This document shows, piece after piece, positions 1-64,000 of a stretch of DNA of 64,000 nucleotides. A program made the translations under genes and the position numbers. The notes below the pieces were generated by a model. The model ran no database searches, had not been told where the DNA came from, and saw nothing but the letters and a program-made list of their open reading frames with translations. The DNA is from Thermoleophilia bacterium. GTDB taxonomy: Bacteria > Actinomycetota > Thermoleophilia > UBA2241. The first letter of the stretch is position 1, and each line of letters opens with the position of its first letter. The stretch covers positions 2,761 to 66,760 of the forward strand of contig DASRZL010000098.1 in NCBI GenBank assembly GCA_035686425.1, in the 5' to 3' direction.

Positions 1-196
1 GGCTTTCACCAGACGTGGGAGCGGCGCAAGCACCGTCTCTGGGACGTGATCGGCGGCAAGCCGCACCTCCCGCTGCCGCATCGCGACGGCCGCCGCGATC
101 GCCACGACCGCGGGCCGCGCGGAGGTTCACACGAGTCGCAGGGGTAGGCGGCCGGCCGGCCGGCGTCAGGTCGGTCCGGCCGGCTCTCCGCTGCCC

Positions 197-1564
197 TCAG
201 GCAGGCGGCCTCGAGGGGCCGTCCGCGCCATCGCCGGGCTCGCGAGCCACCGCAGTCGCGTACGCGCCGAGCGCCAGTTCGTAGACCACCAGCGCCGCGA
301 CGACGGCCAGCGCCGCGACCAGGGAGCCGGTGGTGAAGAGCAGCACGACCAGCGCCACGGCGATGCCGGCGACGCGCAGCAGATCGAGGTGCGTGGCCGT
401 CCAGCGCTTGGCGCGGGTGTCCGGCGCGGAGAGGTCCGCGGCGATGCCGAGCAGTCCGGCGAAGCCGCGGCTCATGGCGTCCAGCCACGCCGGCCTGCCG
501 GCGAGGATGGCGGCGACGGCGACGATCACGCCGGCTACGGCGATCCAGACGAAGAACGGGTGCAGGCTGCCGATCACCGAGCTCACGATCGACTTGGCCA
601 CCGCCGCGCCGTCTTGGGACGTCGCGGCGACGACGGCGGCCTCTTCCGCCTGCCCCTCGATCACCCGGGCGGCCACGACGCCGATCAGGGCGCCGAGGCC
701 GAGCCACAGGGCGGTGCGCCGGCGGCGGACAGACACCAGCAGGGCCGCGCCGATCAGGACGATGGTCAGGACGACCAAGGGGACCGCCAGATCGGTGAGG
801 CGCCCGAGCGTTCGCTTGGCCTCGTAGGCCTGGTTCCCCTCGAGCAGGGTGACGGAGCCGATGTCCGCCGGCAGCTCCCTGCCCAGCGCGTCCTGCAGCA
901 ACGTGTGGATATCGTCGGGGGCGGTGGCCGGGTCGATCGGCGGCAGTGTGACGTCCCGCCCGAGTAGCTGTGGCAGCTTCACTTCGAGTCGCTGCAGCGC
1001 TATGGCGATGATCGGCAGCAGGTTCAGCTTCACGTCGTTGCGGCCAACGGTGACGTTGCGGCTGTCGTCCCGCGGCGCGGCGAGGAGCTGCTCGTGAGCC
1101 AAGCGGTTGCTGTCCGCCCAGAGGCGCTGCGCGAGCTCGGTGCCGAGGAACGTGTCGACCTCCTCGACGAGGAAGCCTTCGGGGTTCGCCGCGGGCAGCG
1201 CGGCGAGGAGCTCGGCGTCCGACGGCAGCGCGTCCGCGATCCGAGCGCTCAGGTCGGTGATCTCGAGCGCCTTGGCGGCAATGTACCTGCTGACGGCATC
1301 GCGGGCTTGTGAGTCCTCGGCTAGGGGGGTAACGGCCGTCACCCACGGGTCGGTATCGAAGACGACGCTGCGGGACCACAGAGCAAGCGCACTCATCAGG
1401 ATGGCGAGCGCGGAGGCGACGACGAGCAAGAGCGCGACCCAGGAGCGGATGCGCGGGGCGCGCTTGGAGTCCAGGACGCGCTTCACCGGCGCCAGGGCGC
1501 GAGCGGCGCCGGCGTCCGCCTCGCCGCGTTCCTCCGGATCCGTGCCCGGCGTCTTCTCTGCCAT
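197..1564 (-). CDS. Hypothetical integral membrane protein
   Basis: Long ORF with an N-terminal TM helix, a soluble domain and several C-terminal hydrophobic helices. Start moved from the ORF-track call to ATG 1564 (MAEKTPG). Confidence 0.75.
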   Translation of the reverse strand: MAEKTPGTDPEERGEADAGAARALAPVKRVLDSKRAPRIRSWVALLLVVASALAILMSALALWSRSVVFDTDPWVTAVTPLAEDSQARDAVSRYIAAKALEITDLSARIADALPSDAELLAALPAANPEGFLVEEVDTFLGTELAQRLWADSNRLAHEQLLAAPRDDSRNVTVGRNDVKLNLLPIIAIALQRLEVKLPQLLGRDVTLPPIDPATAPDDIHTLLQDALGRELPADIGSVTLLEGNQAYEAKRTLGRLTDLAVPLVVLTIVLIGAALLVSVRRRRTALWLGLGALIGVVAARVIEGQAEEAAVVAATSQDGAAVAKSIVSSVIGSLHPFFVWIAVAGVIVAVAAILAGRPAWLDAMSRGFAGLLGIAADLSAPDTRAKRWTATHLDLLRVAGIAVALVVLLFTTGSLVAALAVVAALVVYELALGAYATAVAREPGDGADGPSRPPA

Positions 1565-1871
1565 CAGAACTCTCCCTCGCCGGTGCCCGAGCGCCTGGCC
1601 GCCGGACCCGCGGATTCCCACGCCCCGGCGCGGGCAGGATGCAGGTTGCTGCCGACTGCCTCGTCTGGCGACTCCGGCACACCCGGCGCCGAGACGACGT
1701 TGCCCGTCGTGCCTGGCCCGGGAACCTCACCGCACGCTGTGTCTTGGGCACCGCCGCTCCGGAGTCTGGCATCCGAGACCGCCTCGTGATGCCACACGCG
1801 GCGTCGACGGCCGGCCCCCGCGGACGGCGAACAGCGGCCTCCCGGGATCCGCGGCCGGCGGACCATGCCCC

Positions 1872-3041
1872 TCAGGCGCCGCGGCCCGCCGCGTCCGCGA
1901 TGGCGGCTCCGAGGCGCTTGGCGCCTTCAGCGAGGCTTGCCTCGTCGTAGAGACTGAAGGCCAGCCGCAGGCTGCGGTCGGCGCCGTCGGCGCAGAAGCG
2001 CCGGCCCGGCGCGAAGGCGACGCCGTGCTCTTCCGCCACCGGCAGCAGTCCGGAGGCGTCGAGCCCCGGCGGGAGCGTGATCCAGAGGAAGAATCCGCCG
2101 GCCGGTACGGAGAAATCGCAGCCGGGCGGCAGGTGCTTGCCGAGCGCCGCCGCGAGGGCGTCGCGACGTGAGGCATAGGCGGTGCGCAGGGCGGCTACGT
2201 GGGCGTCGTACCCGCCCGCTTCGAGCACTGCAGCGACCACGTGCGCCGAGAACTGGCTGACGCAGCCGCCGCTCTCCAGGACGCCGGCGCCGGCCAGGCG
2301 TTCGCGCAGGGCGGCCGGCGCGTCGATCCAGCCCAGGCGCAGCCCCGGCGCGAGCGACTTGGAGAACGAGCCGAGCCGCACCACGGGCGCCGCGGGGTCG
2401 AGCGTCCGAAGCGCCGGCGGCGCCTCTCCCTGGTAGACGAGCTCGCGGTAGACGTCGTCCTCCACCACGACGAGGTCGTGGCGCCGCGCGAGTTCAAGGA
2501 GCTGCTCCCGGCGGGTGCTGGAGAGGCTGACGCCCGCTGGGTTGTGGAAGGTCGGGATGGTGTAGAGCAGGCGCGGCCGGCGGCCGGCCGCGCGGGCCTC
2601 GCGCACGGCCACCCCGAGGGCGTCCACGTCGAGACCCTGGTCGTCCAGCGTGACGCCGGCGATCGTGACGGGGTGATCGGCGACGATGCCGAGAGCGAGG
2701 TTGTACGTGGGGCACTCGACGTAGACGACGTCGCCCGGCTTCGTAAGCATCGTCATCGCCTGGTCGAGGGCCTGCGAGTTGCCGCCGGTGACGAGGAGGT
2801 CGCCCGCGGTGACATCGTGCCCCTCGAGCTCGGCGGATCGCTCGGCTATCGCCGCCCGCAGTCGCTCGGGACCTTCGTTGGAGCCATACGCGAGCGCGCC
2901 CGCGCCACCGGCGCCGAGCGCTCGCGCCGCGGCGTCTCGGACGAGCCCGACGGGGAGCAGCGCCGGGTCGGGCTCGCCGAAAGCGAACTCGATGACGCCC
3001 TCGCGGAGGGTGTTCTGGGTGAAGAGGGGTGGCTCGCTCAC
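1872..3041 (-). CDS. PLP-dependent aminotransferase class I/II (LysN/MocR-like catalytic domain)
   Basis: Motifs DDVY and GSFSKSLAPGLRLGW (PLP lysine). GTG start at 3041 has TATCAT 6 nt upstream. Confidence 0.9.
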   Translation of the reverse strand: MSEPPLFTQNTLREGVIEFAFGEPDPALLPVGLVRDAAARALGAGGAGALAYGSNEGPERLRAAIAERSAELEGHDVTAGDLLVTGGNSQALDQAMTMLTKPGDVVYVECPTYNLALGIVADHPVTIAGVTLDDQGLDVDALGVAVREARAAGRRPRLLYTIPTFHNPAGVSLSSTRREQLLELARRHDLVVVEDDVYRELVYQGEAPPALRTLDPAAPVVRLGSFSKSLAPGLRLGWIDAPAALRERLAGAGVLESGGCVSQFSAHVVAAVLEAGGYDAHVAALRTAYASRRDALAAALGKHLPPGCDFSVPAGGFFLWITLPPGLDASGLLPVAEEHGVAFAPGRRFCADGADRSLRLAFSLYDEASLAEGAKRLGAAIADAAGRGA

Positions 3042-3142
3042 GCGGCTATGATACGCGATGTCCCGCGGGATGCCGCGGCCCGAAGCGAACCCCGGCTGGC
3101 GATCGGTCGTCCCTTTCCCTAGACTGGCTCCAGACTCGCCGC

Positions 3143-4672
3143 ATGCTGTTCCCAACCATCACATTCGCCCTCTTCTTCCTGCTGGTCTTCGTCGGGAACT
3201 GGCTGCTCATGCCCCGGCAAGGGGTGTGGAAGCCGTTCATGCTGATCGCCAGCCTGGTGTTCTACGGCTGGTGGGATTGGCGCTTCGTGCTGCTGCTGGC
3301 GCTCAGCGCGGTCGCCAACCAGTTCTTCGCGCTCTGGATCGCGGGGATGCCGCAGCGCGGCTCCGGGCGCAAATGGGCGCTCGCCGTCGCCGTCGCGGCC
3401 AACCTCGGCGTGCTCGGCGTGTTCAAGTACTACGGCTTCTTTGTCACCTCGGTCGCCGACTTCTTGAGCGCGCTCAATCTCAACGCCGACCTGCCGCTCC
3501 TGCGCATCCTGCTGCCGATCGGCATCTCGTTCCTGACCTTCCGCGTGCTCAGCTACGTGATCGACGTGTACCGCGGCACGCTGCGGCCGGCGTCCTTGCT
3601 CGACTTCTCCGTGTACGTCGCCTTCTTCCCGTATCTTGCCGCCGGCCCCATCGCTCGCGCCTCCGAGTTCCTGCCGCAGCTCAGGGGGCCGCGCGACCCC
3701 CGGAACGTGGACACGGCGCGCGCCTTCTTCCTGATCTTCGGCGGCCTGGCGAAGAAGATGCTGATCGCCGACTACCTGGCGACCCACATCGTCAACGGAG
3801 TGTTCACGACGCCCGGGCAGTACTCGTCCCTCGAGGTGCTGGTCGGGATCATCGGCTACTCGGTGCAGATCTACTGCGATTTCAGCGCCTACTCCGACAT
3901 CGCCATCGGTATCTCGCTCCTGCTCGGGTTCGAGTTGCCCGACAACTTCAACGCGCCCTACACCGCCGCGTCCGTACAGGACTTCTGGCGGCGCTGGCAC
4001 ATGACGCTCTCCCGCTGGCTGCGGGACTACCTCTACATCCCGCTGGGTGGTAGCCGCAGGGGCACGACGCGAACGTATGTGAACCTGATGCTCACCATGG
4101 TTCTCGGTGGTCTCTGGCACGGCGCCGGCTGGACGTTCGTGTTCTGGGGCTTCCTGCACGGCGCGGCGCTCGTCATCGAGCACGCCCGCGTGATCCGCAG
4201 CAAGGGCCGCGCCCTGGTGGTGCAGCGCCAGCGCAGGGAGCTCGCGGCGGCCCTCGAGGTCTTGGGCGAGGCCGCGCCGCCGACGGACGATCGCGGCGCG
4301 GCCGGGCCGTCTCTCGAGTACGACCACCGGCCGTGGCACGGCGCTGTGTGGCCGCGCATCGGTGTCTTCGCCTTCGTGACCTTCGCCTGGATCTTCTTCC
4401 GCTCCGACACGTTCGCCGCGGCGGTGAGCGTCATCGCGCGGCTCTTCCAGAGTTGGGGCACAGTGGGCGCGGCCGTCACGCCCGGCGTGGTCCTCGCCAT
4501 CGTCGTGGGCATCGGAGTGCAGTACGTCCCTCGTTCGGTCTGGCAGCGCGGCGAGGCCGGACTTTCGACGCTCAACCCGGCGCTGCAGGGCGTTCTCCTG
4601 GCCGTGGGCCTGATGCTCCTCGACGTCCTCGGTCCCACCGGACCCGCGGCCTTCCTCTACTTCAAGTTCTGA
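3143..4672 (+). CDS. algI: MBOAT family O-acyltransferase (AlgI/PatA-like), copy 1
   Basis: Starts MLFPT; contains LPIGISF, YCDFSAYSDIA, FWRRWHMTLS and GLWHGA; polytopic. Confidence 0.9.
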   Translation: MLFPTITFALFFLLVFVGNWLLMPRQGVWKPFMLIASLVFYGWWDWRFVLLLALSAVANQFFALWIAGMPQRGSGRKWALAVAVAANLGVLGVFKYYGFFVTSVADFLSALNLNADLPLLRILLPIGISFLTFRVLSYVIDVYRGTLRPASLLDFSVYVAFFPYLAAGPIARASEFLPQLRGPRDPRNVDTARAFFLIFGGLAKKMLIADYLATHIVNGVFTTPGQYSSLEVLVGIIGYSVQIYCDFSAYSDIAIGISLLLGFELPDNFNAPYTAASVQDFWRRWHMTLSRWLRDYLYIPLGGSRRGTTRTYVNLMLTMVLGGLWHGAGWTFVFWGFLHGAALVIEHARVIRSKGRALVVQRQRRELAAALEVLGEAAPPTDDRGAAGPSLEYDHRPWHGAVWPRIGVFAFVTFAWIFFRSDTFAAAVSVIARLFQSWGTVGAAVTPGVVLAIVVGIGVQYVPRSVWQRGEAGLSTLNPALQGVLLAVGLMLLDVLGPTGPAAFLYFKF

Positions 4673-5850
4673 TGGCGGACGGACGCACACCGATGGACGA
4701 CCAGCGTGCCGCCGGGCAAGACGAGGCGACGCCCGTGAGCGGCGAATCGACGCCGCGGGATGAGCGCGGCGACGAGGCCCTGCCCTTTGGACGCCGCCGC
4801 CGCACCGCCGCCAGCGCGCTCGTGGCCATGCTGGTCGCCCTGGCGCTGGGCGCGCTGTTCAACGCGCCGGCCATGAAGAAGACCGCGCTCGAACTGCCGT
4901 TCGGCGGCGAGCGCAGCTTCCGGCTCGCCCTCGTCGACCCGCTCGCGACGGTGAGTCACTGGCTGTTCCTCGATCGGCCGGCGAGGCTCACCGCCGACGC
5001 GCTGGGCAGGCCCGACCCCGGCCCGACCGACACACAGGTCGTGGTCATCACCCCGACGCCCGAGCCGACCGAGGGCGGAGACTCGAGCGGCGGCAACGGC
5101 GACAAGCCGAAGAAGACCCTGCAGGAGAAGCCCCTGCCCAGGCCGTTCCAGGGGCACCCGATGCACCTGTACATCGCCGGAGATTCCATGATGGGGCTGC
5201 CGGGGATGGCGCTCACGAATCTCTCCAACAAGACGAAGCTCATCAAGGCGCAGCTCGACTACCACATCTCGTCCGGCCTGGTGCGCCCGGACTTCTTCGA
5301 CTGGCCGGCCCAGCTTCAGGCGAAGGCCAGGTCCTTCGATCCCGGCGCCGTCGCCGTCATGTTCGGCGCCAACGACAACCAGGCGTTGCAGACCTCGTCG
5401 GGCAAGGTCCACCAGTTCGGCAGCGACGGCTGGAAGAAGGAATACCGCAAGCGGGTCGAGGACGTGATCGCGCTGCTGTTCCAGAATGGCGTGCGGCGCG
5501 TGTACTGGATCGGGCAGCCGATCATGCCGGAACCGTCGTTCAACAACCAGATGAAGCTCATGAACGAGATCTACGCCAGCGTGGCCGAAGAGACGTTCGG
5601 CGTCCAGTACATCGACGCCTACAAGCTCCTCTCCAACGGCAGCGGGCAGTTCTCGCAGTACCTGCGCGACACGAACGGCAAGCTGGAGAGGGTCCGCGAG
5701 CAGGACGGCGAGCACCTCACGTACGCCGGCGGCCTGCGCATCGCCGAAGCGGTGATCGCCGCGATCACGAAGGAGTGGCTGTCCGCCAAGAAGGGGGAGG
5801 CCGGCGCGCCGTCGCCGAAGGCGTCGGCGACGGCTTCTCCCGCCCCCTGA
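4672..5850 (+). CDS. SGNH hydrolase / DUF459-like membrane-anchored protein (AlgJ/PatB-like), copy 1
   Basis: ATG overlaps the MBOAT stop (TGATG). N-terminal anchor, GDS nucleophile (IAGDSM), GAND, DGEH. Confidence 0.8.
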   Translation: MADGRTPMDDQRAAGQDEATPVSGESTPRDERGDEALPFGRRRRTAASALVAMLVALALGALFNAPAMKKTALELPFGGERSFRLALVDPLATVSHWLFLDRPARLTADALGRPDPGPTDTQVVVITPTPEPTEGGDSSGGNGDKPKKTLQEKPLPRPFQGHPMHLYIAGDSMMGLPGMALTNLSNKTKLIKAQLDYHISSGLVRPDFFDWPAQLQAKARSFDPGAVAVMFGANDNQALQTSSGKVHQFGSDGWKKEYRKRVEDVIALLFQNGVRRVYWIGQPIMPEPSFNNQMKLMNEIYASVAEETFGVQYIDAYKLLSNGSGQFSQYLRDTNGKLERVREQDGEHLTYAGGLRIAEAVIAAITKEWLSAKKGEAGAPSPKASATASPAP

Positions 5851-5990
5851 CGCCGGGGCTCCGGCCGGCCCGTCCCCGGGCGTGTGGGCCGAGGGAAGGT
5901 CTTCGCCGCCCGCGCGCCCCTGGTGTAGCATCCCCGCGACAGGCGGGGCTGCCCGTGCGGCACTCGCACTCGTGACCGACAGGCGGCAGC

Positions 5991-7430
5991 GTGCTCTTCC
6001 CGACGATCACGTTCGCGATCTTCTTCCTCGTCGTGTACGCGGCCAACTGGCTGCTCATGCCGCGGCTGCGCCTCTGGAAGTGGTTCATCATCGGCGCCAG
6101 CTACGTGTTCTACGGCTGGTGGGACTGGCGCCTGGTACTGCTGCTCATCGGTGCGACGCTCGTGAACCAGACGCTCGGCGTCCAGGTTCACCGGGCGCGC
6201 GGGCGCCGCGGCAGCACGGCCGCCGCCCGTCGCTGGGTCATCCTCGCCGTGGCCGCGAATCTCTGCCTGCTCGGCGTGTTCAAGTACTTCGACTTCTTCG
6301 CCGTGAACCTCAACGACGTGCTCGGCGCCCTGAGTCTCGGCGCGCCGCTCCCGCTGCTTCGCGTCATCCTGCCGGTCGGCATCTCGTTCCTGGTGTTCCG
6401 CATGCTGACCTACGTGATCGACATCTACCGAGGCCAGCTCGCGCCGGCGCCGACTCTCGACTACGCCGTGTACACGGCCTTCTTCCCGTACCTCCTCGCC
6501 GGCCCCATCGCCCGCGCCCGCGAGTTTCTCCCGCAGCTCACCTCGCCGAGAGACCCTCGCGGCGTTGACTCTTCGCGTGCCTTCGCGCTCATCCTCGGGG
6601 GTCTCGTGAAGAAGATGCTGATCGCCGACTACCTCGCGACCCACATCGTCAACGAGCTGTTCGCCTCGCCGCAGACGTACTCGTCCTGGGAGGCCTTCTG
6701 GGGGATCGTCGCCTACTCGGTGCAGATCTACTGCGACTTCAGCGCCTACGCCGACATCGCCATCGGCATCGCGCTGCTCCTCGGGTTCGAGCTGCCGGCC
6801 AACTTCGACGCGCCGTACACCGCGCGGACGATCCAGGACTTCTGGCGCCGCTGGCACATCACCCTCTCCAGCTGGCTGCGCGACTACCTGTACATCCCGC
6901 TCGGCGGCAATCGCAAGGGTCGGGGACGCACGTACGTGAACCTTGTAGGCACCTTCCTGCTCGGCGGCCTGTGGCACGGCGCGGGGTGGACCTTCGTCTT
7001 CTGGGGGCTCATGCACGGCACCGGCCTCGCGCTCGAGCGTGCGCGCGCCGACGCCCGTCACGCCGGAGGCCTGCGCGAGCCGGGGGCGACGGCGGGCGCC
7101 CGGGCGCTGCAGAGGCTGGCGGTGTTCGCCTTCGTCACGGTGGCATGGGTGTTCTTCCGCGCCGAGTCGATGGGCAACGCCTTCGCCGTTCTGTGGCGCC
7201 TCATCGCCGGCCTCGGGTCCATCGGGACGGCGGTGACACTGCCCGTGGTCGGCCTCGTCGCGCTGGGCATCGCCATCCAGTACGTGCCGCGACGGACCAT
7301 CGAGGACCTCGAGGCCGGTTTCAGCCGCGTCGGCTGGGTGGGCCAGGGGCTCGTGCTGGCGCTGGCCCTGTTCCTGATCGACGTGCTCGGCCCGGCCGGG
7401 CCGGCCGAGTTCCTGTACTTCCGATTCTGA
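5991..7430 (+). CDS. algI: MBOAT family O-acyltransferase (AlgI/PatA-like), copy 2
   Basis: Same motif set as copy 1 (YCDFSAYADIA, FWRRWHITLS, GLWHGA). GTG start. Confidence 0.9.
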   Translation: MLFPTITFAIFFLVVYAANWLLMPRLRLWKWFIIGASYVFYGWWDWRLVLLLIGATLVNQTLGVQVHRARGRRGSTAAARRWVILAVAANLCLLGVFKYFDFFAVNLNDVLGALSLGAPLPLLRVILPVGISFLVFRMLTYVIDIYRGQLAPAPTLDYAVYTAFFPYLLAGPIARAREFLPQLTSPRDPRGVDSSRAFALILGGLVKKMLIADYLATHIVNELFASPQTYSSWEAFWGIVAYSVQIYCDFSAYADIAIGIALLLGFELPANFDAPYTARTIQDFWRRWHITLSSWLRDYLYIPLGGNRKGRGRTYVNLVGTFLLGGLWHGAGWTFVFWGLMHGTGLALERARADARHAGGLREPGATAGARALQRLAVFAFVTVAWVFFRAESMGNAFAVLWRLIAGLGSIGTAVTLPVVGLVALGIAIQYVPRRTIEDLEAGFSRVGWVGQGLVLALALFLIDVLGPAGPAEFLYFRF

Positions 7431-7447
7431 GCTGGTGAGTCTGGGCG

Positions 7448-8749
7448 ATGACTGACGACGAACGATACGCAGGGGAGACCGGAGGAGATGATCGGCGACC
7501 CTCCGACGAGGGCGCCGACGACCTCTTCGTCTGGGACGGCCTGCGACCGCCGGCGCCCGGGCGGCGCGACTACGGCGGCGCGCCGGGCGCGGGACGCCGC
7601 GAGGACCGCCCGCGGCGTCCGCGTGACGACTGGCGGCCGCCCGAGCACCCGACGGGCGCCGGCCCGGCGCCGCGTCCGCCGGCTCGCGACGGCGGCTACG
7701 ACGCCTCAGAGGAGTGGGAGGAGTGGCTCGAACCCGAGGGGCCACATGGCCCCAAGACGATCGGGCCGCTGCCGGAGCGCCGCAAGGGACCGCGCCGGCG
7801 CCGGCTCTCGGCCGGCGCGGTGCTGCTCGCCATGCTGCTCGGTTTCTTCCTCGCCGGTCTGCTCGACGCGCGCACCATCCGCAAGGACGTCGAGGGCCGG
7901 CCCTACGGCGCCCTGCGCTCGCTCCAGCTGGCCCTCCTCGCTCCGATGACGGGGCTCAGCGGGTTGCTGCGCGCCGACGACCTCGGGTCAGCCGTCGCCG
8001 GTGCGCTGGGGCGAGGCGAGCAACAGCATCACAAGCTCGCCGAGGTCAAGAAGTCGGAGAAGCCCCTCTGGCCGCGCGCCGTCACGACGAAGAGACCGCT
8101 CCGGTTGTACGTCGCCGGCGACTCCATGAATCAGGTCTTCGGCTCGTCGCTCGTCAACCTGGCGGAGGAGACGACGCTGGTGAAGGGCAAGAACGACTAC
8201 CACGTCTCCAGCGGGCTCAGCCGCCCCGACTTCTACGACTGGCCGCAGCAACTGGTCGACCAGATCGTCGACTTCAGGCCCGACGCGGCCGCCGTCCTCT
8301 TCGGCGCCAACGACGGCCAGGACGTCTCCTACGAGGGCAAGGTGCTCAAGGTCGGCACCAAGGCCTGGCAGGACGTCTACGCCAAGCGCGTCGGGGAGGC
8401 CATGGACATCCTCACCCGGGGCGGCCGACGGGTCTACTGGGTCGGCAACCCGATCATGAAGGACGCCGGCTACCGCGAGCGGATCGCGATGATGAACCGC
8501 ATCTACGCGGCGGAGGCGGAGAAGCGCCCCGGGGTCACCTTCGTCAGCACCTGGGCGGCGCTGGCCGACGAGAAGGGCTCGTACACGGCCTACCTCAAGG
8601 ACGAGAACGGCGACCGGACCTTGATGCGGGCGCCGGACGGCATCCACGTGACGCGCGCGGGCGGCGACCGCATGGCCCAGGTCGTACTCGGCGTGATCAT
8701 GAAGGACTGGGGCATGAACGGCCGGCCGGCACCCACCCCCGGTACCTGA
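7448..8749 (+). CDS. SGNH hydrolase / DUF459-like membrane-anchored protein, copy 2
   Basis: VAGDSM, GANDGQ and DGIH motifs; long low-complexity N-terminus followed by a TM anchor. Confidence 0.8.
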   Translation: MTDDERYAGETGGDDRRPSDEGADDLFVWDGLRPPAPGRRDYGGAPGAGRREDRPRRPRDDWRPPEHPTGAGPAPRPPARDGGYDASEEWEEWLEPEGPHGPKTIGPLPERRKGPRRRRLSAGAVLLAMLLGFFLAGLLDARTIRKDVEGRPYGALRSLQLALLAPMTGLSGLLRADDLGSAVAGALGRGEQQHHKLAEVKKSEKPLWPRAVTTKRPLRLYVAGDSMNQVFGSSLVNLAEETTLVKGKNDYHVSSGLSRPDFYDWPQQLVDQIVDFRPDAAAVLFGANDGQDVSYEGKVLKVGTKAWQDVYAKRVGEAMDILTRGGRRVYWVGNPIMKDAGYRERIAMMNRIYAAEAEKRPGVTFVSTWAALADEKGSYTAYLKDENGDRTLMRAPDGIHVTRAGGDRMAQVVLGVIMKDWGMNGRPAPTPGT

Positions 8750-8820
8750 CCGGCGACGTTCAGCCGCCGAAGCGCGCCGAGAGGTCCTGACCGGGTGTGA
8801 CGGGCGCGCCGACCGTGCTT

Positions 8821-9804
8821 TCAGCCCCCGCTTGAGCCGTCGTCCACCCAGTCGCGGGTCAGCACCAGCCAGAAGGCGAGCCCGGCGTGGTCGCCGTATC
8901 GGCGAAAGCGCCGGACCATCGTGCGGTCGGAGACGAGGCGGCCCTTGGGCCTTCCCAGCAAGCGCGCGTACTTCGGCCGCGTCCACGAGTCGAGGACGAG
9001 GCGCGAGTGGCGGCCCAGGAGAAGCATGACGTGGGCCGCCGCGTACGGCCCGACGCCGGGAAGCTCGAGGAGCCGGCGCTCGACCTCGTCGTCCGGCGAC
9101 TCGTCGCGCTTCGCGGTGAGCAGCGCCTCGAGGTCGACGTCGCCTGCGGCGACCAGCACGGCGATGCCCCGCAGATAGGCGCCGCGGTATCCGGCGCGGG
9201 CGACGCCGGCGTAGAAGTCGTCGCCGGCGGCCGCCATCGCCTCCGGCGTCGGGAAGGTTCGGCCGGCGACGGCCTCGGGCGGCGCTCCCGGGGTCGGCTC
9301 TCCGAGCCGGCCGACCAGGGCGCCGGTCATGCGCTCCGTAGCCGACCAGGCGCAGTTGGTCGTGCAGACCGTCTTGATCACGTCCTCGAAGACCGTCGGA
9401 CTGCGCAGCAGACGTCCGGCGCCCCCGCAGGCCCACGCCAGCGCGGGGTCGTCCGCGCAGGCGGCGTAGAAGCCGCTGAGGTCGTTGTCGAGGCAGAGCA
9501 TGCGGCGCACGGAGGCGGTGATGGCCGCCGCACCCCGTTCGTCCAGCGGCGGTCTCGCGTCGGCCGTCTCGATCTCCACGGAGGATGCGCCGGGGGCGGC
9601 GTCGCCGACCGGCCCTGGTCCGGCTTCTGAGAGGCGGACCGTCCACGGCCCCTCAGCCGTGGCCAGCGTAACGGTCGCCCCGCGACCGTCGCCGTCGACC
9701 ACCATCGGTGGCAGGTCGGCCACGCCGTGTGACAGCAGGGTGCGCCGGAGGTCGACGGGCTCGCCGCCGGCGCCGCGAAGCTCGATCGTCGCGACGCGGG
9801 TCAT
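8821..9804 (-). CDS. HhH-GPD base-excision DNA glycosylase (AlkA/OGG-like)
   Basis: HhH motif LPGVGPYAA plus a downstream Asp (LVLDSW). ATG 9804 overlaps the EamA stop. Confidence 0.8.
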
Positions 9805-10781
9805 CCGGTGGCGATGAGGGCGATGCCGGTGAGCGTCGCCGCCGCGCCGGCCAGCTGGTGAGGAGCGATCCGCTCGCGCAACACCCCGAAGGCGAGGAGA
9901 ACCGTGACGACGGGATAGAGCGAGCCGAGCACGGCGACGAGGCTGAGGTAGCCTTGGGTCGTCGCCAGCGCGAAGAGCCCGTTGGCGCCCGTGTCGAGGA
10001 TCCCGACGGCCATGATGAAGGGCAGGGCGGAGCGTTCCACCTTGACATGCGGCCGGAGCGCGAAGAACAGCATCGCGAAGATCGTGGCCGAGGAGAAACG
10101 CCCCGCCAGCATGGCCCACAGCGGATCGTAGCGGGCCGTCGCGTCGTAGCCGATGAGGACCAGCCCCATGCAGACCGCCGCGGTCAGGGCGAGGATGACG
10201 GCAAGCCTCTGGTCCCGGCGCGCGGGACGCGGGGCATGGCCGGACAGCGCGGGATAGGCCGGCAGGCCGGCCCCTCCCGCGCTCTCTGCCGCGCCGAAGA
10301 GAGTCGCCGCGCCCGCCGGCTCTACCGCCGGTTCTCCGGGGAGCGCCGCTGCCCCGATCGTCTCGCCGCTGCGCGCCGGTTCGATCGCGACGAGGATCAC
10401 GCCCAGGGCGGCCAGGACGACGCCGGCCAGCTGCATGGTCGTCGGCCGCTCGCCGGTGGCGATGCCGGCGGCGAAGGGGATCATCGCGTTCATGGCGCTG
10501 ATCGGCGCGACGATGCTCATCGTGCCGATCGCGAGCGCCTTGTAGAAGAGGGAGATCGCGACGACGCTGGCGAAACCGCCGAGCATCACCGGCCACACGG
10601 CGTGCAGGCCCGGCCAGCTGTGGCCGGTCCCGAACGTCACCAGCGCCGCCCCCGCGAGGCCCACGGCCTGGCTCCCGATGATGACCGCCCACAGGCTCGC
10701 GCGCCGGGTGCTGAGGCCGCCGAGGAAGTCGCCGGATCCCCAGCAGATGGACGCGCCGAGGGCAAGGGCGATGCCGAGCAT
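9801..10781 (-). CDS. EamA/DMT family transporter
   Basis: About 10 TM helices in two repeats; motifs WGSGDF and [16 protein letters not shown]. Confidence 0.9.
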
Positions 10782-10853
10782 GGCCAGAGGCTATCACGGC
10801 GCGGTGATACGCTTGCTGAGGCGCCGCCCGGCGCCCGCGACCGGAGCAGAACC

Positions 10854-11213
10854 GTGCCCGAAGCCATCGACATCCCCGAGAGCGACGAGGCTCTCCTCGC
10901 CGAGTGCGAGGTGCAGACCTTCCGCGCCGGAGGCCCGGGCGGCCAGCACCAGAACGTCACCGACAGCGCCGTGCGGCTGAAGCACCTGCCGACCGGGCTC
11001 ACGGTCACGTGCCGGGCGCAGAGGAGCCAGTACCTCAACAAGATGGATGCGCTGCGTCGCCTGCGGCTCAAGCTCAAGAAGCTGAACGAGCCGCCGCCTC
11101 CGCCGCGCCGGCCGACCAGGCCGTCACGCGCGGCCAAGGAGCGGCGGCTCGCCGAGAAGTCACGCCGGGGCGCCGCCAAGCGCCTGCGGCGCCCCCCCAC
11201 CGCCGACGAATAG
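10854..11213 (+). CDS. arfB: Alternative ribosome-rescue peptidyl-tRNA hydrolase ArfB (YaeJ)
   Basis: GGPGGQHQN (GGQ motif) and a basic C-terminal tail [18 protein letters not shown] start at 10854. Confidence 0.8.
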
Positions 11214-11371
11214 CCGACGGAGCGGGGCTATCGTGGGGTGCGCCGAAGGCGCAGCGCACAGCAGCCCTCGCGACGGTGCCGTAGCGGGCGCTGCGCGGAC
11301 GAGCTGGAGACCGGGTCGGATGTCGCGCACCGAGCTCAGCGCTCACTGACCGGCGTGTAGAGTAGGCGCCG

Positions 11372-12184
11372 ATGGCAGTCATCGTCGGCATCCTCCTCGT
11401 CGCCTTCCTGGCCGGCGTCTTCGGCAGCATGCTCGGCGTGGGTGGCGGTGTCATCATGGTTCCGGTCCTGAGCCTCGCGTTCGGCGTGCCCATCAAGACG
11501 GCCATCGCGACGAGCATCGTCTGCGTGATCGCCACCTCGTCGATGGCTCAGACGACCTTCGCCGCCCGTGGCATGACCAACATGCGCCTCGGTATGTTCC
11601 TCGAGGTCGCGACCACCGTCGGCGCGATCGCCGGCGGCGTGACCGCGGTGCTCGTCGACGGCCGCATCCTGCAGGGCTGCTTCGCCGCCGTGCTCTTCTA
11701 CGTGGCCTGGCAGATGAGCCGCCGGGGCGCCGACGTCCCACCGGTGGAGACGAGCGTGATGCCGTCGCGGTACTACGACCCCGCGGAGGGCCGTGAGATC
11801 AGCTACGGGGTCCACGGCCTGTTGCCGGGCTTCGTCCTGTCGCTCGCGGCCGGCAACGTGTCCGGCCTTCTCGGCGTCGGCGGCGGCGCGTTCAAGGTGC
11901 CGATCATGAGGCTGCTCATGGGCGTACCGCTCAAGGCGACGATCGCGACCAGCAACCTCATGATCGGGGTGACGGCCGCGACCGGCGCCGCGATCTTCTA
12001 CGGCCGCGGCTACATGGACCCGTACTGGGCCGTCCCGGCGGTCCTCGGCATCCTCGCCGGCGCGCTGGTCGGCCCGCGCCTGGCGATCCGTCTGCGGACC
12101 CGGATCCTCGTCATCCTCTTCGAGGCGGTGCTCGCCGTCTTCGGAGTGCTGATGCTGCTACAGGCGACAGGGGTGGAACTGTGA
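11372..12184 (+). CDS. TSUP / TauE-SafE family sulfite exporter-like membrane protein
   Basis: GSMLGVGGGVIMVP and SGLLGVGGGAFKVP repeats; ATSNLMIG. Confidence 0.9.
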   Translation: MAVIVGILLVAFLAGVFGSMLGVGGGVIMVPVLSLAFGVPIKTAIATSIVCVIATSSMAQTTFAARGMTNMRLGMFLEVATTVGAIAGGVTAVLVDGRILQGCFAAVLFYVAWQMSRRGADVPPVETSVMPSRYYDPAEGREISYGVHGLLPGFVLSLAAGNVSGLLGVGGGAFKVPIMRLLMGVPLKATIATSNLMIGVTAATGAAIFYGRGYMDPYWAVPAVLGILAGALVGPRLAIRLRTRILVILFEAVLAVFGVLMLLQATGVEL

Positions 12185-12603
12185 GCGCCGACCAGCGGCC
12201 AGACGGGCCGGGGACCGGCTCCCGCGGCGCTCCCGGCGCCGGCGGGGTGGACGCGCCCGCCCGGCACGTCATGGACCCCGTCGAGCGCACGGTGCGCAGG
12301 GTCCTCATCGCGGGGATCGCCGTCAGCGTGGCGCTCATGGCGATCGGTCTCGTCCTCGGCGCCCTCGACGGAGACGGCCTGCCCTCCGGCGTCGTGCCGC
12401 TCGCCCACCTGGCGTCGCGGCTGGGTGACGCCGACCCGGCCGCCTATCTCTCGCTGGGCCTGATCGTCCTCATCGCGACGCCGTTCGTGCGCGTCGCCGC
12501 GTCCGTCGTCGTGTTCGCGCTCGAGGGCGACCGACGCTACACGCTCATCACAGCGGTCGTGCTCGGGATCATGTGCGTGAGCGTCGTCCTCGGCAAGGCC
12601 TGA
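12181..12603 (+). CDS. DUF1634-like small membrane protein (usual TSUP partner)
   Basis: GTGA overlap with TSUP; motif LGLIVLIATPFVRV; 3 TM helices. Confidence 0.75.
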   Translation: MSADQRPDGPGTGSRGAPGAGGVDAPARHVMDPVERTVRRVLIAGIAVSVALMAIGLVLGALDGDGLPSGVVPLAHLASRLGDADPAAYLSLGLIVLIATPFVRVAASVVVFALEGDRRYTLITAVVLGIMCVSVVLGKA

Positions 12604-12654
12604 CGGGAAAGCCCGTCTCGAGTGCGGTGCGCCGGCGGGAAGTCCGGGCCGGCG

Positions 12655-13914
12655 CTACAGGGCGCAGGCGGGGCCGACGTCGAGGCCGCGAACGGCCGCT
12701 GCGGCGCGACGGCCTGAGACCATCGCCCCCTGGAGCGACGCCGTGTCGCGGTGATCGCCGCAGATGAAGAGGCCGCTTGCGAGGCGCACCGGTCGCTCGG
12801 GCTGGGCGAGCACCGCCGGCGGCTGCGCCGGGAGGGCGAAGGGGATGCGGAGCACGCGCAGCAGCCGCCATCCGTCCACCTGCGCGCCGAACCAGCCTCG
12901 GAGCTGGCCGCGGATGGCGCCGTCAAGCGCCTCGTCGGAGAGCGGCGGCACACCGAGCACGGTAGCCGAGACCAGCGCCGCACCAGGAGGCGCGTAACTC
13001 GGCGCGACGTCACTGGGCACGCAGAGGTCGTTGACCGGGCCGTGCCCGTCACCGTCGAGCACGAGGACCGGCTCGCCGACGGGCGAGCGCTCGGCTGCGT
13101 AGTGGACGTTGGTCACGGCCCGGGGCGCCGGCGCCTCGATGGCGCCGGTCAGCCTGGCTGCCTCCGGACCGTCCGCGGCCACGACCACGGCGGAGGCCGC
13201 GAGCCGTTCGCCCCCGGCGAGGACGACCTCTCCCGGCCCGGTGGACTCGACCGTCGCGCCGCAGCGAAAGGCCGCCTCCGGCAGGCTCGCGGCCAGCTGG
13301 CGCGGGATCGCCTGCATGCCGGCGACCGGCAGCGCGGCCTCACCCTCGCCGAAGAGCTTGAAGACGAAGGCGAAGAGGCGGCTCGACGTCTCCAGTGAGG
13401 GATCCAGGAAGATGCCACCGAGGAAGGGGCGGAAGAACGCGTCGACAAGCTCTTGCGAGAAGCCCTCGCGGCGCAGCGCCTCGGCAGTCGTGACCTGCGG
13501 CGCGGTCAGGATCTCGTTCAGGGAGAAGGGCGAGAGCCGGGACCGGAGGCGAGCGACGCGGATCTTGTCGAGGATGCTGCCGGGGGCGTCTCGGAGGCTC
13601 TCGAGCGCCCTGCGCGGGTGCCGGAACGGGTCGGCGATCCGCGCGAAGCGGTCCCCGCGACGGATCAGGGCGCCGCTCTCGAACGGGCGCAGACGCAGAC
13701 GCTCGTAGTCGAGCACGCGGCGCGCCTCTGGATACGCGGTGAGGAGCACCTGGAAGCCGCGGTCGAGCAGGAACCCGTCGACGACGTCGGTGCGTACGCG
13801 CCCGCCCGGCTCGTCGCCGCGTTCGAGGACGAGGACGTCGAGCCCGGCGGCATGAAGTTCACGGGCGCAGCAGAGACCGGCGAGGCCGGCGCCGACGACG
13901 ATGACGTCAGGCAT
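12655..13914 (-). CDS. NAD(P)/FAD-dependent oxidoreductase, amine-oxidase/protoporphyrinogen-oxidase-like
   Basis: VVGAGLAG Rossmann motif, GGRVRTD, DRGFQV and C-terminal CGDH...SLQGAMVSG. Start ATG 13914. Confidence 0.85.
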   Translation of the reverse strand: MPDVIVVGAGLAGLCCARELHAAGLDVLVLERGDEPGGRVRTDVVDGFLLDRGFQVLLTAYPEARRVLDYERLRLRPFESGALIRRGDRFARIADPFRHPRRALESLRDAPGSILDKIRVARLRSRLSPFSLNEILTAPQVTTAEALRREGFSQELVDAFFRPFLGGIFLDPSLETSSRLFAFVFKLFGEGEAALPVAGMQAIPRQLAASLPEAAFRCGATVESTGPGEVVLAGGERLAASAVVVAADGPEAARLTGAIEAPAPRAVTNVHYAAERSPVGEPVLVLDGDGHGPVNDLCVPSDVAPSYAPPGAALVSATVLGVPPLSDEALDGAIRGQLRGWFGAQVDGWRLLRVLRIPFALPAQPPAVLAQPERPVRLASGLFICGDHRDTASLQGAMVSGRRAAAAVRGLDVGPACAL

Positions 13915-14513
13915 CGGCGGCGCTCCCGCAGCAGTTCGCCGCGTCCCCGAACGGCGCGGTCCGCCGGCGCCCCATGTCGGCACCGGCGGCGCCGTGCGCC
14001 ACGCGAACCCAGCAGCCGCCGGGCCGGTGGGCGAGTGAGCTGCGCGTGCTCAGACACCAGCGCCACGCCGCCCGCTCCTCGACACTGAGACGACTGCGGG
14101 TCTGCTGCGGTCTGCTCAAGGACTTCCTCCACACTGGTTCGCTGGCAGTATACCCGGGTGGCGGGAGCCCCCGTTCATCCACGCGCAGGCGGCGCCGGGA
14201 ACCGACGACGGAGTCGTTCGAGCGGGAGGCGCGTTCCGGCGCCGCGCTCCTGCACGAGGTCGTGCAGCAGCTTGGCGGTGACCGTATCGGCGTCGGTCCG
14301 GAGGACCTCTCGCAGCGACAGGCCGAGGCCCGCGACGTGGGAGCGGCTGGGGTGCAGCAGTTCCGCGGGGCGCATCCGCGGGTCGAAGGGCACGGTTTGC
14401 TGCCGCGCCGGAACGCTGTGCGCCTTCTACGACGAAGTGCTCTCGTGGGGATCACTCCCGGCGGCCGTGATCGGGTGGGGCATGAGGCTGGGGCCTCCCC
14501 CGGCCGCCGCGGA

Positions 14514-15851
14514 TCAGATCCTGACCCGCTCGCGTTCTTCGGCGCCCCACAACACGACCGTGTCGCGGCCGTCGGCCTTGGCCCGGTAGAGCGCCTTGTC
14601 GGCGAGCTCCATGAGCTCGTCCAGCACGGTGGCGTCGCGCGGGCAGGTGGCGACCCCGACGCTGATCGTCACGTTGGCCTCGGGCGGGAGCCCGAGGCCC
14701 GTGTAGCGCGTGCCGCCGAGCGTGCGGCGGATGCGGTCGGCCACGAAGTACGCGGCATCGCCCGGCGTACTGGGCAGCAAGACGGCGAACTCCTCGCCGC
14801 CGTGCCGGGCGCAGATGTCGGGCTTGCGCAGCACGTCTTTCATCGCCCTCGCCACGGTCTGCAGGACGCGGTCGCCGGTCGCGTGCCCGTAGGTGTCGTT
14901 GAACTGCTTGAAGTGGTCGATGTCGACCATGAGCACGCTCAGCGGTTCCTGGTGCCGCAGGCTGCGCTCGATCTCCTCGCCGGCGCGGTTCATGAAGTAG
15001 CGCCGGTTGTACAGCCCCGTCAGGTGGTCGGTGACCACCTGACGGCGGATGGCGTCGTACTTGTGGGCGTTCGTGAGCGCGCTCTGGACGTGGTTCTGGA
15101 GAGCGCCCAGGATGTCGTCCGTCAGCAGTTCCGCATACTCGCCGCTGGTGGAGGTCGTGAGCAGCGCCATATCGCCGACGTTCTCCACCTTGACCGGGAT
15201 CACCATCTGATGGGTCATCGTGTGCGGGAACAGCGTGCAGACGTGGCCCTCGACGCGCGTCAGCTTCCCGGATGCGATGGCCTGGCGCACCGGGCAGTCG
15301 GGCGAGTACGCGCAGCACTCGGCCGAGAGCGTCGGCGTGATCACGCCCTGCTTACCCTCGAGCGAGAAGGCGCGTGCCTCCGAGTCCAGCAGCAGCAGCG
15401 CCCCGAAGTCCGCGTGCAGAAAGGTCCTGCTGCGCGAGAGCACGCGCTCGACCGTCTCAAGGTACGGCAAGGCCGCGTTCATCTCGCGCCCCAGCACGCC
15501 GACGTCCATGAGCTGGCGGTTCAGCGCCTGCACGCGCATGAGGTCGTCCTTGATGCTTTGCGCGACCCACTCCTTGTCCTTGGACGCCGTGAACACGGCG
15601 ATCAGGGTGCGGACGAGGTAGCCGAGCTCGCGCGCCTCGTCGCGGTAGAAGGGGTCGTTGCGCTCGTAGTCTCCGCTGAGCCGTGCGCGCGACCGGCGGA
15701 CAAGGGCGTTGATGGGGCGGAAGAGCAGCAGGTCGAACGCCACGGCGATGACGACGAAGAGGGCGACCAACACGGCGGCGATCTGCCAGGCCGACTGCGG
15801 GTCCACGACGTAGGCGAGCAGCACGAACGCCGCGGCGAGCGCCAGGGCCAC
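14514..15851 (-). CDS. Membrane-anchored GAF + GGDEF diguanylate cyclase (start uncertain, may extend upstream)
   Basis: DHLTGLYNRR, DIDHFKQFNDTYGH..GD, intact GGEEF, and RxxD I-site (RKPD) five residues upstream. Confidence 0.9.
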   Translation of the reverse strand: MALALAAAFVLLAYVVDPQSAWQIAAVLVALFVVIAVAFDLLLFRPINALVRRSRARLSGDYERNDPFYRDEARELGYLVRTLIAVFTASKDKEWVAQSIKDDLMRVQALNRQLMDVGVLGREMNAALPYLETVERVLSRSRTFLHADFGALLLLDSEARAFSLEGKQGVITPTLSAECCAYSPDCPVRQAIASGKLTRVEGHVCTLFPHTMTHQMVIPVKVENVGDMALLTTSTSGEYAELLTDDILGALQNHVQSALTNAHKYDAIRRQVVTDHLTGLYNRRYFMNRAGEEIERSLRHQEPLSVLMVDIDHFKQFNDTYGHATGDRVLQTVARAMKDVLRKPDICARHGGEEFAVLLPSTPGDAAYFVADRIRRTLGGTRYTGLGLPPEANVTISVGVATCPRDATVLDELMELADKALYRAKADGRDTVVLWGAEERERVRI

Positions 15852-16041
15852 GACCGCGGACGTCTTCAGTTCGAGGCTGACGCCTCTCTTGTGCCCGAGG
15901 CCGTCGCCTCGTCTCTGATCGTCGGGTGTGGCCGTAGTCGGCCTCGATTCGGGAGCCTGCCGTGCCAGTTCACGGTATCGGCAGATGCGTGCAGACCATG
16001 ATAGACGGACGCGCCGCGCGGGCTCGCCGGATCGGCGCCGC

Positions 16042-16230
16042 TCAGCCCCTGAAGCGGTTGAGGGTGCGCCTGTCGAGGGTCGGCCGGTGGATGGTGCGGC
16101 GTTCGCCGATGCGCCGGTCGCGCAGGTAGTACGGGCAGACGGCGCAGTAGCAGCTGCAGCTGAGGCGTGTGTCGACGTCGGCGACGCAGATCAACGGGGG
16201 CTGGGGGGTTGTGCTCGGCCTGTGCGTCAT
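16042..16230 (-). CDS. Small Cys-rich, Arg-rich hypothetical protein (CSCYCAVC; DRRIGERR..DRR)
   Basis: 62-aa ORF with GGTGA upstream, co-oriented between the receiver and the DGC. Confidence 0.5.
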   Translation of the reverse strand: MTHRPSTTPQPPLICVADVDTRLSCSCYCAVCPYYLRDRRIGERRTIHRPTLDRRTLNRFRG

Positions 16231-16319
16231 CTGATCACCACGTGCGTTCTACGCCGCTGAGATGCCGGCTCCTGCCCGTCGCCGGTCCCCGCGACGGGCC
16301 TGGCCTTGGGCCCGCGCCC

Positions 16320-16688
16320 CTATGTGCTCATGTAGCTTTCCACCACGGAAAGGATCTGGGCGATGCGAAACGGCTTCGTGATGTAGCCGTCGATGCCGAC
16401 GTCCGTGGCACGCTCCATGTCGGTCGCCATGGCCTTGGCCGAGAGGCCGACGATGACGATGTCCTTCGTCGTCGCGTCGGCCTTGAGCTCGGCCACCGCT
16501 TCGTAGCCGCTCAGGACCGGCATCATCATGTCCATGAGGATGAGGTCGGGGTGGTGCTGCCTCGCGAGGTCCACGGCCTCGCGCCCGTTCGTCGCCTTGT
16601 AGACCGTGTAGTCCTGGGTCTCCAGGGACATGGACACGATGCTCAGGATGTCTGGGTCGTCGTCGGCGACCAGGATGGCTCTTGTCAA
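16320..16688 (-). CDS. Single-domain response regulator receiver (CheY/DivK-like)
   Basis: ILVADDD, LMDMMMP (phospho-Asp), YITKPF. TTG start with GAGGAG SD. Confidence 0.92.
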   Translation of the reverse strand: MTRAILVADDDPDILSIVSMSLETQDYTVYKATNGREAVDLARQHHPDLILMDMMMPVLSGYEAVAELKADATTKDIVIVGLSAKAMATDMERATDVGIDGYITKPFRIAQILSVVESYMST

Positions 16689-16701
16689 CGTTTGCCCCTC
16701 C

Positions 16702-18540
<1,839 letters not shown>

Positions 18541-18663
18541 CTGGTCCGCCCGTCCTCCGAAACGCTGGTAGAGTATTCTATCCCGGACCCCCGGAATCCG
18601 CTCTCGAGCGTCCGGCCAGCCGGCCGCACATGGAGCCCGGTCGGTCGAAAGGAGGACCCCGTC

Positions 18664-20043
18664 ATGTCCGTCCCTCGTCTGGTCGTGTGCGGGCTCGAGC
18701 CCGGGCCCGCCGTCGCCCTCGCCTCCGGCGCGCTGCTCGCCGCGTTCGCGGACTATCGTGTCGTCCGCCCCATCCTCCTCGGCGTGGATCTGCCCTTGTG
18801 GCGCCTGCTCCACGGCGCGTCGGCGCGAGCGCCCAGGGTCCTCGATCCCAAGCTGATCGACGACGCGGTCGCCGGCGAGCTGTACGACTCGTGGGCGGCC
18901 GACACCGACCTCGCGATGCTGGTGGCCGTGGAGCCGGCGTTCGATCGCTGGCAAGGCGTGAAGGGCTCGCGCGCAGTCGACGTCGCCGTCGCGCTCGACG
19001 CCCCACTCGTGCTCGTCGTCGACGCCCGCGAGCGCGGGGCGACCGCGGCCGCGGCTGCGTGCGGCGCCAGGCTCCTGGCGGGGCGCGCCGAGTTCGCCGG
19101 CGTCGTGGTGATCGGCGGTGACGAGCACGGGCCGGCATCCGAGCTGCGGCACATCCTCGAGGAGACGGCCAAGCTACCCGTGCTCGGTTGGGTGCCGCCC
19201 CGGCTGAGCGAGCAGTTCGCGCGCCAGTACGGCGCGGGTCGGGAAGCGCTGCGCCAGATGGGTCCGCAGCTCGTCGAGGCCGGCGGAGCGACGCTCTGCC
19301 GCGAGGCCGGCGCCCACCTCGACCGCGAGGGGCTGGAGGCGGCGGCCGCGCGCCGCGGCTACCTGCCGGCGCGACCGCGTCGCCTTCTCGCGCCGCTGCC
19401 TGCGGCCGTCGGGCTGACGCTCGCCGTCGGCTGGGGTCCGCCGCTCGAGCCGTTCGCCCTCGAGGCTATGGACGTTCTCAAGGCGGCGGGCCTCACGCTC
19501 GCGCCGCTGCACATCGGGCGCGATCACGAGGTGCCGGCCGGGGTGAACGGTCTCCTGCTCGCCGGTCTTCTCGATGAGGAGGAGCTGCCGGCCTTCGCCG
19601 GCAACGACGCGCTCAGGGCGAGCATCGCCGATGCCGTGGCCGCCGGGCTTCCGACGCTCGCCTTCGGCGGCGGCGCCCTTCTGCTCCTCCGTCGGCTCGC
19701 CGACAGTCGCGGGCGCACGCACGAGCTCGCCGGCGTGCTGCCGGCCGAAGCCGAGCTCCTCGAGTGGTACGAGAGACCCCGGTACGTCCCCGCCGTGGCG
19801 GCGCGTGAGAACCCCTACGACGAGGGTGAGACCACACTGTACGAGCTCTTCGATCTCGAGTTCCTGACGCTTCAGCAGGAGGCGTTCGCGTACCGCGTCG
19901 GCGATGCCGGGGAGGAGGGGCAGGTCGAGGGCTTCGTGCACGGACGCTGCCTCGCTACCACGCTCGTGCCTTCCCTGCCGGCGGTGCCGGACCTGGCCGC
20001 CGGCTTCATCGCCGCGATGCGGTCGGCGGCCCCGGGCGAGTGA
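18664..20043 (+). CDS. CbiA/CobB (cobyrinate a,c-diamide synthase)-like protein with degenerate ATPase and glutaminase sites
   Basis: Scaffold matches the CbiA pattern (PRLVV.G, APLVLVVDAR, AGVV, PVLG..P, N..LRASI...G.P.LA.GG). The P-loop GKT and the glutaminase Cys are absent. GGAGG SD. Confidence 0.7.
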   Translation: MSVPRLVVCGLEPGPAVALASGALLAAFADYRVVRPILLGVDLPLWRLLHGASARAPRVLDPKLIDDAVAGELYDSWAADTDLAMLVAVEPAFDRWQGVKGSRAVDVAVALDAPLVLVVDARERGATAAAAACGARLLAGRAEFAGVVVIGGDEHGPASELRHILEETAKLPVLGWVPPRLSEQFARQYGAGREALRQMGPQLVEAGGATLCREAGAHLDREGLEAAAARRGYLPARPRRLLAPLPAAVGLTLAVGWGPPLEPFALEAMDVLKAAGLTLAPLHIGRDHEVPAGVNGLLLAGLLDEEELPAFAGNDALRASIADAVAAGLPTLAFGGGALLLLRRLADSRGRTHELAGVLPAEAELLEWYERPRYVPAVAARENPYDEGETTLYELFDLEFLTLQQEAFAYRVGDAGEEGQVEGFVHGRCLATTLVPSLPAVPDLAAGFIAAMRSAAPGE

Positions 20044-20098
20044 GCACGGCGGCCGTCGCCTGCGCCGCCTCCGGCGCCGAAGAGCAGGATCGGCTGCC

Positions 20099-21766
20099 GT
20101 GACCTTCTCCGCGCTCGAGGCATGGCTGCGTACGCGTCGCGGCCTGCTGGCGCTGTGGCTGGTCACGACCCTCGCCGTCACACTCGTCACGCTGCTGATG
20201 CAGTGGGGCGGCGTCCCCGGGTGGGACGACGCTGCCCACGCCTACAAGATCCTGCTGCTGCGCGACGGCGACTCTATCTTCTGGGACACCTACTGGTACG
20301 GCGGCGGCTACGGCGCCGTCACCTACGGGTTCATCTTCTACTGGATCGCGCAGTACGTCCCCGGCACGCTCATCGTCATCCTCGCCGCAGGGACGATCCC
20401 CGTGACGTTCTACGTCTACGTGCGTGACATCTGGGAGATCGACGACGTCTGGCCGGCCTGGGGCTTCGCCCTGGTCGTGGCGTTCTATCTGGCGCACGGC
20501 CAGGACCCCTTCCTGCTCGCCCTTGCGCTCACCATGGGCGGGCTCGCGCTTCTCGCCCTGCGGCATCCGCTCTGGGCAGCCCTGCCCGTGGCCATCGGGA
20601 TCTTCGCCAATCCGATGGGCCTCGTCGTCGCAGCGCCGTTCATGCTCACCGACTTCATCGTCCGGCCGGCGGCGCGGCGGCCGTACCTTCTGTTCGCCGC
20701 CGCCGTCGCGCCGGCGGTCATCGCCCGATTCCTGCTCGGGTGGGCGTTCTCGGAGCCGGGGTCCTACCTCAACGAGACGTCGCAGCTCATGGTCTTCCTG
20801 GGTTTCGCCCTCTTCGGGCTCGCTCTGGCCGGCGTGAACGCGGTCCACCCGCGCCGGCCCTTCCTTTTCCTGTTCCTGGTCTACGCCGTGATCTGCCTCA
20901 TCTCGTTCCTGACGCCCGGAAGTCAGCTCGGCAACAACATCGGCCGCTTCTTCATGGTCTTCGGACTGCCGCTTCTGCTCCTCCTGCGACACACGCGCCT
21001 GCGGCGGCCGTTTCCCCACGGGGAGCTCGCCATCATCCCTATCTTGCTCTTCGTCGTGCTGCAGTTCGGTACCGCGACCAGTCACTTCCTCAACGCGGTC
21101 GAGCGGCCCCAGACCACGCGCGCCTACTTCGCCCCGGCCCTGGACGCGGCCGCCGAGCTGTACGACCCGGACTACCGGGTCCACATCGTCGCCCTTCGCC
21201 GGCACTGGGAGGCGTTCTACTTCCCCGAAGCCGGCTACCCGATCACGCGCGGCTGGTATCGCCAGGCCGACGCGATCCACAACAGCTTCTTCTACACGCC
21301 CTACGACGCGGCGGACTACGTCCCTTGGCTGCAGAGCATGGGCGTGCAGTACATCTTCCTGCCGGCCGACGGACCACTCGACCCCTGGAGCCGGCGAGAG
21401 GCCAGGATCCTCGAGAGCTCGCCGGCCTTCGTCTTCGTGGAGCAGGCCGGCGCCTGGCGCATCTACCGGCTGCGGGATGCCCGGCCGCTGCTGGTCCCAC
21501 AGCCCGAAGTATCCGGCGCGGGCAGTGCGACGATCGGCGCCGTCGACCATGAGCGCATCGTCTTCACCGTGACCTCACCGGGCAGGTACTGGCTCAAGTT
21601 CACCTCGTCGCCGTACTGGGTGCTCGAGGGAGGTCCGGGGACGGTGCGACCTCGCCCGGACCGGTTCATGGACCTGGACCTCGGGCAGGCCGGCACCTAC
21701 GCGCTGCGCTTCGAGGTGACTCCCGCCAAGGCGCTCGACACCGCGGCGGCGAGGCTGGGCCTGTAG
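20099..21766 (+). CDS. Polytopic membrane protein, GT-C-like glycosyltransferase architecture
   Basis: First TM followed by a loop with WDDAAH acidic motif, many TMs and a C-terminal soluble domain. GTG start inferred. Confidence 0.6.
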   Translation: MTFSALEAWLRTRRGLLALWLVTTLAVTLVTLLMQWGGVPGWDDAAHAYKILLLRDGDSIFWDTYWYGGGYGAVTYGFIFYWIAQYVPGTLIVILAAGTIPVTFYVYVRDIWEIDDVWPAWGFALVVAFYLAHGQDPFLLALALTMGGLALLALRHPLWAALPVAIGIFANPMGLVVAAPFMLTDFIVRPAARRPYLLFAAAVAPAVIARFLLGWAFSEPGSYLNETSQLMVFLGFALFGLALAGVNAVHPRRPFLFLFLVYAVICLISFLTPGSQLGNNIGRFFMVFGLPLLLLLRHTRLRRPFPHGELAIIPILLFVVLQFGTATSHFLNAVERPQTTRAYFAPALDAAAELYDPDYRVHIVALRRHWEAFYFPEAGYPITRGWYRQADAIHNSFFYTPYDAADYVPWLQSMGVQYIFLPADGPLDPWSRREARILESSPAFVFVEQAGAWRIYRLRDARPLLVPQPEVSGAGSATIGAVDHERIVFTVTSPGRYWLKFTSSPYWVLEGGPGTVRPRPDRFMDLDLGQAGTYALRFEVTPAKALDTAAARLGL

Positions 21767-21797
21767 CGTTCGGACAGCGCGCGGGTAGAATGCGGCC

Positions 21798-22895
21798 ATG
21801 CCGCGCCATCGCCTCGCTCCCGACGTCTTCGCCCTGCCCGTCGACCGCATCCGCGAGGGGTACTACACCGACGCGTATTTCAACGGGTCCAAGCGCGTGC
21901 TTGAGGCCAAGGGCCGGCATCCGACGATGACCATGCAGGTCTTCCAGAAGACAGACGGCGCAGTGCTCGGCGGCATGGACGAGGCTCTGGCGACGCTGCG
22001 TCTCTGCGCCGGTCACTTCGAGGGCGAGGGGGCCACGCGGCGGTGGCGCGACGGCTGGGACCAGCTCGTCGTGCACGCGCTCTACGACGGCGACGAGCTC
22101 TCGGCGTGGGAGACGGTGCTGACGATCGAGGGCGACTACAGCCTCTTCGCACACCTCGAGACCGTGTACCTCGGCGTGCTCTCGCGGCGCACCCTGGTCA
22201 GCACCAACGTGCGCCGCGTCGTCGAGGCCGCGCGCGGCAAGACCATCCTCTTCTTTCCCGCCCGCTTCGACCACTACCGGGTCCAGACCGGCGACGGCTA
22301 CGCGGCGCACATCGCCGGAGCCATCGGCGTCAGCACCGACGCCCAGGCGTCGTGGTGGGGCGGCAAGGGCATCGGCACGGTGCCGCACGCGCTCATCGCC
22401 GCGTACGGCGGCGACACCGTGGCGGCGGCGCAAGCGTTTGCCGATCTGTACCACCCCGAGATCAACGTGACGGCGCTGGTCGACTGGGACAACGACTGCG
22501 TGGCGACCAGCCTCGCCTGCGCGCGGGCGCTCGGTAAGCGGCTCTGGGGCGTCCGTCTCGACACGAGCGAGACCATGGTCGACCGCTCGCTCTGGGACGA
22601 CATGGGTGTCTTCCGGCCGAACGGCGTGGCGCCGGAGCTTGTCCACGCGGTACGTCGCGCGCTCGACGATGAAGGATTCCAGAGCGTGCACATCGTCGTC
22701 AGCGGCGGCTTCGACGCGGAGCGCATCCGGCGCTTCGAGGCGGCCGGCGTGCCGGCCGACGCCTACGGGGTCGGGAGCAGCCTGCTGCGCGGCAACACCG
22801 ACTTCACGGCCGACGTCGTCCTGCTCGAGGGAGAGCCCTGCGCCAAGGTGGGCCGGCGTCACCGTCCGAACCCCCGGCTCGAGCGCGTGACGTAG
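21798..22895 (+). CDS. pncB: Nicotinate phosphoribosyltransferase-like (type II PRTase)
   Basis: YTDAYF, GTVPHALI (phospho-His position), GVRLDT, IVVSGGF, GVGS. Adjacent to a nicotinamidase-like gene. Confidence 0.8.
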   Translation: MPRHRLAPDVFALPVDRIREGYYTDAYFNGSKRVLEAKGRHPTMTMQVFQKTDGAVLGGMDEALATLRLCAGHFEGEGATRRWRDGWDQLVVHALYDGDELSAWETVLTIEGDYSLFAHLETVYLGVLSRRTLVSTNVRRVVEAARGKTILFFPARFDHYRVQTGDGYAAHIAGAIGVSTDAQASWWGGKGIGTVPHALIAAYGGDTVAAAQAFADLYHPEINVTALVDWDNDCVATSLACARALGKRLWGVRLDTSETMVDRSLWDDMGVFRPNGVAPELVHAVRRALDDEGFQSVHIVVSGGFDAERIRRFEAAGVPADAYGVGSSLLRGNTDFTADVVLLEGEPCAKVGRRHRPNPRLERVT

Positions 22896-22921
22896 CTCCC
22901 GCTGCCGGGTATCCGACCGGT

Positions 22922-23473
22922 ATGGACGATTCCACGAAGCCGCGCCGGGCGATCGTCGTCGTCGACATGCTGGTCGGCTTCTGCCGGGGCGGCAGCCTGT
23001 ACAGCCCGCGCTACGACCCTCTGGTCCCGCGCATCAGGGAGCGGCTCGCGGCCGCCGAGGCGGACGGCATCCCCGCCGTCTTCCTGGTCGACACGCACAC
23101 CCCCGACGACCCCGAGTTCGCGATGTTCCCCGCCCACTGCGTGGAGGGCTCCGGGGAGGGCGAAGTGATCCCGGAGCTCAAGGAGTTCGCCGACCGAGGG
23201 ACTGTGGTGCGCAAGAGCACGTTCTCCGGGTTCCACGGCACCGAGCTCGCGGAAGTGCTCGCGCGGCTCGCGCCCGATGTCGTCGAGGTGGCCGGCGTGT
23301 GCACCGACATCTGCGTGCTGCACACGGTCGCCGGCCTCAGGGCGCAGGGCTACGAGGTGCTGGTGCACAAGGAGCTCGTCGAGACCTATGACGCGCCGGG
23401 GCACGACGCCGAGGAGTTCAACCGCTTCGCGCTGGCACACGTCCGCGACGTGCTGGGCGCGAAGGTCGAGTGA
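22922..23473 (+). CDS. pncA: Cysteine hydrolase / isochorismatase family, probable nicotinamidase
   Basis: Catalytic D (VVDM), K (RKSTF) and C (GVCTDIC); metal ligands D-x-H and H-C. Confidence 0.7.
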   Translation: MDDSTKPRRAIVVVDMLVGFCRGGSLYSPRYDPLVPRIRERLAAAEADGIPAVFLVDTHTPDDPEFAMFPAHCVEGSGEGEVIPELKEFADRGTVVRKSTFSGFHGTELAEVLARLAPDVVEVAGVCTDICVLHTVAGLRAQGYEVLVHKELVETYDAPGHDAEEFNRFALAHVRDVLGAKVE

Positions 23474-23570
23474 GCGGCCCGGGATGCATTGCTCCTATCG
23501 GCGCCCCGCACGTCGACCCGAGTACGTCGGCTAGTGTGCGGTGCCCCGCACGCCAGCCCGTCTGCGTGGG

Positions 23571-24197
23571 CTACTCATCCTCCGCGTGGGTTTCCGAGCC
23601 TTGGTCCTCAAGCAGGTCGACGAAGCTCTGCGAGCGCCTGCCCGTCGTCGACTTGGGATCGAGCCGGGCGGCCGTCTGCCATTCGCTCTTCGCCTCGCCC
23701 ACGCGGCCGGCGGAGAAGTGGATGATGGCCATCGAGTAGTGCGCGGCCTGGTCGTCCGGGTGGGCGTCGAGCACCGCGCGCAGGGACTTCTCCGCGCGGC
23801 CTGATTCGCCCTTGGCGTGCCAGACCATGGCCAGACCGACCTCGGCGGCCGCGTTGTCCGGATCCTGCTGGAGGACCTCGTCGTACGCCTGCCTCGCCAG
23901 TTGCAGACGTTGGCCCAGGAAATACGCCTCGCCGAGCTTCACCAGGACGTCCACGTCGGCGGGATCTTCTGCGCGCTGCCCCTCGAGACGAGCGATGGTG
24001 TCCTCGACGCCGGCGTCGGGGGCGGGGTCCTCGGCCGGCTTGCTTTCGGCGGCGACACTGGGATGCCCCGACGGCACCGCCTCGGTAACCGTGCCGGCCG
24101 CAGCGCCGTCGTCACCAGAGGTCATGCCGGCGACGACGACGACAGCAGCAACGGCCACCGCGGCACCGACAGCGATGAGGGCCCAGGATCGTCTCAC
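23571..24197 (-). CDS. Signal-anchored tetratricopeptide repeat protein
   Basis: N-terminal hydrophobic anchor and several TPR-like helical repeats (LGEAYF..A..AY.EVL..DP.N). Confidence 0.8.
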   Translation of the reverse strand: MRRSWALIAVGAAVAVAAVVVVAGMTSGDDGAAAGTVTEAVPSGHPSVAAESKPAEDPAPDAGVEDTIARLEGQRAEDPADVDVLVKLGEAYFLGQRLQLARQAYDEVLQQDPDNAAAEVGLAMVWHAKGESGRAEKSLRAVLDAHPDDQAAHYSMAIIHFSAGRVGEAKSEWQTAARLDPKSTTGRRSQSFVDLLEDQGSETHAEDE

Positions 24198-24324
24198 TCT
24201 CGTCCTTCCGTGGGGGAGTGCGCAAGAGCGCCTCCGCAGGATACCACCGGGTTTCGCGGCTCGCGACCGGGTTTTGCCCGCAAAGCGGCACTATCGACAA
24301 CGACTGGGGCAGGTCTCCCCAAAG

Positions 24325-24341
24325 CTTAACCGGCACTTAAC
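24325..24341. promoter_or_regulatory. Tandem CTTAAC-N5-CTTAAC box (11-bp period; OmpR/PhoB-type site)
   Basis: Exact 6-bp direct repeat with 11-bp spacing in the divergent TPR/Rrf2 intergenic region. Confidence 0.45.
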
Positions 24342-24358
24342 ACGATGCGGGCGCGCGG

Positions 24359-24388
24359 TTGACCTCGCGGCGTCCGCGGCTATACAGT
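24359..24388 (+). promoter_or_regulatory. Sigma70-type promoter of the Rrf2 gene
   Basis: TTGACC at 24359 and TACAGT at 24383 (18-nt spacer). Confidence 0.55.
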
Positions 24389-24394
24389 TCAAAA

Positions 24395-24413
24395 GGACCG
24401 TTTCTGTCCGGTC
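24395..24413. promoter_or_regulatory. Palindromic operator just downstream of the Rrf2 promoter (likely autoregulatory)
   Basis: GGAC-N7-GTCC overlapping GACCG-N8-CGGTC. Confidence 0.4.
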
Positions 24414-24435
24414 TGTCGATCAAAGGTGAGGGACC

Positions 24436-24858
24436 ATGGGCCTCCAACTCACACGCGGTGCCGAGTACGCCATCAGGGCGATGTCGTACCTTGCGCGCTT
24501 CCCCGAGGGTCACGTCGCGTCGTTGCATGAGATCGGCGAGGCTCAGGACATCCCCGAGAGCTTCCTCGCCAAGATCCTGCAGAGTCTGGTGCGCGCGGAC
24601 CTCACGGTTTCTCAGCGGGGAGCGCACGGAGGCTTCGCGCTTGCCCGCCCGGCCGCGGAGATCACCATGCAGCAGGTGATCGAGGCGGTCGACGGCCCCA
24701 TCTCCGTGAACCAGTGCGTGCTCAGCCCTCAGGACTGCGCGCGGAGTGCGTCCTGCACGGTGCACGAGGCGTGGCTGCGAGCACAGGGTCAACTCATGGA
24801 CGTGCTGGGCTCCATCACGCTCGAGTCGCTGGCGCCTGCGCCGGCGACCGTCGACTGA
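24436..24858 (+). CDS. Rrf2 family transcriptional regulator with Fe-S ligand set (IscR/NsrR-like)
   Basis: EYAIRAM, RGAHGGFALARP, and C-x6-C-x5-C-x2-H. Confidence 0.9.
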   Translation: MGLQLTRGAEYAIRAMSYLARFPEGHVASLHEIGEAQDIPESFLAKILQSLVRADLTVSQRGAHGGFALARPAAEITMQQVIEAVDGPISVNQCVLSPQDCARSASCTVHEAWLRAQGQLMDVLGSITLESLAPAPATVD

Positions 24859-24872
24859 CCTCCGGCTGATCC

Positions 24873-25847
24873 TCAGCCGGCCGCGTACCCCTCGGGGTTG
24901 CGGCACATCCACGCCCACGCATCCGAGACGGCGTCCTTCAGGCTGCGATTCGGGCGCCACCCCAGATCCAGTTGCGCCCGCCGGTTGCCGGCGACGAGGA
25001 TCGGCGGGTCTCCGGCACGTCGAGGCGCCGTCTCCCGCCGCAGCGACAGCCCCGTGACCGACTCGACCGTCTCGAGGACGGCGTGGACGGAATCCCCGCG
25101 GCCGGTACCGAGGTTGAACGAGCCCTGGACTCCGGGGAGCGCCTCAAGCGCGGCGATGTGCGCATCCGCGAGATCGGCGACGTGAACGTAGTCGCGTACG
25201 CAGGTACCGTCCGGAGTCGGGTAGTCGGTCCCGAAGACGCGGATCGGCGTGCCGTCCCGCGCGGCGCGGAGCGCGAGCGGGACGAGGTGCGACTCCGGGT
25301 CGTGGTCCTCGCCGCAGGCGCCGTAGGCGCCGCAGGCGTTGAAGTAGCGAAGGGCGGTGCCGGCGAGATCGCCGCCGGAGCGCGCCTGATGGAGAAGACG
25401 CTCGCAGGCGAGCTTGGTGGCGCCGTACGGGTTCGAGGGAGCGAGCGGATCGTTCTCATCGATCGGCGTCCGTTCAGGCGCGCCGTACACGGCCGCCGTC
25501 GAGCTGAAGACCAGGCGGGCGGCACCGGCGGCGATGGCAGCTTCGATGACCGCAGCGGTGCCGTCCACGTTGACGCTGTGGTAGCGCTCAGGCTCGGCGA
25601 CCGACTCGGCGACCTCGGCGAGCGCCGCCATGTGCACGACAGCGTCGCAGCCGGCTTCGACCAGGGCCTTGCGAAGGAGGATACCGTCGCGGATGTCGCC
25701 GCGCACGAGGGGTGCCCCCGCGGGGAGCGCTGCCGCGTGCCCGCGGGAGAGATCGTCGTAGACCACCACGTAGTGCCCGCGCGCCGCGAGGCGCGCGACG
25801 ATCACGCTGCCGATGTAGCCGGCCCCGCCGGTGACAAGGACTCGCAT
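24873..25847 (-). CDS. galE: UDP-glucose 4-epimerase
   Basis: TGGAGYIG, FSSTAAVYG, NPYGATK, LRYFNACG, GTCVRDYVHV. Confidence 0.93.
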   Translation of the reverse strand: MRVLVTGGAGYIGSVIVARLAARGHYVVVYDDLSRGHAAALPAGAPLVRGDIRDGILLRKALVEAGCDAVVHMAALAEVAESVAEPERYHSVNVDGTAAVIEAAIAAGAARLVFSSTAAVYGAPERTPIDENDPLAPSNPYGATKLACERLLHQARSGGDLAGTALRYFNACGAYGACGEDHDPESHLVPLALRAARDGTPIRVFGTDYPTPDGTCVRDYVHVADLADAHIAALEALPGVQGSFNLGTGRGDSVHAVLETVESVTGLSLRRETAPRRAGDPPILVAGNRRAQLDLGWRPNRSLKDAVSDAWAWMCRNPEGYAAG

Positions 25848-25921
25848 GCGGCGATGCTATCAGGCGCGCCTGCGTGCGGCCGCCCGCCCGGGCGCTGCTC
25901 AGGTCGCCCCATGGCGCCGGT

Positions 25922-28297
25922 TCACCTCACGTTGTCGACCCAGATGGTCATGAACGCGGAGTTCATCGCCTTGACCTTGATGCGCACGCCGAGCTTCGGG
26001 ATCCGGGTCCCCGCTTCGGGCGCATCCGCGTACCACCAGGTCCTGCCGTCGTTGAACCACGGCCGGGCGGGCTTGCCCGGGGCCGTGCTCTCACCGACGG
26101 CCGTGCCCTGGTCGTAGTCGACGAAGTAGATGCTCTCCGTCTTCGTCGGCTTGGTGCTGAAGGACGCGTCGCGCACCTGGATGCGCGGCCGCCAGTAGCC
26201 CATGTAGTCGGTCTGGCCATCGCTGTAGGCGACGCCGGTCGGTCTCGGGTGGGCATCCACGACCTGCCATCCGCCGCGGCCGCTGTGGGTGGCTACGTCG
26301 TTGTCCAGGTAGAAGGTGTCGCGGTAGATCAGGTGCAGGCCGCGGTTGTAGCTGAACCAGTCGACCCAGCTGAGATAGTCGTGGTTCCACTGGTAGCAGT
26401 TCTTGAGACTCTCGTCGAAGCCGTCGTAGGTGCGGTATTCCGCGATGTAGTAGCGCGTGGTCGTCTGGGCCCGCCGGCCGTCGACGCGGAGCCAGCCGCC
26501 GGTCCTGAAGGCGGAGGCCGGCAGGGCGCCGCCGCCGATCTTGATGTCGGTGACTTCCCAGCCGTTCAGGGCCACACCGCCGTCGGTCATGTACTCGAAC
26601 CGGACGAGGATGCTCTCGCCCTCGTAGGCGGCGAGGTCGACCGTGACCGTTTCGGCCCAGTGGTCCATATCGCTGCCGGTGTACTCCCTGAGGGTGCCCC
26701 AGGTGTCACCGCCATCGTTCGACACCTCGACGAGGCCGTAATCGTAGCCTTGCTCGATGTCGTACCAGGTGCGGAAGGTGAGGTCGCCGCCCGTGGGCAC
26801 CGCGACCGCGTTCTTGGTCTCGAGGACGACGTCGAGGTCGTTGCCCATGGTCGAGTACCACTCCATTGGGCCGTCCCTGCCGCTGAGCCGGATGACGTGC
26901 CTGGCCTTGGGCAGCGGGATCTTGACGGCCGTGGCGTTGGAGCGGCCGTCGGCGGCCGCCTGCAGCCTCACCGTCGCGGTGCGCCCACGCTTGACGACCT
27001 TAGGCTGGACGAAGCCGAGGGAGGTCTTGTCGGCGGCGTTCATCGCCGCGGGCTTGGTGCCGATGCCCCACTGACGACCCAGCCAGGAGCCGCTGGCCAT
27101 GATGGTCCAGAAGCCGCTACTGGCGTCGCCGGTCGTGCTCGAGTAGTCGTACTGGTCCGGGAGGCCGAGGTCGTGGCCGAACTCGTGGCAGAACACGCCG
27201 ACGTCGCCGTCCTCGGGGTTGATCGTGTAGTTGTAGGCCCAGATGCCGAGGCCCTGCGGGCCCATGCCGTCGGTGCCGGGGATCATCATGCCTGGTCCAT
27301 TTCCGGGGCCGCCGCTGTGATTCTCGTCGATGCTCCACGAGTGCGCCCAGATGGCGTCGGCCTCCTGAGCGCCGCCGCCGGCCGACTGGTCGCTGCCGGC
27401 GTGGATGAGGATCAGGTGGTCGAGGTAGCCGTCCGGCTGGTCGAAGGCCGGACCGGTGATGCCCCAGGGGTTCTCGCGGTCGTACCGCGACCAATCCCAG
27501 CCGGGATTGTCTTGGGCGAACTTGATGATCGCGTCGCGGGCCACGCGCCAGACCGGTCCCGTGAGGTCGTCGGTCCAGTTCCAGGCGTCGCTGTCCGCGC
27601 CGTACCAGGACTCCGGCAGGTCGAGCGTGACCCAGTCGCCTACGTCGCCGGCGACCGTGTACGTACCGTGTGACTGTTCGAGGTAGTAGTTGCGCATCGT
27701 GTCGTCGCTGGTGCCGCGGAGTTGCGTCGCGAACGCCAGGCCGTTGCGACCCGCGGCCTTCGTCGCCGTCCGGCTGTCCTCGCTCAGAGAGAAGCCCAAG
27801 GCGCCGTAGATCGGATACGAGTTGCCGAAGAGCATCTGCCGGTAGTGCATCGAGCTGAAGTCCCCCGGCCAGAAGGTGGCGTTGTCGTCGGGCGCCGGTG
27901 ACGGGATCTGACCGGCCCGGGGGCCGTCCGTGTGGTGGCCGGAGGAGTCGCCCTCGGGCCACGGGTCGGTGCCGAACTCGACCAGAAGCACCAGCGCGTT
28001 GGTCGCGTAGGTGCCGGCGCCTCGGGCCTTGGCCACGCGGGCGGAGAGGTAGCGACCGAGCGTCTTGCCCGGCGCCACGGCGCCCACGGCCGGCTTGACC
28101 GGATGCTCGGTCCCCTGTGCGCCGAGCGCCCGCGCGGCGGCGCGGGCCATGGCCGGCGTCGCGTAGCTCGGCACGACGCCGAGGCGCATCAGGTTCTTCG
28201 CGATGAGGATCTCATTGGGCGGTACGGCGCCGGCCGGCGCCGTGGCCACGATCGCGAGCAGCGCCCCGAATGCCACGCCCACCAGGATTCTTCGCAC
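25922..28297 (-). CDS. Secreted immune inhibitor A-like metalloprotease (peptidase M6)
   Basis: Signal peptide, HLILIHAG, zinc motif HEFGHDLGLPD, W.IMASGSW. Confidence 0.9.
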   Translation of the reverse strand: MRRILVGVAFGALLAIVATAPAGAVPPNEILIAKNLMRLGVVPSYATPAMARAAARALGAQGTEHPVKPAVGAVAPGKTLGRYLSARVAKARGAGTYATNALVLLVEFGTDPWPEGDSSGHHTDGPRAGQIPSPAPDDNATFWPGDFSSMHYRQMLFGNSYPIYGALGFSLSEDSRTATKAAGRNGLAFATQLRGTSDDTMRNYYLEQSHGTYTVAGDVGDWVTLDLPESWYGADSDAWNWTDDLTGPVWRVARDAIIKFAQDNPGWDWSRYDRENPWGITGPAFDQPDGYLDHLILIHAGSDQSAGGGAQEADAIWAHSWSIDENHSGGPGNGPGMMIPGTDGMGPQGLGIWAYNYTINPEDGDVGVFCHEFGHDLGLPDQYDYSSTTGDASSGFWTIMASGSWLGRQWGIGTKPAAMNAADKTSLGFVQPKVVKRGRTATVRLQAAADGRSNATAVKIPLPKARHVIRLSGRDGPMEWYSTMGNDLDVVLETKNAVAVPTGGDLTFRTWYDIEQGYDYGLVEVSNDGGDTWGTLREYTGSDMDHWAETVTVDLAAYEGESILVRFEYMTDGGVALNGWEVTDIKIGGGALPASAFRTGGWLRVDGRRAQTTTRYYIAEYRTYDGFDESLKNCYQWNHDYLSWVDWFSYNRGLHLIYRDTFYLDNDVATHSGRGGWQVVDAHPRPTGVAYSDGQTDYMGYWRPRIQVRDASFSTKPTKTESIYFVDYDQGTAVGESTAPGKPARPWFNDGRTWWYADAPEAGTRIPKLGVRIKVKAMNSAFMTIWVDNVR

Positions 28298-28435
28298 TGC
28301 CGCCCCCTTCGTCGATGACGTTCTGGAGGACGCACCGGCTGACGCTGGTCACTCGCCGGCACTCGCTACGCGGATCCAGGGAGTCTACGACGGACGATTC
28401 GTCCCGGCGATGGCCCGGGGGGCCCGTGGCGGATA

Positions 28436-28477
28436 CAAAAGAGGCGCCCGGTGGCCGGAAGGGCCGCCGGGCGCCTG
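28436..28477 (-). terminator. Intrinsic terminator downstream of the FmdB-like gene
   Basis: AGGCGCCCGG/CCGGGCGCCT stem followed by UUUUG on the minus strand. Confidence 0.7.
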
Positions 28478-28502
28478 CATGAGCCGTCGCCCACTCGGGC
28501 GA

Positions 28503-28549
28503 TGAGGCTGAGCTGTGCGGCGCGACCGCGCCGCCGTGTTTCAGCCTCA
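28503..28549 (-). promoter_or_regulatory. Bacterial SECIS-like hairpin starting at the UGA codon
   Basis: UGA + 12 nt + GCGGCGC-[GGUC]-GCGCCGC. The lower stem UGAGGCUGA pairs with UCAGCCUCA. Confidence 0.7.
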
Positions 28550-28747
28550 GCCGAAGCCGCTGCTGCTCGGGACGGCGCAACCGCCGCCCGAACTGCCGCC
28601 GATGTTCTTGAGGAAGCTCGTGAACTTCTGCCGGACGTCGACGCTGTCGCAGTCCGGGCAGGTCTTGTCCTCGTCTTTGAGGAAGCCCTGCCGGAAGACT
28701 TCGAACTCGAGGCCGCACGCGTCGCAGATCAGGTCGTAGGACGCCAT
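28541..28747 (-). CDS. FmdB-family zinc-ribbon protein, probable selenoprotein (Sec67; ends GFG-U-G)
   Basis: CDAC...CPDC ribbon and GGAGG SD. The in-frame TGA at 28547-28549 is followed by GGC TGA and a SECIS-like hairpin. Without recoding the CDS ends at 28547. Confidence 0.75.
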
Positions 28748-28773
28748 GATCCTCCATCTCGGTGGTGGACAAT

Positions 28774-28789
28774 ATACCCTAGGGGGTAT
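28774..28789. promoter_or_regulatory. CsoR/CstR/RcnR-family operator overlapping the FmdB-gene -10
   Basis: ATACCCTAGGGGGTAT (ATACC-N6-GGTAT with C/G tracts); minus-strand TATAAT at 28788-28793. Confidence 0.7.
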
Positions 28790-28894
28790 TATACGCGAAG
28801 CTTGCGGGGGCGCAAACATCGGTCCCGGGGTAAGCTCTGCCGCGTGAGGGGACGTGAGGCGCACCGCCGGCGTCCGGAACAGAAAGGGAGATCC

Positions 28895-29380
28895 ATGAAG
28901 TCCAGGACGCTCGCGCTCGCGACGCTCGTCGCGGCTGTTCTCATCGCCGCCGTCGCGCTCTCCGCCTGCGGCTCGTCATCGGATACGCCGACCACCTCGG
29001 GCGACGTCGAGGTCATCGCGCCCAGCGCCTTCAGCGTGTCCGACTACGCCGGCAAGCCGCTGGTGATCAACTTCTTCGGCTCCTGGTGCGGGCCGTGCAA
29101 CGCGGAGGCTCCGGATCTCGCCACCTTCGCCACGGACAATCCCGATGCGCAGATCGTGGGCATCGCCGTGGATGACAGCGAAGGCGACGCCGTGGGTTTC
29201 ATGAACGAGTACGGACTCTCGTTCACGCTGGTGGTCGACGACCAGAGCCTCGCCGGCGAGTACGGCATCACCGGTGTGCCGACGACGATCTTCTTCGACG
29301 CCCAAGGCCAAGAGACCGACCGCCTCATCGGCGCCTCTACGCTGGCGCAGTTCGACGCAGGCTTCGCGAAGGCCCAGTGA
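28895..29380 (+). CDS. TlpA/ResA-like thiol-disulfide oxidoreductase lipoprotein
   Basis: Lipobox LSAC, active site WCGPC, cis-Pro GVPT. Confidence 0.88.
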   Translation: MKSRTLALATLVAAVLIAAVALSACGSSSDTPTTSGDVEVIAPSAFSVSDYAGKPLVINFFGSWCGPCNAEAPDLATFATDNPDAQIVGIAVDDSEGDAVGFMNEYGLSFTLVVDDQSLAGEYGITGVPTTIFFDAQGQETDRLIGASTLAQFDAGFAKAQ

Positions 29381-29419
29381 GGCCGCCGGCGCGGCAGTGA
29401 CGGCCGGCGTGGTCCTCGC

Positions 29420-30139
29420 ATGACCGCGGTCGAGATCACCTCTCTCAGCCTGACGGCGATCGGCCTCGCCTTCGCCGCCGGGCTGCTCTCGTTCGTCTCT
29501 CCCTGCGTCCTGCCGCTCCTGCCGGTCTACCTCTCGTTCATCTCCGGCGTGGGCGTCGAGGACCTCGGCCGGGAGCATCGCCGCCTGCTCTGGACGTCGC
29601 TGCTCTTCGTCGCCGGGTTCACGGCCGTGTTCGTGCTCATGGGAGCCGGCGCCGGCGGCGTCGGCCGGCTCCTGATCAGATACCGGCAGGAGCTGATGAT
29701 CGCCGCCGGCGCCTTCATCGTCGTGAGTGGCCTCCTGGTCTCCGGCGTGATCAAGCTGCCGGAGCCGGTGCTCAAGGTGGCGCCGAAGCGCGCCGGCGCC
29801 GCCGGCGCCTTCTTCACCGGCGCCGCCCTCGCCATCGGCTGGACGCCGTGCGTCGGCTACGTGCTCGGCGCGATCCTCTCCATGGCCGCCACCAGTCAGA
29901 GCGTGCTCACGGGCTCACTTCTTCTTCTGGTCTACTCGATCGGGCTCGGCGTGCCCTTCGTGCTCGCCGCGCTCGCCTTCGACTGGGTGAGCGCCCGGCT
30001 CGGCTGGGTCAAGCGCCACTATCGCACCATCCAGGTGGCCGCCGGCGCGCTCCTCGTCGTGTTCGGCGTGCTCATGATGCTGGGCGTCCTCGAACAGCTC
30101 GGCCGTTGGCTGCCGGCCTTCAGTCCAGGTGGGCTGTAA
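29420..30139 (+). CDS. ccdA: Cytochrome c biogenesis / DsbD-type membrane electron transporter CcdA
   Basis: SFVSPCVLPL and GWTPCVG motifs; 6 TM helices. Confidence 0.92.
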   Translation: MTAVEITSLSLTAIGLAFAAGLLSFVSPCVLPLLPVYLSFISGVGVEDLGREHRRLLWTSLLFVAGFTAVFVLMGAGAGGVGRLLIRYRQELMIAAGAFIVVSGLLVSGVIKLPEPVLKVAPKRAGAAGAFFTGAALAIGWTPCVGYVLGAILSMAATSQSVLTGSLLLLVYSIGLGVPFVLAALAFDWVSARLGWVKRHYRTIQVAAGALLVVFGVLMMLGVLEQLGRWLPAFSPGGL

Positions 30140-30217
30140 GCCGGTCCGGTCTCCGACGCCGCGGTGGGTGCGACCCGGCGCGCGTCCTGAGGTGGCGCGC
30201 GCGATATCCTTGACGGC

Positions 30218-33112
30218 ATGACCGCCCGCCATCGCATCCCCGAGCTCTCGCCGGAGGGCCGCGCCGCCGGGCAGGCGCTCCGGTGCGCGGTGGCCGGCAA
30301 GGTCTCGGCGTCGCCGCTCAGTCGCTGGCTCTACTCCACCGACGCCTCGGGATACCGCGTCGTGCCTGAGGTCGTCGTCGCGGCCGGCTCGCCGGACGAT
30401 CTGGCGGTCGTGGCGACGGTCGCGGCAGAGACCGGCCTGCCGGTCGTGGCCCGCGGCGCCGCGTCGAGCCTCGCCGGGCAGGCGATCGGCCCCGGCATCG
30501 TCGTCGACTGCTTCGGCCTGGACCGCATCCTCGAGATCGACGCCGGCGCTCGCCACGCTCGAGTCCAGCCCGGCGTCGTCCAGGCCGCGCTCAACGCCGC
30601 CGCGGCGCCGTATGGCCTCGAGTTCGGACCCGACACCTCGACCGTCGACCAGGCGACCATCGGCGGCATGGTCGGAAACAACTCCTCCGGCTCGCGCTCC
30701 ATCGTCTACGGCGAGACCAAGGACAAGGTGCTGCGCGTGGCCGGCGTGCTCGCCGGCGGCGAGGACATCGAGTTCGGGGCCTGTGTCGGGGACGACCTCA
30801 CGAGCGGCATTCGCGGGGCGGCAGGGGGAAGGCTCGCGGCGGAGCTGGCGCGGGTGCGCGAGCGGTACCGCGAGCCCATCGCGACCGGTTACCCGGAGAC
30901 GATCCGGTGCACCTCCGGCTACAACCTCCGGGAGCTGCTCGCGCCCAAGCCCGAGGTGGGCCGGCTGCTCGCCGGCTCGGAGGGTACGCTGGCCCTGTTC
31001 ACCGAGCTCGACGTGCTGCTCGACGCGCGCCCGGCCGCACGAGTCGGCGCCGCCTTCACCTTCGCGACCTTGCGCGAGGCACTGGAGGCCAACGTCGCCA
31101 TCCTCGATACAGGGCCATCCGCGACCGAGTTCCTGGACCTCGCGCCGCTGCGTCGCGCTCCCAACCTGGCCACGTACCGGAACATGGCCGCGATGGTGGG
31201 CGGCGGCGACGCGGCGCTGCTCACCGTCGAGTATCAGGGGAGCGAGGAGGAGGCCCACGCCGGCCTCGCGCGCCTGCGTGCCCTCGCCGGCGCCCTTGGC
31301 GCGACCCAGTCCCTCTGGCTCGAGCAGCCGGAGGAGCTCGCGGAAGCCGCGGCCCTGCGTCGCGCCGCCCTGCCGCTGCTCATGGGTGCGCCGGGCGCGG
31401 AGCGCCCGGCGTCGTTCGTCGAAGACGCGGCCGTGGCGCCAGAGCGGCTCGCCGACTTCGTCGACGACTTCCAGCGGGTGGTCGCGTCCCATGGCGCCCG
31501 CGCCAGCTACACCGGGCACGCCTCCGCCGGTTGCCTGCACATCCGGCCGTTGCTCGACCTCAAGACCGCGGCAGGCGTGGCCCGCATGGACGCGCTGGCC
31601 GGCGAGGTCGGCCGTCTCGTGGCCGACTACCACGGCGCGATCTCCGGCGAGCACGGCTGCGGGCGCTCGCGCAGCTGGTTCCTGCCACGGCTTCTCGGGC
31701 CCGGGCTGTACGAGGCCATGGTCGCCGTCAAGGACGCCTTCGACCCGCATCGCCTGCTGAATCCCGGGGTCGTGGTGGACGGCCCCCCGGTCACTGAGGC
31801 GCTGCGCTTCGGCGCCGACTACCGCGGCGACCGGGCGTGGGCGCCGCGGCTCTCCTACGCCGCCGAGGGCGGTTTCGACCTCGCCATCGAGAAGTGCTTC
31901 GGCGCCGGCCTCTGCAAGAAGCTCTCAGGCACGATGTGCCCGCCCGGCTCTGCGACGCGCGATGAGGCGCGCACCACCCGGGCGCGCGCCAACGCGTTGC
32001 AGGGGGTCGTCTGTGGAGCCGTGCCGTTGGCGGCGATCGGCGAGGACGAGTTCCGCGAAGTGCTCGGCACCTGCGTCGCCTGCAAGGCGTGCAAGACCGA
32101 GTGCCCCGCAGGCGTCGACATGGCCGCTCTCAAGGTCGAGTGGCTCGCGGAACTGCGCTCCCGCGAAGGCGTCCCGCCGCTCGCGCGCGGCATCGGCGAC
32201 TTCCGCCGGCTCGCGGCGCTCGCGGCGCCGGTCGCGCCGCTGGTCAACGTCCTTGGCCGCACCCGAGCGGCGCGGCTCGTGACCAACCGCGTCGGCGTCG
32301 CCCGCGAACGGCCGCTGCCTACGTTCGCGAGCTGGCCGCTCACGCGCCGGTGGGCCGCCCGGCCGGCGCCGACAGCCGTCGCGGCTTCGGGGTCCGCCAA
32401 GACCGCAACGCTCTTCGTCGATTGCTTCGTCCAGTATCAGGAGCCGGGCGTGGGCGAGGCACTGGCGCGGCTCCTCGCCGCCGCGGGCGTGCGCCTCAGC
32501 CTCACGGACGTTGGCTGCTGCGGCCGTACCGCGCTGTCGACGGGGCAGATCGAGCGGGCGCGCGCCGCTGCGCGGCGCGCTCTCGACGGGCTGCACGTTC
32601 GCGTCCGGGACGGCGCCGAGGTCCTCTTCATCGAGCCGTCGTGCCTGTCCATGGTGCGCGACGACTGGGCGCGGCTGCTCCCCGGGGACCCGCGTGTCGC
32701 CGAGGTCGCCACGGCGGCGCGTCCGGCGCTTGCTCTCGTCGCCGACCTGGCCGCTGAAGGCCGCCTGCGCTTCCGTGCCGGCGGCCGCGCGCTCCTGCAC
32801 ACTCACTGCCACGAGAAGGCGCTGGGCTTCGCCGCGGCGACGCAGGACGCCCTGGCCGCCGTTCCCGGCCTCGAGGTCGAGGATCCAGACGCCGGGTGCT
32901 GCGGCATGTCCGGCGTGTTCGGTTACGAGGCCGAACACTACGCGCTCAGCGTGGCTATGGGTGAGCGAGTGCTGCTGCCGGCGGTGCGGGCGGCGCGGCA
33001 GGACACGGCCGTGCTCGCGACCGGTACGTCGTGCCGGTCGCAGGTGCGCGATCTCAGTGGCCGCGCCGCTCTCCACCCGCTCGAGTTCCTCGCCGGTCGC
33101 CTCCAGACCTGA
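30218..33112 (+). CDS. FAD-binding and Fe-S-binding oxidoreductase (GlcD+GlcF / Dld-II-type fusion)
   Basis: GGMVGNNSSG, GEHG, CFGAGLC, CVACKACKTECP, and two CCG domains (GCCG). Confidence 0.88.
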   Translation: MTARHRIPELSPEGRAAGQALRCAVAGKVSASPLSRWLYSTDASGYRVVPEVVVAAGSPDDLAVVATVAAETGLPVVARGAASSLAGQAIGPGIVVDCFGLDRILEIDAGARHARVQPGVVQAALNAAAAPYGLEFGPDTSTVDQATIGGMVGNNSSGSRSIVYGETKDKVLRVAGVLAGGEDIEFGACVGDDLTSGIRGAAGGRLAAELARVRERYREPIATGYPETIRCTSGYNLRELLAPKPEVGRLLAGSEGTLALFTELDVLLDARPAARVGAAFTFATLREALEANVAILDTGPSATEFLDLAPLRRAPNLATYRNMAAMVGGGDAALLTVEYQGSEEEAHAGLARLRALAGALGATQSLWLEQPEELAEAAALRRAALPLLMGAPGAERPASFVEDAAVAPERLADFVDDFQRVVASHGARASYTGHASAGCLHIRPLLDLKTAAGVARMDALAGEVGRLVADYHGAISGEHGCGRSRSWFLPRLLGPGLYEAMVAVKDAFDPHRLLNPGVVVDGPPVTEALRFGADYRGDRAWAPRLSYAAEGGFDLAIEKCFGAGLCKKLSGTMCPPGSATRDEARTTRARANALQGVVCGAVPLAAIGEDEFREVLGTCVACKACKTECPAGVDMAALKVEWLAELRSREGVPPLARGIGDFRRLAALAAPVAPLVNVLGRTRAARLVTNRVGVARERPLPTFASWPLTRRWAARPAPTAVAASGSAKTATLFVDCFVQYQEPGVGEALARLLAAAGVRLSLTDVGCCGRTALSTGQIERARAAARRALDGLHVRVRDGAEVLFIEPSCLSMVRDDWARLLPGDPRVAEVATAARPALALVADLAAEGRLRFRAGGRALLHTHCHEKALGFAAATQDALAAVPGLEVEDPDAGCCGMSGVFGYEAEHYALSVAMGERVLLPAVRAARQDTAVLATGTSCRSQVRDLSGRAALHPLEFLAGRLQT

Positions 33113-33172
33113 TCGCGGCGGCCGCCTCAGACCTCCCTGCGCCGGCCCTCCCCGGCGTGTACGATGGTCGTC

Positions 33173-33352
33173 GTGAACTGGCTGATCCTGATCGCCGGCG
33201 TCGTCGGGTTGGGCGTCGCGGGGTACGGGCTGGTCGCGCTGACCATGCAGGCGGTGCGGCGGCGGCGCTACCTCGACATCGTCCTGGCCGTCGCCGTGGC
33301 CCTCGCCACCGTGGTCATGCTGGTGACGTTCGGAGAACGCATCATCCGCTGA
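33173..33352 (+). CDS. Small 2-TM hypothetical membrane protein
   Basis: Two hydrophobic helices flanking RRRR. TACGAT 7 nt before GTG 33173. Confidence 0.65.
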   Translation: MNWLILIAGVVGLGVAGYGLVALTMQAVRRRRYLDIVLAVAVALATVVMLVTFGERIIR

Positions 33353-33598
33353 CGGAGGCCGGGAAGGCGCGGTCGCACCAGGCCCGCAGGCTACTGCCCG
33401 GGCATGCCGCTAAGGTTCGTCCCGGCGTTGCCGATACTGGGAACGCCGGTCGGAGTGGATCGGTGGGGATGTCCGGATCTCCCGGTCGCGGGGCGCGCGC
33501 CGCCGCCGTCCTCAGCTGGATCCGGGCAGCCGATGCACTCCGGTGGTGCGACGCAAGAGTCGCGGCTCCCGACCCCGGCACGGCAGGAGAGTGAACTG

Positions 33599-34183
33599 AT
33601 GGCCAAGCGAATCCTCGTCGTCGACGACGAGCCCGACATTCGGCGGCTCGTGGCCGAAGCGCTCGAGATGACCGGGTACGACGTGCGCAGCGCCGCCAAC
33701 GGCAGCGAGGCCGTGCGCGTCGCGTCGCTCTATCTCCCGGACCTCGTGCTGCTCGACATCATGATGCCGGACATGGACGGGTTCGCCGTCTACGCGAAGC
33801 TGCGCGAGAAGCCCACGGATCTGCGCTCGCCGATCATCTTCCTGACGGCGCGTCGGGAGATCAGCGACAAGCTCCTGGGCTTCGAGAAGGGCGCCGCCGA
33901 CTACATCACCAAGCCCTTCCACATCAAGGAACTGCTGGCGCGCGTCAAGGTGCACCTGGGAGAGCTTGGGCCGCCCAGGGGCGACGTCCCCAACCCGATG
34001 ACCGACCGCGAGCTCGAAGTGCTGGGCCTGCTGGCCGGCGGCAAGACCTACAAGCAGGTCGCCAGGGCGCTCGATCTCAGCCAGAGCACGGTGCGCAACC
34101 ACTTGCACAACGTGTATCACAAGCTCAACGTGGTGGACCGCGCCCAGGCCGTCATCGTGAGCCGGGAGAACGGCTGGATCTAG
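33599..34183 (+). CDS. Response regulator, receiver + LuxR-type HTH
   Basis: ILVVDDE, LLDIMMP, YITKPF, then MTDRELEVL...TVRNHLHNVYHKLNV. GGAGA SD. Confidence 0.9.
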   Translation: MAKRILVVDDEPDIRRLVAEALEMTGYDVRSAANGSEAVRVASLYLPDLVLLDIMMPDMDGFAVYAKLREKPTDLRSPIIFLTARREISDKLLGFEKGAADYITKPFHIKELLARVKVHLGELGPPRGDVPNPMTDRELEVLGLLAGGKTYKQVARALDLSQSTVRNHLHNVYHKLNVVDRAQAVIVSRENGWI

Positions 34184-34212
34184 GGACGGCAGCGCTGGAT
34201 CGTGCGACGAAG

Positions 34213-34237
34213 AGGGCCGGCGCCGCGCGCCGGCCCT
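34213..34237. terminator. Hairpin between convergent genes (probable bidirectional terminator)
   Basis: 11-bp stem AGGGCCGGCGC/GCGCCGGCCCT with a 3-nt loop. Confidence 0.55.
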
Positions 34238-34262
34238 TCGTGCCTGTGGTGATGGACGAACG

Positions 34263-34520
34263 TCAGGAGGCGGAGAACGGCATGTCCGGCAGCGACCACT
34301 CCGGGCCCTCACCGCGACGGTCGCCGCGGCGACGCTCGGTGAAGGGACCGGATCCGCTGACCCAGCGCGGGCGGCGGCGTTCGCCGGTGCGCCGGTCGAC
34401 GACGACGCGCACGTCGTCGCGCCCCGCGAACGTGGCTGCAAGCCGTTCGTAGAAGAACCCCTCGAGCTGACGCGGGATCACGATCGTTCGCGGCTCGACG
34501 CTTTGCGTCGTCCCGGGCAT
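34263..34520 (-). CDS. Small hypothetical protein with VVVDRRTGERR...ERRRGDRR motif
   Basis: 85 aa, strong GGAGGAGG SD, protein-like composition. Confidence 0.7.
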   Translation of the reverse strand: MPGTTQSVEPRTIVIPRQLEGFFYERLAATFAGRDDVRVVVDRRTGERRRPRWVSGSGPFTERRRGDRRGEGPEWSLPDMPFSAS

Positions 34521-34720
34521 ACCAGACCTCCTCCGACACCCACAACGTACCACTTGAGATGCACAGTCATTCGCCGTTCGCGCGCGCTTCTCCTTGGCCG
34601 TGCCTGCACCGCGAGGCGCCGGCGTTGTCGGTATTGGCTACGAGCGGCTCCCGTGGCCGCCCGTAGACGGACTCCACCTCGACTGCGGGCGCGTTCTGCC
34701 GGAGGTACACTGGGCCACGC

Positions 34721-35419
34721 GTGATCCCTCTCAACGACGACATCCGTACGCGGCGCTTCCCGGCGGTGACGGTGGCGCTCATCGCCGCCAACGTCGCCGT
34801 CTTCATCGTCCAGCTTGCCCTGCCGCGTTGGGGCATCACGCTGCAGGGCTGGTACTACCTGCTGGGTGCGCGGCCCTTCGAGCTCACCCATCATCTGGAT
34901 GTGCCCCCATTCGGCTGGTTCCCCTGGTGGGCGACGCTGTTCTCGTCCATGTTCGTGCACGGCGGTTGGCTGCACCTGATCTTCAACATGCTCTATCTCT
35001 GGATCTTCGGAAGCAGGGTGGAGGACGCCATGTCGCGGCCGCGATACCTGGCGTTCTACGTCATCTGCGGGATGCTGGCGACGACGGCGCAGGTGCTCGT
35101 CGCCCCCTCCAGTGACGTTCCGCTCATCGGCGCCAGCGGCGCCATCGCCGGCGTGCTCGGCGGGTACCTCGTGCTGTTCCCTCGCGCCCGAGTGGTGACC
35201 GTCGTGCCGCTCATCTTCGTCTTCCCGGTCTTCGAGGTACCGGCCTGGATCCTGCTCATCGTCTGGTTCGCGCTCCAGGGCGTCGGCGGCGCGTGGTCCT
35301 ACGTCTCGGGGCAGCCCGGCGTCGCCTTCTTCGCCCACTTGGGCGGTTTCGTCGCCGGCATGCTGCTCGTGCTGCTCTTCGCGCGGCGCCGGCCCCCGCG
35401 CGCGCGACGTCGGGTGTAG
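34721..35419 (+). CDS. Rhomboid family intramembrane serine protease
   Basis: HGGWLHLIFN, GASG, AHLGG. Confidence 0.92.
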   Translation: MIPLNDDIRTRRFPAVTVALIAANVAVFIVQLALPRWGITLQGWYYLLGARPFELTHHLDVPPFGWFPWWATLFSSMFVHGGWLHLIFNMLYLWIFGSRVEDAMSRPRYLAFYVICGMLATTAQVLVAPSSDVPLIGASGAIAGVLGGYLVLFPRARVVTVVPLIFVFPVFEVPAWILLIVWFALQGVGGAWSYVSGQPGVAFFAHLGGFVAGMLLVLLFARRRPPRARRRV

Positions 35420-35466
35420 GCTTGCGCGCACGGGATCGTGCCGACCACCCGGGGGCCACGCGCAAG

Positions 35467-36285
35467 ATGTTCGCGGACTACCACATCCACACCGGGCTCT
35501 GCCCCCACGCGGAGGGTGAGCCGCGCGAGTACGTCGAGCGCGCCATTCGGCTCGGCATGACCGAGATGGGCTTCGCCGACCACCTGCCGTTCGTCGGCGG
35601 GTGGGCACCACGCTACGACCTCACCGACGACTGGGCGATGGCGCCGGAAGAGCTCGACGACTACGTCGCGCTCATCCAGGGGCTGGCCCGGGAGTACGCC
35701 GCCGACGTGCGCATCCTGCTGGGCATCGAGGCCGACTTCATCCCCGAGACGCTCGAGGACACGGCGGAGGTGCTGGCCGCCTATCCCTTCGAGTACGTGA
35801 TCGGCTCGGTGCACGTCGTCGGCGACCGCTTCGGCTTCGACCACCCCGAGATGGAACCCCGGCTGGCCGCCTACGGACTCGATCGCATCTACCTCGAGAG
35901 CCTGGACCTTTCGAGGCAGGCCGCGGAGAGCGGTCTGTTCCACATCCTCGGCCACCTCGACCACGCCAAGAAGTTCGTGCGCCGGCTGGACGACGAGCAG
36001 GCCGTGGCCGCCGCCGCGTCGGCGGCGCTGCGCGCTGCCGCGGCGGCCGGCATGGCCATCGAGATCAACACCAGCGGACTGCGCAAGGCAGTCGCCGAGG
36101 CGTTCCCCGGCCCGGCGCTGCTCGCCGAGGCCGCTGCGCTCGGCATCCCGCTCGTCCTCGGCTCGGACGCGCACCGGCCCGGCCACGTGGGTCACGCGTT
36201 CGCGCGCGCCGCGGAGCTCGCCCGCGAAGCCGGGTACACGGCCGTCCTTCGGCTCTCGACGGACGCGCAAGAGGCGCTGACGTGA
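35467..36285 (+). CDS. PHP-family histidinol-phosphatase (HisJ/HisK type)
   Basis: DYHIH, FADH, GIEAD, IGSVH, GHLD, EINTSG, GSDAH. Confidence 0.85.
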   Translation: MFADYHIHTGLCPHAEGEPREYVERAIRLGMTEMGFADHLPFVGGWAPRYDLTDDWAMAPEELDDYVALIQGLAREYAADVRILLGIEADFIPETLEDTAEVLAAYPFEYVIGSVHVVGDRFGFDHPEMEPRLAAYGLDRIYLESLDLSRQAAESGLFHILGHLDHAKKFVRRLDDEQAVAAAASAALRAAAAAGMAIEINTSGLRKAVAEAFPGPALLAEAAALGIPLVLGSDAHRPGHVGHAFARAAELAREAGYTAVLRLSTDAQEALT

Positions 36286-37172
36286 TCCGGCCCGGCGACC
36301 GTATCGCCGCCATCTTCAACCCGCAGTCCGGCGGCGGGGGGTACCAGCGCGACGTGCCGCTCATCTTCGAGGCGCTTCGGGGGCTCGGGTACTCAGTCGC
36401 AGAGCTGGAGACCGGTGGGCCCGGTGATGCGACGCGGCTCGCGCGAGAAGCGGTAGCCGCCGGGTTCGACGTCGTCTGCGCCATCGGCGGCGACGGGACC
36501 GTCAACGAGACGGTCAACGGCCTTGCCGGCAGCGGGACGCCGCTGGCCATCGTTCCCACCGGCACCGTCAACGTCCTCGCCATGGAGCTTGGGATCCCGC
36601 TCGATCCACCGGATGCGGTCCGTCTCCTGGAGGCGCCCGTGGTCTCGTGGATCGACCTCGGCCTGGCCGGCGATCGGTACTTCGGGCTCATGGCTGGGGT
36701 CGGCATGGACGCGGCCGTCGTCGCCTCGCTCAACCCCACGATGAAGAAGGCGCTCAAGGAAGCGGCGTTCGCCGTACAAGGCCTGGCCAACTACCTCACG
36801 CGTGAGGAACCGTTGATCAGGGTGACCTCTGAGGAGCGCACCGTCGAGGGCTACTTCGCCGTCTTTGGCAACTCGTCGAACTACGGGGGCGCGTTCGGGA
36901 TCACGCCCCTGGCCGACATGCGCGACGGGCTGCTCGACGTCTGCGTGCTCAAGGACAAGTCGTTTCTGAGCACGGTCTGGTACTGGACCGCCGCACTCAT
37001 CAACGCTCACATCAAGCATCCCAAGGTCGAGTACTTCCGCACGGAGCGCGCGTCCATCGCCACCGTGGAGGAGGGCAAGGAAGTGCTCGTCCAGACCGAC
37101 GGCGAGGTCGCCGGAAAGCTGCCGATGGAGTGCCGCGTCGTGCCCCGTGCCCTGCGCGTGGTCGTACCCTGA
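36282..37172 (+). CDS. Diacylglycerol/lipid kinase family protein (YegS/DgkB-like)
   Basis: NPQSG, GGDGTVNE, PTGTVN, QTDGE. GTGA overlap with the upstream gene. Confidence 0.9.
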   Translation: MIRPGDRIAAIFNPQSGGGGYQRDVPLIFEALRGLGYSVAELETGGPGDATRLAREAVAAGFDVVCAIGGDGTVNETVNGLAGSGTPLAIVPTGTVNVLAMELGIPLDPPDAVRLLEAPVVSWIDLGLAGDRYFGLMAGVGMDAAVVASLNPTMKKALKEAAFAVQGLANYLTREEPLIRVTSEERTVEGYFAVFGNSSNYGGAFGITPLADMRDGLLDVCVLKDKSFLSTVWYWTAALINAHIKHPKVEYFRTERASIATVEEGKEVLVQTDGEVAGKLPMECRVVPRALRVVVP

Positions 37173-37215
37173 CGGACTCCCTCTGCGGCCCTCGGGCCGG
37201 GAAGCAACACCGAGA

Positions 37216-37420
37216 ATGCTCGCGCGCATCACGCCGCCCCCCGCATCAGAACTCGACGACATCCACGAGACGACGCTGCGCCTGCTGGTCGAGGTCGGGC
37301 GCCGTCGCCTTGGTCGAGGAGATCCTGGCGACACACCGTCCCAAGCCGTTGCCGGCCGGCGCGGACGAGCGCATCGCCGCCGTCATCGCGACCGCGGGCC
37401 GCGAGCTGGGCGGCGGTTGA
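37216..37420 (+). pseudogene. Internally deleted remnant of an MttB (trimethylamine methyltransferase) family gene
   Basis: N-terminal-like ELDDIHETTLRLLVEVG is joined out of frame at about 37299 to C-terminal-like VEEILATHRPKPL...ERIAAVI. Confidence 0.55.
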
Positions 37421-37460
37421 GCGCGGACCTGCGACCGATAGCCAGGTCTCGAGGCCTGGC

Positions 37461-38054
37461 CTAGAGGCCCATCACCTGCGCGAGGGCGCGCAGGCGTTCG
37501 ACGTACTCCTTGCGCGCCTTCGCGTCGCGCTCGCGCAGCTCCGCCGGCGCCGCGATCGGCACTACCTTGAACGACGGGTTGTCGAAGAGCTTGAGTTCGA
37601 GCGAATCGTCGGGCTCATAGGGCCGGTTCTTGAAGAACTTGCCGAGCAGGAAACGCGTCGTCTCCTCGCCTACGGTGATCACGTAGTGCGGGGTGGTGAT
37701 CGTGAGTTCCTTGGAGAGATACGGATAGCAGGCCGTGAGCTCGTCGGCGGTGGGGCCGCGCTCGGCGGAGCCGCTGCGGGGGACGCACTTGACGAGGGTC
37801 GTCGCGTACACCTGATCGCGGCTCGTGGCGAGAGCCGGCATGAACTCGGCGAGCTCCGCAAGCGTGGTCTCGCCGGCCACTCCGCCTTCAGCCTCGTCGG
37901 CACGGGCCGGTGCGAGGGAGACGAGCATCACCGTGCAATGCGGGTGTCCACCGCCGGGTACGGCGCGGAGCCGGCTCGCCACGAGCTCGTCGCAGCGGGT
38001 GCATTCGCCGACGCTCCGCGCCAGATTGTCGAGCTGTTCGACCGCGTCTTCCAT
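37461..38054 (-). CDS. Uracil-DNA-glycosylase family 4/5-like Fe-S protein with degenerate catalytic motifs
   Basis: CTRC...VKC...TAC ligand set and RAVPG.G are kept. GEAPG reads SLAPA and HP(A/S) reads AAPA. Confidence 0.7.
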   Translation of the reverse strand: MEDAVEQLDNLARSVGECTRCDELVASRLRAVPGGGHPHCTVMLVSLAPARADEAEGGVAGETTLAELAEFMPALATSRDQVYATTLVKCVPRSGSAERGPTADELTACYPYLSKELTITTPHYVITVGEETTRFLLGKFFKNRPYEPDDSLELKLFDNPSFKVVPIAAPAELRERDAKARKEYVERLRALAQVMGL

Positions 38055-38097
38055 GAGTTCTCCTTGGTCACTACGGCCGGCTGCGCCGGCCGGACGG

Positions 38098-38439
38098 TCA
38101 GGCGCCGGGCTTGATGAGGCGGTACTCGCAGGCGAGGGCGCTGGACAGACCTACGAGCACGAGCATGAGCTCGCCGCCAAAGGGGGCGAGCACAACGTTG
38201 AGGTCGCCGAAGTCGACGGAGATGTACTTCGCCTCCGGCTGGGCGAGCTCGGCGGCGAGACGGGCGCCGATGTCGATGACGCCGGCCACCTGGGCCGCCA
38301 CGGCTTCGGCCCTGAAGTCGGCGGCGGCGTCGGCGGCGACGACGAACCCGTCGCGTGAGATCAGCAGGGCAGCGAGGATCCCGGGCGTCTCCCGGTAAGG
38401 GGCGAGCTGTGCGGCGAGGATATCTGCCTGGTCGGTCAT
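38098..38439 (-). CDS. Roadblock/LC7 (MglB-like) domain protein
   Basis: PGILAALLISRDGFVVA pattern; ATGA overlap with the upstream ORF. Confidence 0.85.
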   Translation of the reverse strand: MTDQADILAAQLAPYRETPGILAALLISRDGFVVAADAAADFRAEAVAAQVAGVIDIGARLAAELAQPEAKYISVDFGDLNVVLAPFGGELMLVLVGLSSALACEYRLIKPGA

Positions 38440-38735
38440 CGCGCCTCCAAGGCGGTCTCGAGTTGGCTGCGCACCGCGGCGGCGAAGGCCTGCGCGGCGG
38501 CGTCGTCGGTGAAGATCCGGGTGAGGCCCTCCCGCTTGCCGGCCAGTTCGCTGAGGAAGATGCCGGCGCGGGGGAGAGGTGACCCGTCAGTGTCGGGGAG
38601 CGATCCCTCGAGTGGGAGTTGGACCAGCGTGTCGCCGGTCACGAACAGTCTGCCGGTCTCGCGTCCGGAGAGCCGCACCACGACCTGCACGGCGATTCCC
38701 TCGGTGACCCGCTCGCTGGTGATGTCGATCTCCAC
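38436..38735 (-). CDS. Hypothetical protein (99 aa), first gene of a leaderless operon
   Basis: TAGTCT 6 nt before GTG; coupled to the Roadblock gene. Confidence 0.7.
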   Translation of the reverse strand: MEIDITSERVTEGIAVQVVVRLSGRETGRLFVTGDTLVQLPLEGSLPDTDGSPLPRAGIFLSELAGKREGLTRIFTDDAAAQAFAAAVRSQLETALEAR

Positions 38736-38796
38736 AGCCGAAGACTAGCGAGGCGAATGGAGAGTGGCAAGGTGCGGGCCGCTGCGGCCCGCCCGA

Positions 38797-39792
38797 TCAC
38801 TGGGCCGCTGCGAGCGGGACGACGGTCCCGGCCACCTCCGCCGGTACGGCGCGAGGCAGCGCCTCGTCGCGGGCTGCCGCCAAGAGGTCGTCGATGCGGC
38901 GCACCGTGGGGAAGGAGGAGGCGCCGGTCGCAAGCGTCTGCCGGCGCCCGGCGATGAGGCTCCCGCTCACCTCGTGGGCGAGGTCGCAGGCTGTCTGCCG
39001 GGCCTCGGTGAGCGAGAGGCCGGGGAGGACGAGCACGAGACCGTCAGGTCGCACGCGGAAAGCGCGCCCGTCGGCGCAGAGCCGGCGTTCCGCGCGCCGG
39101 GCGACGCCGCGGACGAGCTCTTCGCTGCCCTCGGCGCCGAGGAAGTTGCGGCTGTCCTCGTACTGCTCCAGACGCACGTACACGACGCTGAGCGGCCGGT
39201 GTTCTGCGAGGGCCGCCGCCGTCGACCCGTCCAGGAAGCCGGGAAGGCAGGCGGCGGTCGAGAGTCCCGTGCTCACATCGACCTTGGGTGCGTGCGGCTG
39301 TCGCCTGCCGCCGGCCGGCCGGCGAGGGAGCCTGGTCGCCGCGACGCAGCCGCCGGCGACCAGCACCACGATCTTGGCGACGCCGCCCACGCGGCTGCCG
39401 CCCAGCGACGGGTCGGCGATGGCCAGGACGACGATCAGACCCAGGGCGGGTCCGACGAGATATGGCCACTCACCACGCGGCGCACCCGCGAGCTGCCCCA
39501 TGGCGAGGAGTGGCACGGTGCCGAGCAGCCAGCTCTCCGCGCCGCCGGAGAGGACCAGAGCGAGGCCGAGGAGCAGCCAGTCGAGGACGACGAACGTGTG
39601 TGCGAGTTCGACGGGGCGCGTGCGCGCGACTCTGACGGAGTAGACGCCGATGAGGACACCGCCCAGCGCCGGCGCCGCCGCGGCGCGGTACCCGAGCGCC
39701 AGGGCGAGGACGGTGAGCAACAGGAAGAAGAGGGTCCGGTATCGTGCTCGCAGGAGCGCCGGGTCGCGGCGTCTGCGAGAGGGGCGGCTCAC
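38797..39792 (-). CDS. Membrane protein with degenerate GGDEF domain
   Basis: About 5 TM helices, then DVSTGLST, RLEQYEDSRNFLG..GSEEL and FRVRPDGL in place of R.GGDEF. Confidence 0.75.
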   Translation of the reverse strand: MSRPSRRRRDPALLRARYRTLFFLLLTVLALALGYRAAAAPALGGVLIGVYSVRVARTRPVELAHTFVVLDWLLLGLALVLSGGAESWLLGTVPLLAMGQLAGAPRGEWPYLVGPALGLIVVLAIADPSLGGSRVGGVAKIVVLVAGGCVAATRLPRRPAGGRRQPHAPKVDVSTGLSTAACLPGFLDGSTAAALAEHRPLSVVYVRLEQYEDSRNFLGAEGSEELVRGVARRAERRLCADGRAFRVRPDGLVLVLPGLSLTEARQTACDLAHEVSGSLIAGRRQTLATGASSFPTVRRIDDLLAAARDEALPRAVPAEVAGTVVPLAAAQ

Positions 39793-40339
39793 TCGAAGGC
39801 CGTCCGCGTCATGCGAGGCGTGAAGGGTGCGCGTTGCATGCAGGGACTATTCTGGCAGGGATCCACGAATCCTTCAAGGTCAAGTTCAGGGTTTGGGTTA
39901 AGGCCTCGAGAGCCGGCGATGGCGCACGGGCTGCGGGACCATGAACCGCGAAGCGGAGGGGTCTGGCGCCCCGGCGACCACACCCTCACCTCCGGCCTGC
40001 GCCATGCTTCGAGGAGCATCGGGGGGGCGACCGTGGAGCAGGAGAAGCCGAGGCGCCGACGCTCGACACGGCAGCCACCGCGCCGGTGCCGGCACCACCG
40101 GCACCACTAGCGGCACCACGAGCGGCATCACGCGCGCCACCGGCCGACGCCTCCAGCGGCACCGCTGCCGGAGCCATCCACGGTACCGCGCGGCATCGCT
40201 GGCGGCACCTCCGGCGGCACCGCGAGCGAGGCACAGCGTGGCGCCCTCACCGGCGGCGCCGGCGTGCGGTCGCGCCGGGTTCCGTCATCCGGACGGGGGA
40301 GGCTGGCGCGCGGCCGCGCCTCGGCTATAATCGGCCCCC

Positions 40340-42130
40340 TTGGAACGCCAGCTCTTCTTCTCCGGAAACGAGGCGATCGCCCACGGTGCTGCGCGCGCCG
40401 GGGCGGGTTTCGCCTGCGGGTACCCCGGCACTCCCTCCACGGAGATCATCGAGACCACCGCTGGGCTCGACGGCATCCACAGTGAGTGGTGCATCAACGA
40501 GAAGGTGGCTCTCGAGACCGCGGTCGGCGCATCGCTTGCCGGGGTGCGCAGCATCGTGACCATGAAGCACGTCGGCCTCAACGTGGCCGCCGACCCGTTG
40601 ATGACGCTTTCCCTGACCGGCGTCAATGCCGGCCTGGTCGTCATCTGCGCCGACGACCCCGGCATGCACTCCTCACAGAACGAGCAGGACAACCGCAACT
40701 TCGCGAAGTTCGCGAAGGTGCCCATGCTGGAGCCTTCCGACAGCCAGGAGGCCTACGACTTCGTCGCCGAGGCCTTCGCCCTCTCGGAGGAGTTCGACAC
40801 GCCCGTGCTGCTGCGGACTACCACCCGTATCTCGCACGGGCGCGGCCTGGTGCTGCCGCGCGTGCCGGTCGAGGTGCCGCCGCGCGAGTATGCGCGGGAC
40901 ATCACCAAGTACGTCATGGTCCCGCAGTACGCGCGGCAGCGGAACCGGCTCGTCCTCGAGCGCCTCGAACGGCTACGGCGGCGTGCCGAGGAGAGCCCGC
41001 TCAACGTGCTCGAGGCGGGCACGTCGGACTTCGGCATCATCGCATCCGGCGTCGCGTACGCCTACGCGCGCGAGGCGTTTCCCAAGGCGTGGTTTCTCAA
41101 GCTGGGCCTCTCGCACCCGTTTCCCTACGCCAAGATCACCCGCCTGTACGAGCACGTATCGCGCGTGGCCGTGGTGGAGGAGCTCGATCCGTTCTTCGAG
41201 ATGCAGGTGCGGGCGCTCGGCCTGCCGGTGATCGGCAAGGCGGCCATCCCGATGGACGGTGAGCTGAACCAGGAGATCGTCTTCCGCGCGCTGGAGCCGT
41301 ACGTGCTGCGCAAGCCCCCTCGGCGCCGGCGGCCGGTGCCTCCTCCGGCGCTGCGCATCTCGAGCCCGCCGCAGCCCGCCGCCGGGTTGCCGGTCCGCCC
41401 GCCGGTGCTCTGTCCGGGATGCTCGCATCGCACCGTGTACGCCGCCCTGCGGCGCCGCAAGCTCGCTCCGATGGGCGATATCGGCTGCTACACGCTCGGT
41501 GCGCTACCTCCGCTCCTGGCGCTGGACAGCTGCCTCTGCATGGGAGCCAGCATCGGCATGATGGCCGGCTTCAACAAGGCCCTGGGGCGTAAGGCGGCCG
41601 TCGCCGTGACCGGGGACTCGACCTTCTTCCATTCGGGCATCACACCGCTGATCGACGCCTTCTACAACGAGGTCGAGGGCATGGTGATGGTGCTGGACAA
41701 CCGCACCACCGCGATGACCGGCCACCAGGGTCACCCGGGGACGGGTCTGCACCCGGACCTCAGCGAGGGCCCCGCCGTAGACATCCAGAAGCTCGTCGAG
41801 GGCATCGGCGTTCGCTGCGTCACCATCGACGCCGGCGACTACCCGGCGCTGGACGCCGCCATCAAGGCCGAGGCGAAGGCCGCCGGTCTCGGCGTCATCG
41901 TCGCCCGTGCGCCGTGCGTCCTCACCACGCGCGCGAAGCCGGGCGAGGTCACGGTCGACGAGGAACGCTGTGATCTGTGCGGCGTCTGCGTGGGCCTGGG
42001 CTGCCCGGCGCTGGCCCCGGGGGAACTCTCCGTGTCGATCACCGAGACCTGCGCGGCCTGTGGTCTGTGCGTCGAGGTCTGCCGTCGCGGCGCCCTGAGC
42101 TACGCCGCCTCCCGCGAGGACGCGCCGTGA
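40340..42130 (+). CDS. iorA: Indolepyruvate:ferredoxin oxidoreductase alpha subunit
   Basis: GYPGTPSTE, NEKVALE, MKHVGLNVAAD, CPGCSHR, GDIGCY, GDSTFFHSG, two C-terminal ferredoxin motifs. Confidence 0.93.
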   Translation: MERQLFFSGNEAIAHGAARAGAGFACGYPGTPSTEIIETTAGLDGIHSEWCINEKVALETAVGASLAGVRSIVTMKHVGLNVAADPLMTLSLTGVNAGLVVICADDPGMHSSQNEQDNRNFAKFAKVPMLEPSDSQEAYDFVAEAFALSEEFDTPVLLRTTTRISHGRGLVLPRVPVEVPPREYARDITKYVMVPQYARQRNRLVLERLERLRRRAEESPLNVLEAGTSDFGIIASGVAYAYAREAFPKAWFLKLGLSHPFPYAKITRLYEHVSRVAVVEELDPFFEMQVRALGLPVIGKAAIPMDGELNQEIVFRALEPYVLRKPPRRRRPVPPPALRISSPPQPAAGLPVRPPVLCPGCSHRTVYAALRRRKLAPMGDIGCYTLGALPPLLALDSCLCMGASIGMMAGFNKALGRKAAVAVTGDSTFFHSGITPLIDAFYNEVEGMVMVLDNRTTAMTGHQGHPGTGLHPDLSEGPAVDIQKLVEGIGVRCVTIDAGDYPALDAAIKAEAKAAGLGVIVARAPCVLTTRAKPGEVTVDEERCDLCGVCVGLGCPALAPGELSVSITETCAACGLCVEVCRRGALSYAASREDAP

Positions 42131-42723
42131 ACGGGACGACGACGGTCTCGCTCGTCGGGGTGGGCGGCCAGGGCATCCTGCTCGGCACGGCCATCCTCGC
42201 GGCGACCGCCGCCGGCGCCGGCCTCGAGGTGAAGTCCAGCGAGGTCAAAGGCATGGCGCAGCGCGGCGGCAGCGTGCTCAGCAGCGTCCGCTTCGGCGAG
42301 CATGTCTGGTCGCCGGTCGCACCACACGCCGACGTCGTCGTCGCCACAGAGCTCCTCGAGGGCTTCCGCGGCCTCGGTCTGCTCGGCGGGAACGGAACGC
42401 TCGTCTGCGCCGCCACCACGCGGATCACGCCGGGAAGCGTGCTGCGTCGCGAGGAGGAGTACCCGGGTGATCTCGCGGGCGCGGCCGCGCTGCGCGGCGT
42501 GCGCCTGCTCGCCCTCGACGCTGAGGCGATCGCCCGCGAGGCGGGTTCGCTGCGCGCCGTCAACGTCGCGCTGCTCGGCGCCGCCTCGACCGTCCTCCCG
42601 TTCGACGATGAGCAGTGGCACCGCGGCCTCGAGGCCGTGGTGCCGGCGAAGATCCTCGAAGTCAATCTGCGCGCGTTCGAGCTCGGGCGCGCCGCGATCG
42701 CCAGCCAGGAGGTCGAGTCGTGA
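42127..42723 (+). CDS. iorB: Indolepyruvate:ferredoxin oxidoreductase beta subunit
   Basis: GVGGQG, GMAQRGGSV, N..LLGA, N.RAFELG. Confidence 0.92.
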   Translation: MNGTTTVSLVGVGGQGILLGTAILAATAAGAGLEVKSSEVKGMAQRGGSVLSSVRFGEHVWSPVAPHADVVVATELLEGFRGLGLLGGNGTLVCAATTRITPGSVLRREEEYPGDLAGAAALRGVRLLALDAEAIAREAGSLRAVNVALLGAASTVLPFDDEQWHRGLEAVVPAKILEVNLRAFELGRAAIASQEVES

Positions 42724-43133
42724 AGGTCACGCAGCTCACCGTGTTTCTCGAGAACCGCAGCGGTCGTCTGGCGGAGGTCGCCGACATCATCGGCAGGGCC
42801 GGGATCAACATCCGCGGTTTCTCCACCACGGAGGCGGCCGAGTACGGCATCGTCCGCCTGATCGTCACCGACCCGGAGCGAGCGCGCACGCTGCTGCACG
42901 ATGCCGGGTTCACGACGCACTTCTCCCGGGTCCTCTGCGTGAAGGTCGCAGACGAGCCCGGCGGGCTCGCCGAGGTGCTGGACCAGCTCGCGGCCGCGGG
43001 CGTCTCCATCGACTACCTCTACAGCATCTCGTTCTGGAACATCTGCTTTGCGGTGCGCGACATCGACCGCGCCGTCGAGCTCCTCGCCGACAAGGTGAAG
43101 CTGCTCACCGACGAGGAGGTGTGGGCCCTGTGA
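42720..43133 (+). CDS. ACT domain protein (tandem ACT)
   Basis: QLTVFLENRSGRL, GINIRG, DEPGGLA. Confidence 0.88.
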   Translation: MKVTQLTVFLENRSGRLAEVADIIGRAGINIRGFSTTEAAEYGIVRLIVTDPERARTLLHDAGFTTHFSRVLCVKVADEPGGLAEVLDQLAAAGVSIDYLYSISFWNICFAVRDIDRAVELLADKVKLLTDEEVWAL

Positions 43134-44530
43134 ATACCCGCCGTAGGCAAGGTATCGAGCGGGGCGCCGAAGGGACACCGCTCTCCACCGCTCTCGAGGA
43201 ACACCTCACCCCGGACGAGGCAGGCGGGCTCTACTGGCAGCCGGCCGCGGAGACCCTGGCCACGCCGCGGCTCGGCGAGCTGCAGATGGAGCGGCTCCGG
43301 GAGACGCTTGAGAACGCCTACGAGAACGTCCCGTTCTACCGCAAGAAGCTGGACGAGCTCGGCGTGATGCCCGGCGACGTGAGCAGTCACGGCGACGTCG
43401 CCGATCTGCCCTTCACGACCAAGATCGACCTCCGCGACCACTACCCCTTCGGCATGTTCGCCCGGCCGCGGGACCAGATCGTGCGCGTGCACGCCAGCTC
43501 CGGCACGACCGGCAACCCGACGACGGTCGGCTACACCCGTGGCGACATCGACGTCTGGAGCGACTTGATCGCCCGGACCCTCGCCGCCGGCGGCGTCAAG
43601 CCGGGCGACCTGCTGCAGAACGCCTTCGGCTACGGGCTCTTCACCGGCGGGCTCGGCCTGCACCTCGGGGCAGAGCGCCTCGGCTGCATCGTCGTGCCCA
43701 TCTCCGGCGGCAACACTGAACGGCAGCTCAAGATCATGCGCGACTTCGGCGCGACGGCCCTGAGCTGCACGCCTTCGTACGCCATGTACCTGGCCGACGC
43801 CGCTCGCGACCGCGGCCTGCGCCCGGACGACCTGCCGCTGCGCGTCGGCTTCCACGGCGCCGAGCCTTGGACCAACGAGCTGCGCGCCCAGATCGAAGCG
43901 GGGCTCGGCGAGGACGCCCTGGACATCTACGGGCTCTCCGAGATGGGCGGCCCGGGGGTCGGCTACGAATGCCTCTGCAAGGCGGGCATGCACGTCAACG
44001 AGGATCACTACCTCGCCGAGATCATCGACCCGGAGACACTGCGGCCGCTGCCTGAGGGCGAGGTCGGTGAGCTCGTCTTCACGACCCTCACCCGCGCGGC
44101 CCAGCCGCTCATCCGCTATCGCACCCGCGACCTCTGCACGCTCACCTCCGAGCCGTGCGCCTGCGGCCGGACCTCGGTGCGCATGAGCAAACCGATCGGG
44201 CGCAGCGACGACATGCTCATCATCAGGGGCATCAACGTGTTCCCCAGTCAGATCGAAGAAGTGCTGATGAGCATCCCGGCCATCGAACCGCACTACCAGA
44301 TCGTCGTCGACCGCAAGGGCTACCTTGACGTCATCGAGATCTGGGTCGAGGTCGGGGAGGACCTCTTCGCGGAGACCATGGGCGACCTCGAGCGCTTCCA
44401 GCGCGGCGTGCAGGCGCAGATCTACAACGTCCTGAACATCCAGGTCGCGGTCAAGCTCAAGGAGCCCAAGGCGATCCAGCGCTCCCAGGGCAAGGCGGTA
44501 CGCGTCGTCGACCGGCGCAAGGCGCTGTAG
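43130..44530 (+). CDS. paaK: Phenylacetate-CoA ligase
   Basis: HASSGTTG, YGLFTGGLG, YGLSE.GGPG, RYRTRD, GRSDDMLIIRGINVFP. Exact start uncertain. Confidence 0.92.
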   Translation: MNTRRRQGIERGAEGTPLSTALEEHLTPDEAGGLYWQPAAETLATPRLGELQMERLRETLENAYENVPFYRKKLDELGVMPGDVSSHGDVADLPFTTKIDLRDHYPFGMFARPRDQIVRVHASSGTTGNPTTVGYTRGDIDVWSDLIARTLAAGGVKPGDLLQNAFGYGLFTGGLGLHLGAERLGCIVVPISGGNTERQLKIMRDFGATALSCTPSYAMYLADAARDRGLRPDDLPLRVGFHGAEPWTNELRAQIEAGLGEDALDIYGLSEMGGPGVGYECLCKAGMHVNEDHYLAEIIDPETLRPLPEGEVGELVFTTLTRAAQPLIRYRTRDLCTLTSEPCACGRTSVRMSKPIGRSDDMLIIRGINVFPSQIEEVLMSIPAIEPHYQIVVDRKGYLDVIEIWVEVGEDLFAETMGDLERFQRGVQAQIYNVLNIQVAVKLKEPKAIQRSQGKAVRVVDRRKAL

Positions 44531-44542
44531 GAGAGACGGACG

Positions 44543-44588
44543 AGACGGCGGCGGGACCGGCTGTTCTCAGCCAGGCCCGCCGCCGTCT
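44543..44588 (+). terminator. Long hairpin after paaK
   Basis: 13-bp AGACGGCGGCGGG/CCCGCCGCCGTCT stem with inner GGCTG/CAGCC pairing; no U-tract. Confidence 0.5.
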
Positions 44589-44600
44589 ATGCTTCGCGCC

Positions 44601-45677
44601 ATGCCGTTCCCGCTGCAGACAGCGCGTCTGACGATCCGGCCGCTCACGGCGGCCGACGGCGCCGACGTGTACGCCGTCCTCGCCGCCCCGAGAGTCATGC
44701 ACTTCTGGAACAGCGCGCCGCCGGCGGACCTCGCGGAGGCCGGCGAGTGGGCGGCGCTCCTCGCCGACATGCAGCGCCGCCTTGGCTTCGCGCAGTGGCA
44801 TGTGAGCGAACGGGCCGGCGGACGCCTCGTCGGCATCGCCGGCCTGCAGCCACTGGACGGAGGATCCGAGGTCGAGATCACGTTCGCGCTCGAGCCGTCG
44901 GCGTGGGGGAGAGGCTACGCCACCGAAGCCGGCGCGGCAACGGTCAAGTACGGCTTCGAAGAGGCGGGGCTCGACCGCATCGTCGGCATCGCCCGTGAGG
45001 CGAACACCGCCTCGGTGACCGTGCTGCGCAAGCTCGGCATGCGCTCGTTGGGCGTCGCCGAGTACTGGGGCAGGCAGTGGGCCAAGTACGGGCTATCGGC
45101 GCGCGCCTGGCTCGCTGAGGATCGTGCCGCTACGCCGCCGCTGGTCACGGAGCGGCTCGAGCTACGCCGCTTCGCGGCGTCCGACCTCGAGCCTCTGCTC
45201 GGTGTGTTCGGCGACGCCGCGGTCATGCGCTTCGTCGGCGCCCAACGGCGCCCCCTCAGCGCCGGCGAGGTCAGCGCATCGCTCGCCGAGGCCGGCGAGC
45301 ACTGGACCGCCCACGGCTTCGGCCCGCTCGCGGTCGTGGAACGCGCCTCCGGGCGTGTGGTCGGGGAGACCGGTCTCCAGCTGCTGGAGGCCGGTCCGGA
45401 TGTGGAGTTGACGTATACGCTGGCCCGGGCCACCTGGGGTCAGGGATACGCAACTGAGGCTGCGCGGGCCGTCCTCCTCTGGGCCTTCGCCGGCTTGCGG
45501 CTGCCTCGAGTCGCCGCTGTCGTGGACCCGGCGAACACGACCTCGTTGCGCGTGCTCGAGAAGCTCGGCATGACCACGCTCGGTGAGCGTGACTGCTATG
45601 GGTCGCTGCTGGCCGAGCACGGGATGACCCTGGGCGAGTGGCGCGATCAGGCCGGACCCGCCGGGCTGCGTCTATAA
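44601..45677 (+). CDS. Tandem RimJ/RimL-type GNAT N-acetyltransferase (two domains)
   Basis: Two copies of T.RL..R...WG.GYATEA...N..S..VL.KLGM. TATGCT 7 nt before ATG 44601. Confidence 0.88.
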   Translation: MPFPLQTARLTIRPLTAADGADVYAVLAAPRVMHFWNSAPPADLAEAGEWAALLADMQRRLGFAQWHVSERAGGRLVGIAGLQPLDGGSEVEITFALEPSAWGRGYATEAGAATVKYGFEEAGLDRIVGIAREANTASVTVLRKLGMRSLGVAEYWGRQWAKYGLSARAWLAEDRAATPPLVTERLELRRFAASDLEPLLGVFGDAAVMRFVGAQRRPLSAGEVSASLAEAGEHWTAHGFGPLAVVERASGRVVGETGLQLLEAGPDVELTYTLARATWGQGYATEAARAVLLWAFAGLRLPRVAAVVDPANTTSLRVLEKLGMTTLGERDCYGSLLAEHGMTLGEWRDQAGPAGLRL

Positions 45678-45684
45678 TCAACGG

Positions 45685-47637
45685 GTGACCTCGCCCCCCT
45701 CAACCCTGCGGCCCCTCCGCGGTCTGCGTCTCGACCTCTCCCGGCGGACGTGCAGCGAAGAGCAGCTGCCCGCCGACGTCGCCCGTGCCTATCTCGGCGG
45801 GCGCGGGCTCGGCGCGTACCTGGCGCTCCGCGAGCGGCTGTTCGACGTGGAGCCGTTCGCTCCCGAGAATCTGCTGATCTTCGCGCCGGGCCCGCTCACG
45901 GGGACCGGTGCTCCGGCGAGCGGCCGCTACAGCGTCACCAGTCGCTCGCCGCTCACCGGGACCGTCTTCGACGGCAACTCCGGCGGCAACTGGGGCAACG
46001 CATTGCGCCGCCTGGGCTGGGACTACCTGGTCGTCGGCGGCGCGCTCGACGCGCCCGGCTACGTGACCATCGGGCTGGACGGCGACGGCGACGCTCGGGT
46101 CGCCGGACCGGAGGCCGCTCAGTCCCTCGACGGCGACGGCGGCGCGGTGCTGCGCCCCGCCGCGGACCTCTGGGGTCTCGACGTGCCGGAGACGCTGGCG
46201 CGCGTGCGCGAGCTGCACCCGAAGTCCGAAGCCGCCGTGATCGGCCCGGCCGGCGAGCGCGGCGTGCTGTTCGGCAGCATCGTGAACAACCGCGGCCGGT
46301 CCATCGGACGTGGGGGCCTCGGGGCCGTGATGGGATCGAAGCGGCTCAAGGCGCTGGTCGTCAGCGGGCGCGGCGATCGCAAGCCGCCGGTGGCCGACCC
46401 CGAGCGCCTGGAGTTCATCGTCTACGAGGCCGAGAAACTGCTCAAGGCCAACCCGATCACCTCGACGGCGCTGCCCGAGTTCGGCACCTCGGTGCTCGTC
46501 AACGTGCTGGACCAGGCCGGAGCGCTGCCGACCCGCAACCACCGCGAGAGCCGGTTCGAGGGCGCCGCGGCCATCTCCGGGGAGGCGCTGAAGAAACACC
46601 ACGTGCATCACCGCTCAGCCTGCCGCGGCTGCATCATCGGCTGCGCCCGGCGCACCACCGCCGGCAGCCAGAGCGGGGAGGGCCCCGAGTACGAGAGCAT
46701 CTGGGCGTTCGGGGCCGAGTGCGGCGTGAGCGACCTCACGGCGATCGTGCAGGCCAATTACGCCTGCAACCGCGCCGGCATGGACACGATCACGATGGGC
46801 GTCACCATCGCCTGCGCCATGGACCTCGCCGAAGAGGGCTTGCTGCCCGGTGGCCCTCGGTTCGGCGACGCGAGGGCCATCATCGAGCTTGCCGAGGCCA
46901 CAGCCACCGGCGAGGGCCTCGGGGCCGAACTCGGGCTCGGCTCGGCGCGTTTCGCCGCCCTCCACGGCCGTCCCGAGCTCTCGATGAGCGTCAAACGACT
47001 CGAGATGCCGGCCTACGACCCCCGCGGCATGAAGGCCCAGGGCCTCGCCTACGCGACCAGCAACCGCGGCGGCTGCCATCTGCGGGCCAACATGCTCGGC
47101 CCCGAGATACTCGGGATACCCAAGATGGTCGACCGCTTCGCCACGCTCGGCAAGGCGGGCCTGCTCATCAACATCCAGAACCTCAACGCGGTCCTCGATT
47201 CGCTGAGCGTGTGCAAGTTCACCGCTTTCGCGATGAAGGAGGACTACTACGCCCGCCAGCTCAGCGCCGTCTGGGGCGAGACCGTCGAGCCGCAGGAGCT
47301 GCTGCTGCTCGGCGAGCGCATCTGGAACACTGAGCACCTCTTCAATCTCGCCGCGGGCTTCACACGCGCCGACGACACACTGCCGCCCCGGCTCCTGCAC
47401 GAACCCGTGCCGGCCGGGCCGTCTGCCGGTCAGGTAGTAGACTTGCCGCCGATGCTGGATGAGTACTACATCTCGCGCGGCTGGGACGCGGGCGGCGTGC
47501 CCTCCGCGGCCAAGCTGGAACGCCTCGGGCTGACTGCGACTGCGGCGGCCGCGGGCATCGCCGCCGCTTCGGCCGGCGCGCCGGACGAAGCGGCGCGCGC
47601 CGGCGCGGCTCCGGAGACCGGAACGACCAACCCGTGA
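45685..47637 (+). CDS. aor: Tungsten-family aldehyde:ferredoxin oxidoreductase
   Basis: YLGGRGLG, SPLTG, GRGGLGAVMGSK.LKA, CRGCIIGC, EYES, DTI, RGGCH. Confidence 0.92.
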   Translation: MTSPPSTLRPLRGLRLDLSRRTCSEEQLPADVARAYLGGRGLGAYLALRERLFDVEPFAPENLLIFAPGPLTGTGAPASGRYSVTSRSPLTGTVFDGNSGGNWGNALRRLGWDYLVVGGALDAPGYVTIGLDGDGDARVAGPEAAQSLDGDGGAVLRPAADLWGLDVPETLARVRELHPKSEAAVIGPAGERGVLFGSIVNNRGRSIGRGGLGAVMGSKRLKALVVSGRGDRKPPVADPERLEFIVYEAEKLLKANPITSTALPEFGTSVLVNVLDQAGALPTRNHRESRFEGAAAISGEALKKHHVHHRSACRGCIIGCARRTTAGSQSGEGPEYESIWAFGAECGVSDLTAIVQANYACNRAGMDTITMGVTIACAMDLAEEGLLPGGPRFGDARAIIELAEATATGEGLGAELGLGSARFAALHGRPELSMSVKRLEMPAYDPRGMKAQGLAYATSNRGGCHLRANMLGPEILGIPKMVDRFATLGKAGLLINIQNLNAVLDSLSVCKFTAFAMKEDYYARQLSAVWGETVEPQELLLLGERIWNTEHLFNLAAGFTRADDTLPPRLLHEPVPAGPSAGQVVDLPPMLDEYYISRGWDAGGVPSAAKLERLGLTATAAAAGIAAASAGAPDEAARAGAAPETGTTNP

Positions 47638-48242
47638 GCTCGACCGTCCTCGAGCAGTTCCAGGCCGTCGGCCGCGATCTCTTCGTCGCCGGCGTCATCA
47701 GCTCGCACGGCGGCAACGTCAGCGTGCGCATGGGGGACCGCATCCTGATCACGCGGCGCGGGTCGATGCTCGCCCGTCTCGAGGAGCGCGACATCATCGA
47801 GACCGGGCTGGAGGAGAACGACGCGAACGTGATGCTCGCCAGCACCGAGATCAACGTCCATCGGGCCATCTACGAGGGAACGGCCGCGCAGGCGATCGTG
47901 CACGCACACCCGCCCTACGCGATCGCCCGCTCGCTCATGTGTGACGAGATCGTCCCCATCGACAGCGAGGGGTCGTACCTCCTGCACAAGGTCCCCGTTG
48001 TCCACACGGAGCTCACGGCGGGATCGAAGGAAGTCGCCGAACTGCTACCCAGGTGGCTCAAGGAATACGACGTCGTGATGCTCCGCGGCCACGGACCCTT
48101 CGCCATCGGCCACTTGCTCGAGGAGGCCTACCAGCTCACCAGCGTGCTCGAGATGGCCTGCCGCATCATGACCATCGCCGACGGCCTGGGAGAGCAGGTC
48201 AAGGAGTACCGCAAAGGATCGGACCGGTACGAGACCTGGTGA
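47634..48242 (+). CDS. Class II aldolase/adducin family protein (FucA-like)
   Basis: GNVSVR, STE..VH..IY, HAH, LRGHG. GTGA overlap with aor. Confidence 0.88.
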   Translation: MSSTVLEQFQAVGRDLFVAGVISSHGGNVSVRMGDRILITRRGSMLARLEERDIIETGLEENDANVMLASTEINVHRAIYEGTAAQAIVHAHPPYAIARSLMCDEIVPIDSEGSYLLHKVPVVHTELTAGSKEVAELLPRWLKEYDVVMLRGHGPFAIGHLLEEAYQLTSVLEMACRIMTIADGLGEQVKEYRKGSDRYETW

Positions 48243-48308
48243 GGCGCGCCGCCGCTGCGCCGCCGAGCACCGGCCCCCTGGTCAGAGCCCGAGCAGGCCG
48301 GCGGCTGT

Positions 48309-50462
48309 CTAGCCGCCGGCAGCGGTCGGCGTAGTCGTCGGCGTCGGCGCAGGCGTCGTCGGCTTGGGCGTAGTCGGCGTGGGCTTGGGCGTCGTCGGCG
48401 TGGGCTTGGGCGTCGTCGGCTGCGGCTGCGGCGTGATGGTCTTGGTCGGGGTGGCGGTCGGCGACGCGCTATCGCTGGCCGACGGCGAAGCCGACGGCGA
48501 GGCCGACGTCTGCATCTTGCCCTCCCACGGGCTGAACGTCCACGGGTAGTCCTTGAAGCTCGGGTGCGATGCGCCCTTGAGCGCCGCGGCGAAGAACTTG
48601 GCCCACATCGGGGCCGAGTACGTGGCACCGTACGCGGGCATGGCAGAGCGCTCGTCGGCGTCGCCCATCCAGACGGCCCCCGCGAGCTGGGGCGTGTACC
48701 CCACGTACCAGAGGTCGGCTCCATCCTCGGTGGTCCCCGTCTTGCCGGCGCGCGGATACGGGAAGTACGAGCCCGTGGCCGAGCCGGTGCCCGACGAGGC
48801 CACGCGCTCGAGGCACTGTGTGACGACGCTGGCCACGCCGGCCGGGATGGCGCGCTTGCCCGCGGTCTTGGGCTTCCAGTCGACGCGCCCGCCGGGCATG
48901 ACCACACGGACGATCGCCTGCGGCCTGTGGCGGATGCCGCCGGCGGCCAGTGTCGCGTAGGCGTCCGCCATCTCGAGCGGTGTGACTCCGGACGTGCCCA
49001 GGGTGATGGACGGTACGGCGTCGAGCGGGCTGGTGATGCCCATGCGGTGCGCCGTATCCACGCTGTTCTTGGGGCCGACGTCGACGCTGAGCTGCGCGAA
49101 CACGACGTTGTCCGAGATCGTCGTCGCGGCGGAGACGCTCTCGGGGCCGCCGGGCCCGTCGCCGTTGACGACCCATGGCGCCGCGTAGGCGCCCATCGGG
49201 ATGATGATGGGGCTCTTGGACGAGTAGTACGTCGTGTCGGGGTTCATGCCCTGCTCGACCGCGGCAGTGAGGACGAAGGGCTTCATCGCCGAGCCTGGCT
49301 GGCGCTTGCCCTGCCAGGCGAGGTTGAACTTCTGCGTCTCGTAGTCGAGGCCGCCGACCATGGTGCGGATGTAGCCGTTGGCCGGGTCGATGGCGACGAG
49401 CGCCGCCGACGGCTTGAAGCCGAAATCGAGCGGTGACATGGTGCTCTTGATGATCTTGATGGCCTCTTTCTGCCAGTCCATGTCGATGCTCGTGTACACG
49501 CGCAGGCCGCCCTCGAAGACGGTGCGCGAGCCGTAGCGCTTGGTGAGCACGCGCGTCACGTAGTCGACGAAGTAGTCGGCCATGCTGTTGTTGGTGCTGG
49601 GCGGGTGCTTGTACACGCCCAGCTTGCTCCTCATGAGCTTGTCGGCGCGCGCCTGGCTGACGTACCCCTGATCGGCCAGCAACTGGAGGACGATGTTGCG
49701 GCGCTTGAGGGCCTGCTTGGGGTCCACCGTGGGGCTGAAGGCGCTCGGCGCCTTGGGCAGCGCGGCGAGCAGTGCTGCCTCCTTGATGGTGATCTTCGAC
49801 ACCGGCTTGTGGAAGTACGTCTGGGCCGCGGCCTGGACACCGTAGGCGCCGGCGCCGTAGGGCACGGTGTTGAGGTACTCGGTGAGGATCTTGTCCTTGC
49901 TCCACTGGTCCTCGAGCTGCCACGCCAGCACGGCCTCGCGGATCTTGCGCGTGTACGATTGCTCGTTGCCCACGTAGGCGTTCTTGATGTACTGCTCGGT
50001 GATGGTGGAGCCGCCCTGGACGACGCCCCCGGCCTTCACGTTGAGGATCACCGCGCGGGCGACTGCCTGGTAATCCACGCCGTGGTGCTCGTAGAAACGC
50101 TCGTCCTCGACGGCCACGGTGGCCTGCTTCATGATGTCCGGGATCTTGCCGCTCTTGACGAGCTCGCGGTTCTCCGCCCCATGCAATTTGGCGATGACCG
50201 CGCCGTTCCGGTCGTAGATGACCGTGTTGACGGCTGTCGGGTTCTTCTCAAGCTCCTCGAGGGACGGCAGATCGCGGGAGAGGGCATACATGGCGCCGGC
50301 GGCGACGGCCAGTCCGGCGATCATCGAGAGCAGGACGACGACGACAAAGATCTTCACGAACAGCCATTTGCGGCTGCTCGCCTTGGAGCGCTTCTTCTTG
50401 CGCTCGCGCTGGCGCCGTGGGAGGTCCTCGGGCCCTACGGTGTATCTCGTGTATTCAGCCAT
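48309..50462 (-). CDS. Class A penicillin-binding protein (PBP1A; transglycosylase + transpeptidase)
   Basis: EDERFYEH, GGSTITEQ, RKIRE; SAMK (SxxK), SDN, KTG; Pro/Thr tail. Confidence 0.95.
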   Translation of the reverse strand: MAEYTRYTVGPEDLPRRQRERKKKRSKASSRKWLFVKIFVVVVLLSMIAGLAVAAGAMYALSRDLPSLEELEKNPTAVNTVIYDRNGAVIAKLHGAENRELVKSGKIPDIMKQATVAVEDERFYEHHGVDYQAVARAVILNVKAGGVVQGGSTITEQYIKNAYVGNEQSYTRKIREAVLAWQLEDQWSKDKILTEYLNTVPYGAGAYGVQAAAQTYFHKPVSKITIKEAALLAALPKAPSAFSPTVDPKQALKRRNIVLQLLADQGYVSQARADKLMRSKLGVYKHPPSTNNSMADYFVDYVTRVLTKRYGSRTVFEGGLRVYTSIDMDWQKEAIKIIKSTMSPLDFGFKPSAALVAIDPANGYIRTMVGGLDYETQKFNLAWQGKRQPGSAMKPFVLTAAVEQGMNPDTTYYSSKSPIIIPMGAYAAPWVVNGDGPGGPESVSAATTISDNVVFAQLSVDVGPKNSVDTAHRMGITSPLDAVPSITLGTSGVTPLEMADAYATLAAGGIRHRPQAIVRVVMPGGRVDWKPKTAGKRAIPAGVASVVTQCLERVASSGTGSATGSYFPYPRAGKTGTTEDGADLWYVGYTPQLAGAVWMGDADERSAMPAYGATYSAPMWAKFFAAALKGASHPSFKDYPWTFSPWEGKMQTSASPSASPSASDSASPTATPTKTITPQPQPTTPKPTPTTPKPTPTTPKPTTPAPTPTTTPTAAGG
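48361..48423. repeat. 21-bp tandem repeat (x3) encoding the PTTPKPT linker of PBP1A
   Basis: GGCTTGGGCGT(A/C)GTCGGCGTG units read directly. Confidence 0.85.
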
Positions 50463-50509
50463 GACTCATCATTGTACTCGACAGGGGACGCGTCGGCCCC
50501 CGGCCGCGT

Positions 50510-51313
50510 TCACGCAGGCGCGCGGCTGGGGGAGTCGTCGCCGTCGCCGGAGTCTCCCGTGGCGACTTGCGTCTCCTTCTTCGGCTGGACGAAGCGGGCG
50601 AGGACGATCGACACCTCGTAGAGGATGTAGAGCGGCAGGAACATCGCCAGCATGGAGAAGGCGTCCTGGCTGGGGGTGATGAAGGCGGCGGACACGGCGA
50701 GGATGATCACCGCCCAGCGGCGGTTCTTGCGCAGGAACTTGTCGTCGACCACGCCGACCTTGGCCAGGAGCACGAGGATCACGGGGAGCTCGAAGACCAC
50801 GCCGAAGGCGAGGATGAAAAGCGCCATGAAGATGAAGTACTCGCTGGCGCGGAGCTGCACGTTGAAGTAGCCGGCGCTGAACGTCAGCAGGAACGCCAGG
50901 CCCTTGGGAAGGACCAGGAAGTAGCCCAGCGCCAATCCGGCGAAGAACAGCATGGACGAGGCGAAGACCACGGGGTAGAAGTAGCGTTTCTCGCCCTCGG
51001 TGAACGCGGGGGACAGGAACGCCCAGAGCTGCCAGATGAGGAACGGCGACGCCATGATGATGCCGCCGACGACCCACACCTTGAGGCTGACCATGAACGG
51101 CTCGGCCGGGCTGAACGTGGTGATCGTCTGCGCCGACTCGGGCAGACCGGGGACCTGGCGCAGAGGGTACAGCAGGATGTCGAACATGAAGTCGCTGAAG
51201 ATCGCCGCGAGGAGCACGCCGACGGTCACGGCGATCATGGACAGGAACAGGCGACGGCGGAGCTCGTCGAGGTGTTCGAACAGCGTCAGACGATCCTCGG
51301 CGCTGAGGGCCAC
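50510..51313 (-). CDS. tatC: Twin-arginine translocase subunit TatC
   Basis: LFEHLDELRRR, SPAEPF, WQLWAFLSPA, FELP, ITPSQD. Confidence 0.95.
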   Translation of the reverse strand: MALSAEDRLTLFEHLDELRRRLFLSMIAVTVGVLLAAIFSDFMFDILLYPLRQVPGLPESAQTITTFSPAEPFMVSLKVWVVGGIIMASPFLIWQLWAFLSPAFTEGEKRYFYPVVFASSMLFFAGLALGYFLVLPKGLAFLLTFSAGYFNVQLRASEYFIFMALFILAFGVVFELPVILVLLAKVGVVDDKFLRKNRRWAVIILAVSAAFITPSQDAFSMLAMFLPLYILYEVSIVLARFVQPKKETQVATGDSGDGDDSPSRAPA

Positions 51314-51317
51314 GCGG

Positions 51318-51794
51318 TCAGGCTCCCGTCGGGGGTCCGCCGGCCGTTCCGGCGCCGGCGGACACGGTGTCTTCGGGCGCCTCAGGCGCCTCGGGCGCCT
51401 CGGGCGCGACGGCGAGCGCCTCCGTCTCCGGCGTGACGGCAGGGGCCTCTGGACCCGGCGCCGTGGCGGGCGTCTCCGGCTCGGACGCGCCGGCGCCGGC
51501 GAGGCCGGCGGCCGCGGCCGCTCCGGACGCCGCCGCATCCTTGCCGGCGACCGGAGCCTCGATCGCCGACTTGAGGTCGACGCTCGACTTGAGGTCGCCG
51601 AAGGTGCCCTTGACCTCGTTGATCTGGTCTGTGACCTCGCTGAGGCCGAGCTCGGACTTGGCGGTCTCCGCCGCCTTGCGGAACTCGCGCACGCCCTTGC
51701 CCAGCGACCTGCCCATCTGCGGCAAGCGCTTGGGCCCGAAGACGAGCAGGGCGATGATGAGGACGACGATGATCTCGGTGGGACCTATGTTCAC
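51318..51794 (-). CDS. tatA: Twin-arginine translocase TatA/TatB subunit
   Basis: IGPTEIIVVLIIALLVFGPKRLPQMGRSLGKGVREF with a low-complexity tail. Confidence 0.9.
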   Translation of the reverse strand: MNIGPTEIIVVLIIALLVFGPKRLPQMGRSLGKGVREFRKAAETAKSELGLSEVTDQINEVKGTFGDLKSSVDLKSAIEAPVAGKDAAASGAAAAAGLAGAGASEPETPATAPGPEAPAVTPETEALAVAPEAPEAPEAPEDTVSAGAGTAGGPPTGA

Positions 51795-51964
51795 GTGGGG
51801 GGCACCTCTGACCGGGGGAATCGTGCCGCTCCATCGTACGAGCCGGAGGGCCGAAGTGCAACGCGGCCGCTTTCGGCAATCAAAGAAAGTGGCGCCGCAC
51901 AGGCCGAATCGGCGGGGGATGTCGTGATTACCCTGCACAGAACGGATATTCCGGGGTACCCCCA

Positions 51965-52010
51965 CCGGTTTGCGTGCAAGTTGCGTCCTGCAAACCGGCT
52001 TTGGTAGAGT
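51965..52010 (+). promoter_or_regulatory. nuo operon promoter with flanking 9-bp inverted repeat
   Basis: TTGCGT (51981) ... TG-G-TAGAGT (52005); CCGGTTTGC-N16-GCAAACCGG brackets the -35. Confidence 0.5.
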
Positions 52011-52065
52011 ACGCGGGCCGTCCGGCGGCTCCCAGGGGGGGAGCCCGGGCGTCGCAACCTATCGA

Positions 52066-52434
52066 ATGACGAACGCATACCTCACTGACTGGTTGTATGT
52101 CTGGCTGTTCATCGTCGCCGGAGCGGGTCTGGTCGTCCTCATCCTGCTCTTCTCCAAGCTCATCAACCCGAGCCACCTCACAGCGGAGAAGCTGCAGCCG
52201 TACGAGTGCGGCATCCCGCCGGTCGGCAACCCGTGGCAGCCGTTCGCCGTACGGTACTTCGTGTTCGGACTCCTCTTCCTCGTCTTCGACGTGGAGGCGG
52301 CCTTCCTGTTCCCGTGGGCGATCGTCTTCCGCTCGCTGGGCGCAGCGGGGTTCATCGAGATGCTGTTGTTCATCGCGGTGCTCGCCTTCGGCCTGCTCTA
52401 CGCGTGGCGCAAGGGGGCCCTCGAGTGGGCATGA
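52066..52434 (+). CDS. nuoA: NADH-quinone oxidoreductase subunit A
   Basis: [20 protein letters not shown]. Confidence 0.95.
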
Positions 52435-52982
52435 GTGAGCGTGCCAAGACGATCCGCTACCCCAAGCTGGAGCATTTCAGCGAGCCGAACGTCATCACCA
52501 CCACCGCCGATTTCATCTTCAGCTGGGCGCGCTCGCACTCGGTCTTCCCGTTCACCTACGGCCTCGCCTGCTGCGCCATCGAGATGCTCAGCTCCGGGTT
52601 CGCCCGCTACGACGTCGCCCGGTACGGCATGGAGGTCTTTCGCCCCACGCCCCGACAGTGCGATCTCATGATCGTGGCGGGCACCGTCAACGAGAAGATG
52701 GCTCCAGTCCTCAAGCGCCTGTACGACCAGATGTCGGAGCCCAAGTGGGTCATCAGCATGGGCGCCTGCGCCACCAGCGGCGGGCCGTTCTACGACGGCT
52801 ACAACGTCGTCAACGGTGTCGACAAGATCGTGCCGGTCGACGTCTACATCCCCGGCTGCCCGCCGCGCCCCGAGGCGTTGTTCCAGGGCCTGCTGGAGTT
52901 GCAGGGCAAGATCCAGCAGCACAAGTTCGTCCCCGAGAAGCCGGCGGCGCCCGAGACGGCCGCCCCGGCCGTGGAGGCCTGA
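52431..52982 (+). CDS. nuoB: NADH-quinone oxidoreductase subunit B
   Basis: [24 protein letters not shown] (N2 ligands). Confidence 0.96.
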
Positions 52983-52986
52983 GCGC

Positions 52987-53481
52987 GTGGGCCTCACCGT
53001 CGGCAGCAACCCCATGAGCATGGACGCGATCGCCGAGCTGCTCGCCGAGCGCTTCGCCGGCGACCTCGCCGACGTGCGCATCCAGGAGCCGGACACCATC
53101 GTCGCCCGGGCGCCACGCGAGAAGCTCAAGGACCTCGCCGCGCGCCTCAAGGCGGACCCCGACGCCGGCTACGAGACGCTCAACTGGATCGCGGGCGTCG
53201 ACCGTCAGACCGGGTTCGAGAGCGTCTACCACGTGTACTCGTGGAAGACGAACACCTACCTCGAGCTGCACGTCGACCTGCCGCGCGAGAGGCCGGAGGT
53301 CGACACGGTCACCGCTGTCTGGCCGGCGGCCGACTGGCACGAGCGCGAGTCGTGGGACATGGTCGGCATCGTCTACGTCGGCCACCCCGACCTGCGCCGC
53401 ATCCTGCTCAAGGACGACTTCGTCGGCCACCCGCTGCGCAAAGACTACGTCGACCTCGCGGCGAACCACCCGCATGCCTGA
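52987..53481 (+). CDS. nuoC: NADH-quinone oxidoreductase subunit C
   Basis: ADWHERE.WDM.GI...GHPDLRRIL...F.GHPLRKDY. Start is GTG 52987 or ATG 53014. Confidence 0.93.
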   Translation: MGLTVGSNPMSMDAIAELLAERFAGDLADVRIQEPDTIVARAPREKLKDLAARLKADPDAGYETLNWIAGVDRQTGFESVYHVYSWKTNTYLELHVDLPRERPEVDTVTAVWPAADWHERESWDMVGIVYVGHPDLRRILLKDDFVGHPLRKDYVDLAANHPHA

Positions 53482-54688
53482 CCAGTTCGCCACCGCCGAG
53501 CCGGACGAAGCCGTGAAGCTCGCGCTGCGCCGTATCGAAGAGGCGACGGCGCGGGGCGAGGGCTCCGACGTCGACGGTCTCGCCTTCAACGAGGTCGTGG
53601 TCAACATGGGGCCGCAGCACCCCAGCACGCACGGCGTGCTGCGCCTGGTCGTGACTCTCGACGGCGAGCTCGTCAAGGACGTCATCCCGGTCATCGGCTA
53701 CCTGCACCGCTGCAAGGAGAAGCTCGCCGAGCGGCGCACGTACTTCCAGTACATCCCGATCGTCGACCGCACCGAGTACGTCGCCAGCATCAACTGCGAG
53801 TGGGCGTACGTGATGGCGGTCGAGAAGCTCGCCGGCATCCAGGTGACGCGGCGGGCGGAGTTCATCCGCGTCATCACCGGCGAGCTCATGCGCATCGCCA
53901 GCCACCTGGTGGCGGTCGGCACCTTCACCGCCGACCTCTCGCCGCTGGGGACGGCCATGGTGTTCTACATGTTCCGCGAGCGCGAACAGATCCTCGACCT
54001 CATGGAGCAGCTCACGGGCGCGCGCATGATGTTCAACTACTTCCGCTTCGGCGGCGTGCGCTACGACCTGCCTGACGGCTGGGTCGAGCGGTGTCGCGAC
54101 TTCCTCGCGAAGTTCCCGAAGCTCATCAAGGAGTACGAGGCCCTCGTCGACGACAACGCCATCTTCCTGCAGCGCACGCAGGGCAAAGGCGTCATCACGC
54201 AGCAGGACGTCGTCGACTACGGGATCACCGGTCCCAACGCGCGCGCGTCCGGCATCGACCTGGACCTGCGGCGCACGCGTCCGTACTCGGTGTATCCGGA
54301 GCTTGACTTCGCGCTCTGCACCGAGCAGCACGGCGACATCTTCGACCGCTACCGGGTGCGCATGGAAGAGATGCGCGAGAGCGTCAAGATCATCGAGCAG
54401 TGTCTGGATATGCTCCCGATGGGACCCGTGCAGGTTGGTTCGCTGCGCGCCCCGTACGTGATCACGCCGCCGCCCGGATCGTGCTACGTCGGCCAGGAGA
54501 ACCCGCGCGGCGAGTACGGCACCTACATCGAGAGCGACGGGTCGCGGTATCCGTACCGTCTCAAGTTCCGCGACCCCTGCTTCTGCAACCTGCAGATCTT
54601 CCCGAAGCTCCTCAGCGGCAACAAGATCGCCGATGCCGTCGCCATCTCGGGCAGCATCGACCTCGTGCTGGGAGGGATCGACCGCTAA
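53474..54688 (+). CDS. nuoD: NADH-quinone oxidoreductase subunit D
   Basis: NMGPQHPSTHGVLRL, GYLHR, DRTEY, ENPRGE, C-terminal D.VLGGIDR. Confidence 0.95.
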   Translation: MPDQFATAEPDEAVKLALRRIEEATARGEGSDVDGLAFNEVVVNMGPQHPSTHGVLRLVVTLDGELVKDVIPVIGYLHRCKEKLAERRTYFQYIPIVDRTEYVASINCEWAYVMAVEKLAGIQVTRRAEFIRVITGELMRIASHLVAVGTFTADLSPLGTAMVFYMFREREQILDLMEQLTGARMMFNYFRFGGVRYDLPDGWVERCRDFLAKFPKLIKEYEALVDDNAIFLQRTQGKGVITQQDVVDYGITGPNARASGIDLDLRRTRPYSVYPELDFALCTEQHGDIFDRYRVRMEEMRESVKIIEQCLDMLPMGPVQVGSLRAPYVITPPPGSCYVGQENPRGEYGTYIESDGSRYPYRLKFRDPCFCNLQIFPKLLSGNKIADAVAISGSIDLVLGGIDR

Positions 54689-54689
54689 G

Positions 54690-55808
54690 GTGGATATCTT
54701 CCTCGGCATCCTCCGTGCCATCCTCTTCGTCGTCATCGCGTACGCTGTGGTGTTCGTGGCGGCGCTGGTGAACATCCTCTTCGAGCGTCGCGTCCTTGCG
54801 TTCATGCAGGACCGCCTCGGTCCCAATCGAACGGGCCCGCAGGGCGTGCTGCAGAGCGTCGCCGACGCGTTCAAGATGATGGGCAAGGAGGACTTCCGGC
54901 CGCTCCTCGCCGACCCGTTCCTCTTCACGCTCGCGCCGGTGACGGTCATGATCGGCGCCGTGGCCGTCCAGCTCGTCGTGCCGTACACCGGCGGGCTCAT
55001 GGGGACGAGCCTCAACGTCGGCATCATCTTCCTCGTCGCGATCACGAGCTTCACGACCCTGTCGATCCTGCTCGGCGGCTGGTCGTCGCGCAACAAGTAC
55101 TCGCTCGTCGGAGCGCTGCGCGCCGCCGCCCAGATGATCAGCTACGAGATCCCGATGATCCTCGGCCTGCTCGTGGTGGCGATGATCGTCGGCTCGCTGC
55201 GCGTCGACGTGGTCGTCGCCTTCCAGGCCGGCTACGAGTGGATCGGCTTGTACGCGCCGTTCACCTTCCTCATCTTCTACATCGCCTCCATCGCCGAGCT
55301 GAACCGCGGCCCCTTCGACCTTCCCGAGTCCGAGTCGGAGCTCGTGTCCGGCTACGGCACCGAGTACTCGGGCATGCGCTTCGGCATGTTCTTCCTGAAC
55401 GAGTACGCCGGGATGACGATCATGTCCATGGTAGCCGTCACGCTGTTCTTCGGCGGCTGGATGGGGCCGGGCGCCGGCGCGATCCAGTTCTGGGGCGTCT
55501 CCTGGATCGGGCTGATCTGGTTCCTCGTCAAGACGTATGCGCTGGTCTTCGCGCTGGTCTGGATCAGGCTCTCGCTGCCGCGCCTCCAGGTCGACCAGCT
55601 CATGGCCTTCGCCTGGAAGATCCTCATCCCGCTCGGGCTCGTCAACATCCTCGCCACCGCGGCGATCATGCTGTGGGTGCCGAGCTGGAAGTGGGGCCTC
55701 GCGATCTTCAGCTGGGTCTCGTTCCTCGCCTTCGTCGGCCTCCTGGACCCCATCCTCAAGCGTCGCCTGCGCAAGCAGCGTGAGCGCCAGCCGGTGGTGA
55801 CTGCCTGA
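54690..55808 (+). CDS. nuoH: NADH-quinone oxidoreductase subunit H
   Basis: ERR.LA.MQ.R.GPNR, DAFK..GKED, SYE, NR.PFDLPESESELVSG. Confidence 0.95.
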   Translation: MDIFLGILRAILFVVIAYAVVFVAALVNILFERRVLAFMQDRLGPNRTGPQGVLQSVADAFKMMGKEDFRPLLADPFLFTLAPVTVMIGAVAVQLVVPYTGGLMGTSLNVGIIFLVAITSFTTLSILLGGWSSRNKYSLVGALRAAAQMISYEIPMILGLLVVAMIVGSLRVDVVVAFQAGYEWIGLYAPFTFLIFYIASIAELNRGPFDLPESESELVSGYGTEYSGMRFGMFFLNEYAGMTIMSMVAVTLFFGGWMGPGAGAIQFWGVSWIGLIWFLVKTYALVFALVWIRLSLPRLQVDQLMAFAWKILIPLGLVNILATAAIMLWVPSWKWGLAIFSWVSFLAFVGLLDPILKRRLRKQRERQPVVTA

Positions 55809-56569
55809 TGCTCGGCATGTTCAAGGCGATGCGCACGACGCTCAAGCATCTGCCCATGAAGAAGATCACGGTGCAGTACCCGGAGCAGCGGGAGGTACTG
55901 CCGGCGCGCAGCCGGGGTCTCTTCCGCGTGGTCATCGACCCCTCCAACGGCGAGCCCCGCTGCCGCTCGTGCACGCTGTGCGAGAGCAACTGCCCCGTCC
56001 AGGTGATCCGCGTGAACCACACGAGCAAGTACCTGCTGCCGGTGCCCAACGCGGCGCGCATCGCCGAGGCGCGCCTGGCCGCGCAGCAGGGCATCGAACT
56101 CAAGGACCTGCAGCCCGTGCTCGACGACTACTACGAGCACGGCACCGGCCTCATCGCCATGCTGCAGAACGCGCAGGAGGTCTACGGCTACCTGCCGCGC
56201 ATCGCCCTCCAGGAGATCAGCCTGCAAACGGGCGTCTCGCTCAGCCAGCTCTACGGCGTCTCGAGCTTCTACAACCAGTTCCGGCTCTCACCGGTCGGCG
56301 AGTACATCATCGACGTCTGCCACGGCACCGCCTGCCACGTCGCGGGGGCGGTCCAGATCACCGAGGCCTTGGAGGAGGAGCTCGGGGTCGCCGACGGCAA
56401 GACGACCACCGACATGAAGTTCACGCTCTCGTCGGTCGCCTGCATGGGCGCCTGCTCGCAGGCGCCCGTCATGCGCATCGGCGACCAGACCTACGGCGGT
56501 CTCACCCCTGACCAGACACGCAAGATCATCCGCGACCTCATGGAAGAGGTCGGCGGTACGAAGGGGTGA
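55808..56569 (+). CDS. nuoI/nuoE: Fusion: N-terminal half of NuoI (one CxxCxxCxxxCP) + NuoE/HydC [2Fe-2S] domain
   Basis: aa 1-70 read TVQYPE...RG...CRSCTLCESNCP. From about aa 97 it reads LQNAQEVYGYLP...SFY.QF, VCHGTACH, ACMGAC. Confidence 0.88.
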   Translation: MLGMFKAMRTTLKHLPMKKITVQYPEQREVLPARSRGLFRVVIDPSNGEPRCRSCTLCESNCPVQVIRVNHTSKYLLPVPNAARIAEARLAAQQGIELKDLQPVLDDYYEHGTGLIAMLQNAQEVYGYLPRIALQEISLQTGVSLSQLYGVSSFYNQFRLSPVGEYIIDVCHGTACHVAGAVQITEALEEELGVADGKTTTDMKFTLSSVACMGACSQAPVMRIGDQTYGGLTPDQTRKIIRDLMEEVGGTKG

Positions 56570-58482
56570 GCAGAAGCACCATGACTGACGACATCACCAC
56601 CCCGCGCCCCGACACCGAGGGCCGCAACGTCAGCGTCGCCGCGCGTCCGGGCGGAGGCTACAACGTCAAGGTCTGCGCCGGCACGGCCTGCTTGTTCGCC
56701 GGCTCGATGGCCGTGTACGACGCCTTCGTCCAGGAGGTCCAGACCGCCGGGCTCGGCGACAAGGTCGAGCTGAGCCTCATCGGCTGCCACGGCCTCTGTT
56801 CGATGAGCCCTGTCGTGGTGCTCAGCGACGACACGCTGTACGGCCACCTCAAGCCCAAGGACGTCGCCAAGGTCGTCGAGGAGCACCTGAAGGGCGGCCA
56901 GCCTGTCGAGCGCTTCCTCTACAAGGACGCGCAGACCGGCGAGCGCATCCGAAACTGGAAGGACATCGGGTTCTACAGGCTGCAGACGCGCATCGCGCTG
57001 CGCGACGTCGGCGTCATCAACCCGGAGACCATCGACGCCTATATCGCCGTCGGCGGCTACGAGGCCGCCAGGATGGCGCTCACCGAGAAGACGCCCGAGT
57101 GGATCATCGAGCACGTCACCGACTCGGGTATCCGCGGTCGCGGCGGCGCGGGGTTCCCGACCGGCGTCAAGTGGAAGTTCGCCAATCAGTCCAAGAGCGA
57201 CGAGAAGTACCTCATCTGCAACGCCGACGAGGGCGACCCCGGGGCGTTCATGGACTGCTCGATCCTCGAGGGCGACCCGCACGTCGTCATCGAGGGCATG
57301 ATCATCGGCAGCTACGCCATCGGCGCGCACGAGGGCTACGTGTACGTGCGCGCCGAGTACCCGACGGCCGTCAAGCGCCTCACCATGGCGGTCGCCGCCG
57401 CTGAGGAGCGCGGCTTCCTGGGCAAGGACGTCTTCGGCACCGGCTGGGAGTTCAACGTCCACCTCAAGCTCGGCGCCGGCGCGTTCGTCTGCGGTGAGGA
57501 GACGGCGCTCATCGCCTCCATCGAGGGCAAGCGCGGCATGCCGCGCACGCGGCCGCCGTTCCCTGCGGTCTCGGGCCTCTGGGGCAAGCCCACGAACATC
57601 AACAACGTCGAGACCTTCTCGAACATCCCGTGGATCATCAAGAACGGCGCCCAGGCCTACTCCGCGCTCGGCGCCGAGACCAGCCGCGGCACGAAGGCCT
57701 TCAGCCTCGCCGGCAAGGTGGTCAACGGCGGCCTCGTCGAGGTGCCCATGGGATCGAGCCTCCGGCATCTGATCTTCGACGTCGGCGGCGGCATCAAGGA
57801 CGGCAAGAAGTTCAAGGCCGTGCAGCTCGGCGGCCCGTCCGGCGGGTGCGTGCCGGCGAGCCTGCTCGATACGCCGGTCGACTACGAGAGCCTGGCCGCG
57901 ACCGGCGCCATCGTCGGCTCCGGCGGCATGGTCGTGGTCGACGAGGAGACCTGCATGGTCGACCTGGCGCGCTTCTTCCTCGACTTCACGCAGAAGGAGT
58001 CGTGCGGCAAGTGCGTCCCCTGCCGCCTCGGCACCAAGCGCATGCTCGAGACGCTCGACCGCATCAGGAAGGGCGATGGGCGCGAGGGAGACATCGAGCT
58101 GCTCGAGGAGATGGGCCACTACATCATCGAAGGCAGCCTGTGCGCCCTCGGCGGGACCGCCCCGAACCCCGTGCTCACCACGATCAAGTACTTCCGCGAC
58201 GAGTACGAGGCCCACATCCGCGAGAAGCGGTGTCCGGCCGGCAAGTGCAAGGAGCTGATCACCTACTACATCGACGCCGAGGCCTGCACCGGCTGCACCC
58301 TGTGCGCCAAGAAGTGCCCCACCTTGTGCATCACCGGCGAGAAGAAGCAGCTGCACGTCATCGACGCGGCCGACTGCATCAAGTGCGACACCTGCCGCCA
58401 GGTCTGCAAGTTCGACGCCGTCAAGGTGCGCTCGGGCATCGAGCACGCAGTGGCCGGCGCCGGCGAAGGAGCTGAGGCCTGA
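56566..58482 (+). CDS. nuoF: NuoF/HydB-type FMN/NAD(H) subunit with extra N-terminal [2Fe-2S] and C-terminal 2x[4Fe-4S] domains
   Basis: CAGTAC...GCHGLC, GRGGAGFP, NADEGDPGAFMD, GAFVCGEETAL, ESCGKCVPC, CTGCTLC..CP / CIKCDTC..C. Confidence 0.92.
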   Translation: MSRSTMTDDITTPRPDTEGRNVSVAARPGGGYNVKVCAGTACLFAGSMAVYDAFVQEVQTAGLGDKVELSLIGCHGLCSMSPVVVLSDDTLYGHLKPKDVAKVVEEHLKGGQPVERFLYKDAQTGERIRNWKDIGFYRLQTRIALRDVGVINPETIDAYIAVGGYEAARMALTEKTPEWIIEHVTDSGIRGRGGAGFPTGVKWKFANQSKSDEKYLICNADEGDPGAFMDCSILEGDPHVVIEGMIIGSYAIGAHEGYVYVRAEYPTAVKRLTMAVAAAEERGFLGKDVFGTGWEFNVHLKLGAGAFVCGEETALIASIEGKRGMPRTRPPFPAVSGLWGKPTNINNVETFSNIPWIIKNGAQAYSALGAETSRGTKAFSLAGKVVNGGLVEVPMGSSLRHLIFDVGGGIKDGKKFKAVQLGGPSGGCVPASLLDTPVDYESLAATGAIVGSGGMVVVDEETCMVDLARFFLDFTQKESCGKCVPCRLGTKRMLETLDRIRKGDGREGDIELLEEMGHYIIEGSLCALGGTAPNPVLTTIKYFRDEYEAHIREKRCPAGKCKELITYYIDAEACTGCTLCAKKCPTLCITGEKKQLHVIDAADCIKCDTCRQVCKFDAVKVRSGIEHAVAGAGEGAEA

Positions 58483-58484
58483 CC

Positions 58485-60959
58485 ATGGCGACGACGGTGG
58501 AGAACGTGCCGCAGACCACGCCGCGCCCCGGCCAGATCACCCTGACCGTCGACGGTCAGGAGGTGATCTGCGAGCGCGGCGACACGATCCTCGACGCGGC
58601 GCAGCGCATCGGCATCCACATCCCGACGCTCTGCTACGAGCCGCGGCTGCCGGCGACGGCCGCCTGCCGCATGTGCATCGTCGAGGTCGAGGGCGCCCGC
58701 AAGATGATCCCGAGCTGCTCGGCCGCGGTCTCGGACGGCATGGTCGTGCGTACCGACACCGAGAAGGTCCGCGCCATGCGGCACCTCTACCTCGAGCTGC
58801 TGCTCAGCGACCACAACTCGTTTTGCACGCCGCCGTGCCGCGACGCCTGCCCGACGCACATCAAGATCCCGCAGTTCCTCGACTACATCGCGCACAAGGA
58901 CTACAAGAACGGTGTGCGCAAGCTGCGCGAGGACCTGCCCTTCCCGGCCGTGCTCGGGCGCGTCTGCCCGCGGCCGTGCGAGGGCCCGTGCCGCCGGCAG
59001 CTCGTCGAGCATCCCATCACCATCTGCCAGCTGCACCGCTTCATGGCCGATCAGACCATCGACGAGGAGCAGACCGGCGAGCTGCTGCTGCCGGTCGAGC
59101 CGAAGGCCGACACCGGCAAGAAGATCGCCATCGTCGGCGGTGGGCCGGCCGGCCTAGCCGCCGCCTTCTATGCCCGGCTCGAGGGGCACTCGGTCAAGAT
59201 CTTCGAGGCCCTGCCCAAGCCGGGCGGCATGCTGCGCTACGGCATCCCGAGCTACCGCCTGCCGCGCGACCTCCTGGACAAGGAGATCAACGTGCTGTGG
59301 CGCTTGGGCGTCGAGCTCCAGGTCAACAGCCGGCTCGGCGCCGACTACCAGCTCGAGGACCTCACGGCCGAGTACGACGCCGTGTTCCTCGCCCTCGGCG
59401 CCTTCAACAGCAACGACATGCGCATCCCCGGTGAGGACGCCGACGGCGTGGTCACGGCCGTCGACTTCCTCGGCGAGCTCGAAGTGACCGGGGCCGTGCA
59501 CGTGGGCGACAAGGTCGCCGTGATCGGCGGCGGCTTCACCGCCATGGACGCCTGCCGCACCAGCATCCGCAAGGGCGCGAAAGAGGTCACGTGCCTCTAC
59601 CGGCGCTCACGAAAAGAGATGCCGGCTCACGTCACCGAGGTCGACGAGGCCGAGGAGGAGGGCGTCAAGCTGGAGCTTCTCATCGCCCCGGTGCGCGTGC
59701 TCGCCGACGAGCAGAACAAGGTCACCGGCATCGAGATGCAGCGCATGGAGCTCGGCGAGCCTGATGCCTCCGGCCGCCGCCGGCCGGTACCGATCGAGGG
59801 CTCCGAGTTCATCATCGAGTGCGACCAGGTCATCGCCGCCGTCGGCCAGTTCCCCAAGCTCGACGGCACCAGCGAGGAGCAGGGCGTCAAGCGCACCAAG
59901 TGGCGCACCATCCAGGTCGACGACTGGACGTTCCAGACCGAGGACCCGCGCGTGTTCGCCGGCGGCGACGCCGTGCTCGGCGCGCAGACGGTGATCCAGG
60001 CGGTCGCCCAGGGCAAGAAGGCCGCCTGGAGCATGGATGCCTACTTACGCGGCGCCGACATGACCGAGGTCTCGCAGTCGCTCGCCGAGCTCAAGGCGAC
60101 GCCGTTCTTCCACGCGCTGAGCGCCAAGACCGACCTCGACCCACGGATCTCCCGCATGGCCGAGCTCCCGCCGGTGTTCATCGACATGACCACGGACGTG
60201 ACGCACCCGAGCCCGCCGGCCGAGATGCCCAAGCTCGGACCCGACGCCCGCACGACGAACTTCGAGCAGATCGAGCTCGGGTTCAGCGAGGCCGAGGCCG
60301 TACGCGGCGCCGAGCTCTGCCTGGATTGCTACTGTCCGGCCAGCGGCAAGTGCGACCTGCAGCGCTACGGCATCGAGTACGAGGTCTTCAAGAACCGCTT
60401 CCACGGCGGCGACGCCCACGACTACCCGGCCGACTTCCGCCACGACTTCATCATGCGCGAGCCCAACCGCTGCATCAATTGCGGCCGCTGCGTGCGCGTC
60501 TGCCGTATGGAGGTCGGATCGAGCTGCTACGACAACATGGACCGCGGTTTCGACACCATCGTGAGCACCGCCGACAACCTGCCGCTGCAGCTGGTCGGCT
60601 GCGTGAGCTGCGGCAAATGCGCCGAGACGTGCCCCACGGGTTCCATCGAGACCAACCCGCGCATCCTCGGCACTTACGACCTCGACGAGAGCCGCTGCAT
60701 CTTCTGCGGCGAGTGCGTCGAGGTCTGCCCCTACGACGCGCTCGAGCAGTCAGACTTCTTCGAGCTCGCCGGCTACAGCCGCACGGCCATGGCGCGCGAG
60801 TCCCTGTACGTGCGCGAGCCGCGCCCCGTCGACCCGTTGCGCGAGACGGTCAAGGACCTCGTCCCGCACGTGCACGACGCCGAGCTCGGCCGCGGCTGGG
60901 TGTGGGAGCCCATGAAGGACGATCCCATCCCGCTCGACGACCCGGAGGACGTGAGCTGA
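58485..60959 (+). CDS. Multidomain Fe-S flavoprotein: NuoG/HydA N-terminal [2Fe-2S] + GltD/NfnA-like FAD/NADPH domain + 2x[4Fe-4S] + C-terminal half of NuoI
   Basis: PTLC..ACRMC..PSC; PCRDACP/CPRPCEGPC; GGGPAG; GGGFTAMD, YRRSR; CINCGRC, CVSCGKC; then YDLDESRCIFCGECVEVCP..FELAGYSR. Confidence 0.88.
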   Translation: MATTVENVPQTTPRPGQITLTVDGQEVICERGDTILDAAQRIGIHIPTLCYEPRLPATAACRMCIVEVEGARKMIPSCSAAVSDGMVVRTDTEKVRAMRHLYLELLLSDHNSFCTPPCRDACPTHIKIPQFLDYIAHKDYKNGVRKLREDLPFPAVLGRVCPRPCEGPCRRQLVEHPITICQLHRFMADQTIDEEQTGELLLPVEPKADTGKKIAIVGGGPAGLAAAFYARLEGHSVKIFEALPKPGGMLRYGIPSYRLPRDLLDKEINVLWRLGVELQVNSRLGADYQLEDLTAEYDAVFLALGAFNSNDMRIPGEDADGVVTAVDFLGELEVTGAVHVGDKVAVIGGGFTAMDACRTSIRKGAKEVTCLYRRSRKEMPAHVTEVDEAEEEGVKLELLIAPVRVLADEQNKVTGIEMQRMELGEPDASGRRRPVPIEGSEFIIECDQVIAAVGQFPKLDGTSEEQGVKRTKWRTIQVDDWTFQTEDPRVFAGGDAVLGAQTVIQAVAQGKKAAWSMDAYLRGADMTEVSQSLAELKATPFFHALSAKTDLDPRISRMAELPPVFIDMTTDVTHPSPPAEMPKLGPDARTTNFEQIELGFSEAEAVRGAELCLDCYCPASGKCDLQRYGIEYEVFKNRFHGGDAHDYPADFRHDFIMREPNRCINCGRCVRVCRMEVGSSCYDNMDRGFDTIVSTADNLPLQLVGCVSCGKCAETCPTGSIETNPRILGTYDLDESRCIFCGECVEVCPYDALEQSDFFELAGYSRTAMARESLYVREPRPVDPLRETVKDLVPHVHDAELGRGWVWEPMKDDPIPLDDPEDVS

Positions 60960-61468
60960 TGCCCGGCGGCGACTTCCATCCCTGGTTCTTCGTCGTCGTG
61001 GCTGCGTGGGTGCTCGTCTGCGCCCTCGGCGTCGTCCTGTTCAAGAAGATCATGTACTCCGCCGTCTCGATGGTGTTCTGCTTCCTCGGCGTCGCCTTCG
61101 CCTACGCGCTGCTCAACGCCCCCCTGGTGGCGGTCATCCAGATCCTCGTGTACGTCGGCGCCATCTCGGTCGTCATCATCTTCGCCATCATGCTCACCGA
61201 GGTCCAACACGGTGGGTACGAGCTGTTCTTCAACCGGCAGACGGCCGTCGCCGCGGCCGCGGCGCTCATCGGCGCCGCGGTGCTCGCGATCGTCTCTCTC
61301 TCCGCCGACATCGGCCCGATCGGCGACAAGTCGCTGACGCCGGGCCTCCGCCCGCTCTCCAAGCTCATCTTCGACCGCTACGTGCTCCCGTTCGAGCTGG
61401 TCTCGCTCGTGCTCGTGGCGGCGATGATCGGCGCGATCGTCCTGGCGACTCGCGAGAGGGAGCGCTGA
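60959..61468 (+). CDS. nuoJ: NADH-quinone oxidoreductase subunit J
   Basis: QILVYVGAISVVIIFAIML and PFELVSLVLVAAMIGAIVL. TGATG overlap. Confidence 0.93.
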   Translation: MPGGDFHPWFFVVVAAWVLVCALGVVLFKKIMYSAVSMVFCFLGVAFAYALLNAPLVAVIQILVYVGAISVVIIFAIMLTEVQHGGYELFFNRQTAVAAAAALIGAAVLAIVSLSADIGPIGDKSLTPGLRPLSKLIFDRYVLPFELVSLVLVAAMIGAIVLATRERER

Positions 61469-61776
61469 TGAACGCCCTTTACTGGTGGCTGCTGCTCGCC
61501 TTTCTGCTCTTCTGCATCGGCGCGTTCGGCGTGCTCGCGCGCCGCAACATCATCCTGGTCGTCATGAGCCTCGAGATCATGCTCAACGCGGTCAACATCG
61601 CCCTCGTCGCGATCGCCAACTTCCGCGGCGGCGCGCGCGGCGCCGGCACGCTGTTCGCCCTGTTCATCATCGTGCTGGCAGCCGCCGAAGTGACGGTGGG
61701 CCTCGCCATCGTGATCGCCAACTACCGCAACAGGAGCACCGTGCAGACCGACACCTACGACGAGCTCAAGGGCTAG
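61468..61776 (+). CDS. nuoK: NADH-quinone oxidoreductase subunit K
   Basis: RRN..V.MSLEIMLNAVN and LAAAEVTVGLAI. Confidence 0.95.
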   Translation: MNALYWWLLLAFLLFCIGAFGVLARRNIILVVMSLEIMLNAVNIALVAIANFRGGARGAGTLFALFIIVLAAAEVTVGLAIVIANYRNRSTVQTDTYDELKG

Positions 61777-61789
61777 CGAGGAAGCGCAC

Positions 61790-63703
61790 GTGGAGGGGAC
61801 CCAGTACATGAAGATCGCCGTGGCGCTGATCGTGCTGCTGCCGCTGGCCGGCTTCATCATCACACTGCTGCTCGGCAAGCGTTTCTTCCGCGCCAAGGCG
61901 CACATCCTGCCGGTCACCGTGGTCACCATCACGGCCGTGCTGTCGATCTATGCGTTCGAGTGGGTCTTCCGGCATCCGGAGGAGGCCTTCATCTGGAACG
62001 CGTTCACGTGGGTGGCCGCAGGCCGGTTCACGGTGGAGTGGGGTTTCCTCGTCGACCCGCTCACCGGGATCATGCTCCTCGTCGTCGGCATCATCGGCAT
62101 GCTCGTGCACTACTATTCCATCGGCTATATGAAGGACGACCCCGGGTACTACCGGTTCTTCGCCTATCTGAACCTGTTCATGTTCGCGATGTTCGTGCTC
62201 ATCCTCGCGAACAACTACCTGCTCCTCTTCCTCGGCTGGGAAGGAGTGGGCCTCTGCTCGTACCTGCTCATCTCGTTCTGGTTCCGCAAGAAGAGCGCCA
62301 GCCAGGCAGGCAAGAAGGCGTTCCTGGTCAACCGCGTCGGCGACTTCGGCTTCACGCTGGGCATGTTCCTGATCTTCGTCACCACCGGCACGCTGCAGTT
62401 CACCGGCGTCTTCGACAAGGCCGAGATGATCGGCTCGGGCACGCTGCTCTGGATCTGCCTGCTGCTCTTCACCGGCGCCGTGGGCAAGAGCGCCCAGTTC
62501 CCGCTGCACGTATGGCTGCCGGACGCCATGGAAGGCCCCACGCCGGTCAGCGCGCTCATCCACGCCGCCACCATGGTCAACGCCGGCGTCTACATGGTGG
62601 CGCGCTCGTACCCGCTGTTCCTTCACTCCGACGTGGCGATGCTCATCGTGATGATCGTCGGCACGTTCACCGCGATCTACTCCGCGTACATCGCCATCAC
62701 CCAGAACGACATCAAGAAGGTGATCGCCTACTCCACCGTATCGTCACTCGGTTTCATGTTCCTGGCCCTCGGCGCCGGGGCGTGGGCGGCCGGCATCTTC
62801 TACCTCTTCGCGCACGGCTTCTTCAAGGGCCTCCTGTTCCTCTGCTCGGGCTCGGTGATCCACGCCATGAGCGGCGAACAGGACATGCGCCAGATGGGCG
62901 GGTTGCGCAAGAAGATCCCCATTACGTTCTGGACGATGCTCATCGGCGCCATCGCTCTCATCGGCGTCTTCCCCTTCGCCGGGTTCTGGGCCAAGGACGA
63001 GATCCTCGGCGGGGCCTTTGTCGGCGGGTACTACGTGGTGTGGGCGGTCGGCATCGTCACGGCCTTCCTGACGGCCGTGTTCGCCTTCCGCCTCATCTTC
63101 ATGACGTTCTTCGGCGAGTCCCGCGCCTCCGAAGAGGTGCAGCACCACATCCACGAGTCCCCCAAGGTCATGACCATCCCGCTGGTGCTTCTGGCCATCC
63201 CGTCGGCGCTGTTGGGAGCCGTCGCCGGCTTCCCGCCGGAGAAGGGCTGGATCCACACGTTCCTCGAGCCGGTCTTCTACGATGTCGAGCACGAGGAGTT
63301 CTACTGGGTCGGCGAGGGCGGTGGCCTCATGCTGTTCTCGGTCGCCGTGGCCCTGCTGGGCGTCTACGTGGCCTACGTGCTGTACATCAGGCGTACCGAG
63401 GTGCCGGGGCGCATGGCGAAGCGTCTGCCGATCGCCTACAAGGCATCGCTCAACAAGATGTACATGGACCAGGTCTACGAAGTGGTGCCTATCCGCAGCA
63501 CCTTGGCCCTCGCCAGTTGGCTGTGGACCTTCTTCGACGTGAAGATCATCGACGGCGCCGTCAACGGGCTCGCCTGGCTCTGGGGCTGGTTCGGCGACAA
63601 GCTGCGGCCCATCCAGACCGGCCACGTGCAGAACTACGTGATGTACGTGTTCGGCGGCATGATCGTGCTCGTCGTGGTCGTCTCCTGGGTGTGGGGGGGC
63701 TGA
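61790..63703 (+). CDS. nuoL: NADH-quinone oxidoreductase subunit L
   Basis: GWEGVGLCSYLLI, GKSAQFPLHVWLPDAMEGPTPVSALIHAATMV, AHGFFKGLLFL. Confidence 0.96.
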   Translation: MEGTQYMKIAVALIVLLPLAGFIITLLLGKRFFRAKAHILPVTVVTITAVLSIYAFEWVFRHPEEAFIWNAFTWVAAGRFTVEWGFLVDPLTGIMLLVVGIIGMLVHYYSIGYMKDDPGYYRFFAYLNLFMFAMFVLILANNYLLLFLGWEGVGLCSYLLISFWFRKKSASQAGKKAFLVNRVGDFGFTLGMFLIFVTTGTLQFTGVFDKAEMIGSGTLLWICLLLFTGAVGKSAQFPLHVWLPDAMEGPTPVSALIHAATMVNAGVYMVARSYPLFLHSDVAMLIVMIVGTFTAIYSAYIAITQNDIKKVIAYSTVSSLGFMFLALGAGAWAAGIFYLFAHGFFKGLLFLCSGSVIHAMSGEQDMRQMGGLRKKIPITFWTMLIGAIALIGVFPFAGFWAKDEILGGAFVGGYYVVWAVGIVTAFLTAVFAFRLIFMTFFGESRASEEVQHHIHESPKVMTIPLVLLAIPSALLGAVAGFPPEKGWIHTFLEPVFYDVEHEEFYWVGEGGGLMLFSVAVALLGVYVAYVLYIRRTEVPGRMAKRLPIAYKASLNKMYMDQVYEVVPIRSTLALASWLWTFFDVKIIDGAVNGLAWLWGWFGDKLRPIQTGHVQNYVMYVFGGMIVLVVVVSWVWGG

Positions 63704-63757
63704 CATGAGCGGTATGCCTACGTTGTCCCGCTCGTGTACGCCGGAAGAGGGAGCGTC

Positions 63758-64000
63758 ATGAGCTGGAGCGACCAGATCGGCTTCCCGCTGCTCTCGATCA
63801 TCACGTTCCTGCCTCTGGCGGGCGTGCTCCTCATCCTGCTCTTCGGCCGCGGCAAGCCGGCCGTCTACAAGGTCATCTCGCTCATCGTGACCCTGGCGGC
63901 CTTCGCTCTCTCGGTGTGGATGCTCTTCGCCTTCAAGATCAAGCTGCCCGGCATGCAGTTCGCGGAGAACGTCACCTGGATCAAGGCACTGAACATCAAG
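63758..64000 (+). CDS. nuoM: NADH-quinone oxidoreductase subunit M (5' part; truncated by window end)
   Basis: My translation from ATG 63758: MSWSDQIGFPLLSIITFLPLAG...MQFAENVTWIKALNIK. Follows nuoL. Confidence 0.85.
   Translation, partial: MSWSDQIGFPLLSIITFLPLAGVLLILLFGRGKPAVYKVISLIVTLAAFALSVWMLFAFKIKLPGMQFAENVTWIKALNIK

Follow-up and report, generated by a model that had tools for sequence, protein, structure and literature searches.

An intact CobB/CbiA homologue without catalytic residues is conserved beside a two-component system in uncultured Thermoleophilia

Introduction

The two-domain scaffold of the a,c-diamide synthases CobB and CbiA, which is described by the models NF002204, TIGR00379 and PF07685 together with a CbiA/AAA_26-type N domain, has been re-used for other tetrapyrroles in CfbB, the Ni-sirohydrochlorin a,c-diamide synthase, and in DsrN, a sirohaem amidase (PMC7617358). 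CfbB and DsrN are active ATP- and glutamine-dependent amidases encoded in cofactor operons. The class-I glutamine amidotransferase fold of the CobB/CobQ type is also found in GatD of the MurT/GatD complex, which retains its Cys nucleophile and pairs with the Mur-ligase-like MurT. Proteins derived from metabolic enzymes can also serve as auxiliary regulators of sensor kinases: in Bacillus subtilis, KipI and KipA act on KinA, and such assemblies are called "three-component systems". Our literature search found no report of an inactive or pseudo-CobB/CbiA, or of a kinase-linked glutamine amidotransferase pseudoenzyme.

Here we describe a CobB/CbiA-like protein, which we refer to as dead CobB, encoded in a stretch of 64,000 nucleotides from a Thermoleophilia bacterium (GCA_035686425.1; hereafter the window). 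It has in common with CobB/CbiA the two-domain fold, about 27-32% sequence identity, structural Gly, Pro and Leu positions, and residues D61, D94, N314 and Y374; unlike CobB/CbiA it scores below the family cut-offs, lacks the catalytic residues, is encoded outside a cob cluster and occurs independently of cob genes. Its architecture is also that of CfbB and DsrN, but it has neither their catalytic residues nor a cofactor operon around it. The C-domain has the GatD fold, but with Gly in place of the Cys and a DTBS-like partner domain.

Results

Table 1. Features of the dead CobB locus, in window coordinates
Feature	Position	Strand	Description
Stand-alone REC (CheY-like) response regulator, 122 aa	16320..16688	-	directly after the kinase; without output domain
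Sensor histidine kinase, 612 aa	16702..18540	-	PilS-like 6TM, GAF-like middle, HisKA, HATPase_c
Divergent intergenic region	18541..18663		compared across 22 orthologous loci
Dead CobB/CbiA-like protein, 459 aa	18664..20043	+	all catalytic motifs replaced; AlphaFold pLDDT 88.2
GT-C-fold membrane protein, 555 aa	20099..21766	+	~10 TM helices, C-terminal beta domain, conserved GWDD loop

The dead CobB gene (Table 1) has 459 open codons ending in TGA, and its GC content by codon position (0.83/0.51/0.89) is coding-like for a 70% GC genome. Long spurious ORFs arise in GC-rich DNA and this reading frame is already open from position 16813, which would fit a chance ORF; the GC3 of the gene argues against one.

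Profile searches indicated a homology to CobB/CbiA that is collinear end to end, but weak. The NCBIfam CobB model NF002204 aligned to residues 33-398 with 92 bits (E=3.5e-26; cut-off 254 bits) and TIGR00379 to residues 34-450 with 69 bits (cut-off 261); Pfam GATase_3 and AAA_26 both fell under their gathering scores, and the CfbB model NF033195 matched with E=2.6e-14. By score, the protein does not reach the curated CobB/CbiA cut-offs; at the level of the superfamily it is a full-length, significant CobB/CbiA homologue with its own branch in the tree. A representative search of a set of 1.84 billion proteins gave 1096 matches, and those outside its own clusters were canonical CobBs with 25-32% identity.

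The AlphaFold model (pTM 0.89) comprises a DTBS/MinD-like N-terminal domain (~1-240) and a GATase_3-like C-terminal domain (~250-459). Foldseek matched the N-domain to dethiobiotin synthetase and MinD, the C-domain to GatD (6gs2, 5n9m; E 5e-10, target TM ~0.62) and HisH, and the whole chain to CTP synthase; no CobB/CbiA structure was among the Foldseek matches. Because PDB sequence searches with dead CobB and with the true CobB of the same genome returned no match, the fold is assigned from these domain-level matches. Model, Foldseek matches and full-length profile alignment agree with the first-pass annotation, made from the DNA sequence of the window, which had described both CobB domains as recognisable end to end.

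Motifs were compared in an alignment of dead CobB with the canonical CobB of its own genome and 79 canonical CobB/CbiA sequences. In the ATP-binding half, Walker A SGEGKT reads EPGPAV (EPGPAVAL; G16A, K17V, T18A), at positions conserved in 100%, 100% and 96% of the canonical sequences, and the Mg/catalytic Glu-Gly VVEG reads VA (E87V, G88A). The glutaminase motif AECGG has become AFGGG (E334F/L, C335G), HEFH has become YELFD (H394E, H397D) and SYIHVH has become TTLVPS (Y433T, H435V/Y, H437S); N150, H198 and D258 are likewise replaced. The substrate loop FKxGPDYxD/RNLD carries K38L, P41V, D45L and N59V and retains D42, L60 and D61. Altogether, canonical enzymes have 50 columns with a conservation of 95% or more, and 28 of these are altered in dead CobB, and the losses read earlier in the P-loop, EG, AECGG and C-terminal His motifs all hold in the 79-sequence alignment.

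With the Walker A Lys and Thr and the Mg-binding Glu missing, dead CobB is predicted not to bind ATP-Mg, and with the nucleophilic Cys changed to Gly and the His residues gone it is predicted not to hydrolyse glutamine. Given the loss of these catalytic residues, corrinoid amidation by dead CobB is predicted to be absent.

The gene itself is well preserved. Twenty-five orthologues are intact, 455-460 aa long, with start, stop and Shine-Dalgarno (SD) sequence in common. In close pairs dN/dS by NG86, a method that underestimates dS in GC3-rich genes, was 0.12-0.34 with a median of 0.31, comparable to the NG86 medians of the neighbouring kinase (0.29), GT-C gene (0.34) and epimerase (0.28). Metatranscriptome contigs match parts of the gene, identically or nearly so. 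Copies in four genomes carry frameshifts or a stop, as a decaying pseudogene would, and many of the broken copies come from long-read MAGs, which are prone to indel errors. Decay is contradicted by the intact orthologues with their shared start, stop and SD, by dN/dS far under 1, by persistence across two bacterial families and by coverage with RNA contigs, and we regard both a pseudogene and a reading frame that is open by chance in GC-rich DNA as close to impossible. Dead CobB is a pseudoenzyme in that residue loss is combined with an intact gene under purifying selection across species. The earlier proposal of a maintained pseudoenzyme is thus upheld by the CobB-like fold, the number of intact orthologues and a dN/dS that is in the purifying range and not neutral; the claim of an intact frame over 459 codons behind an SD is also correct. 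That the protein is both dead for amidation and under selection is, in our assessment, very probable.

Dead CobB proteins fall into two clades, clade a, which is the family of the window, and a Gaiellales-type clade b, which share 30-34% identity and the same catalytic losses. Against 49 canonical sequences they form a single branch with SH-aLRT 100, a support that long-branch attraction may inflate, and they have the derived changes C335G, E334L, D258G, F263P and G300A in common. The tree and these changes suggest a single old origin of dead CobB across two families of uncultured Thermoleophilia.

Conserved residues were placed on the faces of the old active site by the secondary-structure positions of the AlphaFold model. 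In clade a the entropy of the N-domain face was 0.64 vs 1.05 for the remainder of the domain (p=1e-4), and that of the C-domain face 0.38 vs 0.86 (p=3e-4). The C-face was constrained in clade b as well (0.81 vs 1.32; p=7e-4), and the N-domain face of this clade showed no extra entropy-based conservation over the remaining domain. Residues 331-370 are almost invariant in clade a and variable in real CobBs. The clade-a faces are rich in invariant charged or aromatic residues (E12, D42, W46, R58, D61, D94, R95, W96, S102, R103, D120, R122, R124, E394, D397, E399). Polar residues common to both clades beyond those conserved in canonical enzymes are R35, D112, R122, R231, E364 and R381. Pocket residues are not alike between the clades, so that one ligand common to both is less likely.

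The invariant charged and aromatic residues of clade a would be expected if dead CobB were a neo-enzyme, with its site rebuilt for a different, ATP- and glutamine-independent reaction. Against this, the non-canonical polar residues common to both clades are so few that no common new catalytic constellation is visible, and the gene neighbourhoods give no metabolic pathway context. We consider a new catalytic function very unlikely.

The distribution of dead CobB was surveyed in 89 genomes of the order, a MAG-based census in which genome incompleteness affects the counts. Dead CobB is present in 75 of the 89, canonical CobB in only 14-15. It was found in 13/15 genomes with CobB and 62/74 without it (Fisher p=1), and in 45 of 54 that lack both CobB and CobQ, so that its occurrence depends on neither CobB nor CobQ (Fisher p=1). 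CbiC was limited to genomes with CobB. The source genome does encode a canonical CobB elsewhere (397 bits), adjoining CbiC and CobQ on a different contig from dead CobB. As the first-pass annotation had noted, no cob genes lie within ~10 kb of dead CobB; neighbourhoods in both clades held no cob, btu or haem genes, and an Rfam scan of the window from 14 to 24 kb and of nine related loci detected no riboswitch, cobalamin riboswitches included. Dead CobB acts independently of B12 biosynthesis.

CobQ is present with CobB and CbiC absent in 20 genomes. Because CobQ occurs there without CobB or CbiC, many genomes of the order that have only late cobamide genes probably import corrinoid precursors. 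We rejected dead CobB as a substitute for CobB in these 20 genomes, since CbiC is absent, the paralogue is missing from three of them, and it is equally frequent in all classes of genome.

Two roles proposed by the first-pass annotation can be weighed against this census. A regulatory or structural heterodimer with canonical CobB would be consistent with the source genome, which encodes both proteins; 62 of the 75 paralogue-bearing genomes have no canonical CobB, which rules out an obligate partnership, genomes with CobB carry the paralogue no more often, and the two genes are on different contigs. A heterodimer is extremely unlikely. The other proposal was a corrinoid- or tetrapyrrole-binding sensor, which can be widened to a carrier or chaperone that leaves its ligand (corrinoid, sirohaem-type or other) unmodified. 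Several observations are in its favor: the known relatives CbiA/CobB, CfbB and DsrN all act on tetrapyrroles (PMC7617358), cleft residues D61, D94, N314 and Y374 are kept in both clades and D42 in clade a, the old pockets are constrained above average, and many genomes are CobQ-only and so probably importers of corrinoid precursors. Evidence of the kind expected for such a sensor was not found, as the paralogue occurs independently of CobB and CobQ, the window and nine related loci lack a cobalamin riboswitch, the neighbourhoods lack cob, btu and haem genes, and the substrate loop has lost K38, D45 and N59, with different replacements in clade a and clade b. We judge tetrapyrrole binding improbable.

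The neighbours of dead CobB are of two kinds. Downstream in the window, 55 nt from its 3' end, is the gene for a membrane protein whose AlphaFold model matched AglB, STT3, DPY19 and PglB by Foldseek (E 4e-5 to 1e-3). Positions 20022-20170, which include the junction of the two genes, are covered by a metatranscriptome contig; the genes are probably co-transcribed, and in every clade-a locus one or two GT-C-fold genes follow at 0-60 nt. In five relatives a 1.5-kb stretch between dead CobB and the GT-C gene proved to be a tandem GT-C paralogue and not a mobile element. The short spacing, the RNA contig bridging the junction and the Foldseek support for the GT-C fold would suit a cytoplasmic accessory subunit of the GT-C enzyme, a scaffold or a recruiter of substrate or donor, with the kinase a mere neighbour. 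In clade b, however, the neighbours are CooT, chorismate mutase and a BFN-domain gene, with no GT-C gene, and clade-a genomes without dead CobB retain the GT-C gene right beside the kinase. We therefore hold a GT-C subunit to be a distinctly unlikely role.

Upstream, dead CobB is divergent from the kinase, an arrangement, like the GT-C-like gene downstream, that had been read correctly at first pass. The order regulator, kinase, divergent dead CobB was found in all ~25 clade-a loci; in clade b, 13 of 30 loci have it, as do two further ones. Kinases of the two clades are orthologous (38-42% identity, ~560 aa, with TM, GAF and kinase core), and a REC-only gene likewise follows the kinase in clade b; this divergent PilS-like/GAF kinase and its REC-only regulator are the only neighbours common to both clades. 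An ORF on the plus strand (16167-16709, 180 aa) that seemed conserved in tblastn merely mirrors the REC gene on the opposite strand.

Loci with the kinase occupy the base of the clade-b tree, and a derived clade-b lineage (18/32 sequences, at least 8 genera) has kept dead CobB with kinase and regulator gone. Conversely, dead CobB is cleanly deleted in five clade-a genomes that keep kinase, regulator and GT-C gene. Dead CobB and the kinase do not, then, strictly co-occur, and what is conserved is adjacency to an orthologous kinase-regulator pair across otherwise rearranged genomes. This context is the most informative feature of the locus, as no other neighbourhood is conserved across the deep split between the two clades. 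Inherited synteny could also account for the adjacency.

The alignment of orthologous intergenic regions revealed a conserved TGGTAGAGT-ATTCTA element at 18566-18580, which may be an extended -10-like site, followed by a GC-rich, variable leader and a conserved SD, GAAAGGAGGAC, at 18647-18657, in which GGAGG (18651-18655) lies 8 nt ahead of the ATG; the SD is kept in 21 orthologous loci. A strict search of this region for sigma-70 promoters and terminators gave no match, and the promoter is therefore putative.

Discussion

Overall, we read dead CobB as a repurposed non-catalytic binding module that was ancestrally coupled to a two-component system, a reading to which we give close to an even chance. 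Dead CobB is a selected descendant, predicted to be non-catalytic, of a cobyrinate/hydrogenobyrinate a,c-diamide synthase, and it has retained the two-domain fold. Constraint on the protein is still highest at the old active-site faces, so its function is most likely to bind something there, be it a small ligand, a protein partner or both. The genomic partner, ancestral and still common, is the divergent PilS-like 6TM and GAF kinase with the REC-only regulator, of which dead CobB may be an auxiliary component or a regulated target, a "third component"; in the family of the window the operon may also deliver a GT-C glycosyltransferase. The coupling is facultative, because either module can survive without the other. 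We propose a functional link of dead CobB to kinase and regulator tentatively, rating it as somewhat short of evenly balanced. The regulator has no DNA-binding output, which leaves simple transcriptional control of the divergent operon unexplained.

In the most specific form of the third-component proposal, a metabolite from the cytoplasm would bind in the rebuilt pockets, and the almost invariant surface at 331-370 would modulate the kinase or receive REC output, coupling metabolism to envelope glycosylation. Glutamine, a tetrapyrrole or a nucleotide-sugar-related compound are examples of such a metabolite, and the glycosylation would be performed by the downstream GT-C enzyme. This detailed scheme is rather unlikely; if true, it would give the CobB/CbiA scaffold its first role in signalling. 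A likeness to KipI/KipA can be proposed by analogy, in that a descendant of a metabolic enzyme beside a sensor kinase might act without catalysis. The two differ in that dead CobB has no sequence or fold kinship with KipI/KipA and its pairing with the kinase is facultative.

The result has a direct consequence for metabolic reconstruction. JGI gives dead CobB proteins the product name "cobyrinic acid a,c-diamide synthase", and because databases label them in this way, a step of B12 synthesis would be wrongly credited to ~60 of the 89 genomes, which lack the pathway and belong to abundant uncultured Thermoleophilia of soil and sediment. Dead CobB is also a clean and ancient case of a scaffold that was retained after full loss of chemistry in both domains, and its kinase and REC-only partner give a concrete hypothesis for what it does. 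As the known members CobB, CbiA, CfbB and DsrN are all active tetrapyrrole amidases, a non-catalytic branch widens the known range of the scaffold.

Homology to CobB and loss of catalytic motifs

The dead CobB, the 459-residue CobB/CbiA-like product of the window, is matched over essentially its full length by NCBIfam CobB/CbiA models, at scores far under their cut-offs (NF002204, E=3.5e-26, 92 bits vs 254; TIGR00379, 69 bits vs 261), and by the CfbB model (E=2.6e-14), while GATase_3 and AAA_26 of Pfam appear only under gathering scores. A sequence search of the PDB found no CobB/CbiA structure. In an AlphaFold2 model from a 36-sequence alignment (pLDDT 88.2, pTM 0.89), the C-terminal half matches the class-I glutamine amidotransferases HisH and GatD, the latter of the CobB/CobQ type, dethiobiotin synthetase and MinD are the matches for the N-terminal half, and the full chain matches CTP synthase, likewise a synthetase joined to a GATase. 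These matches bear out the CbiA-like fold proposed in the first-pass annotation and establish the protein as CobB-derived.

Alignment to the canonical CobB of the same genome and to 79 canonical sequences confirmed in every detail the motif erasure that had been read from the sequence alone. The protein departs from the canonical residue in 28 of the 50 columns that are at least 95% conserved in real enzymes; most of the 22 unchanged columns hold structural Gly, Pro or Leu, and D42, D61, D94, E305, N314 and Y374 are also retained. Judged by these replacements, both domains are predicted to be chemically disabled, whereas every described branch, CbiA/CobB, CfbB and DsrN, is an active tetrapyrrole amidase (PMC7617358). 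A literature search turned up no account of a CobB/CbiA branch without activity. Separately, P0165 and P0170, sequences from other organisms, are otherwise canonical, with the P-loop kept and only the glutaminase Cys gone (AEGAG, AEDGG); such proteins may be ammonia-dependent or partnered variants.

Canonical CobB motifs and their counterparts in the dead CobB
Canonical	Dead CobB	Change
SGEGKT	EPGPAV	G16A, K17V, T18A
FKVGPDYLD	LLGVDLPL	K38L, D45L; D42 kept
RNLD	RVLD	N59V
VVEG	VAVE	E87V, G88A
ILN	VVI	N150 replaced
ERHLGL	LRQMGP	H198 replaced
DxAFxFYY	GPPLEPFA	D258 replaced
AECGG	AFGGG	E334F/L, C335G
GHEFH	LYELFD	H394E, H397D
SYIHVH	TTLVPS	Y433T, H435V, H437S

Coding status and selection

The genome is about 70% GC, so long ORFs are cheap: the frame is already open from 16813, while 19174-20190 holds an ORF on the opposite strand. 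Codon-position GC of 0.83/0.51/0.89 identifies the plus frame as coding, and GGAGG lies 8 nt 5' of the ATG. All 25 full-length orthologues from public genomes begin MS(V/A)PR, share the TGA end, measure 455-460 aa and keep the SD GAAAGGAGGAC, in agreement with the intact frame first reported. A word-indexed search returned 291 relatives, with nearly constant length among the best 120. Values of dN/dS are 0.12-0.34 in close pairs (NG86, dS < 0.5; all-pairs median about 0.31), within the range computed identically for the flanking kinase (0.29), GT-C gene (0.34), epimerase (0.28), NAPRTase (0.21) and Rrf2 (0.18), and demonstrate purifying selection on a maintained gene. Together with the 25 intact orthologues, these values leave a decaying pseudogene with virtually no probability. 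We are highly confident in the core of the reading, a dead but selected protein.

Near-identical estuary and sediment metatranscriptome contigs match 18661-18813, 19651-19842 and 20022-20170, which is weak evidence for transcription of the region because DNA carry-over is possible. Between the kinase and dead CobB genes, TGGTAGAGT-ATTCTATCC (18566-18583) is kept in more than 20 genomes and could represent an extended -10 together with either a start-site element or an operator; a strict sigma-70 scan made no call there.

Independence from cobamide synthesis

A check for a canonical cbiA elsewhere in the genome found a true CobB on contig C170 (397 bits); CbiC follows it 0.4 kb downstream, and CobQ comes after another 8 kb. 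Across 89 genomes of the order, the dead paralogue is present in 75, canonical CobB in 14 (15 with a split copy) and CobQ in 34. It occurs in 13/15 genomes with CobB, 62/74 without, and 45/54 with neither CobB nor CobQ (Fisher p 1.0 in every contrast), demonstrating independence from corrin synthesis. This census excludes an obligate role as the heterodimer partner of CobB suggested earlier, and any partnership with the canonical enzyme is very improbable. The corrinoid or tetrapyrrole sensor, also proposed at first, found no support: an Rfam scan gave no riboswitch at 14-24 kb of the window or in nine related loci, no cob or btu genes adjoin the gene, and tetrapyrrole binding is unlikely.

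CobQ without canonical CobB or CbiC was observed in 20/89 genomes, which thus carry only a late-pathway cobamide fragment, suggesting salvage of corrin intermediates. Since CbiC is also missing there, the dead paralogue was rejected as a gap-filler in the de novo corrin pathway.

Genomic neighbourhood

The whole region is syntenic within the window's family. Leftward from the intergenic region run the kinase, REC-only regulator, small Cys-rich ORF and GGDEF cyclase; rightward run dead CobB, the GT-C membrane protein and, in most genomes of the family, the NAD salvage genes.

Features of the region (window coordinates)
Feature	Position	Strand	Remarks
GGDEF diguanylate cyclase and small Cys-rich ORF	14514-16230	-	downstream of REC gene, same strand; small ORF 16042-16230 precedes cyclase gene
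Stand-alone REC (CheY-like) regulator	16320-16688	-	TTG start, GAGGAGG SD, directly after kinase
Histidine kinase	16702-18540	-	divergent from dead CobB
Dead CobB ORF	18664-20043	+	459 codons, TGA end
GT-C-fold membrane protein	20099-21766	+	conserved GWDD loop
NAD salvage pair	21798-23473	+	nicotinate phosphoribosyltransferase, then isochorismatase-family nicotinamidase

The position of the cyclase gene, whose product has an N-terminal 270 aa without assignment, suggests that the kinase and regulator may feed into c-di-GMP signalling. A 180-aa plus-strand ORF (16167-16709), conserved in appearance by tblastn, was rejected as a spurious antisense frame of the REC gene. The GT-C protein has no Pfam or NCBIfam match; its AlphaFold model (pLDDT 88.5) matches AglB, STT3, DPY19, PglB, ALG9 and EmbB, so the original GT-C-like label holds at fold level. 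Tandem copies (40-47% identity) in several related loci (L013, L018-L020, L025, L027, L028) place it in a sizeable, unnamed Thermoleophilia family of GT-C proteins. The nicotinate phosphoribosyltransferase scores 359 bits against the 378-bit cut-off of NF005529.

Age, spread and the link to the kinase

When 1.84 billion cluster representatives were searched exhaustively with HMMER, 1096 matched. Among the best 150, both P-loop and Cys are absent only in the query's cluster (including fragments and frameshifted versions) and in clusters P0154 and P0168; all others are canonical CobB/CbiA proteins, with 25-32% identity. Clusters P0154 and P0168 fall in clade b, a sister (30-34% identity) to the orthologues of the window's family (clade a), found in about 52/301 sampled Thermoleophilia genomes, all of one Gaiellales-type family and spread over 18 genera. 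Clade-b ORFs are intact (447-456 aa), with their own conserved N-terminus, PTH(R/K)TGLA...VRYHHLG. Against 49 canonical sequences the two clades form one branch (SH-aLRT 100) and share the derived changes C335G, E334L, D258G, F263P and G300A, while the replaced N-domain positions differ between them. The family is thus old and confined to two Thermoleophilia families; the simplest history, subject to long-branch attraction, would have the gene duplicated and inactivated just once, long ago, in their ancestor.

Clade b shares none of these neighbours (its own are gyrB-gyrA, a Zn peptidase, CooT, chorismate mutase and a BFN-domain gene), except that in 13/30 clade-b loci, and in L034 and L035, dead CobB is divergent from a kinase followed by a REC-only regulator (119-120 aa). 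This kinase (615-622 aa; PilS-like 6TM, GAF, HisKA, HATPase_c) is 38-42% identical to that of the window over about 560 residues, sensor part included, making the pair the only neighbourhood kept across the split. The kinase-bearing arrangement is basal in the clade-b tree; the kinase-less one comprises one derived clade (18 sequences, SH-aLRT 100) and a singleton, and those genomes have no full-length kinase orthologue anywhere. Conversely, five genomes of the window's family lack dead CobB and retain the kinase, regulator and GT-C gene, with kinase and GT-C gene now directly divergent, indicating clean deletion. This pairing, though ancestral and prevalent, is thus facultative, as either module persists after loss of the other.

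A 63-aa gene resembling CooT, of a nickel-chaperone family, lies tail-to-tail with clade-b dead CobB (L034 3618-3809; L036, L039-L046, L063, L065). It is present in almost every locus that has the kinase and in a single locus without it, L038. Conserved His motifs (PTH, HH) also occupy the former P-loop and substrate loop of clade-b proteins, and a metal link is conceivable.

Conserved surfaces and interpretation

Former active-site faces, defined from strands of the AlphaFold model, are significantly better conserved than the remainder of their domains in clade a (entropy 0.64 vs 1.05 for the N-domain, p=1e-4; 0.38 vs 0.86 for the C-domain, p=3e-4) and in the clade-b C-domain (0.81 vs 1.32, p=7e-4), but not in the clade-b N-domain. 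The most invariant clade-a stretch, residues 331-370 (TLA(F/L)GGGALLLLRRLADSRGRxHELAGVLPAEAELLEWY), is variable in canonical CobBs once past the nucleophile elbow; its DSxGRxxEL.G..PAE.E is common to both clades. The modelled faces and this stretch suggest that the protein has kept surfaces for binding and is not an inert scaffold. With few polar residues in common, the two clades show no obvious new catalytic site that both would share, and a neo-enzyme seems quite unlikely.

We suggest that dead CobB would use its old clefts and the new conserved surface to bind, and that its ancestral functional context may have been the PilS-like/GAF kinase and REC-only regulator. Lacking an output domain, such a regulator would need a protein target, and a signalling link to dead CobB is a tentative possibility. 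The operon of the window's family may further tie the protein to a GT-C glycosyltransferase; that it is simply a GT-C accessory is doubtful.

Databases leave these proteins nameless or call them 'cobyrinic acid a,c-diamide synthase', a mis-annotation hazard. The family is also a case, open to experiment, in which an enzyme scaffold has taken on a role without catalysis, possibly one in signalling.

What the first reader, a model, noticed from the sequence alone, without database searches (positions are those of the whole stretch)
28503..28747. Hidden selenoprotein: FmdB zinc ribbon ending Cys57...GFG-Sec-Gly with a SECIS-like hairpin
The gene ends GGC TTC GGC TGA GGC TGA. Twelve nt after the first UGA begins a perfect 7-bp stem with a GGUC loop (19 nt from UGA to loop), close to the E. 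coli fdhF SECIS geometry and loop sequence. The second UGA is too close to the loop and serves as the stop. A separate U-tailed terminator exists downstream, so this hairpin is not needed for termination. Recoding gives a penultimate Sec on a flexible tail, like the GCUG tail of mammalian thioredoxin reductase, with Cys57 as possible partner. FmdB-like Sec proteins have, as I recall, been listed among bacterial selenoproteins, but their function is unknown and ORF callers truncate them.
Basis: partly seen in the sequence, partly recalled or inferred. Interest (0 to 1): 0.8.

Follow-up and report, generated by a model that had tools for sequence, protein, structure and literature searches.

The report
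Uncatalogued zinc-ribbon selenoprotein with C-terminal selenocysteine
This small zinc-ribbon gene almost certainly does not stop at its first UGA: it reads it as selenocysteine and ends Sec-Gly, and the same hidden ending occurs in relatives from several bacterial lineages, a selenoprotein group I could not find in current catalogues.

Summary
The minus-strand gene (ATG 28747) ends GGC TTC GGC TGA GGC TGA. Twelve nt after the first UGA sits a perfect 7-bp hairpin, GCGGCGC-GGUC-GCGCCGC, and a separate U-tailed terminator lies further downstream.

Comparative evidence strongly supports Sec decoding.
- In 102 related loci (90 distinct proteins) the first stop is always TGA.
- It is followed by one Gly codon (GGC, GGG or GGT), rarely one more codon, and then an in-frame stop.
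- The 18-nt hairpin is almost invariant and starts 11-12 nt after UGA1.
- Nine more distant lineages (GC 36-74%, including Syntrophus) keep UGA, then 1-2 codons, then a stop (UGA, UAG or UAA).
- They also keep a hairpin 9-14 nt downstream. Its stem sequence differs, but a G-U is kept in the loop.
- All 7 stem pairs covary.

The geometry and GGUC loop match E. coli fdhF and PrxU SECIS elements.

The protein is an FmdB-type zinc ribbon (TIGR02605) with a disordered Cys57...Sec67-Gly68 tail. Published FmdB selenoproteins carry Sec inside the CxxC motif instead. No NCBIfam selenoprotein model matches.

The gene sits next to thioredoxin-fold genes and under a CsoR-type operator. This suggests a thioredoxin-recycled Cys/Sec arm for copper or persulfide stress (inferred).

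The parts
28541..28747 (-). Coding sequence of the 68-residue selenoprotein: 66 sense codons, Sec67, Gly68 and the UGA2 stop
   Evidence: TIGR02605 scores 37.2 bits against a cutoff of 31.3. GC3 is 0.91.
28547..28549 (-). UGA1, read as selenocysteine (Sec67)
   Evidence: The first stop is TGA in 102 of 102 close loci and in all 9 distant lineages. This includes four low-GC lineages whose second stop is TAA or TAG.
28544..28546 (-). Gly68 codon (GGC)
   Evidence: Only synonymous variants occur in the close clade: GGC 92, GGG 2, GGT 1. GGA occurs in L333 and GCG (Ala) in distant lineages.
28541..28543 (-). UGA2, the true stop, 6 nt upstream of the hairpin
   Evidence: An in-frame stop lies 1-2 codons after UGA1 in every lineage: UGA, UAG or UAA.
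28517..28534 (-). SECIS apical hairpin GCGGCGC-GGUC-GCGCCGC, the predicted SelB-binding element
   Evidence: It folds. It is almost invariant in 97 loci while its flanks vary. 7 of 7 pairs covary across lineages, and the loop G-U is invariant.
28503..28511 (-). 3' arm of a lower stem that pairs with UGAGGCUGA (28549-28541)
   Evidence: It is present in some relatives only, so it is probably not essential.
28577..28579 (-). Cys57 codon (TGC), the candidate partner of Sec67
   Evidence: Nearly invariant in a 54-sequence alignment. Every distant lineage also has a Cys 4-10 residues before Sec, or 2 residues after it.
28649..28726 (-). Zinc ribbon: CxxC (Cys8, Cys11) and CxxC (Cys30, Cys33)
   Evidence: Invariant columns. 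AF2 gives pLDDT 74-86 for residues 1-48.
28434..28476 (-). Intrinsic terminator: G+C-rich hairpin followed by UCUUUUGU
   Evidence: Most relatives have a separate terminator downstream of the SECIS.
28487..28502 (-). Small second hairpin UCGCCC-GAGU-GGGCGA between the SECIS and the terminator
   Evidence: A GUCGCC...GGCGAC hairpin recurs in many relatives, with changes on both arms. Its function is unknown.
28774..28789 (.). Palindrome ATACCCCCTAGGGTAT, a CsoR-type operator candidate that overlaps the -10 element
   Evidence: It is the only match in the window, against 0.02 expected. ATACCC-N4-GGGTAT is present in 80 of 100 loci, with TAC-N8-GTA variants in 10 more. Compare the S. lividans copZA operators TACCCCCTAGGGGTA.
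28788..28816 (-). Promoter candidate: TTTGCG/TTGCGC (-35), 16-nt spacer, TATAAT (-10)
   Evidence: Read and conserved in relatives. The consensus scan did not call it.
28895..30139 (+). Divergent tlpA-like thioredoxin-fold gene (WCGPC) and ccdA/DsbD_TM gene; a FAD/Fe-S oxidase follows at 30218-33112
   Evidence: Pfam hits. The synteny is conserved in nearly all close loci, with TlpA at 43-94% identity.

Best explanation
The gene encodes a 68-residue cytoplasmic selenoprotein. It has an FmdB-type zinc ribbon (residues 1-48) followed by a disordered Gly/Ser-rich tail that ends Cys57-x9-Sec67-Gly68.

Recoding step (inferred from comparative data, high confidence):
- When the ribosome holds UGA1 in the A site, the GGUC hairpin that starts 12 nt downstream sits at the mRNA entrance.
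- There it presents SelB-GTP-Sec-tRNASec, so Sec is inserted.
- One Gly codon later, UGA2 lies only 6 nt from the hairpin. The hairpin must by then be melted or inside the ribosome, so release factor 2 terminates.
- Apart from those two codons, the SECIS lies entirely in the 3' UTR. A separate terminator ends the transcript.
- Gene callers stop at UGA1 and therefore annotate a 66-residue protein.

Function (inferred from gene context, about 0.4): the Cys/Sec pair on the flexible tail is the working site. It would be either a selenenylsulfide that is recycled by the thioredoxin-fold proteins encoded next to family members, or a soft-ligand site. It would be expressed when a CsoR-family repressor leaves the operator over the -10 element, that is, under Cu(I) or persulfide stress.
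For: 1. Close clade.
- 102 of 102 first stops are TGA. The extension is G in 91 of 97, otherwise GH, GR, AH, AG, GA or GP. The second stop is in frame in all.
- The Gly68 codon varies only synonymously.
- The hairpin starts 11 or 12 nt after UGA1 in 90 of 97 loci. L055 has U-G-V-stop.

2. Distant lineages L334, L335, L336, L017, L390, L420, L423, L425, L427 and L428.
- All keep UGA, 1-2 codons and a stop. The stop is UAA or UAG in the low-GC ones.
- Each has a different perfect stem 9-14 nt downstream, with GU in the loop.
- 14 of 14 lineages pass a SECIS-like test that only 3.4-3.7% of random TGAs pass.

3. Covariation.
- 97.4% of cells are paired, 7 of 7 pairs show double changes, and 0 of 500 shuffles reach the observed values.
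- Slid controls give 26-61% paired.

4. Comparators.
- E. coli fdhF has 18 nt between UGA and GGUC (sequence verified). Here the distance is 18-19 nt.
- PrxU genes have UGA, 12 nt, then NCGGC-GGUC-GCCGN.

5. The hairpin is not the terminator. In L334 it lies inside the next gene.

6. One lineage is labelled Syntrophus aciditrophicus, a species with 19 known selenoproteins (PMC1794560).

7. Function context.
- Thioredoxin-fold genes are adjacent in at least six lineages. CcdA, CcmH and a Pyr_redox_2/Trx_3 gene also recur.
- A CsoR-family gene is adjacent in L425/L426 and L015/L016.
- The operator resembles the S. lividans copZA sites.
- The tail is disordered in AF2.
Against: - selA, selB, selC and selD were not shown in this genome.
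- No Cys-for-Sec homologue exists in the close clade. Only distant tails such as ...GFGCGCGAGS (P0190) offer a Cys counterpart.
- Within the close clade the hairpin is invariant, so covariation rests on about 10 distinct hairpins, which were picked by a hairpin finder.
- All sequences come from MAGs or metagenomes. There is no expression, mass-spectrometry or 75Se evidence.
- Rfam has no matching SECIS model.
- The function is inferred from context only. The operator spacing is TAC-N8-GTA, whereas characterised CsoR sites have N9.
Confidence: 0.86

Rival explanations
1. UGA1 is an ordinary stop and the protein ends ...GFG. The conserved hairpin would be a 3'-UTR element for RNA stability, termination or regulation, and the following GGC UGA would be conserved only as part of that RNA structure.
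For: - Gene callers and public annotations end the protein at ...FG.
- In the window, UGAGGCUGA pairs with a downstream arm.
- TGA is the commonest stop codon in high-GC genomes.
- The Sec machinery was not demonstrated.
Against: - The first stop is TGA in every lineage, including GC 36-42% genomes where the second stop is TAA or TAG.
- An in-frame second stop lies within 1-2 codons in 14 independent lineages, and the Gly68 codon shows only synonymous changes.
- The lower stem is not conserved.
- A separate terminator exists.
- The hairpin position, loop and geometry equal those of fdhF and PrxU SECIS elements.
Confidence: 0.04
2. The locus gives two products. Sec insertion at a penultimate position is inefficient, so a 66-residue truncated protein is the main product. 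The 68-residue Sec form would be made only when selenium is plentiful, and the ratio would itself be regulatory.
For: - Termination at UGA1 removes only two residues, so the truncated form would fold normally.
- From my own knowledge of UGA recoding, bacterial Sec insertion competes with RF2, and truncated thioredoxin reductase is a known by-product.
Against: - Selection clearly maintains the SECIS, Gly68 and the second stop, so the Sec form is the selected product.
- Nothing in the data measures decoding efficiency.
Confidence: 0.25
3. The tail is chiefly a soft-metal site rather than a redox arm. On this view the protein is a Cu(I) (or As/Hg) chaperone or buffer that uses Cys57 and Sec67 as ligands and is induced through CsoR.
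For: - The operator is nearly identical to the S. lividans copZA CsoR sites.
- CsoR-family genes lie next to L425/L426 and to the Cys/His-tailed relatives L015/L016, whose tail is HAHHGGCGCGGH.
- L132 ends ACHHG-U-G.
- An ArsR-type HTH and ArsP_2 genes are neighbours in other lineages.
Against: - The most recurrent neighbours are thioredoxin-fold proteins, CcdA and CcmH.
- CsoR-family members also sense persulfide, and L425 carries rhodanese and DUF302.
- The operator spacing is N8, not N9.
- No copA or copZ gene is adjacent.
Confidence: 0.3
4. The gene encodes a ribosomally made peptide precursor (selenobacteriocin-like), and its Gly/Ser/Cys/Sec tail is modified after translation.
For: - As I recall it, the TIGR02605 family description notes that FmdB tails resemble bacteriocin precursor tails.
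- A selenobacteriocin family with an SGUG motif is catalogued.
Against: - No maturation, export or immunity genes appear in any of the neighbourhoods read.
- The conserved part is the N-terminal zinc ribbon, not a leader peptide.
- There is no hit to TIGR04081.
Confidence: 0.03

Closest known systems
FmdB-family selenoproteins predicted in the GOS metagenome (Zhang and Gladyshev 2008, PMC2398784; listed in the reviews PMC9312934 and PMC13188914)
   Same: Same protein family (TIGR02605 / COG2331, a small dual-CxxC zinc ribbon). Both are predicted to be decoded through a bacterial SECIS.
   Different: In the GOS sequences Sec replaces a Cys of the zinc-ribbon CxxC (CxxU or UxxU), and only 2 sequences are known. 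Here all four ribbon Cys are Cys codons, and Sec is the penultimate or antepenultimate residue of the tail. More than 100 sequences from many lineages are involved.
Small bacterial selenoproteins with Sec at the extreme C-terminus: UXX-star family 2 (NF041211, GxGU), KCU-star (NF033934), Cys-Cys-COOH SaoC (NF040734)
   Same: Sec lies 1-3 residues from the C-terminus, so the SECIS is outside the ORF. These proteins are routinely truncated by gene callers. The local motif G-x-G-U is shared with UXX-star family 2.
   Different: Six family members gave no hit to any of these models. The fold here is an FmdB zinc ribbon.
E. coli fdhF SECIS, the reference bacterial SECIS
   Same: Both have a GGUC apical loop. 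UGA to the loop is 18 nt in fdhF and 18-19 nt here. In this locus the UGA can also pair in a lower stem.
   Different: The stem here is a perfect 7-bp G+C helix without the bulged U of fdhF (from memory). It lies in the 3' UTR, not in coding sequence.
PrxU (selenocysteine peroxiredoxin) SECIS in high-GC bacteria
   Same: PrxU has UGA, 12 nt, then a 5-6 bp G+C stem with a GGUC loop (AGUU in lower-GC genomes). The same loop alternation, GGUC versus AGUU, is seen in this family.
   Different: It is a different protein family, and the SECIS is embedded in coding sequence.
Mammalian thioredoxin reductase C-terminal Gly-Cys-Sec-Gly
   Same: A penultimate Sec followed by Gly on a flexible C-terminal arm, with a Cys partner.
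   Different: In TrxR the Cys is adjacent to Sec. Here it is 10 residues upstream (4-10 residues upstream, or 2 residues after Sec, in relatives). There is no flavoprotein body, and the SECIS is of the bacterial type.
CsoR operators of Streptomyces lividans copZA (PMC3902906)
   Same: ATACCCCCTAGGGTAT here compares with TACCCCCTAGGGGTA there. Both have a TAC/GTA dyad flanking a C/G tract, and the site overlaps the promoter.
   Different: The dyad spacing is N8 rather than N9. No CsoR gene was found within the window, and binding is untested.

Membership tests
Bacterial SECIS-decoded selenoprotein gene | An in-frame UGA conserved across homologues | tested here: met
   102 of 102 close loci and all distant lineages have TGA at this position, including low-GC genomes.
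Bacterial SECIS-decoded selenoprotein gene | A stem-loop just 3' of the UGA with conserved G/U in the apical loop, at fdhF-like distance | tested here: met
   The hairpin starts 9-14 nt after UGA1 in 14 of 14 lineages, against 3.4-3.7% of random TGAs. 7 of 7 pairs covary and the loop GU is invariant. fdhF and PrxU comparators agree.
Bacterial SECIS-decoded selenoprotein gene | Evidence of coding downstream of the UGA | tested here: met
   The Gly68 codon changes only synonymously, and an in-frame stop lies within 1-2 codons in every lineage.
Bacterial SECIS-decoded selenoprotein gene | Cys-containing homologues aligned with Sec | tested here: inconclusive
   There are none in the close clade. 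Distant FmdB tails such as ...GFGCGCGAGS (P0190) and ...GGCGCGGH are plausible Cys counterparts, but the low-complexity tails cannot be aligned with confidence.
Bacterial SECIS-decoded selenoprotein gene | selA, selB, selC (tRNA-Sec) and selD in the same genome | not testable with these tools
None of these genes lies in the window. Earlier notes report a PrxU selenoprotein in the same genome, which I did not verify.
Bacterial SECIS-decoded selenoprotein gene | Selenium shown in the protein | not testable with these tools
   This needs 75Se labelling or mass spectrometry.
FmdB family zinc ribbon (TIGR02605 / PF09723) | Two CxxC motifs about 17-18 residues apart, starting near the initiator Met, with a model score above the cutoff | tested here: met
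   TIGR02605 scores 37.2 bits against 31.3. PF09723 is precomputed on homologues. The Cys are at positions 8, 11, 30 and 33.
FmdB family zinc ribbon (TIGR02605 / PF09723) | A low-complexity C-terminal tail outside the model | tested here: met
   The tail is GGSSGGGCAVPSSSGFG, with AF2 pLDDT below 50 for residues 50-68.
GOS-type FmdB selenoprotein (Sec in CxxU/UxxU) | Sec replaces a Cys of the zinc-ribbon CxxC | tested here: not met
   All four ribbon positions are Cys in all homologues. Sec is at residue 67.
NF041197 dual CXXC motif small (seleno)protein; NF041211 UXX-star family 2 | A match to the curated model | tested here: not met
   Six diverse members gave no hit at E up to 1 or 10.
CsoR-regulated gene | A TAC-N9-GTA G-tract pseudopalindrome over the promoter, and a CsoR protein that binds it | tested here: inconclusive
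   The palindrome is conserved and overlaps the -10 element, but its spacing is N8. No CsoR gene lies in the window, and binding was not tested.

The most novel reading that the evidence does not exclude
FmdB-type zinc-ribbon proteins with a C-terminal Cys...Sec arm may form a widespread, uncatalogued selenoprotein family. It spans Thermoleophilia, a Syntrophus-labelled MAG and several unidentified lineages of 36-74% GC.

On this reading the family works with co-encoded thioredoxins and under CsoR- or ArsR-type sensors, as a selenium-based module for handling Cu(I) or sulfane-sulfur stress. The Sec position would then mark the tail Cys motifs as the active site of the whole FmdB family, whose function is still unknown.
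Probability: 0.35. Interest if true: 0.75.

Novelty: new member of a known kind. Interest (0 to 1): 0.6.

Why it matters
- **Annotation.** Every public annotation I saw truncates these proteins at ...FG and so removes the residue most likely to do the chemistry. A simple rule would repair hundreds of gene models and enlarge known selenoproteomes, notably in uncultured soil and sediment Thermoleophilia. The rule is: FmdB ribbon, then TGA, 1-2 codons, a stop, and a hairpin 9-14 nt after the TGA.
- **Function of the FmdB family.** TIGR02605 is large and has no established function. Sec normally sits at the reactive site, so its placement next to a conserved Cys points to the C-terminal tail as the working part. 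The recurrent thioredoxin and CsoR/ArsR contexts give concrete, testable partners.
- **SECIS biology.** The family offers a compact natural SECIS that lies outside the ORF, with a short defined extension. That is convenient for studying or engineering C-terminal Sec insertion.

Tried and rejected
- **tRNA-Sec.** Scans of the window and of 22 family loci found none.
- **Rfam.** There was nothing at gathering threshold and only noise at E up to 10, so no usable bacterial SECIS model exists there.
- **Exact search for the 18-nt hairpin in genome contigs.** I hoped to find other selenoprotein genes that use it. Most of the 120 rows were chance hits in high-GC genomes. Only more FmdB-type genes carried it behind a TGA.
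- **Test for a second selenoprotein (PrxU) in the same MAGs.**
  - A high-GC-specific pattern gave 78 loci, none from the assemblies that carry the FmdB gene.
  - The result is inconclusive, because the pattern fixes codon choices.
- **Scan of the window for other TGA-plus-hairpin genes.** None was convincing.
- **TlpA-like neighbours as possible UGC-type selenoproteins.** All have Cys.
- **Reading both UGAs as Sec.** Rejected, because the frame then runs on for more than 30 codons of unconserved sequence.
- **The hairpin as the terminator.** Rejected: it has no U tract, a separate terminator exists, and in L334 the hairpin lies inside the next gene.
- **NF041197 and UXX-star membership.** Rejected, with no model hit.
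- **Motif search for sel genes in all fetched loci.** It found only one tRNA-Sec, beside a PrxU gene in an Anaerolineaceae locus.
Full report
**1. The observation**

On the minus strand an ORF starts at ATG 28747, preceded by GGAGG. It reads MASYDLICDACGLEFEVFRQGFLKDEDKTCPDCDSVDVRQKFTSFLKNIGGSSGGGCAVPSSSGFG, followed by TGA GGC TGA.

- After the first TGA come 12 nt (GGCUGAAACACG) and then GCGGCGC-GGUC-GCGCCGC, a perfect 7-bp hairpin at 28534-28517.
- RNA folding recovers this hairpin and a lower stem in which UGAGGCUGA pairs with UCAGCCUCA (28511-28503).
- Folding also finds a small second hairpin and a classical terminator with a U tract at about 28476-28434.
- The whole 3' region folds far better than shuffles (z = -5.8).

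**2. The close clade**

A protein search returned about 100 homologues of 53-85% identity. Nearly all are annotated as 64-68 residues long and end in ...S(P/G/S)FG. Conservation that runs right up to an annotated stop is the usual sign of a truncated selenoprotein.

Reading the DNA of genome and metagenome loci confirmed this.

- In 102 loci encoding 90 distinct proteins, the first stop is TGA in all 102.
- Of the 97 loci with enough downstream sequence:
  - 91 continue with a single Gly codon and a second in-frame stop;
  - the rest add one more codon (GH, GR, AH, AG, GA, GP; L055 has GV).
- The Gly68 codon varies only synonymously (GGC 92, GGG 2, GGT 1).
- The 18-nt hairpin begins 11 or 12 nt after UGA1 in 90 of 97 loci.
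- The hairpin is almost invariant, while the spacer and everything after it differ freely among 79 distinct 3' regions.
- The few changes in the hairpin are mostly C-to-U changes that keep a G-U pair (L339, L386, L399, L412).
- Most loci have their own G+C hairpin with a U-run terminator further downstream, so the conserved hairpin is not the terminator.

**3. Distant lineages and covariation**

A library-wide search showed that many 50%-identity cluster representatives of FmdB-type proteins end exactly in GFG, GFS, SFG or similar. I fetched DNA for ten of them (read).

| Locus | GC | C-terminal reading | Stem / loop |
|---|---|---|---|
| L334 | - | GFG-U-A-H-UGA | CCGGCGG / GUU |
| L335 | - | GFS-U-A-G-UAG | CGGGCCC / GUG |
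| L336 | - | GFG-U-G-A-UGA | CGGGCGC / GUC |
| L390 | - | GFG-U-G-P-UGA | GUGAUGC / GGUC |
| L017 (Syntrophus label) | - | CAPS-U-G-H-UGA | UCAUGACC / GUG |
| L420 | 73% | GFG-U-A-I-UGA | CCGGACG / GUC |
| L423 | 36% | GFS-U-G-V-UAA | GGAGGC / AGUU |
| L425 | 42% | GFG-U-G-UAG | GGCUC / AGGUC |
| L427 | 55% | CAPSG-U-R-I-UAA | GGGGGCC / AGGUCC |
| L428 | 40% | GFG-U-G-C-UAA | UGGCC / GUG |

- Two further Thermoleophilia zinc-ribbon paralogues use the identical majority hairpin: L056 (...TSYG-U-G-R) and L132 (...ACHHG-U-G).
- The first stop is therefore always UGA, even where the genome prefers UAA or UAG for the second stop.
- A hairpin with G-U in its loop always starts 9-14 nt later.
- 14 of 14 lineages meet a SECIS-like criterion that 3.4-3.7% of all TGAs meet, in both high-GC and low-GC control sequence.
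- On an alignment of 11 distinct hairpins:
  - 97.4% of cells pair;
  - all 7 pairs show changes on both sides;
  - no shuffle out of 500 reaches the observed values;
  - sliding the partner by 1-3 columns drops pairing to 26-61%;
  - the loop G and U are the only invariant columns.
- Caveat: the hairpins were found by a hairpin finder, so pairing itself is partly built in. The position, the loop GU and the background rate are independent of that.

**4. Comparison with accepted SECIS elements**

- It has 18 nt between UGA and a GGUC loop. Here the distance is 19 nt, or 18 nt in relatives with an 11-nt spacer.
- PrxU genes fetched by an active-site pattern carry UGA, 12 nt, then NCGGC-GGUC-GCCGN in high-GC genomes. 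The loop is AGUU in lower-GC genomes.
- The same GGUC/AGUU alternation is seen in this family.
- Rfam offers no usable bacterial SECIS model.

**5. The protein**

- It matches only the FmdB zinc-ribbon family (TIGR02605, 37.2 bits against a cutoff of 31.3; PF09723). This also holds for five distant members.
- AlphaFold models a three-stranded ribbon with confidence for residues 1-48. The tail, residues 50-68, has pLDDT below 50.
- Cys57 is nearly invariant.
- Every distant lineage keeps a Cys 4-10 residues before Sec. In L428 the Cys lies two residues after Sec instead.
- No member of the close clade has Cys in place of Sec.
- Possible Cys counterparts are distant FmdB tails such as ...GFGCGCGAGS (P0190) and the ...GGCGCGGH / HAHHGGCGCGGH tails of an MPTYD-type group.

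**6. Context**

- The promoter region is conserved: TTTGCG, 16-17 nt, then TATAAT. The -10 element overlaps the palindrome ATACCCCCTAGGGTAT (28774-28789).
  - This is the only such site in the window (0.02 expected).
  - ATACCC-N4-GGGTAT is present in 80 of 100 loci, with close variants in 10 more.
  - It resembles the S. lividans CsoR operators TACCCCCTAGGGGTA and the consensus ATATACCCCTNAGGGGTATAT (PMC3902906). The dyad spacing is N8 rather than N9.
- In essentially all close loci the gene is transcribed divergently from three genes:
  - a TlpA-like thioredoxin-fold gene (WCxxC);
  - ccdA;
  - a FAD/Fe-S oxidase.
- The M6 peptidase gene downstream is variable.
- Neighbourhoods in other lineages:
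  - a thioredoxin gene directly upstream, often overlapping (L334, L335, L423, L427, and L015/L016);
  - CcmH and a Pyr_redox_2/Thioredoxin_3 protein (the P0100 contig);
  - DUF302, rhodanese, FmdB, a CsoR-family repressor and a ferredoxin in a row (L425/L426);
  - an ArsR-type HTH (L423);
  - ArsP_2 permease genes (L428).

**7. What is known**

- Zhang and Gladyshev (2008, PMC2398784) listed two GOS reads of the FmdB family as selenoproteins with a CxxU motif.
- The 2022 and 2026 reviews list them as U/CxxU and UxxU.
- The 2026 table of 119 prokaryotic selenoprotein families contains no zinc ribbon with a C-terminal Sec.
- The families nearest in concept are UXX-star family 2, KCU-star, SaoC and the dual-CXXC small selenoprotein NF041197. 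None matches any member tested.
- Full-text searches for the family identifiers, and for zinc-ribbon selenoproteins, found nothing further.
- S. aciditrophicus is a recognised Sec user with 19 listed selenoproteins, none of them FmdB-type (PMC1794560).
- I therefore file this as a new, apparently uncatalogued subfamily of a known kind. It is decoded by the canonical mechanism.

**8. Limits**

- The window holds no sel gene or tRNA.
- Earlier notes of this scan report a PrxU selenoprotein with a GGUC-loop SECIS elsewhere in the same genome.
  - I could not re-examine that locus.
  - My attempt to find PrxU in the same MAGs as the FmdB gene was inconclusive.
- All data come from MAGs and metagenomes. 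Nothing shows expression or selenium content.

**9. Mechanism**

Shown by comparison:
- a UGA under selection;
- a coding extension of 1-2 codons;
- a structurally conserved hairpin at SelB distance.

Inferred:
- SelB bound to the GGUC loop delivers Sec-tRNASec to UGA1.
- UGA2 (or UAA/UAG) is too close to the hairpin to be recoded, so it terminates.
- Without selenium, a 66-residue truncated protein would be made.

For function I commit, at about 0.4, to a thioredoxin-recycled Cys57/Sec67 arm on a zinc-ribbon docking module, induced when a CsoR-family repressor is released. The main alternative, at about 0.3, is a Cu(I) or soft-metal binding tail. The two are not exclusive.

Noticed in passing
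window 28774-28789 (and upstream of the gene in L001-L014, L337-L419): The palindrome ATACCCCCTAGGGTAT overlaps the TATAAT box. It is conserved in about 90 of 100 related loci and closely resembles the Streptomyces lividans CsoR operators, but with TAC-N8-GTA spacing instead of N9. It lies in the divergent intergenic region, so it could also control the tlpA-ccdA operon.
   Followed up: partly
L056 (CAVXDR010000003.1) and L132 (CAVPCT010000005.1): Two other, more divergent zinc-ribbon proteins of Thermoleophilia/Actinomycetes MAGs end ...DCGAPRTSYG-UGA-GGG-CGC-UGA and ...ACHHG-UGA-GGG-UGA. Both use exactly the same GCGGCGC-GGUC-GCGCCGC hairpin. This hairpin therefore looks like the lineage's preferred SelB site, shared by several paralogous selenoprotein genes.
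   Followed up: partly
L425/L426 (ERZ1742238; DRDW01000141.1): A low-GC family member sits in the run DUF302, rhodanese, FmdB(Sec), CsoR-family repressor (PF02583), ferredoxin. This looks like a persulfide or sulfur-transfer (CstR-type) operon containing a selenoprotein.
   Followed up: no
L428/L429: This member ends GFG-U-G-C-UAA and has no Cys upstream in its tail. The partner Cys appears to have moved to two residues after Sec. ArsP_2 permease genes lie next to it.
   Followed up: no
window 28487-28502, and the same position in L001-L004, L009, L012-L014, L085, L343 and others: A second small hairpin (GUCGCC-loop-GGCGAC) between the SECIS and the terminator recurs in many relatives, with changes on both arms (for example GUUGCC/GGCAAC in L002). 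Its function is unknown.
   Followed up: no
L006 (JBLMXT010000002.1) and L015 (CAZIQQ010000093.1): L006 is labelled Deltaproteobacteria but is almost identical to the Thermoleophilia locus L008. L015 is labelled Bifidobacterium but is almost identical to the Thermoleophilia locus L016. These are probably binning or labelling errors in the public MAGs.
   Followed up: no
L008 and L013 (both CAVQLY01, MFD02979.bin.3.261): One MAG carries two copies of the whole fmdB(Sec)/tlpA/ccdA locus on two contigs, with proteins that differ. This is either a true duplication or two strains binned together.
   Followed up: no
L085 (CAVUBA010000025.1): The TlpA, CcdA and M6 peptidase genes are broken into several frames here. 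These look like indel errors of a long-read MAG rather than pseudogenes.
   Followed up: no
L015/L016: A Cys/His-tailed FmdB relative (tail HAHHGGCGCGGH, TAG stop, no hairpin) lies between a thioredoxin gene and a CsoR-family gene. It is a likely sulfur-only counterpart of the Sec-tailed proteins.
   Followed up: partly
L340, L341 (JGI Ga0307377_10009435, Ga0307380_10100848): Two metagenome contigs encode a protein 100% identical to the window's, with the same 3' region. The window's organism, or a very close strain, is therefore present in those samples.
   Followed up: no
Their SECIS loop switches between GGUC and AGUU with genome GC content. L201 has a tRNA-Sec gene beside prxU.
   Followed up: partly

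What the first reader, a model, noticed from the sequence alone, without database searches (positions are those of the whole stretch)
55808..60959. Split NuoI: an electron-input module inserted inside nuoI, with each half fused to a flanking subunit
Seen directly: the operon order is A-B-C-D-H-[I..]-J-K-L-M. At the nuoI position, ORF 55808 has only the N-half of NuoI (TVQYPE...CRSCTLCESNCP, Cys at 55961-55993) and then becomes NuoE. After nuoF, the 824-aa protein ends with the missing C-half (from 60672: YDLDESRCIFCGECVEVCP...FELAGYSR). The break falls at the variable loop between the two ferredoxin motifs. Established: clusters N6a/N6b each take three Cys from one motif and the fourth from the other, so neither half can fold a cluster alone. 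Inference: the halves reassemble across subunits, so NuoI acts as an obligatory clasp. This locks both ends of the soluble module onto the quinone/proton-pumping arm and builds the electron wire only in the assembled complex. All junction genes overlap or abut cleanly, arguing for a maintained design. I know of no described complex I with this architecture.
Basis: partly seen in the sequence, partly recalled or inferred. Interest (0 to 1): 0.93.

Follow-up and report, generated by a model that had tools for sequence, protein, structure and literature searches.

The report
Complex I with a split NuoI
In uncultured soil and sediment Thermoleophilia, the iron-sulfur connector subunit of respiratory complex I (NuoI) is encoded in two pieces, with a three-gene NADH/NADPH flavoprotein module inserted between them and fused to both; no searched paper describes this way of wiring a new electron-input device onto the proton pump.

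Summary
The operon reads nuoA-B-C-D-H-[NuoI N-half+NuoE]-[NuoF-like]-[NuoG-N+GltD+NuoI C-half]-J-K-L-M. The two NuoI pieces tile a complete NuoI; only the 8-13-residue loop between the two CxxCxxCxxxCP motifs is missing. Stitched together, they align over 93-98% of their length with intact NuoI proteins. The closest of these sits in an 11-subunit A-B-C-D-H-I-J operon.

The arrangement is not an assembly artefact. It is syntenic in about 55 species-level MAGs, mostly labelled Thermoleophilia. All eight NuoI cysteines are invariant. Independent metagenome contigs span both fusion junctions, and metatranscriptome contigs cover segments at or near them.

It is a Bfu-type (HydBC/StnAB-like) flavin module with an Nfn/Stn-type GltD-bearing BfuA. 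The Fdh-like C-terminal domain of BfuA is replaced by the NuoI C-half.

The same split also occurs in a differently arranged nuo operon, next to nuoB alone, and fused to pyruvate:ferredoxin oxidoreductase. The two halves always occur together. Reassembly of the halves into one 2[4Fe-4S] domain is strongly implied but not shown.

The likely function is a proton-pumping NAD(P)H (possibly also ferredoxin):menaquinone oxidoreductase. No paper describing this was found. I rate it a new variant of a known kind.

The parts
52066..52434 (+). nuoA
   Evidence: ORF; start codon
52431..52982 (+). nuoB. Carries the N2 ligand motifs [14 protein letters not shown] and PGCPP.
   Evidence: Translation; start
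53014..53481 (+). nuoC
53474..54688 (+). nuoD. No NiFe-ligand cysteines at either end: it has GPQHPSTHG near the N-terminus and ends ...LVLGGIDR.
   Evidence: Translation; conserved in related loci
54690..55808 (+). nuoH. Its stop shares one base with the next start codon (TGATG).
55808..56029 (+). NuoI N-half, residues 1-74 of the 253-aa protein. It holds the TVQYPE segment and the first motif, C52-x2-C55-x2-C58-x3-C62-P.
   Evidence: TIGR01971 positions 2-66 of 121, E 1.9e-13. PDB NuoI chains, E 3.5e-10, Nqo9 residues 7-71. 86% mean pairwise identity, with all 4 Cys present in 47 of 47 sequences.
56030..56107 (+). Linker of about 26 residues (75-100) between the NuoI N-half and the NuoE domain.
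   Evidence: No family match. Least conserved part of the protein, 66% mean pairwise identity.
56108..56569 (+). NuoE/BfuC domain. Thioredoxin-like [2Fe-2S] with C171, C176, C212 and C216.
   Evidence: PF01257, E 1.8e-46. NF005722 NuoE, 143.7 bits, above its cutoff. Cysteines invariant.
56566..58482 (+). BfuB-type NuoF. It has an N-terminal thioredoxin-like [2Fe-2S] domain, the FMN/NADH domain, the N3 [4Fe-4S] region and a C-terminal 2x[4Fe-4S] ferredoxin domain.
   Evidence: Pfam domains. 793-806 bits to the bifurcating BfuB chains 7t2r_B, 9bov_B, 8oh5_B and 9n5u_B, against about 400 bits to canonical NuoF.
58485..60644 (+). BfuA of Nfn/Stn type, residues 1-720. It comprises a [2Fe-2S] domain (17-113), a GltD insert with two [4Fe-4S] plus FAD/NADPH sites (114-530), a connector, an all-Cys [4Fe-4S] site (C612-C623) and two complete ferredoxin motifs (C663-C673, C706-C716).
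   Evidence: Pfam and NCBIfam hits. 636 bits to 9bov_A over residues 19-744, 566 bits to StnC 8oh5_C and 525 bits to NfnA 9n5u_A. Cysteines conserved.
60645..60959 (+). NuoI C-half and tail, residues 721-824. It holds strand RILGTYDLD, the second motif C738-x2-C741-x2-C744-x3-C748-P, the FELAGYSR segment and a variable tail. It occupies the place of the Fdh-like domain of StnC/NfnA.
   Evidence: NF004537 NuoI positions 103-162 of 204. Nqo9 residues 85-129 and other NuoI chains. 83% mean pairwise identity for residues 721-775, with all Cys conserved.
60959..61468 (+). nuoJ. Its start overlaps the preceding stop (TGATG).
61468..61776 (+). nuoK
61808..63703 (+). nuoL
63758..64000 (+). nuoM, cut by the end of the window. 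nuoM and nuoN follow in related loci.

Best explanation
**What it is.** The region encodes the electron-input arm of a complex-I-type proton pump. This pump was built from an 11-subunit nuo operon (A-B-C-D-H-I-J-K-L-M-N) into whose nuoI gene a three-gene flavoprotein module was inserted, in frame at both ends.

**The module.** It is a Bfu-type core:
- a NuoE-like BfuC;
- a NuoF-like BfuB with FMN, an extra N-terminal [2Fe-2S] domain and a C-terminal 2x[4Fe-4S] domain;
- an Nfn/Stn-type BfuA carrying a GltD (FAD/NADPH) insert.

**How it is wired (shown).**
- The first NuoI motif and the NuoI N-terminal segment are now the N-terminus of BfuC.
- The second NuoI motif and the NuoI C-terminal segment now follow the last BfuA ferredoxin motif after a spacer of about 8 residues. 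They replace the Fdh-like domain of soluble Nfn-Bfu enzymes.

**How it works (inferred).**
- The two halves reassemble into one 2[4Fe-4S] NuoI domain (clusters N6a/N6b). In this fold each cluster takes three Cys from one motif and the fourth from the other, so each cluster would be ligated by both polypeptides.
- The reassembled domain extends the BfuA side branch, cluster A4, which is a dead end in Nfn-Bfu. The path would run A4 to N6a/N6b to N2 in NuoB to menaquinone.
- It also ties both ends of the soluble module to the membrane arm.

**Likely function (inferred, less certain).** A proton-pumping NADH- and NADPH-linked menaquinone oxidoreductase, possibly also ferredoxin-linked and confurcating. 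It could also run in reverse to make NADPH.
For: **Domain content and tiling.** The stitched halves cover 93-98% of the query against intact NuoI (alignment).

**Ancestral operon.** The closest intact NuoI that could be seen in its gene context, P0312, lies in an A-B-C-D-H-I-J operon.

**Conservation.** Synteny D-H-[IN+E]-F-[G'+GltD+IC]-J-K-L-M-N holds in every sufficiently long locus among about 55 species genomes at 65-98% identity. All 8 NuoI Cys are invariant, and the halves are as conserved as the catalytic domains.

**Real DNA and RNA.** Independent metagenome contigs span both fusion junctions. Metatranscriptome contigs cover segments at or near them.

**Module identity.** The NuoF-like protein scores about 800 bits to solved bifurcating BfuB chains against about 400 bits to NuoF. 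The 824-aa protein is homologous to StnC/NfnA up to residue about 727-744, and only there does it diverge into NuoI sequence.

**Orphan motifs.** Motifs 1 and 2 of the BfuA part align with the two complete motifs of StnC. The third motif therefore has no partner in its own chain, and the N-half motif has none in its chain.

**Co-occurrence of the halves.** They occur together in a second nuo operon with GltD placed elsewhere (L066), with nuoB alone (L074), and with PorB (L067). Both are absent from planctomycete Bfu loci.

**Published structures.**
[quoted passage not shown] A4/A5 are an off-path branch there (PMC11829005).
- The E. coli NuoI tail contacts NuoE, NuoF and NuoG (PMC8357420).

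**Ferredoxin-linked context.** The window encodes the indolepyruvate:ferredoxin oxidoreductase alpha subunit and a partial match to aldehyde:ferredoxin oxidoreductase.
Against: **Assembly.** No structural model of the assembled halves could be made.

**Paralogues.** Whole genomes could not be searched, so a second, intact nuoI in these organisms is not excluded.

**Possible counter-examples.** Two short, low-coverage contigs join a window-like nuoH tail to an intact NuoI (L072, L073). They look chimeric, but they could be real relatives.

**Rival pairing.** Pfam dicluster models can also span BfuA motif 2 plus the third motif (residues 706-752). Pairing within the one chain is therefore formally possible.

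**Function.** It is untested. The Bfu extras (the B3/B4 domain and the NuoE [2Fe-2S] cluster) are missing in some sister architectures (L066, L074). Bifurcation is therefore not a conserved property of the split-NuoI family. Quinone type and direction of operation are unknown.
Confidence: 0.75

Rival explanations
1. The halves do not pair with each other. The third motif of the 824-aa protein would form a ferredoxin-like dicluster domain in cis with BfuA motif 2. The N-half on NuoE would be only a membrane-arm anchor, its motif binding a cluster with other ligands or none.
For: Pfam Fer4_7, Fer4_9 and Fer4_10 dicluster models match residues 706-752, spanning motif 2 and motif 3. NF006221 matches residues 706-768. 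The top PDB hits for the C-terminal part are polyferredoxins, in which successive motifs pair in series.
Against: Motifs 1 and 2 align residue for residue with the two complete motifs of StnC/NfnA, so a cis pairing of motifs 2 and 3 would orphan motif 1. The counts then leave exactly one unpaired motif on each chain. Both orphans keep NuoI-specific flanks (TVQYPE; YDLD...FELAGYSR) and tile one NuoI. The two orphans always co-occur, and both are missing in control Bfu loci. All four N-half Cys are invariant in 47 sequences.
Confidence: 0.1
2. The halves are relics. A separate intact NuoI encoded elsewhere in the genome would serve this membrane arm, and the Bfu/Nfn module would work as a soluble transhydrogenase that is merely co-transcribed.
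For: Whole genomes were not searchable. Some Actinobacteria MAGs carry canonical 14-type operons with intact NuoI (L069). Contigs L072 and L073 show a similar nuoH tail followed by an intact nuoI. Soluble Stn/Nfn-Bfu enzymes exist.
Against: Relics would not keep all 8 Cys and 83-86% identity across genomes in which the linker and tail drift to 62-66%. They would also not keep translationally coupled TGATG junctions. The operon has no other nuoI between H and J in any of about 55 genomes. The Fdh-like domain that mediates tetramerisation of soluble Stn/Nfn is missing. L072 and L073 are contigs of 694 and 1047 bp; coverage is on record only for L073 (1.7x). Similarity to the window stops abruptly just after the conserved TVQYPE-coding stretch, which is typical of chimeric joins.
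Confidence: 0.05
3. The split is an artefact: a mis-assembly, a frameshift, or a pseudogenised operon in one MAG.
For: The window comes from an uncultured organism. Several related long-read MAGs show frameshift-like breaks in these genes (split HSPs).
Against: The same architecture and junctions occur in about 55 species-level genomes from many studies and in at least 120 protein clusters at 90% identity, almost all full-length at 250-253 aa. Short-read contigs from independent soil and sediment runs span 55500-56461, 60449-60922 and 60636-61200 with few mismatches. The reading frames are open and GC3 is 0.95-0.96, like neighbouring genes.
Confidence: 0.01

Closest known systems
Nuo-Bfu, the predicted complex I with a BfuABC input module (Schut et al. 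2022, PMC9304861; Geobacter, Deferribacteres, Planctomycetes, Nitrospirae)
   Same: A nuo membrane and Q-module is combined with a Bfu-type BfuB/BfuC core in place of plain NuoE/NuoF. [quoted passage not shown] Menaquinone was proposed as the third substrate.
   Different: As described there, Nuo-Bfu has 14 subunits A-N and its BfuABC module replaces NuoEFG. The paper mentions neither NuoI nor Actinobacteria. Here the module lies between nuoH and nuoJ inside nuoI, which is split. BfuA carries a GltD/NADPH domain, and no Fdh/molybdopterin-like domain was detected in it.
StnABC / NfnABC (Nfn-Bfu) electron-bifurcating transhydrogenases (PDB 8oh5, 9bov, 9n5u; PMC10482914, PMC11829005)
   Same: The same three subunits in the same gene order. 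BfuB matches at about 800 bits. BfuA shares the GltD insert, the all-Cys [4Fe-4S] site and two complete ferredoxin motifs over residues 17-727.
   Different: The soluble enzymes end in an Fdh-like domain that mediates tetramerisation and holds off-path clusters. Here that domain is replaced by the NuoI C-half, BfuC gains the NuoI N-half, and the genes are embedded in a nuo operon.
11-subunit complex I (nuoABCDHIJKLMN, no N-module)
   Same: The gene order is identical once the insert is removed. The closest intact NuoI that could be seen in its gene context, P0312, lies in such an operon (L071). It shares 42% identity with the N-half and 49% with the C-half, and shares the ELAGYSR segment.
   Different: Those operons have one intact nuoI and no dedicated flavoprotein input encoded inside the operon.
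Canonical NuoI / Nqo9 / NDUFS8 (TYKY)
   Same: It has the N-terminal TVxYPxE segment, two CxxCxxCxxxCP motifs and the C-terminal FE[LM]..Y.R segment. All are present here and align colinearly.
   Different: The canonical subunit is one polypeptide of about 160-220 aa. Here it is two polypeptides, each fused to another redox subunit. The inter-motif loop is lost.
Mbx-like complexes in which a GltD-related flavoprotein takes the place of NuoI (Degli Esposti 2015, PMC4758237)
   Same: A GltD-type NAD(P)H-binding flavoprotein is attached to a complex-I-like membrane complex.
   Different: There GltD is said to substitute for NuoI, with no NuoE/F-type module. Here NuoI is kept, but split, and GltD is part of a Bfu-type module.

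Membership tests
NuoI (TIGR01971 / NF0045xx) | N-terminal conserved segment (TVxYPxE) followed by the first CxxCxxCxxxCP motif | tested here: met
   Residues 1-74 of the 253-aa protein match TIGR01971 positions 2-66 of 121 (E 1.9e-13) and PDB NuoI chains.
NuoI (TIGR01971 / NF0045xx) | Second CxxCxxCxxxCP motif and C-terminal FE[LM]..Y.R segment | tested here: met
   Residues 726-790 of the 824-aa protein match NF004537 positions 103-162 of 204 and Nqo9 residues 85-129.
NuoI (TIGR01971 / NF0045xx) | Both motifs in one polypeptide that scores above the family cutoff | tested here: not met
   Each chain carries one half only. Scores are 50.1 bits against a cutoff of 113 (N-half) and 57.9 bits against 163 (C-half). 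The stitched halves cover 93-98% of the query against intact NuoI.
NuoI (TIGR01971 / NF0045xx) | Gene position between nuoH and nuoJ | tested here: met
   The N-half starts at the nuoH stop and the C-half ends at the nuoJ start. The same holds in all related loci.
Bfu family (BfuBC core; Schut 2022) | BfuB with the NuoF FMN domain, SLBB, the NuoF [4Fe-4S] region, a C-terminal 2x[4Fe-4S] ferredoxin domain and an N-terminal thioredoxin-like [2Fe-2S] domain | tested here: met
   Pfam finds PF01512, PF10531, PF10589, Fer4 at 567-620 and PF01257 at 27-106. 793-806 bits to solved bifurcating BfuB chains.
Bfu family (BfuBC core; Schut 2022) | BfuC with the C1 [2Fe-2S] thioredoxin-like domain | tested here: met
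   PF01257 over residues 104-244. C171, C176, C212 and C216 are invariant.
Bfu family (BfuBC core; Schut 2022) | Electron-bifurcating or confurcating activity | not testable with these tools
   This needs an enzyme assay. Sister architectures lack the B3/B4 domain (L066) or the C1 domain (L074).
Nfn-Bfu / Stn | BfuA with a GltD (FAD/NADPH, two [4Fe-4S]) domain inserted after the [2Fe-2S] domain | tested here: met
   PF14691 and PF07992 over residues 114-510. Aligned to 9bov_A, 8oh5_C and 9n5u_A.
Nfn-Bfu / Stn | C-terminal Fdh/NuoG-like (molybdopterin-type) domain of BfuA | tested here: not met
   Homology to StnC/NfnA ends at residue about 727-744. What follows is NuoI sequence, and the protein is 824 aa against 963-1178 aa.
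Nuo-Bfu (predicted, Schut 2022) | 14 subunits A-N, with the BfuABC module taking the place of NuoEFG for electron input | tested here: not met
   Here the order is A-B-C-D-H-[I'..I'']-J-K-L-M and nuoI is split. The paper does not mention NuoI.
Complex I Q- and P-modules | NuoB with N2 ligands including the tandem CC; NuoD without NiFe ligand cysteines; NuoH, J, K, L, M present | tested here: met
   Read directly from the translations. Conserved in related loci, which also show nuoN. Quinone reduction itself was not tested.

The most novel reading that the evidence does not exclude
The enzyme could be a four-way redox hub. In this reading, a functional electron-bifurcating or confurcating Nfn/Stn-type module (NADH at FMN, NADPH at FAD, ferredoxin at the BfuB C-terminal clusters) is hard-wired to a proton-pumping menaquinone reductase through clusters that are each ligated by two different polypeptides.

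The NuoI-derived split ferredoxin would then be a portable inter-subunit connector. Evolution would have reused it to plug the same flavoprotein module into pyruvate:ferredoxin oxidoreductase (L067) and into a NuoB-only partner (L074).
Probability: 0.3. Interest if true: 0.9.

Novelty: new variant of a known kind. Interest (0 to 1): 0.78.

Why it matters
**Textbook picture.** Complex I is usually described as built from a few fixed modules, with NuoI as a single-chain connector. This finding bears on three open points.

1. **A new way to add an input module.** A whole module was inserted into the loop of a ferredoxin-fold gene. Each of the two connecting clusters would then have to be built from two polypeptides. 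That would couple cofactor insertion, subunit docking and wire completion. It gives a natural test case for how inter-subunit Fe-S clusters assemble.

2. **An NADPH-binding domain on complex I.** A GltD domain and a Bfu-type core would sit directly on a complex-I-type pump. To my knowledge, complex I is regarded as essentially NADH-specific. The Nuo-Bfu idea of Schut et al. remains untested. An abundant, transcribed natural fusion gives a concrete target for biochemistry and cryo-EM.

3. **Ecological reach.** The carriers are widespread uncultured Thermoleophilia of soils, sediments and anoxic waters. One related MAG carries the label UBA2241, an order recovered from permafrost and from anoxic lake hypolimnia. 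Their energy metabolism is little studied, and annotation pipelines label the fusion only as NuoE.

Tried and rejected
- **Chimeric AlphaFold model.** A model of N-half, linker and C-half was meant to test refolding.
- **Single-sequence AlphaFold.** Residues 606-824 gave pLDDT 33 and pTM 0.15. The model is uninformative and was not taken to a fold search.
- **Homology search with the C-terminal 164 aa.** It returned only fragments of 105-278 aa. The breadth of full-length C-half fusions therefore had to be read from loci instead.
- **Intact NuoI candidates L072 and L073.** These short contigs (coverage on record only for L073, 1.7x) lose similarity to the window abruptly just after the TVQYPE-coding stretch. 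I judged them probable assembly chimeras, but this is not proven.
- **Other ferredoxin-motif+NuoE hits.** P0139, P0146 and P0241 carry a different, non-NuoI N-terminal segment with a single ferredoxin-type motif ahead of the NuoE domain. They are not NuoI halves.
- **Literature.** Searches combining complex I/NuoI/GltD/NuoE, Bfu/Nuo/GltD, Thermoleophilia/complex I/nuoI, Nuo-Bfu, split or truncated NuoI phrases, and UBA2241 found no description of this architecture.
- **Mobile element, intein or programmed frameshift.** I considered these as causes of the split. Nothing in the ORF list, the Pfam/NCBIfam scans of the three inserted proteins or the clean junctions suggests them. I ran no dedicated search for them.

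Full report
**1. The observation**

The ORF list shows, on the + strand, nuoA, nuoB, nuoC, nuoD (53474-54688) and nuoH (to 55808). These are followed by ORFs of 253 aa (55808-56569), 638 aa (56566-58482) and 824 aa (58485-60959). Then come nuoJ, nuoK, nuoL and the start of nuoM (starts refined).

The junctions are tight:
- TGATG at nuoH/253-aa and again at 824-aa/nuoJ;
- GTGA at 253-aa/638-aa;
- a 2-base gap at 638-aa/824-aa.

GC3 is 0.94-0.96 throughout, as in neighbouring genes.

**2. The two NuoI halves**

Residues 1-74 of the 253-aa protein match NuoI models over their first half only (TIGR01971 positions 2-66 of 121, E 1.9e-13). Residues about 100-245 are a full NuoE domain (PF01257, E 1.8e-46; NF005722 above its cutoff).

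Against PDB sequences, the first 100 residues hit only NuoI/NDUFS8 chains at significant E-values. The best is E 3.5e-10, and Thermus Nqo9 is matched over residues 7-71.

The last about 100 residues of the 824-aa protein match the second half of NuoI (NF004537 positions 103-162 of 204). In the PDB they match Nqo9 residues 85-129 and Arabidopsis NDUFS8 residues 97-137.

Only 8-13 residues of a canonical NuoI, the loop between the two CxxCxxCxxxCP motifs, have no counterpart.

A query made by stitching the halves recovers intact NuoI proteins of 163-183 aa at 36-44% identity over 93-98% of the query (alignment). Each half keeps one strand flanking the missing loop: VIRVNH in the N-half and RILGTYDLD in the C-half.

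**3. Not an artefact**

A scan of one genome per species found the N-half+NuoE fusion in about 55 genomes. Nearly all are labelled Thermoleophilia or Actinomycetota, at 65-98% identity. Two contigs carry other bin labels.

In every locus long enough, the order D-H-[IN+E]-F-[G'+GltD+IC]-J-K-L-M-N is kept.

In alignments of 47 and 31 sequences, all eight NuoI cysteines are invariant. Mean pairwise identities are:

| Segment | Identity |
|---|---|
| NuoI N-half | 86% |
| Linker | 66% |
| NuoE domain | 83% |
| NuoI C-half | 83% |
| C-terminal tail | 62% |

At least 120 protein clusters at 90% identity carry the fusion, almost all full-length at 250-253 aa. Sources name them only as NuoE.

Contigs from independent soil and sediment runs span 55500-56461, 60449-60922 and 60636-61200.

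Metatranscriptome contigs at 90% identity or more cover several junction regions:
- the nuoH/N-half junction;
- the linker-to-NuoE stretch;
- the segments on either side of the BfuA-to-C-half stretch.

This is presence evidence only. DNA carry-over and close relatives cannot be separated.

**4. What the inserted module is**

The 638-aa protein scores 793-806 bits against the BfuB subunits of solved bifurcating enzymes: NiFe-HydABCSL 7t2r_B, Stn 8oh5_B and 9bov_B, and NfnB 9n5u_B. Canonical NuoF scores about 400 bits. The protein has the N-terminal thioredoxin-like [2Fe-2S] domain and the C-terminal 2x[4Fe-4S] domain that distinguish BfuB.

The 824-aa protein aligns with StnC/NfnA from residue 17 to about 727-744 (636, 566 and 525 bits). 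The aligned part covers:
- the [2Fe-2S] domain;
- the GltD insert with two [4Fe-4S] sites and the FAD/NADPH fold;
- the all-Cys cluster site (C612-C623);
- two complete ferredoxin motifs.

StnC and NfnA then continue into an Fdh-like domain. Here the chain continues into NuoI sequence instead.

The module is therefore an Nfn/Stn-type member of the Bfu family (Schut et al. 2022, PMC9304861; Kumar et al. 2023, PMC10482914; Li et al. 2025, PMC11829005).

**5. Do the halves pair?**

It is established knowledge, from my own recall (the clostridial 2[4Fe-4S] ferredoxin fold, and Nqo9 in the Thermus peripheral-arm structure), that each cluster takes three Cys from one motif and the fourth from the other.

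Here BfuA motifs 1 and 2 correspond to the two complete motifs of StnC. The third motif therefore has no partner in its own chain. The motif on the NuoE fusion has none either.

The halves co-occur in four further gene contexts:

- **(i) L066 (GC 49%).** The order is H-[IN+NuoE]-[BfuB fused to GltD]-[HoxU-like+IC]-J-K-L-M-N. The junction is the same: CPTGALRFNERILEGYRLDLSSC.
- **(ii) L067/L068 (GC 70%).** The order is porD-porA-[IN-like+NuoE]-BfuB-[BfuA+GltD+IC+PorB TPP domain].
- **(iii) L074, from an NCBI MAG assembly.** A 53%-identical C-half protein is named by NCBI as from a Ktedonobacterales MAG (P0300). The order in L074 is nuoB-[IN+truncated NuoE]-NuoF-[BfuA+GltD+IC].
- **(iv) P0294/P0297, a further C-half lineage**.

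Planctomycete Bfu loci have neither half. Pairwise identities of the halves between architectures are 42-55% (E from 1e-9 to 4e-26). This is consistent with common descent of the split.

Published structures make proximity plausible:
[quoted passage not shown] That is the domain replaced here by the C-half.
- In E. coli, the NuoI tail already touches NuoE, NuoF and NuoG.

Pairing is therefore the best-supported reading, but it remains an inference. I could not run a multimer model.

**6. Origin**

The intact NuoI closest to the halves that could be seen in its gene context is P0312. It shares the ELAGYSR segment and lies in an A-B-C-D-H-I-J operon without E/F/G (L071).

Removing 56030-60644 from the window restores exactly that order. 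The simplest history is insertion of a bfuC-bfuB-bfuA operon into the loop-coding part of nuoI in an 11-subunit operon.

A fission followed by separate fusions cannot be excluded.

**7. Mechanism proposed**

In Nfn-Bfu, electrons run FAD-A7-A6-A3-A2-A1 to the B1/FMN/C1 site. A4/A5 form an off-path branch. [quoted passage not shown]

Here the NuoI C-half begins about 8 residues after the CP of BfuA motif 2, the motif I take to contribute to A4. I therefore propose that the branch is extended: A4 to N6a/N6b to N2 (NuoB) to menaquinone.

NuoB has the N2 ligands, and NuoD lacks NiFe cysteines.

The invariant parts across all architectures are the split NuoI, an FMN subunit and GltD. The Bfu extras vary.

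Dual NADH/NADPH input to, or output from, the quinone pool is therefore the most conservative function. In the window's lineage, confurcation with reduced ferredoxin is possible. The full BfuB/BfuC equipment is present, and ferredoxin-linked oxidoreductase genes lie nearby: the indolepyruvate:ferredoxin oxidoreductase alpha subunit and a partial aldehyde:ferredoxin oxidoreductase match.

**8. Comparison with what is known, and novelty**

Schut et al. predicted Nuo-Bfu enzymes in Geobacter, Deferribacteres, Planctomycetes and Nitrospirae. As described there, they have 14 subunits A-N and the BfuABC module replaces NuoEFG. Their paper mentions neither NuoI nor Actinobacteria.

Degli Esposti noted Mbx-like operons in which a GltD-like protein takes the place of NuoI.

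Six full-text searches found no description of a split NuoI or of this operon.

I classify it as a new variant of a known kind: complex I with an alternative, Bfu/Nfn-type input module, joined through a split NuoI.

**9. Limits**

- There are no whole genomes, so a paralogous intact nuoI cannot be excluded.
- There is no structure.
- Function is inferred from homology alone.
- L072 and L073 might be real relatives with an intact NuoI rather than chimeras.

Noticed in passing
L066:1321-6023: A second, distant lineage (GC 49%, 41% identity) has the same split NuoI in a nuo operon but a different module layout. GltD is fused to the C-terminus of the NuoF-like subunit, which lacks the 2x[4Fe-4S] ferredoxin domain. 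The NuoI C-half sits on a short 265-aa HoxU-like protein.
   Followed up: partly
L067:97-7726 and L068: In a GC-70% lineage the split ferredoxin travels with the module into a pyruvate:ferredoxin oxidoreductase cluster. BfuC carries an N-half that has lost the TVQYPE segment. A 1060-aa protein joins BfuA, GltD, the C-half motif and a PorB TPP domain.
   Followed up: partly
L074:5487-10423 and L075: This is a variant from an NCBI MAG assembly; a 53%-identical C-half protein is NCBI-labelled Ktedonobacterales. The order is nuoB, then the NuoI N-half fused to only the N-terminal helical part of NuoE (no [2Fe-2S] domain), then a canonical-size NuoF, then BfuA+GltD+NuoI C-half. No nuoD, nuoH or nuoJ lies nearby. 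In L075 the C-half gene is followed by unrelated genes.
   Followed up: partly
L072 (694 bp) and L073 (1047 bp): These short contigs (coverage on record only for L073, 1.7x) are 82-89% identical to the window over the nuoH tail and the first 26-29 codons of the N-half. They then switch abruptly to canonical intact nuoI (actinobacterial type in L072, proteobacterial type in L073). They are probably chimeric joins at the conserved TVQYPE-coding stretch, but real relatives with an intact NuoI are not excluded.
   Followed up: partly
window:40340-43133 and 45685-47637: An indolepyruvate:ferredoxin oxidoreductase alpha subunit (666 bits, above cutoff) is followed by a short ORF that was not scanned. 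A 650-aa protein partly matches aldehyde:ferredoxin oxidoreductase (123 bits, below cutoff). This points to a ferredoxin-linked, probably anaerobic or facultative metabolism.
   Followed up: partly
window:48309-51965 (- strand): Upstream of the nuo operon and divergent from it lie three genes, identified by eye from the translations. One is a class A penicillin-binding-protein-like gene with a long Pro/Thr-rich C-terminal tail. One is a TatC-like gene with a Pro/Arg-rich N-terminal extension of about 90 residues. One is a TatA-like gene with an Ala/Pro/Glu-rich tail.
   Followed up: no
window:3029-7430: Two paralogous DltB/MBOAT-like membrane acyltransferases (3029-4672 and 5991-7430) flank a PatB-like (SGNH) O-acetyltransferase ORF (4333-5850). 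This looks like a duplicated cell-wall O-acylation cassette.
   Followed up: no
window:57028-57600: In laid metagenome and metatranscriptome contigs, depth rises up to about 40-fold over the NuoF FMN-binding region, with many loose ends. This reflects recruitment of contigs from other organisms at a highly conserved stretch. It is not a feature of this genome.
   Followed up: yes
L002, L007, L017, L040, L051, L054 and others: Many related MAG loci show frameshift-like breaks in these genes (split HSPs). Most of these are MFD-series MAGs. The breaks look like sequencing or assembly errors rather than pseudogenes, because the flanking sequence stays 85-95% identical at the protein level.
   Followed up: partly
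L058-L063: Planctomycete loci (Phycisphaerae, Sedimentisphaerales, Pirellulales) encode a BfuC-BfuB fusion of about 785 aa, followed by a 520-544-aa BfuA-like protein that ends at CPTGALAF. They served as controls lacking both NuoI halves.
   Followed up: partly
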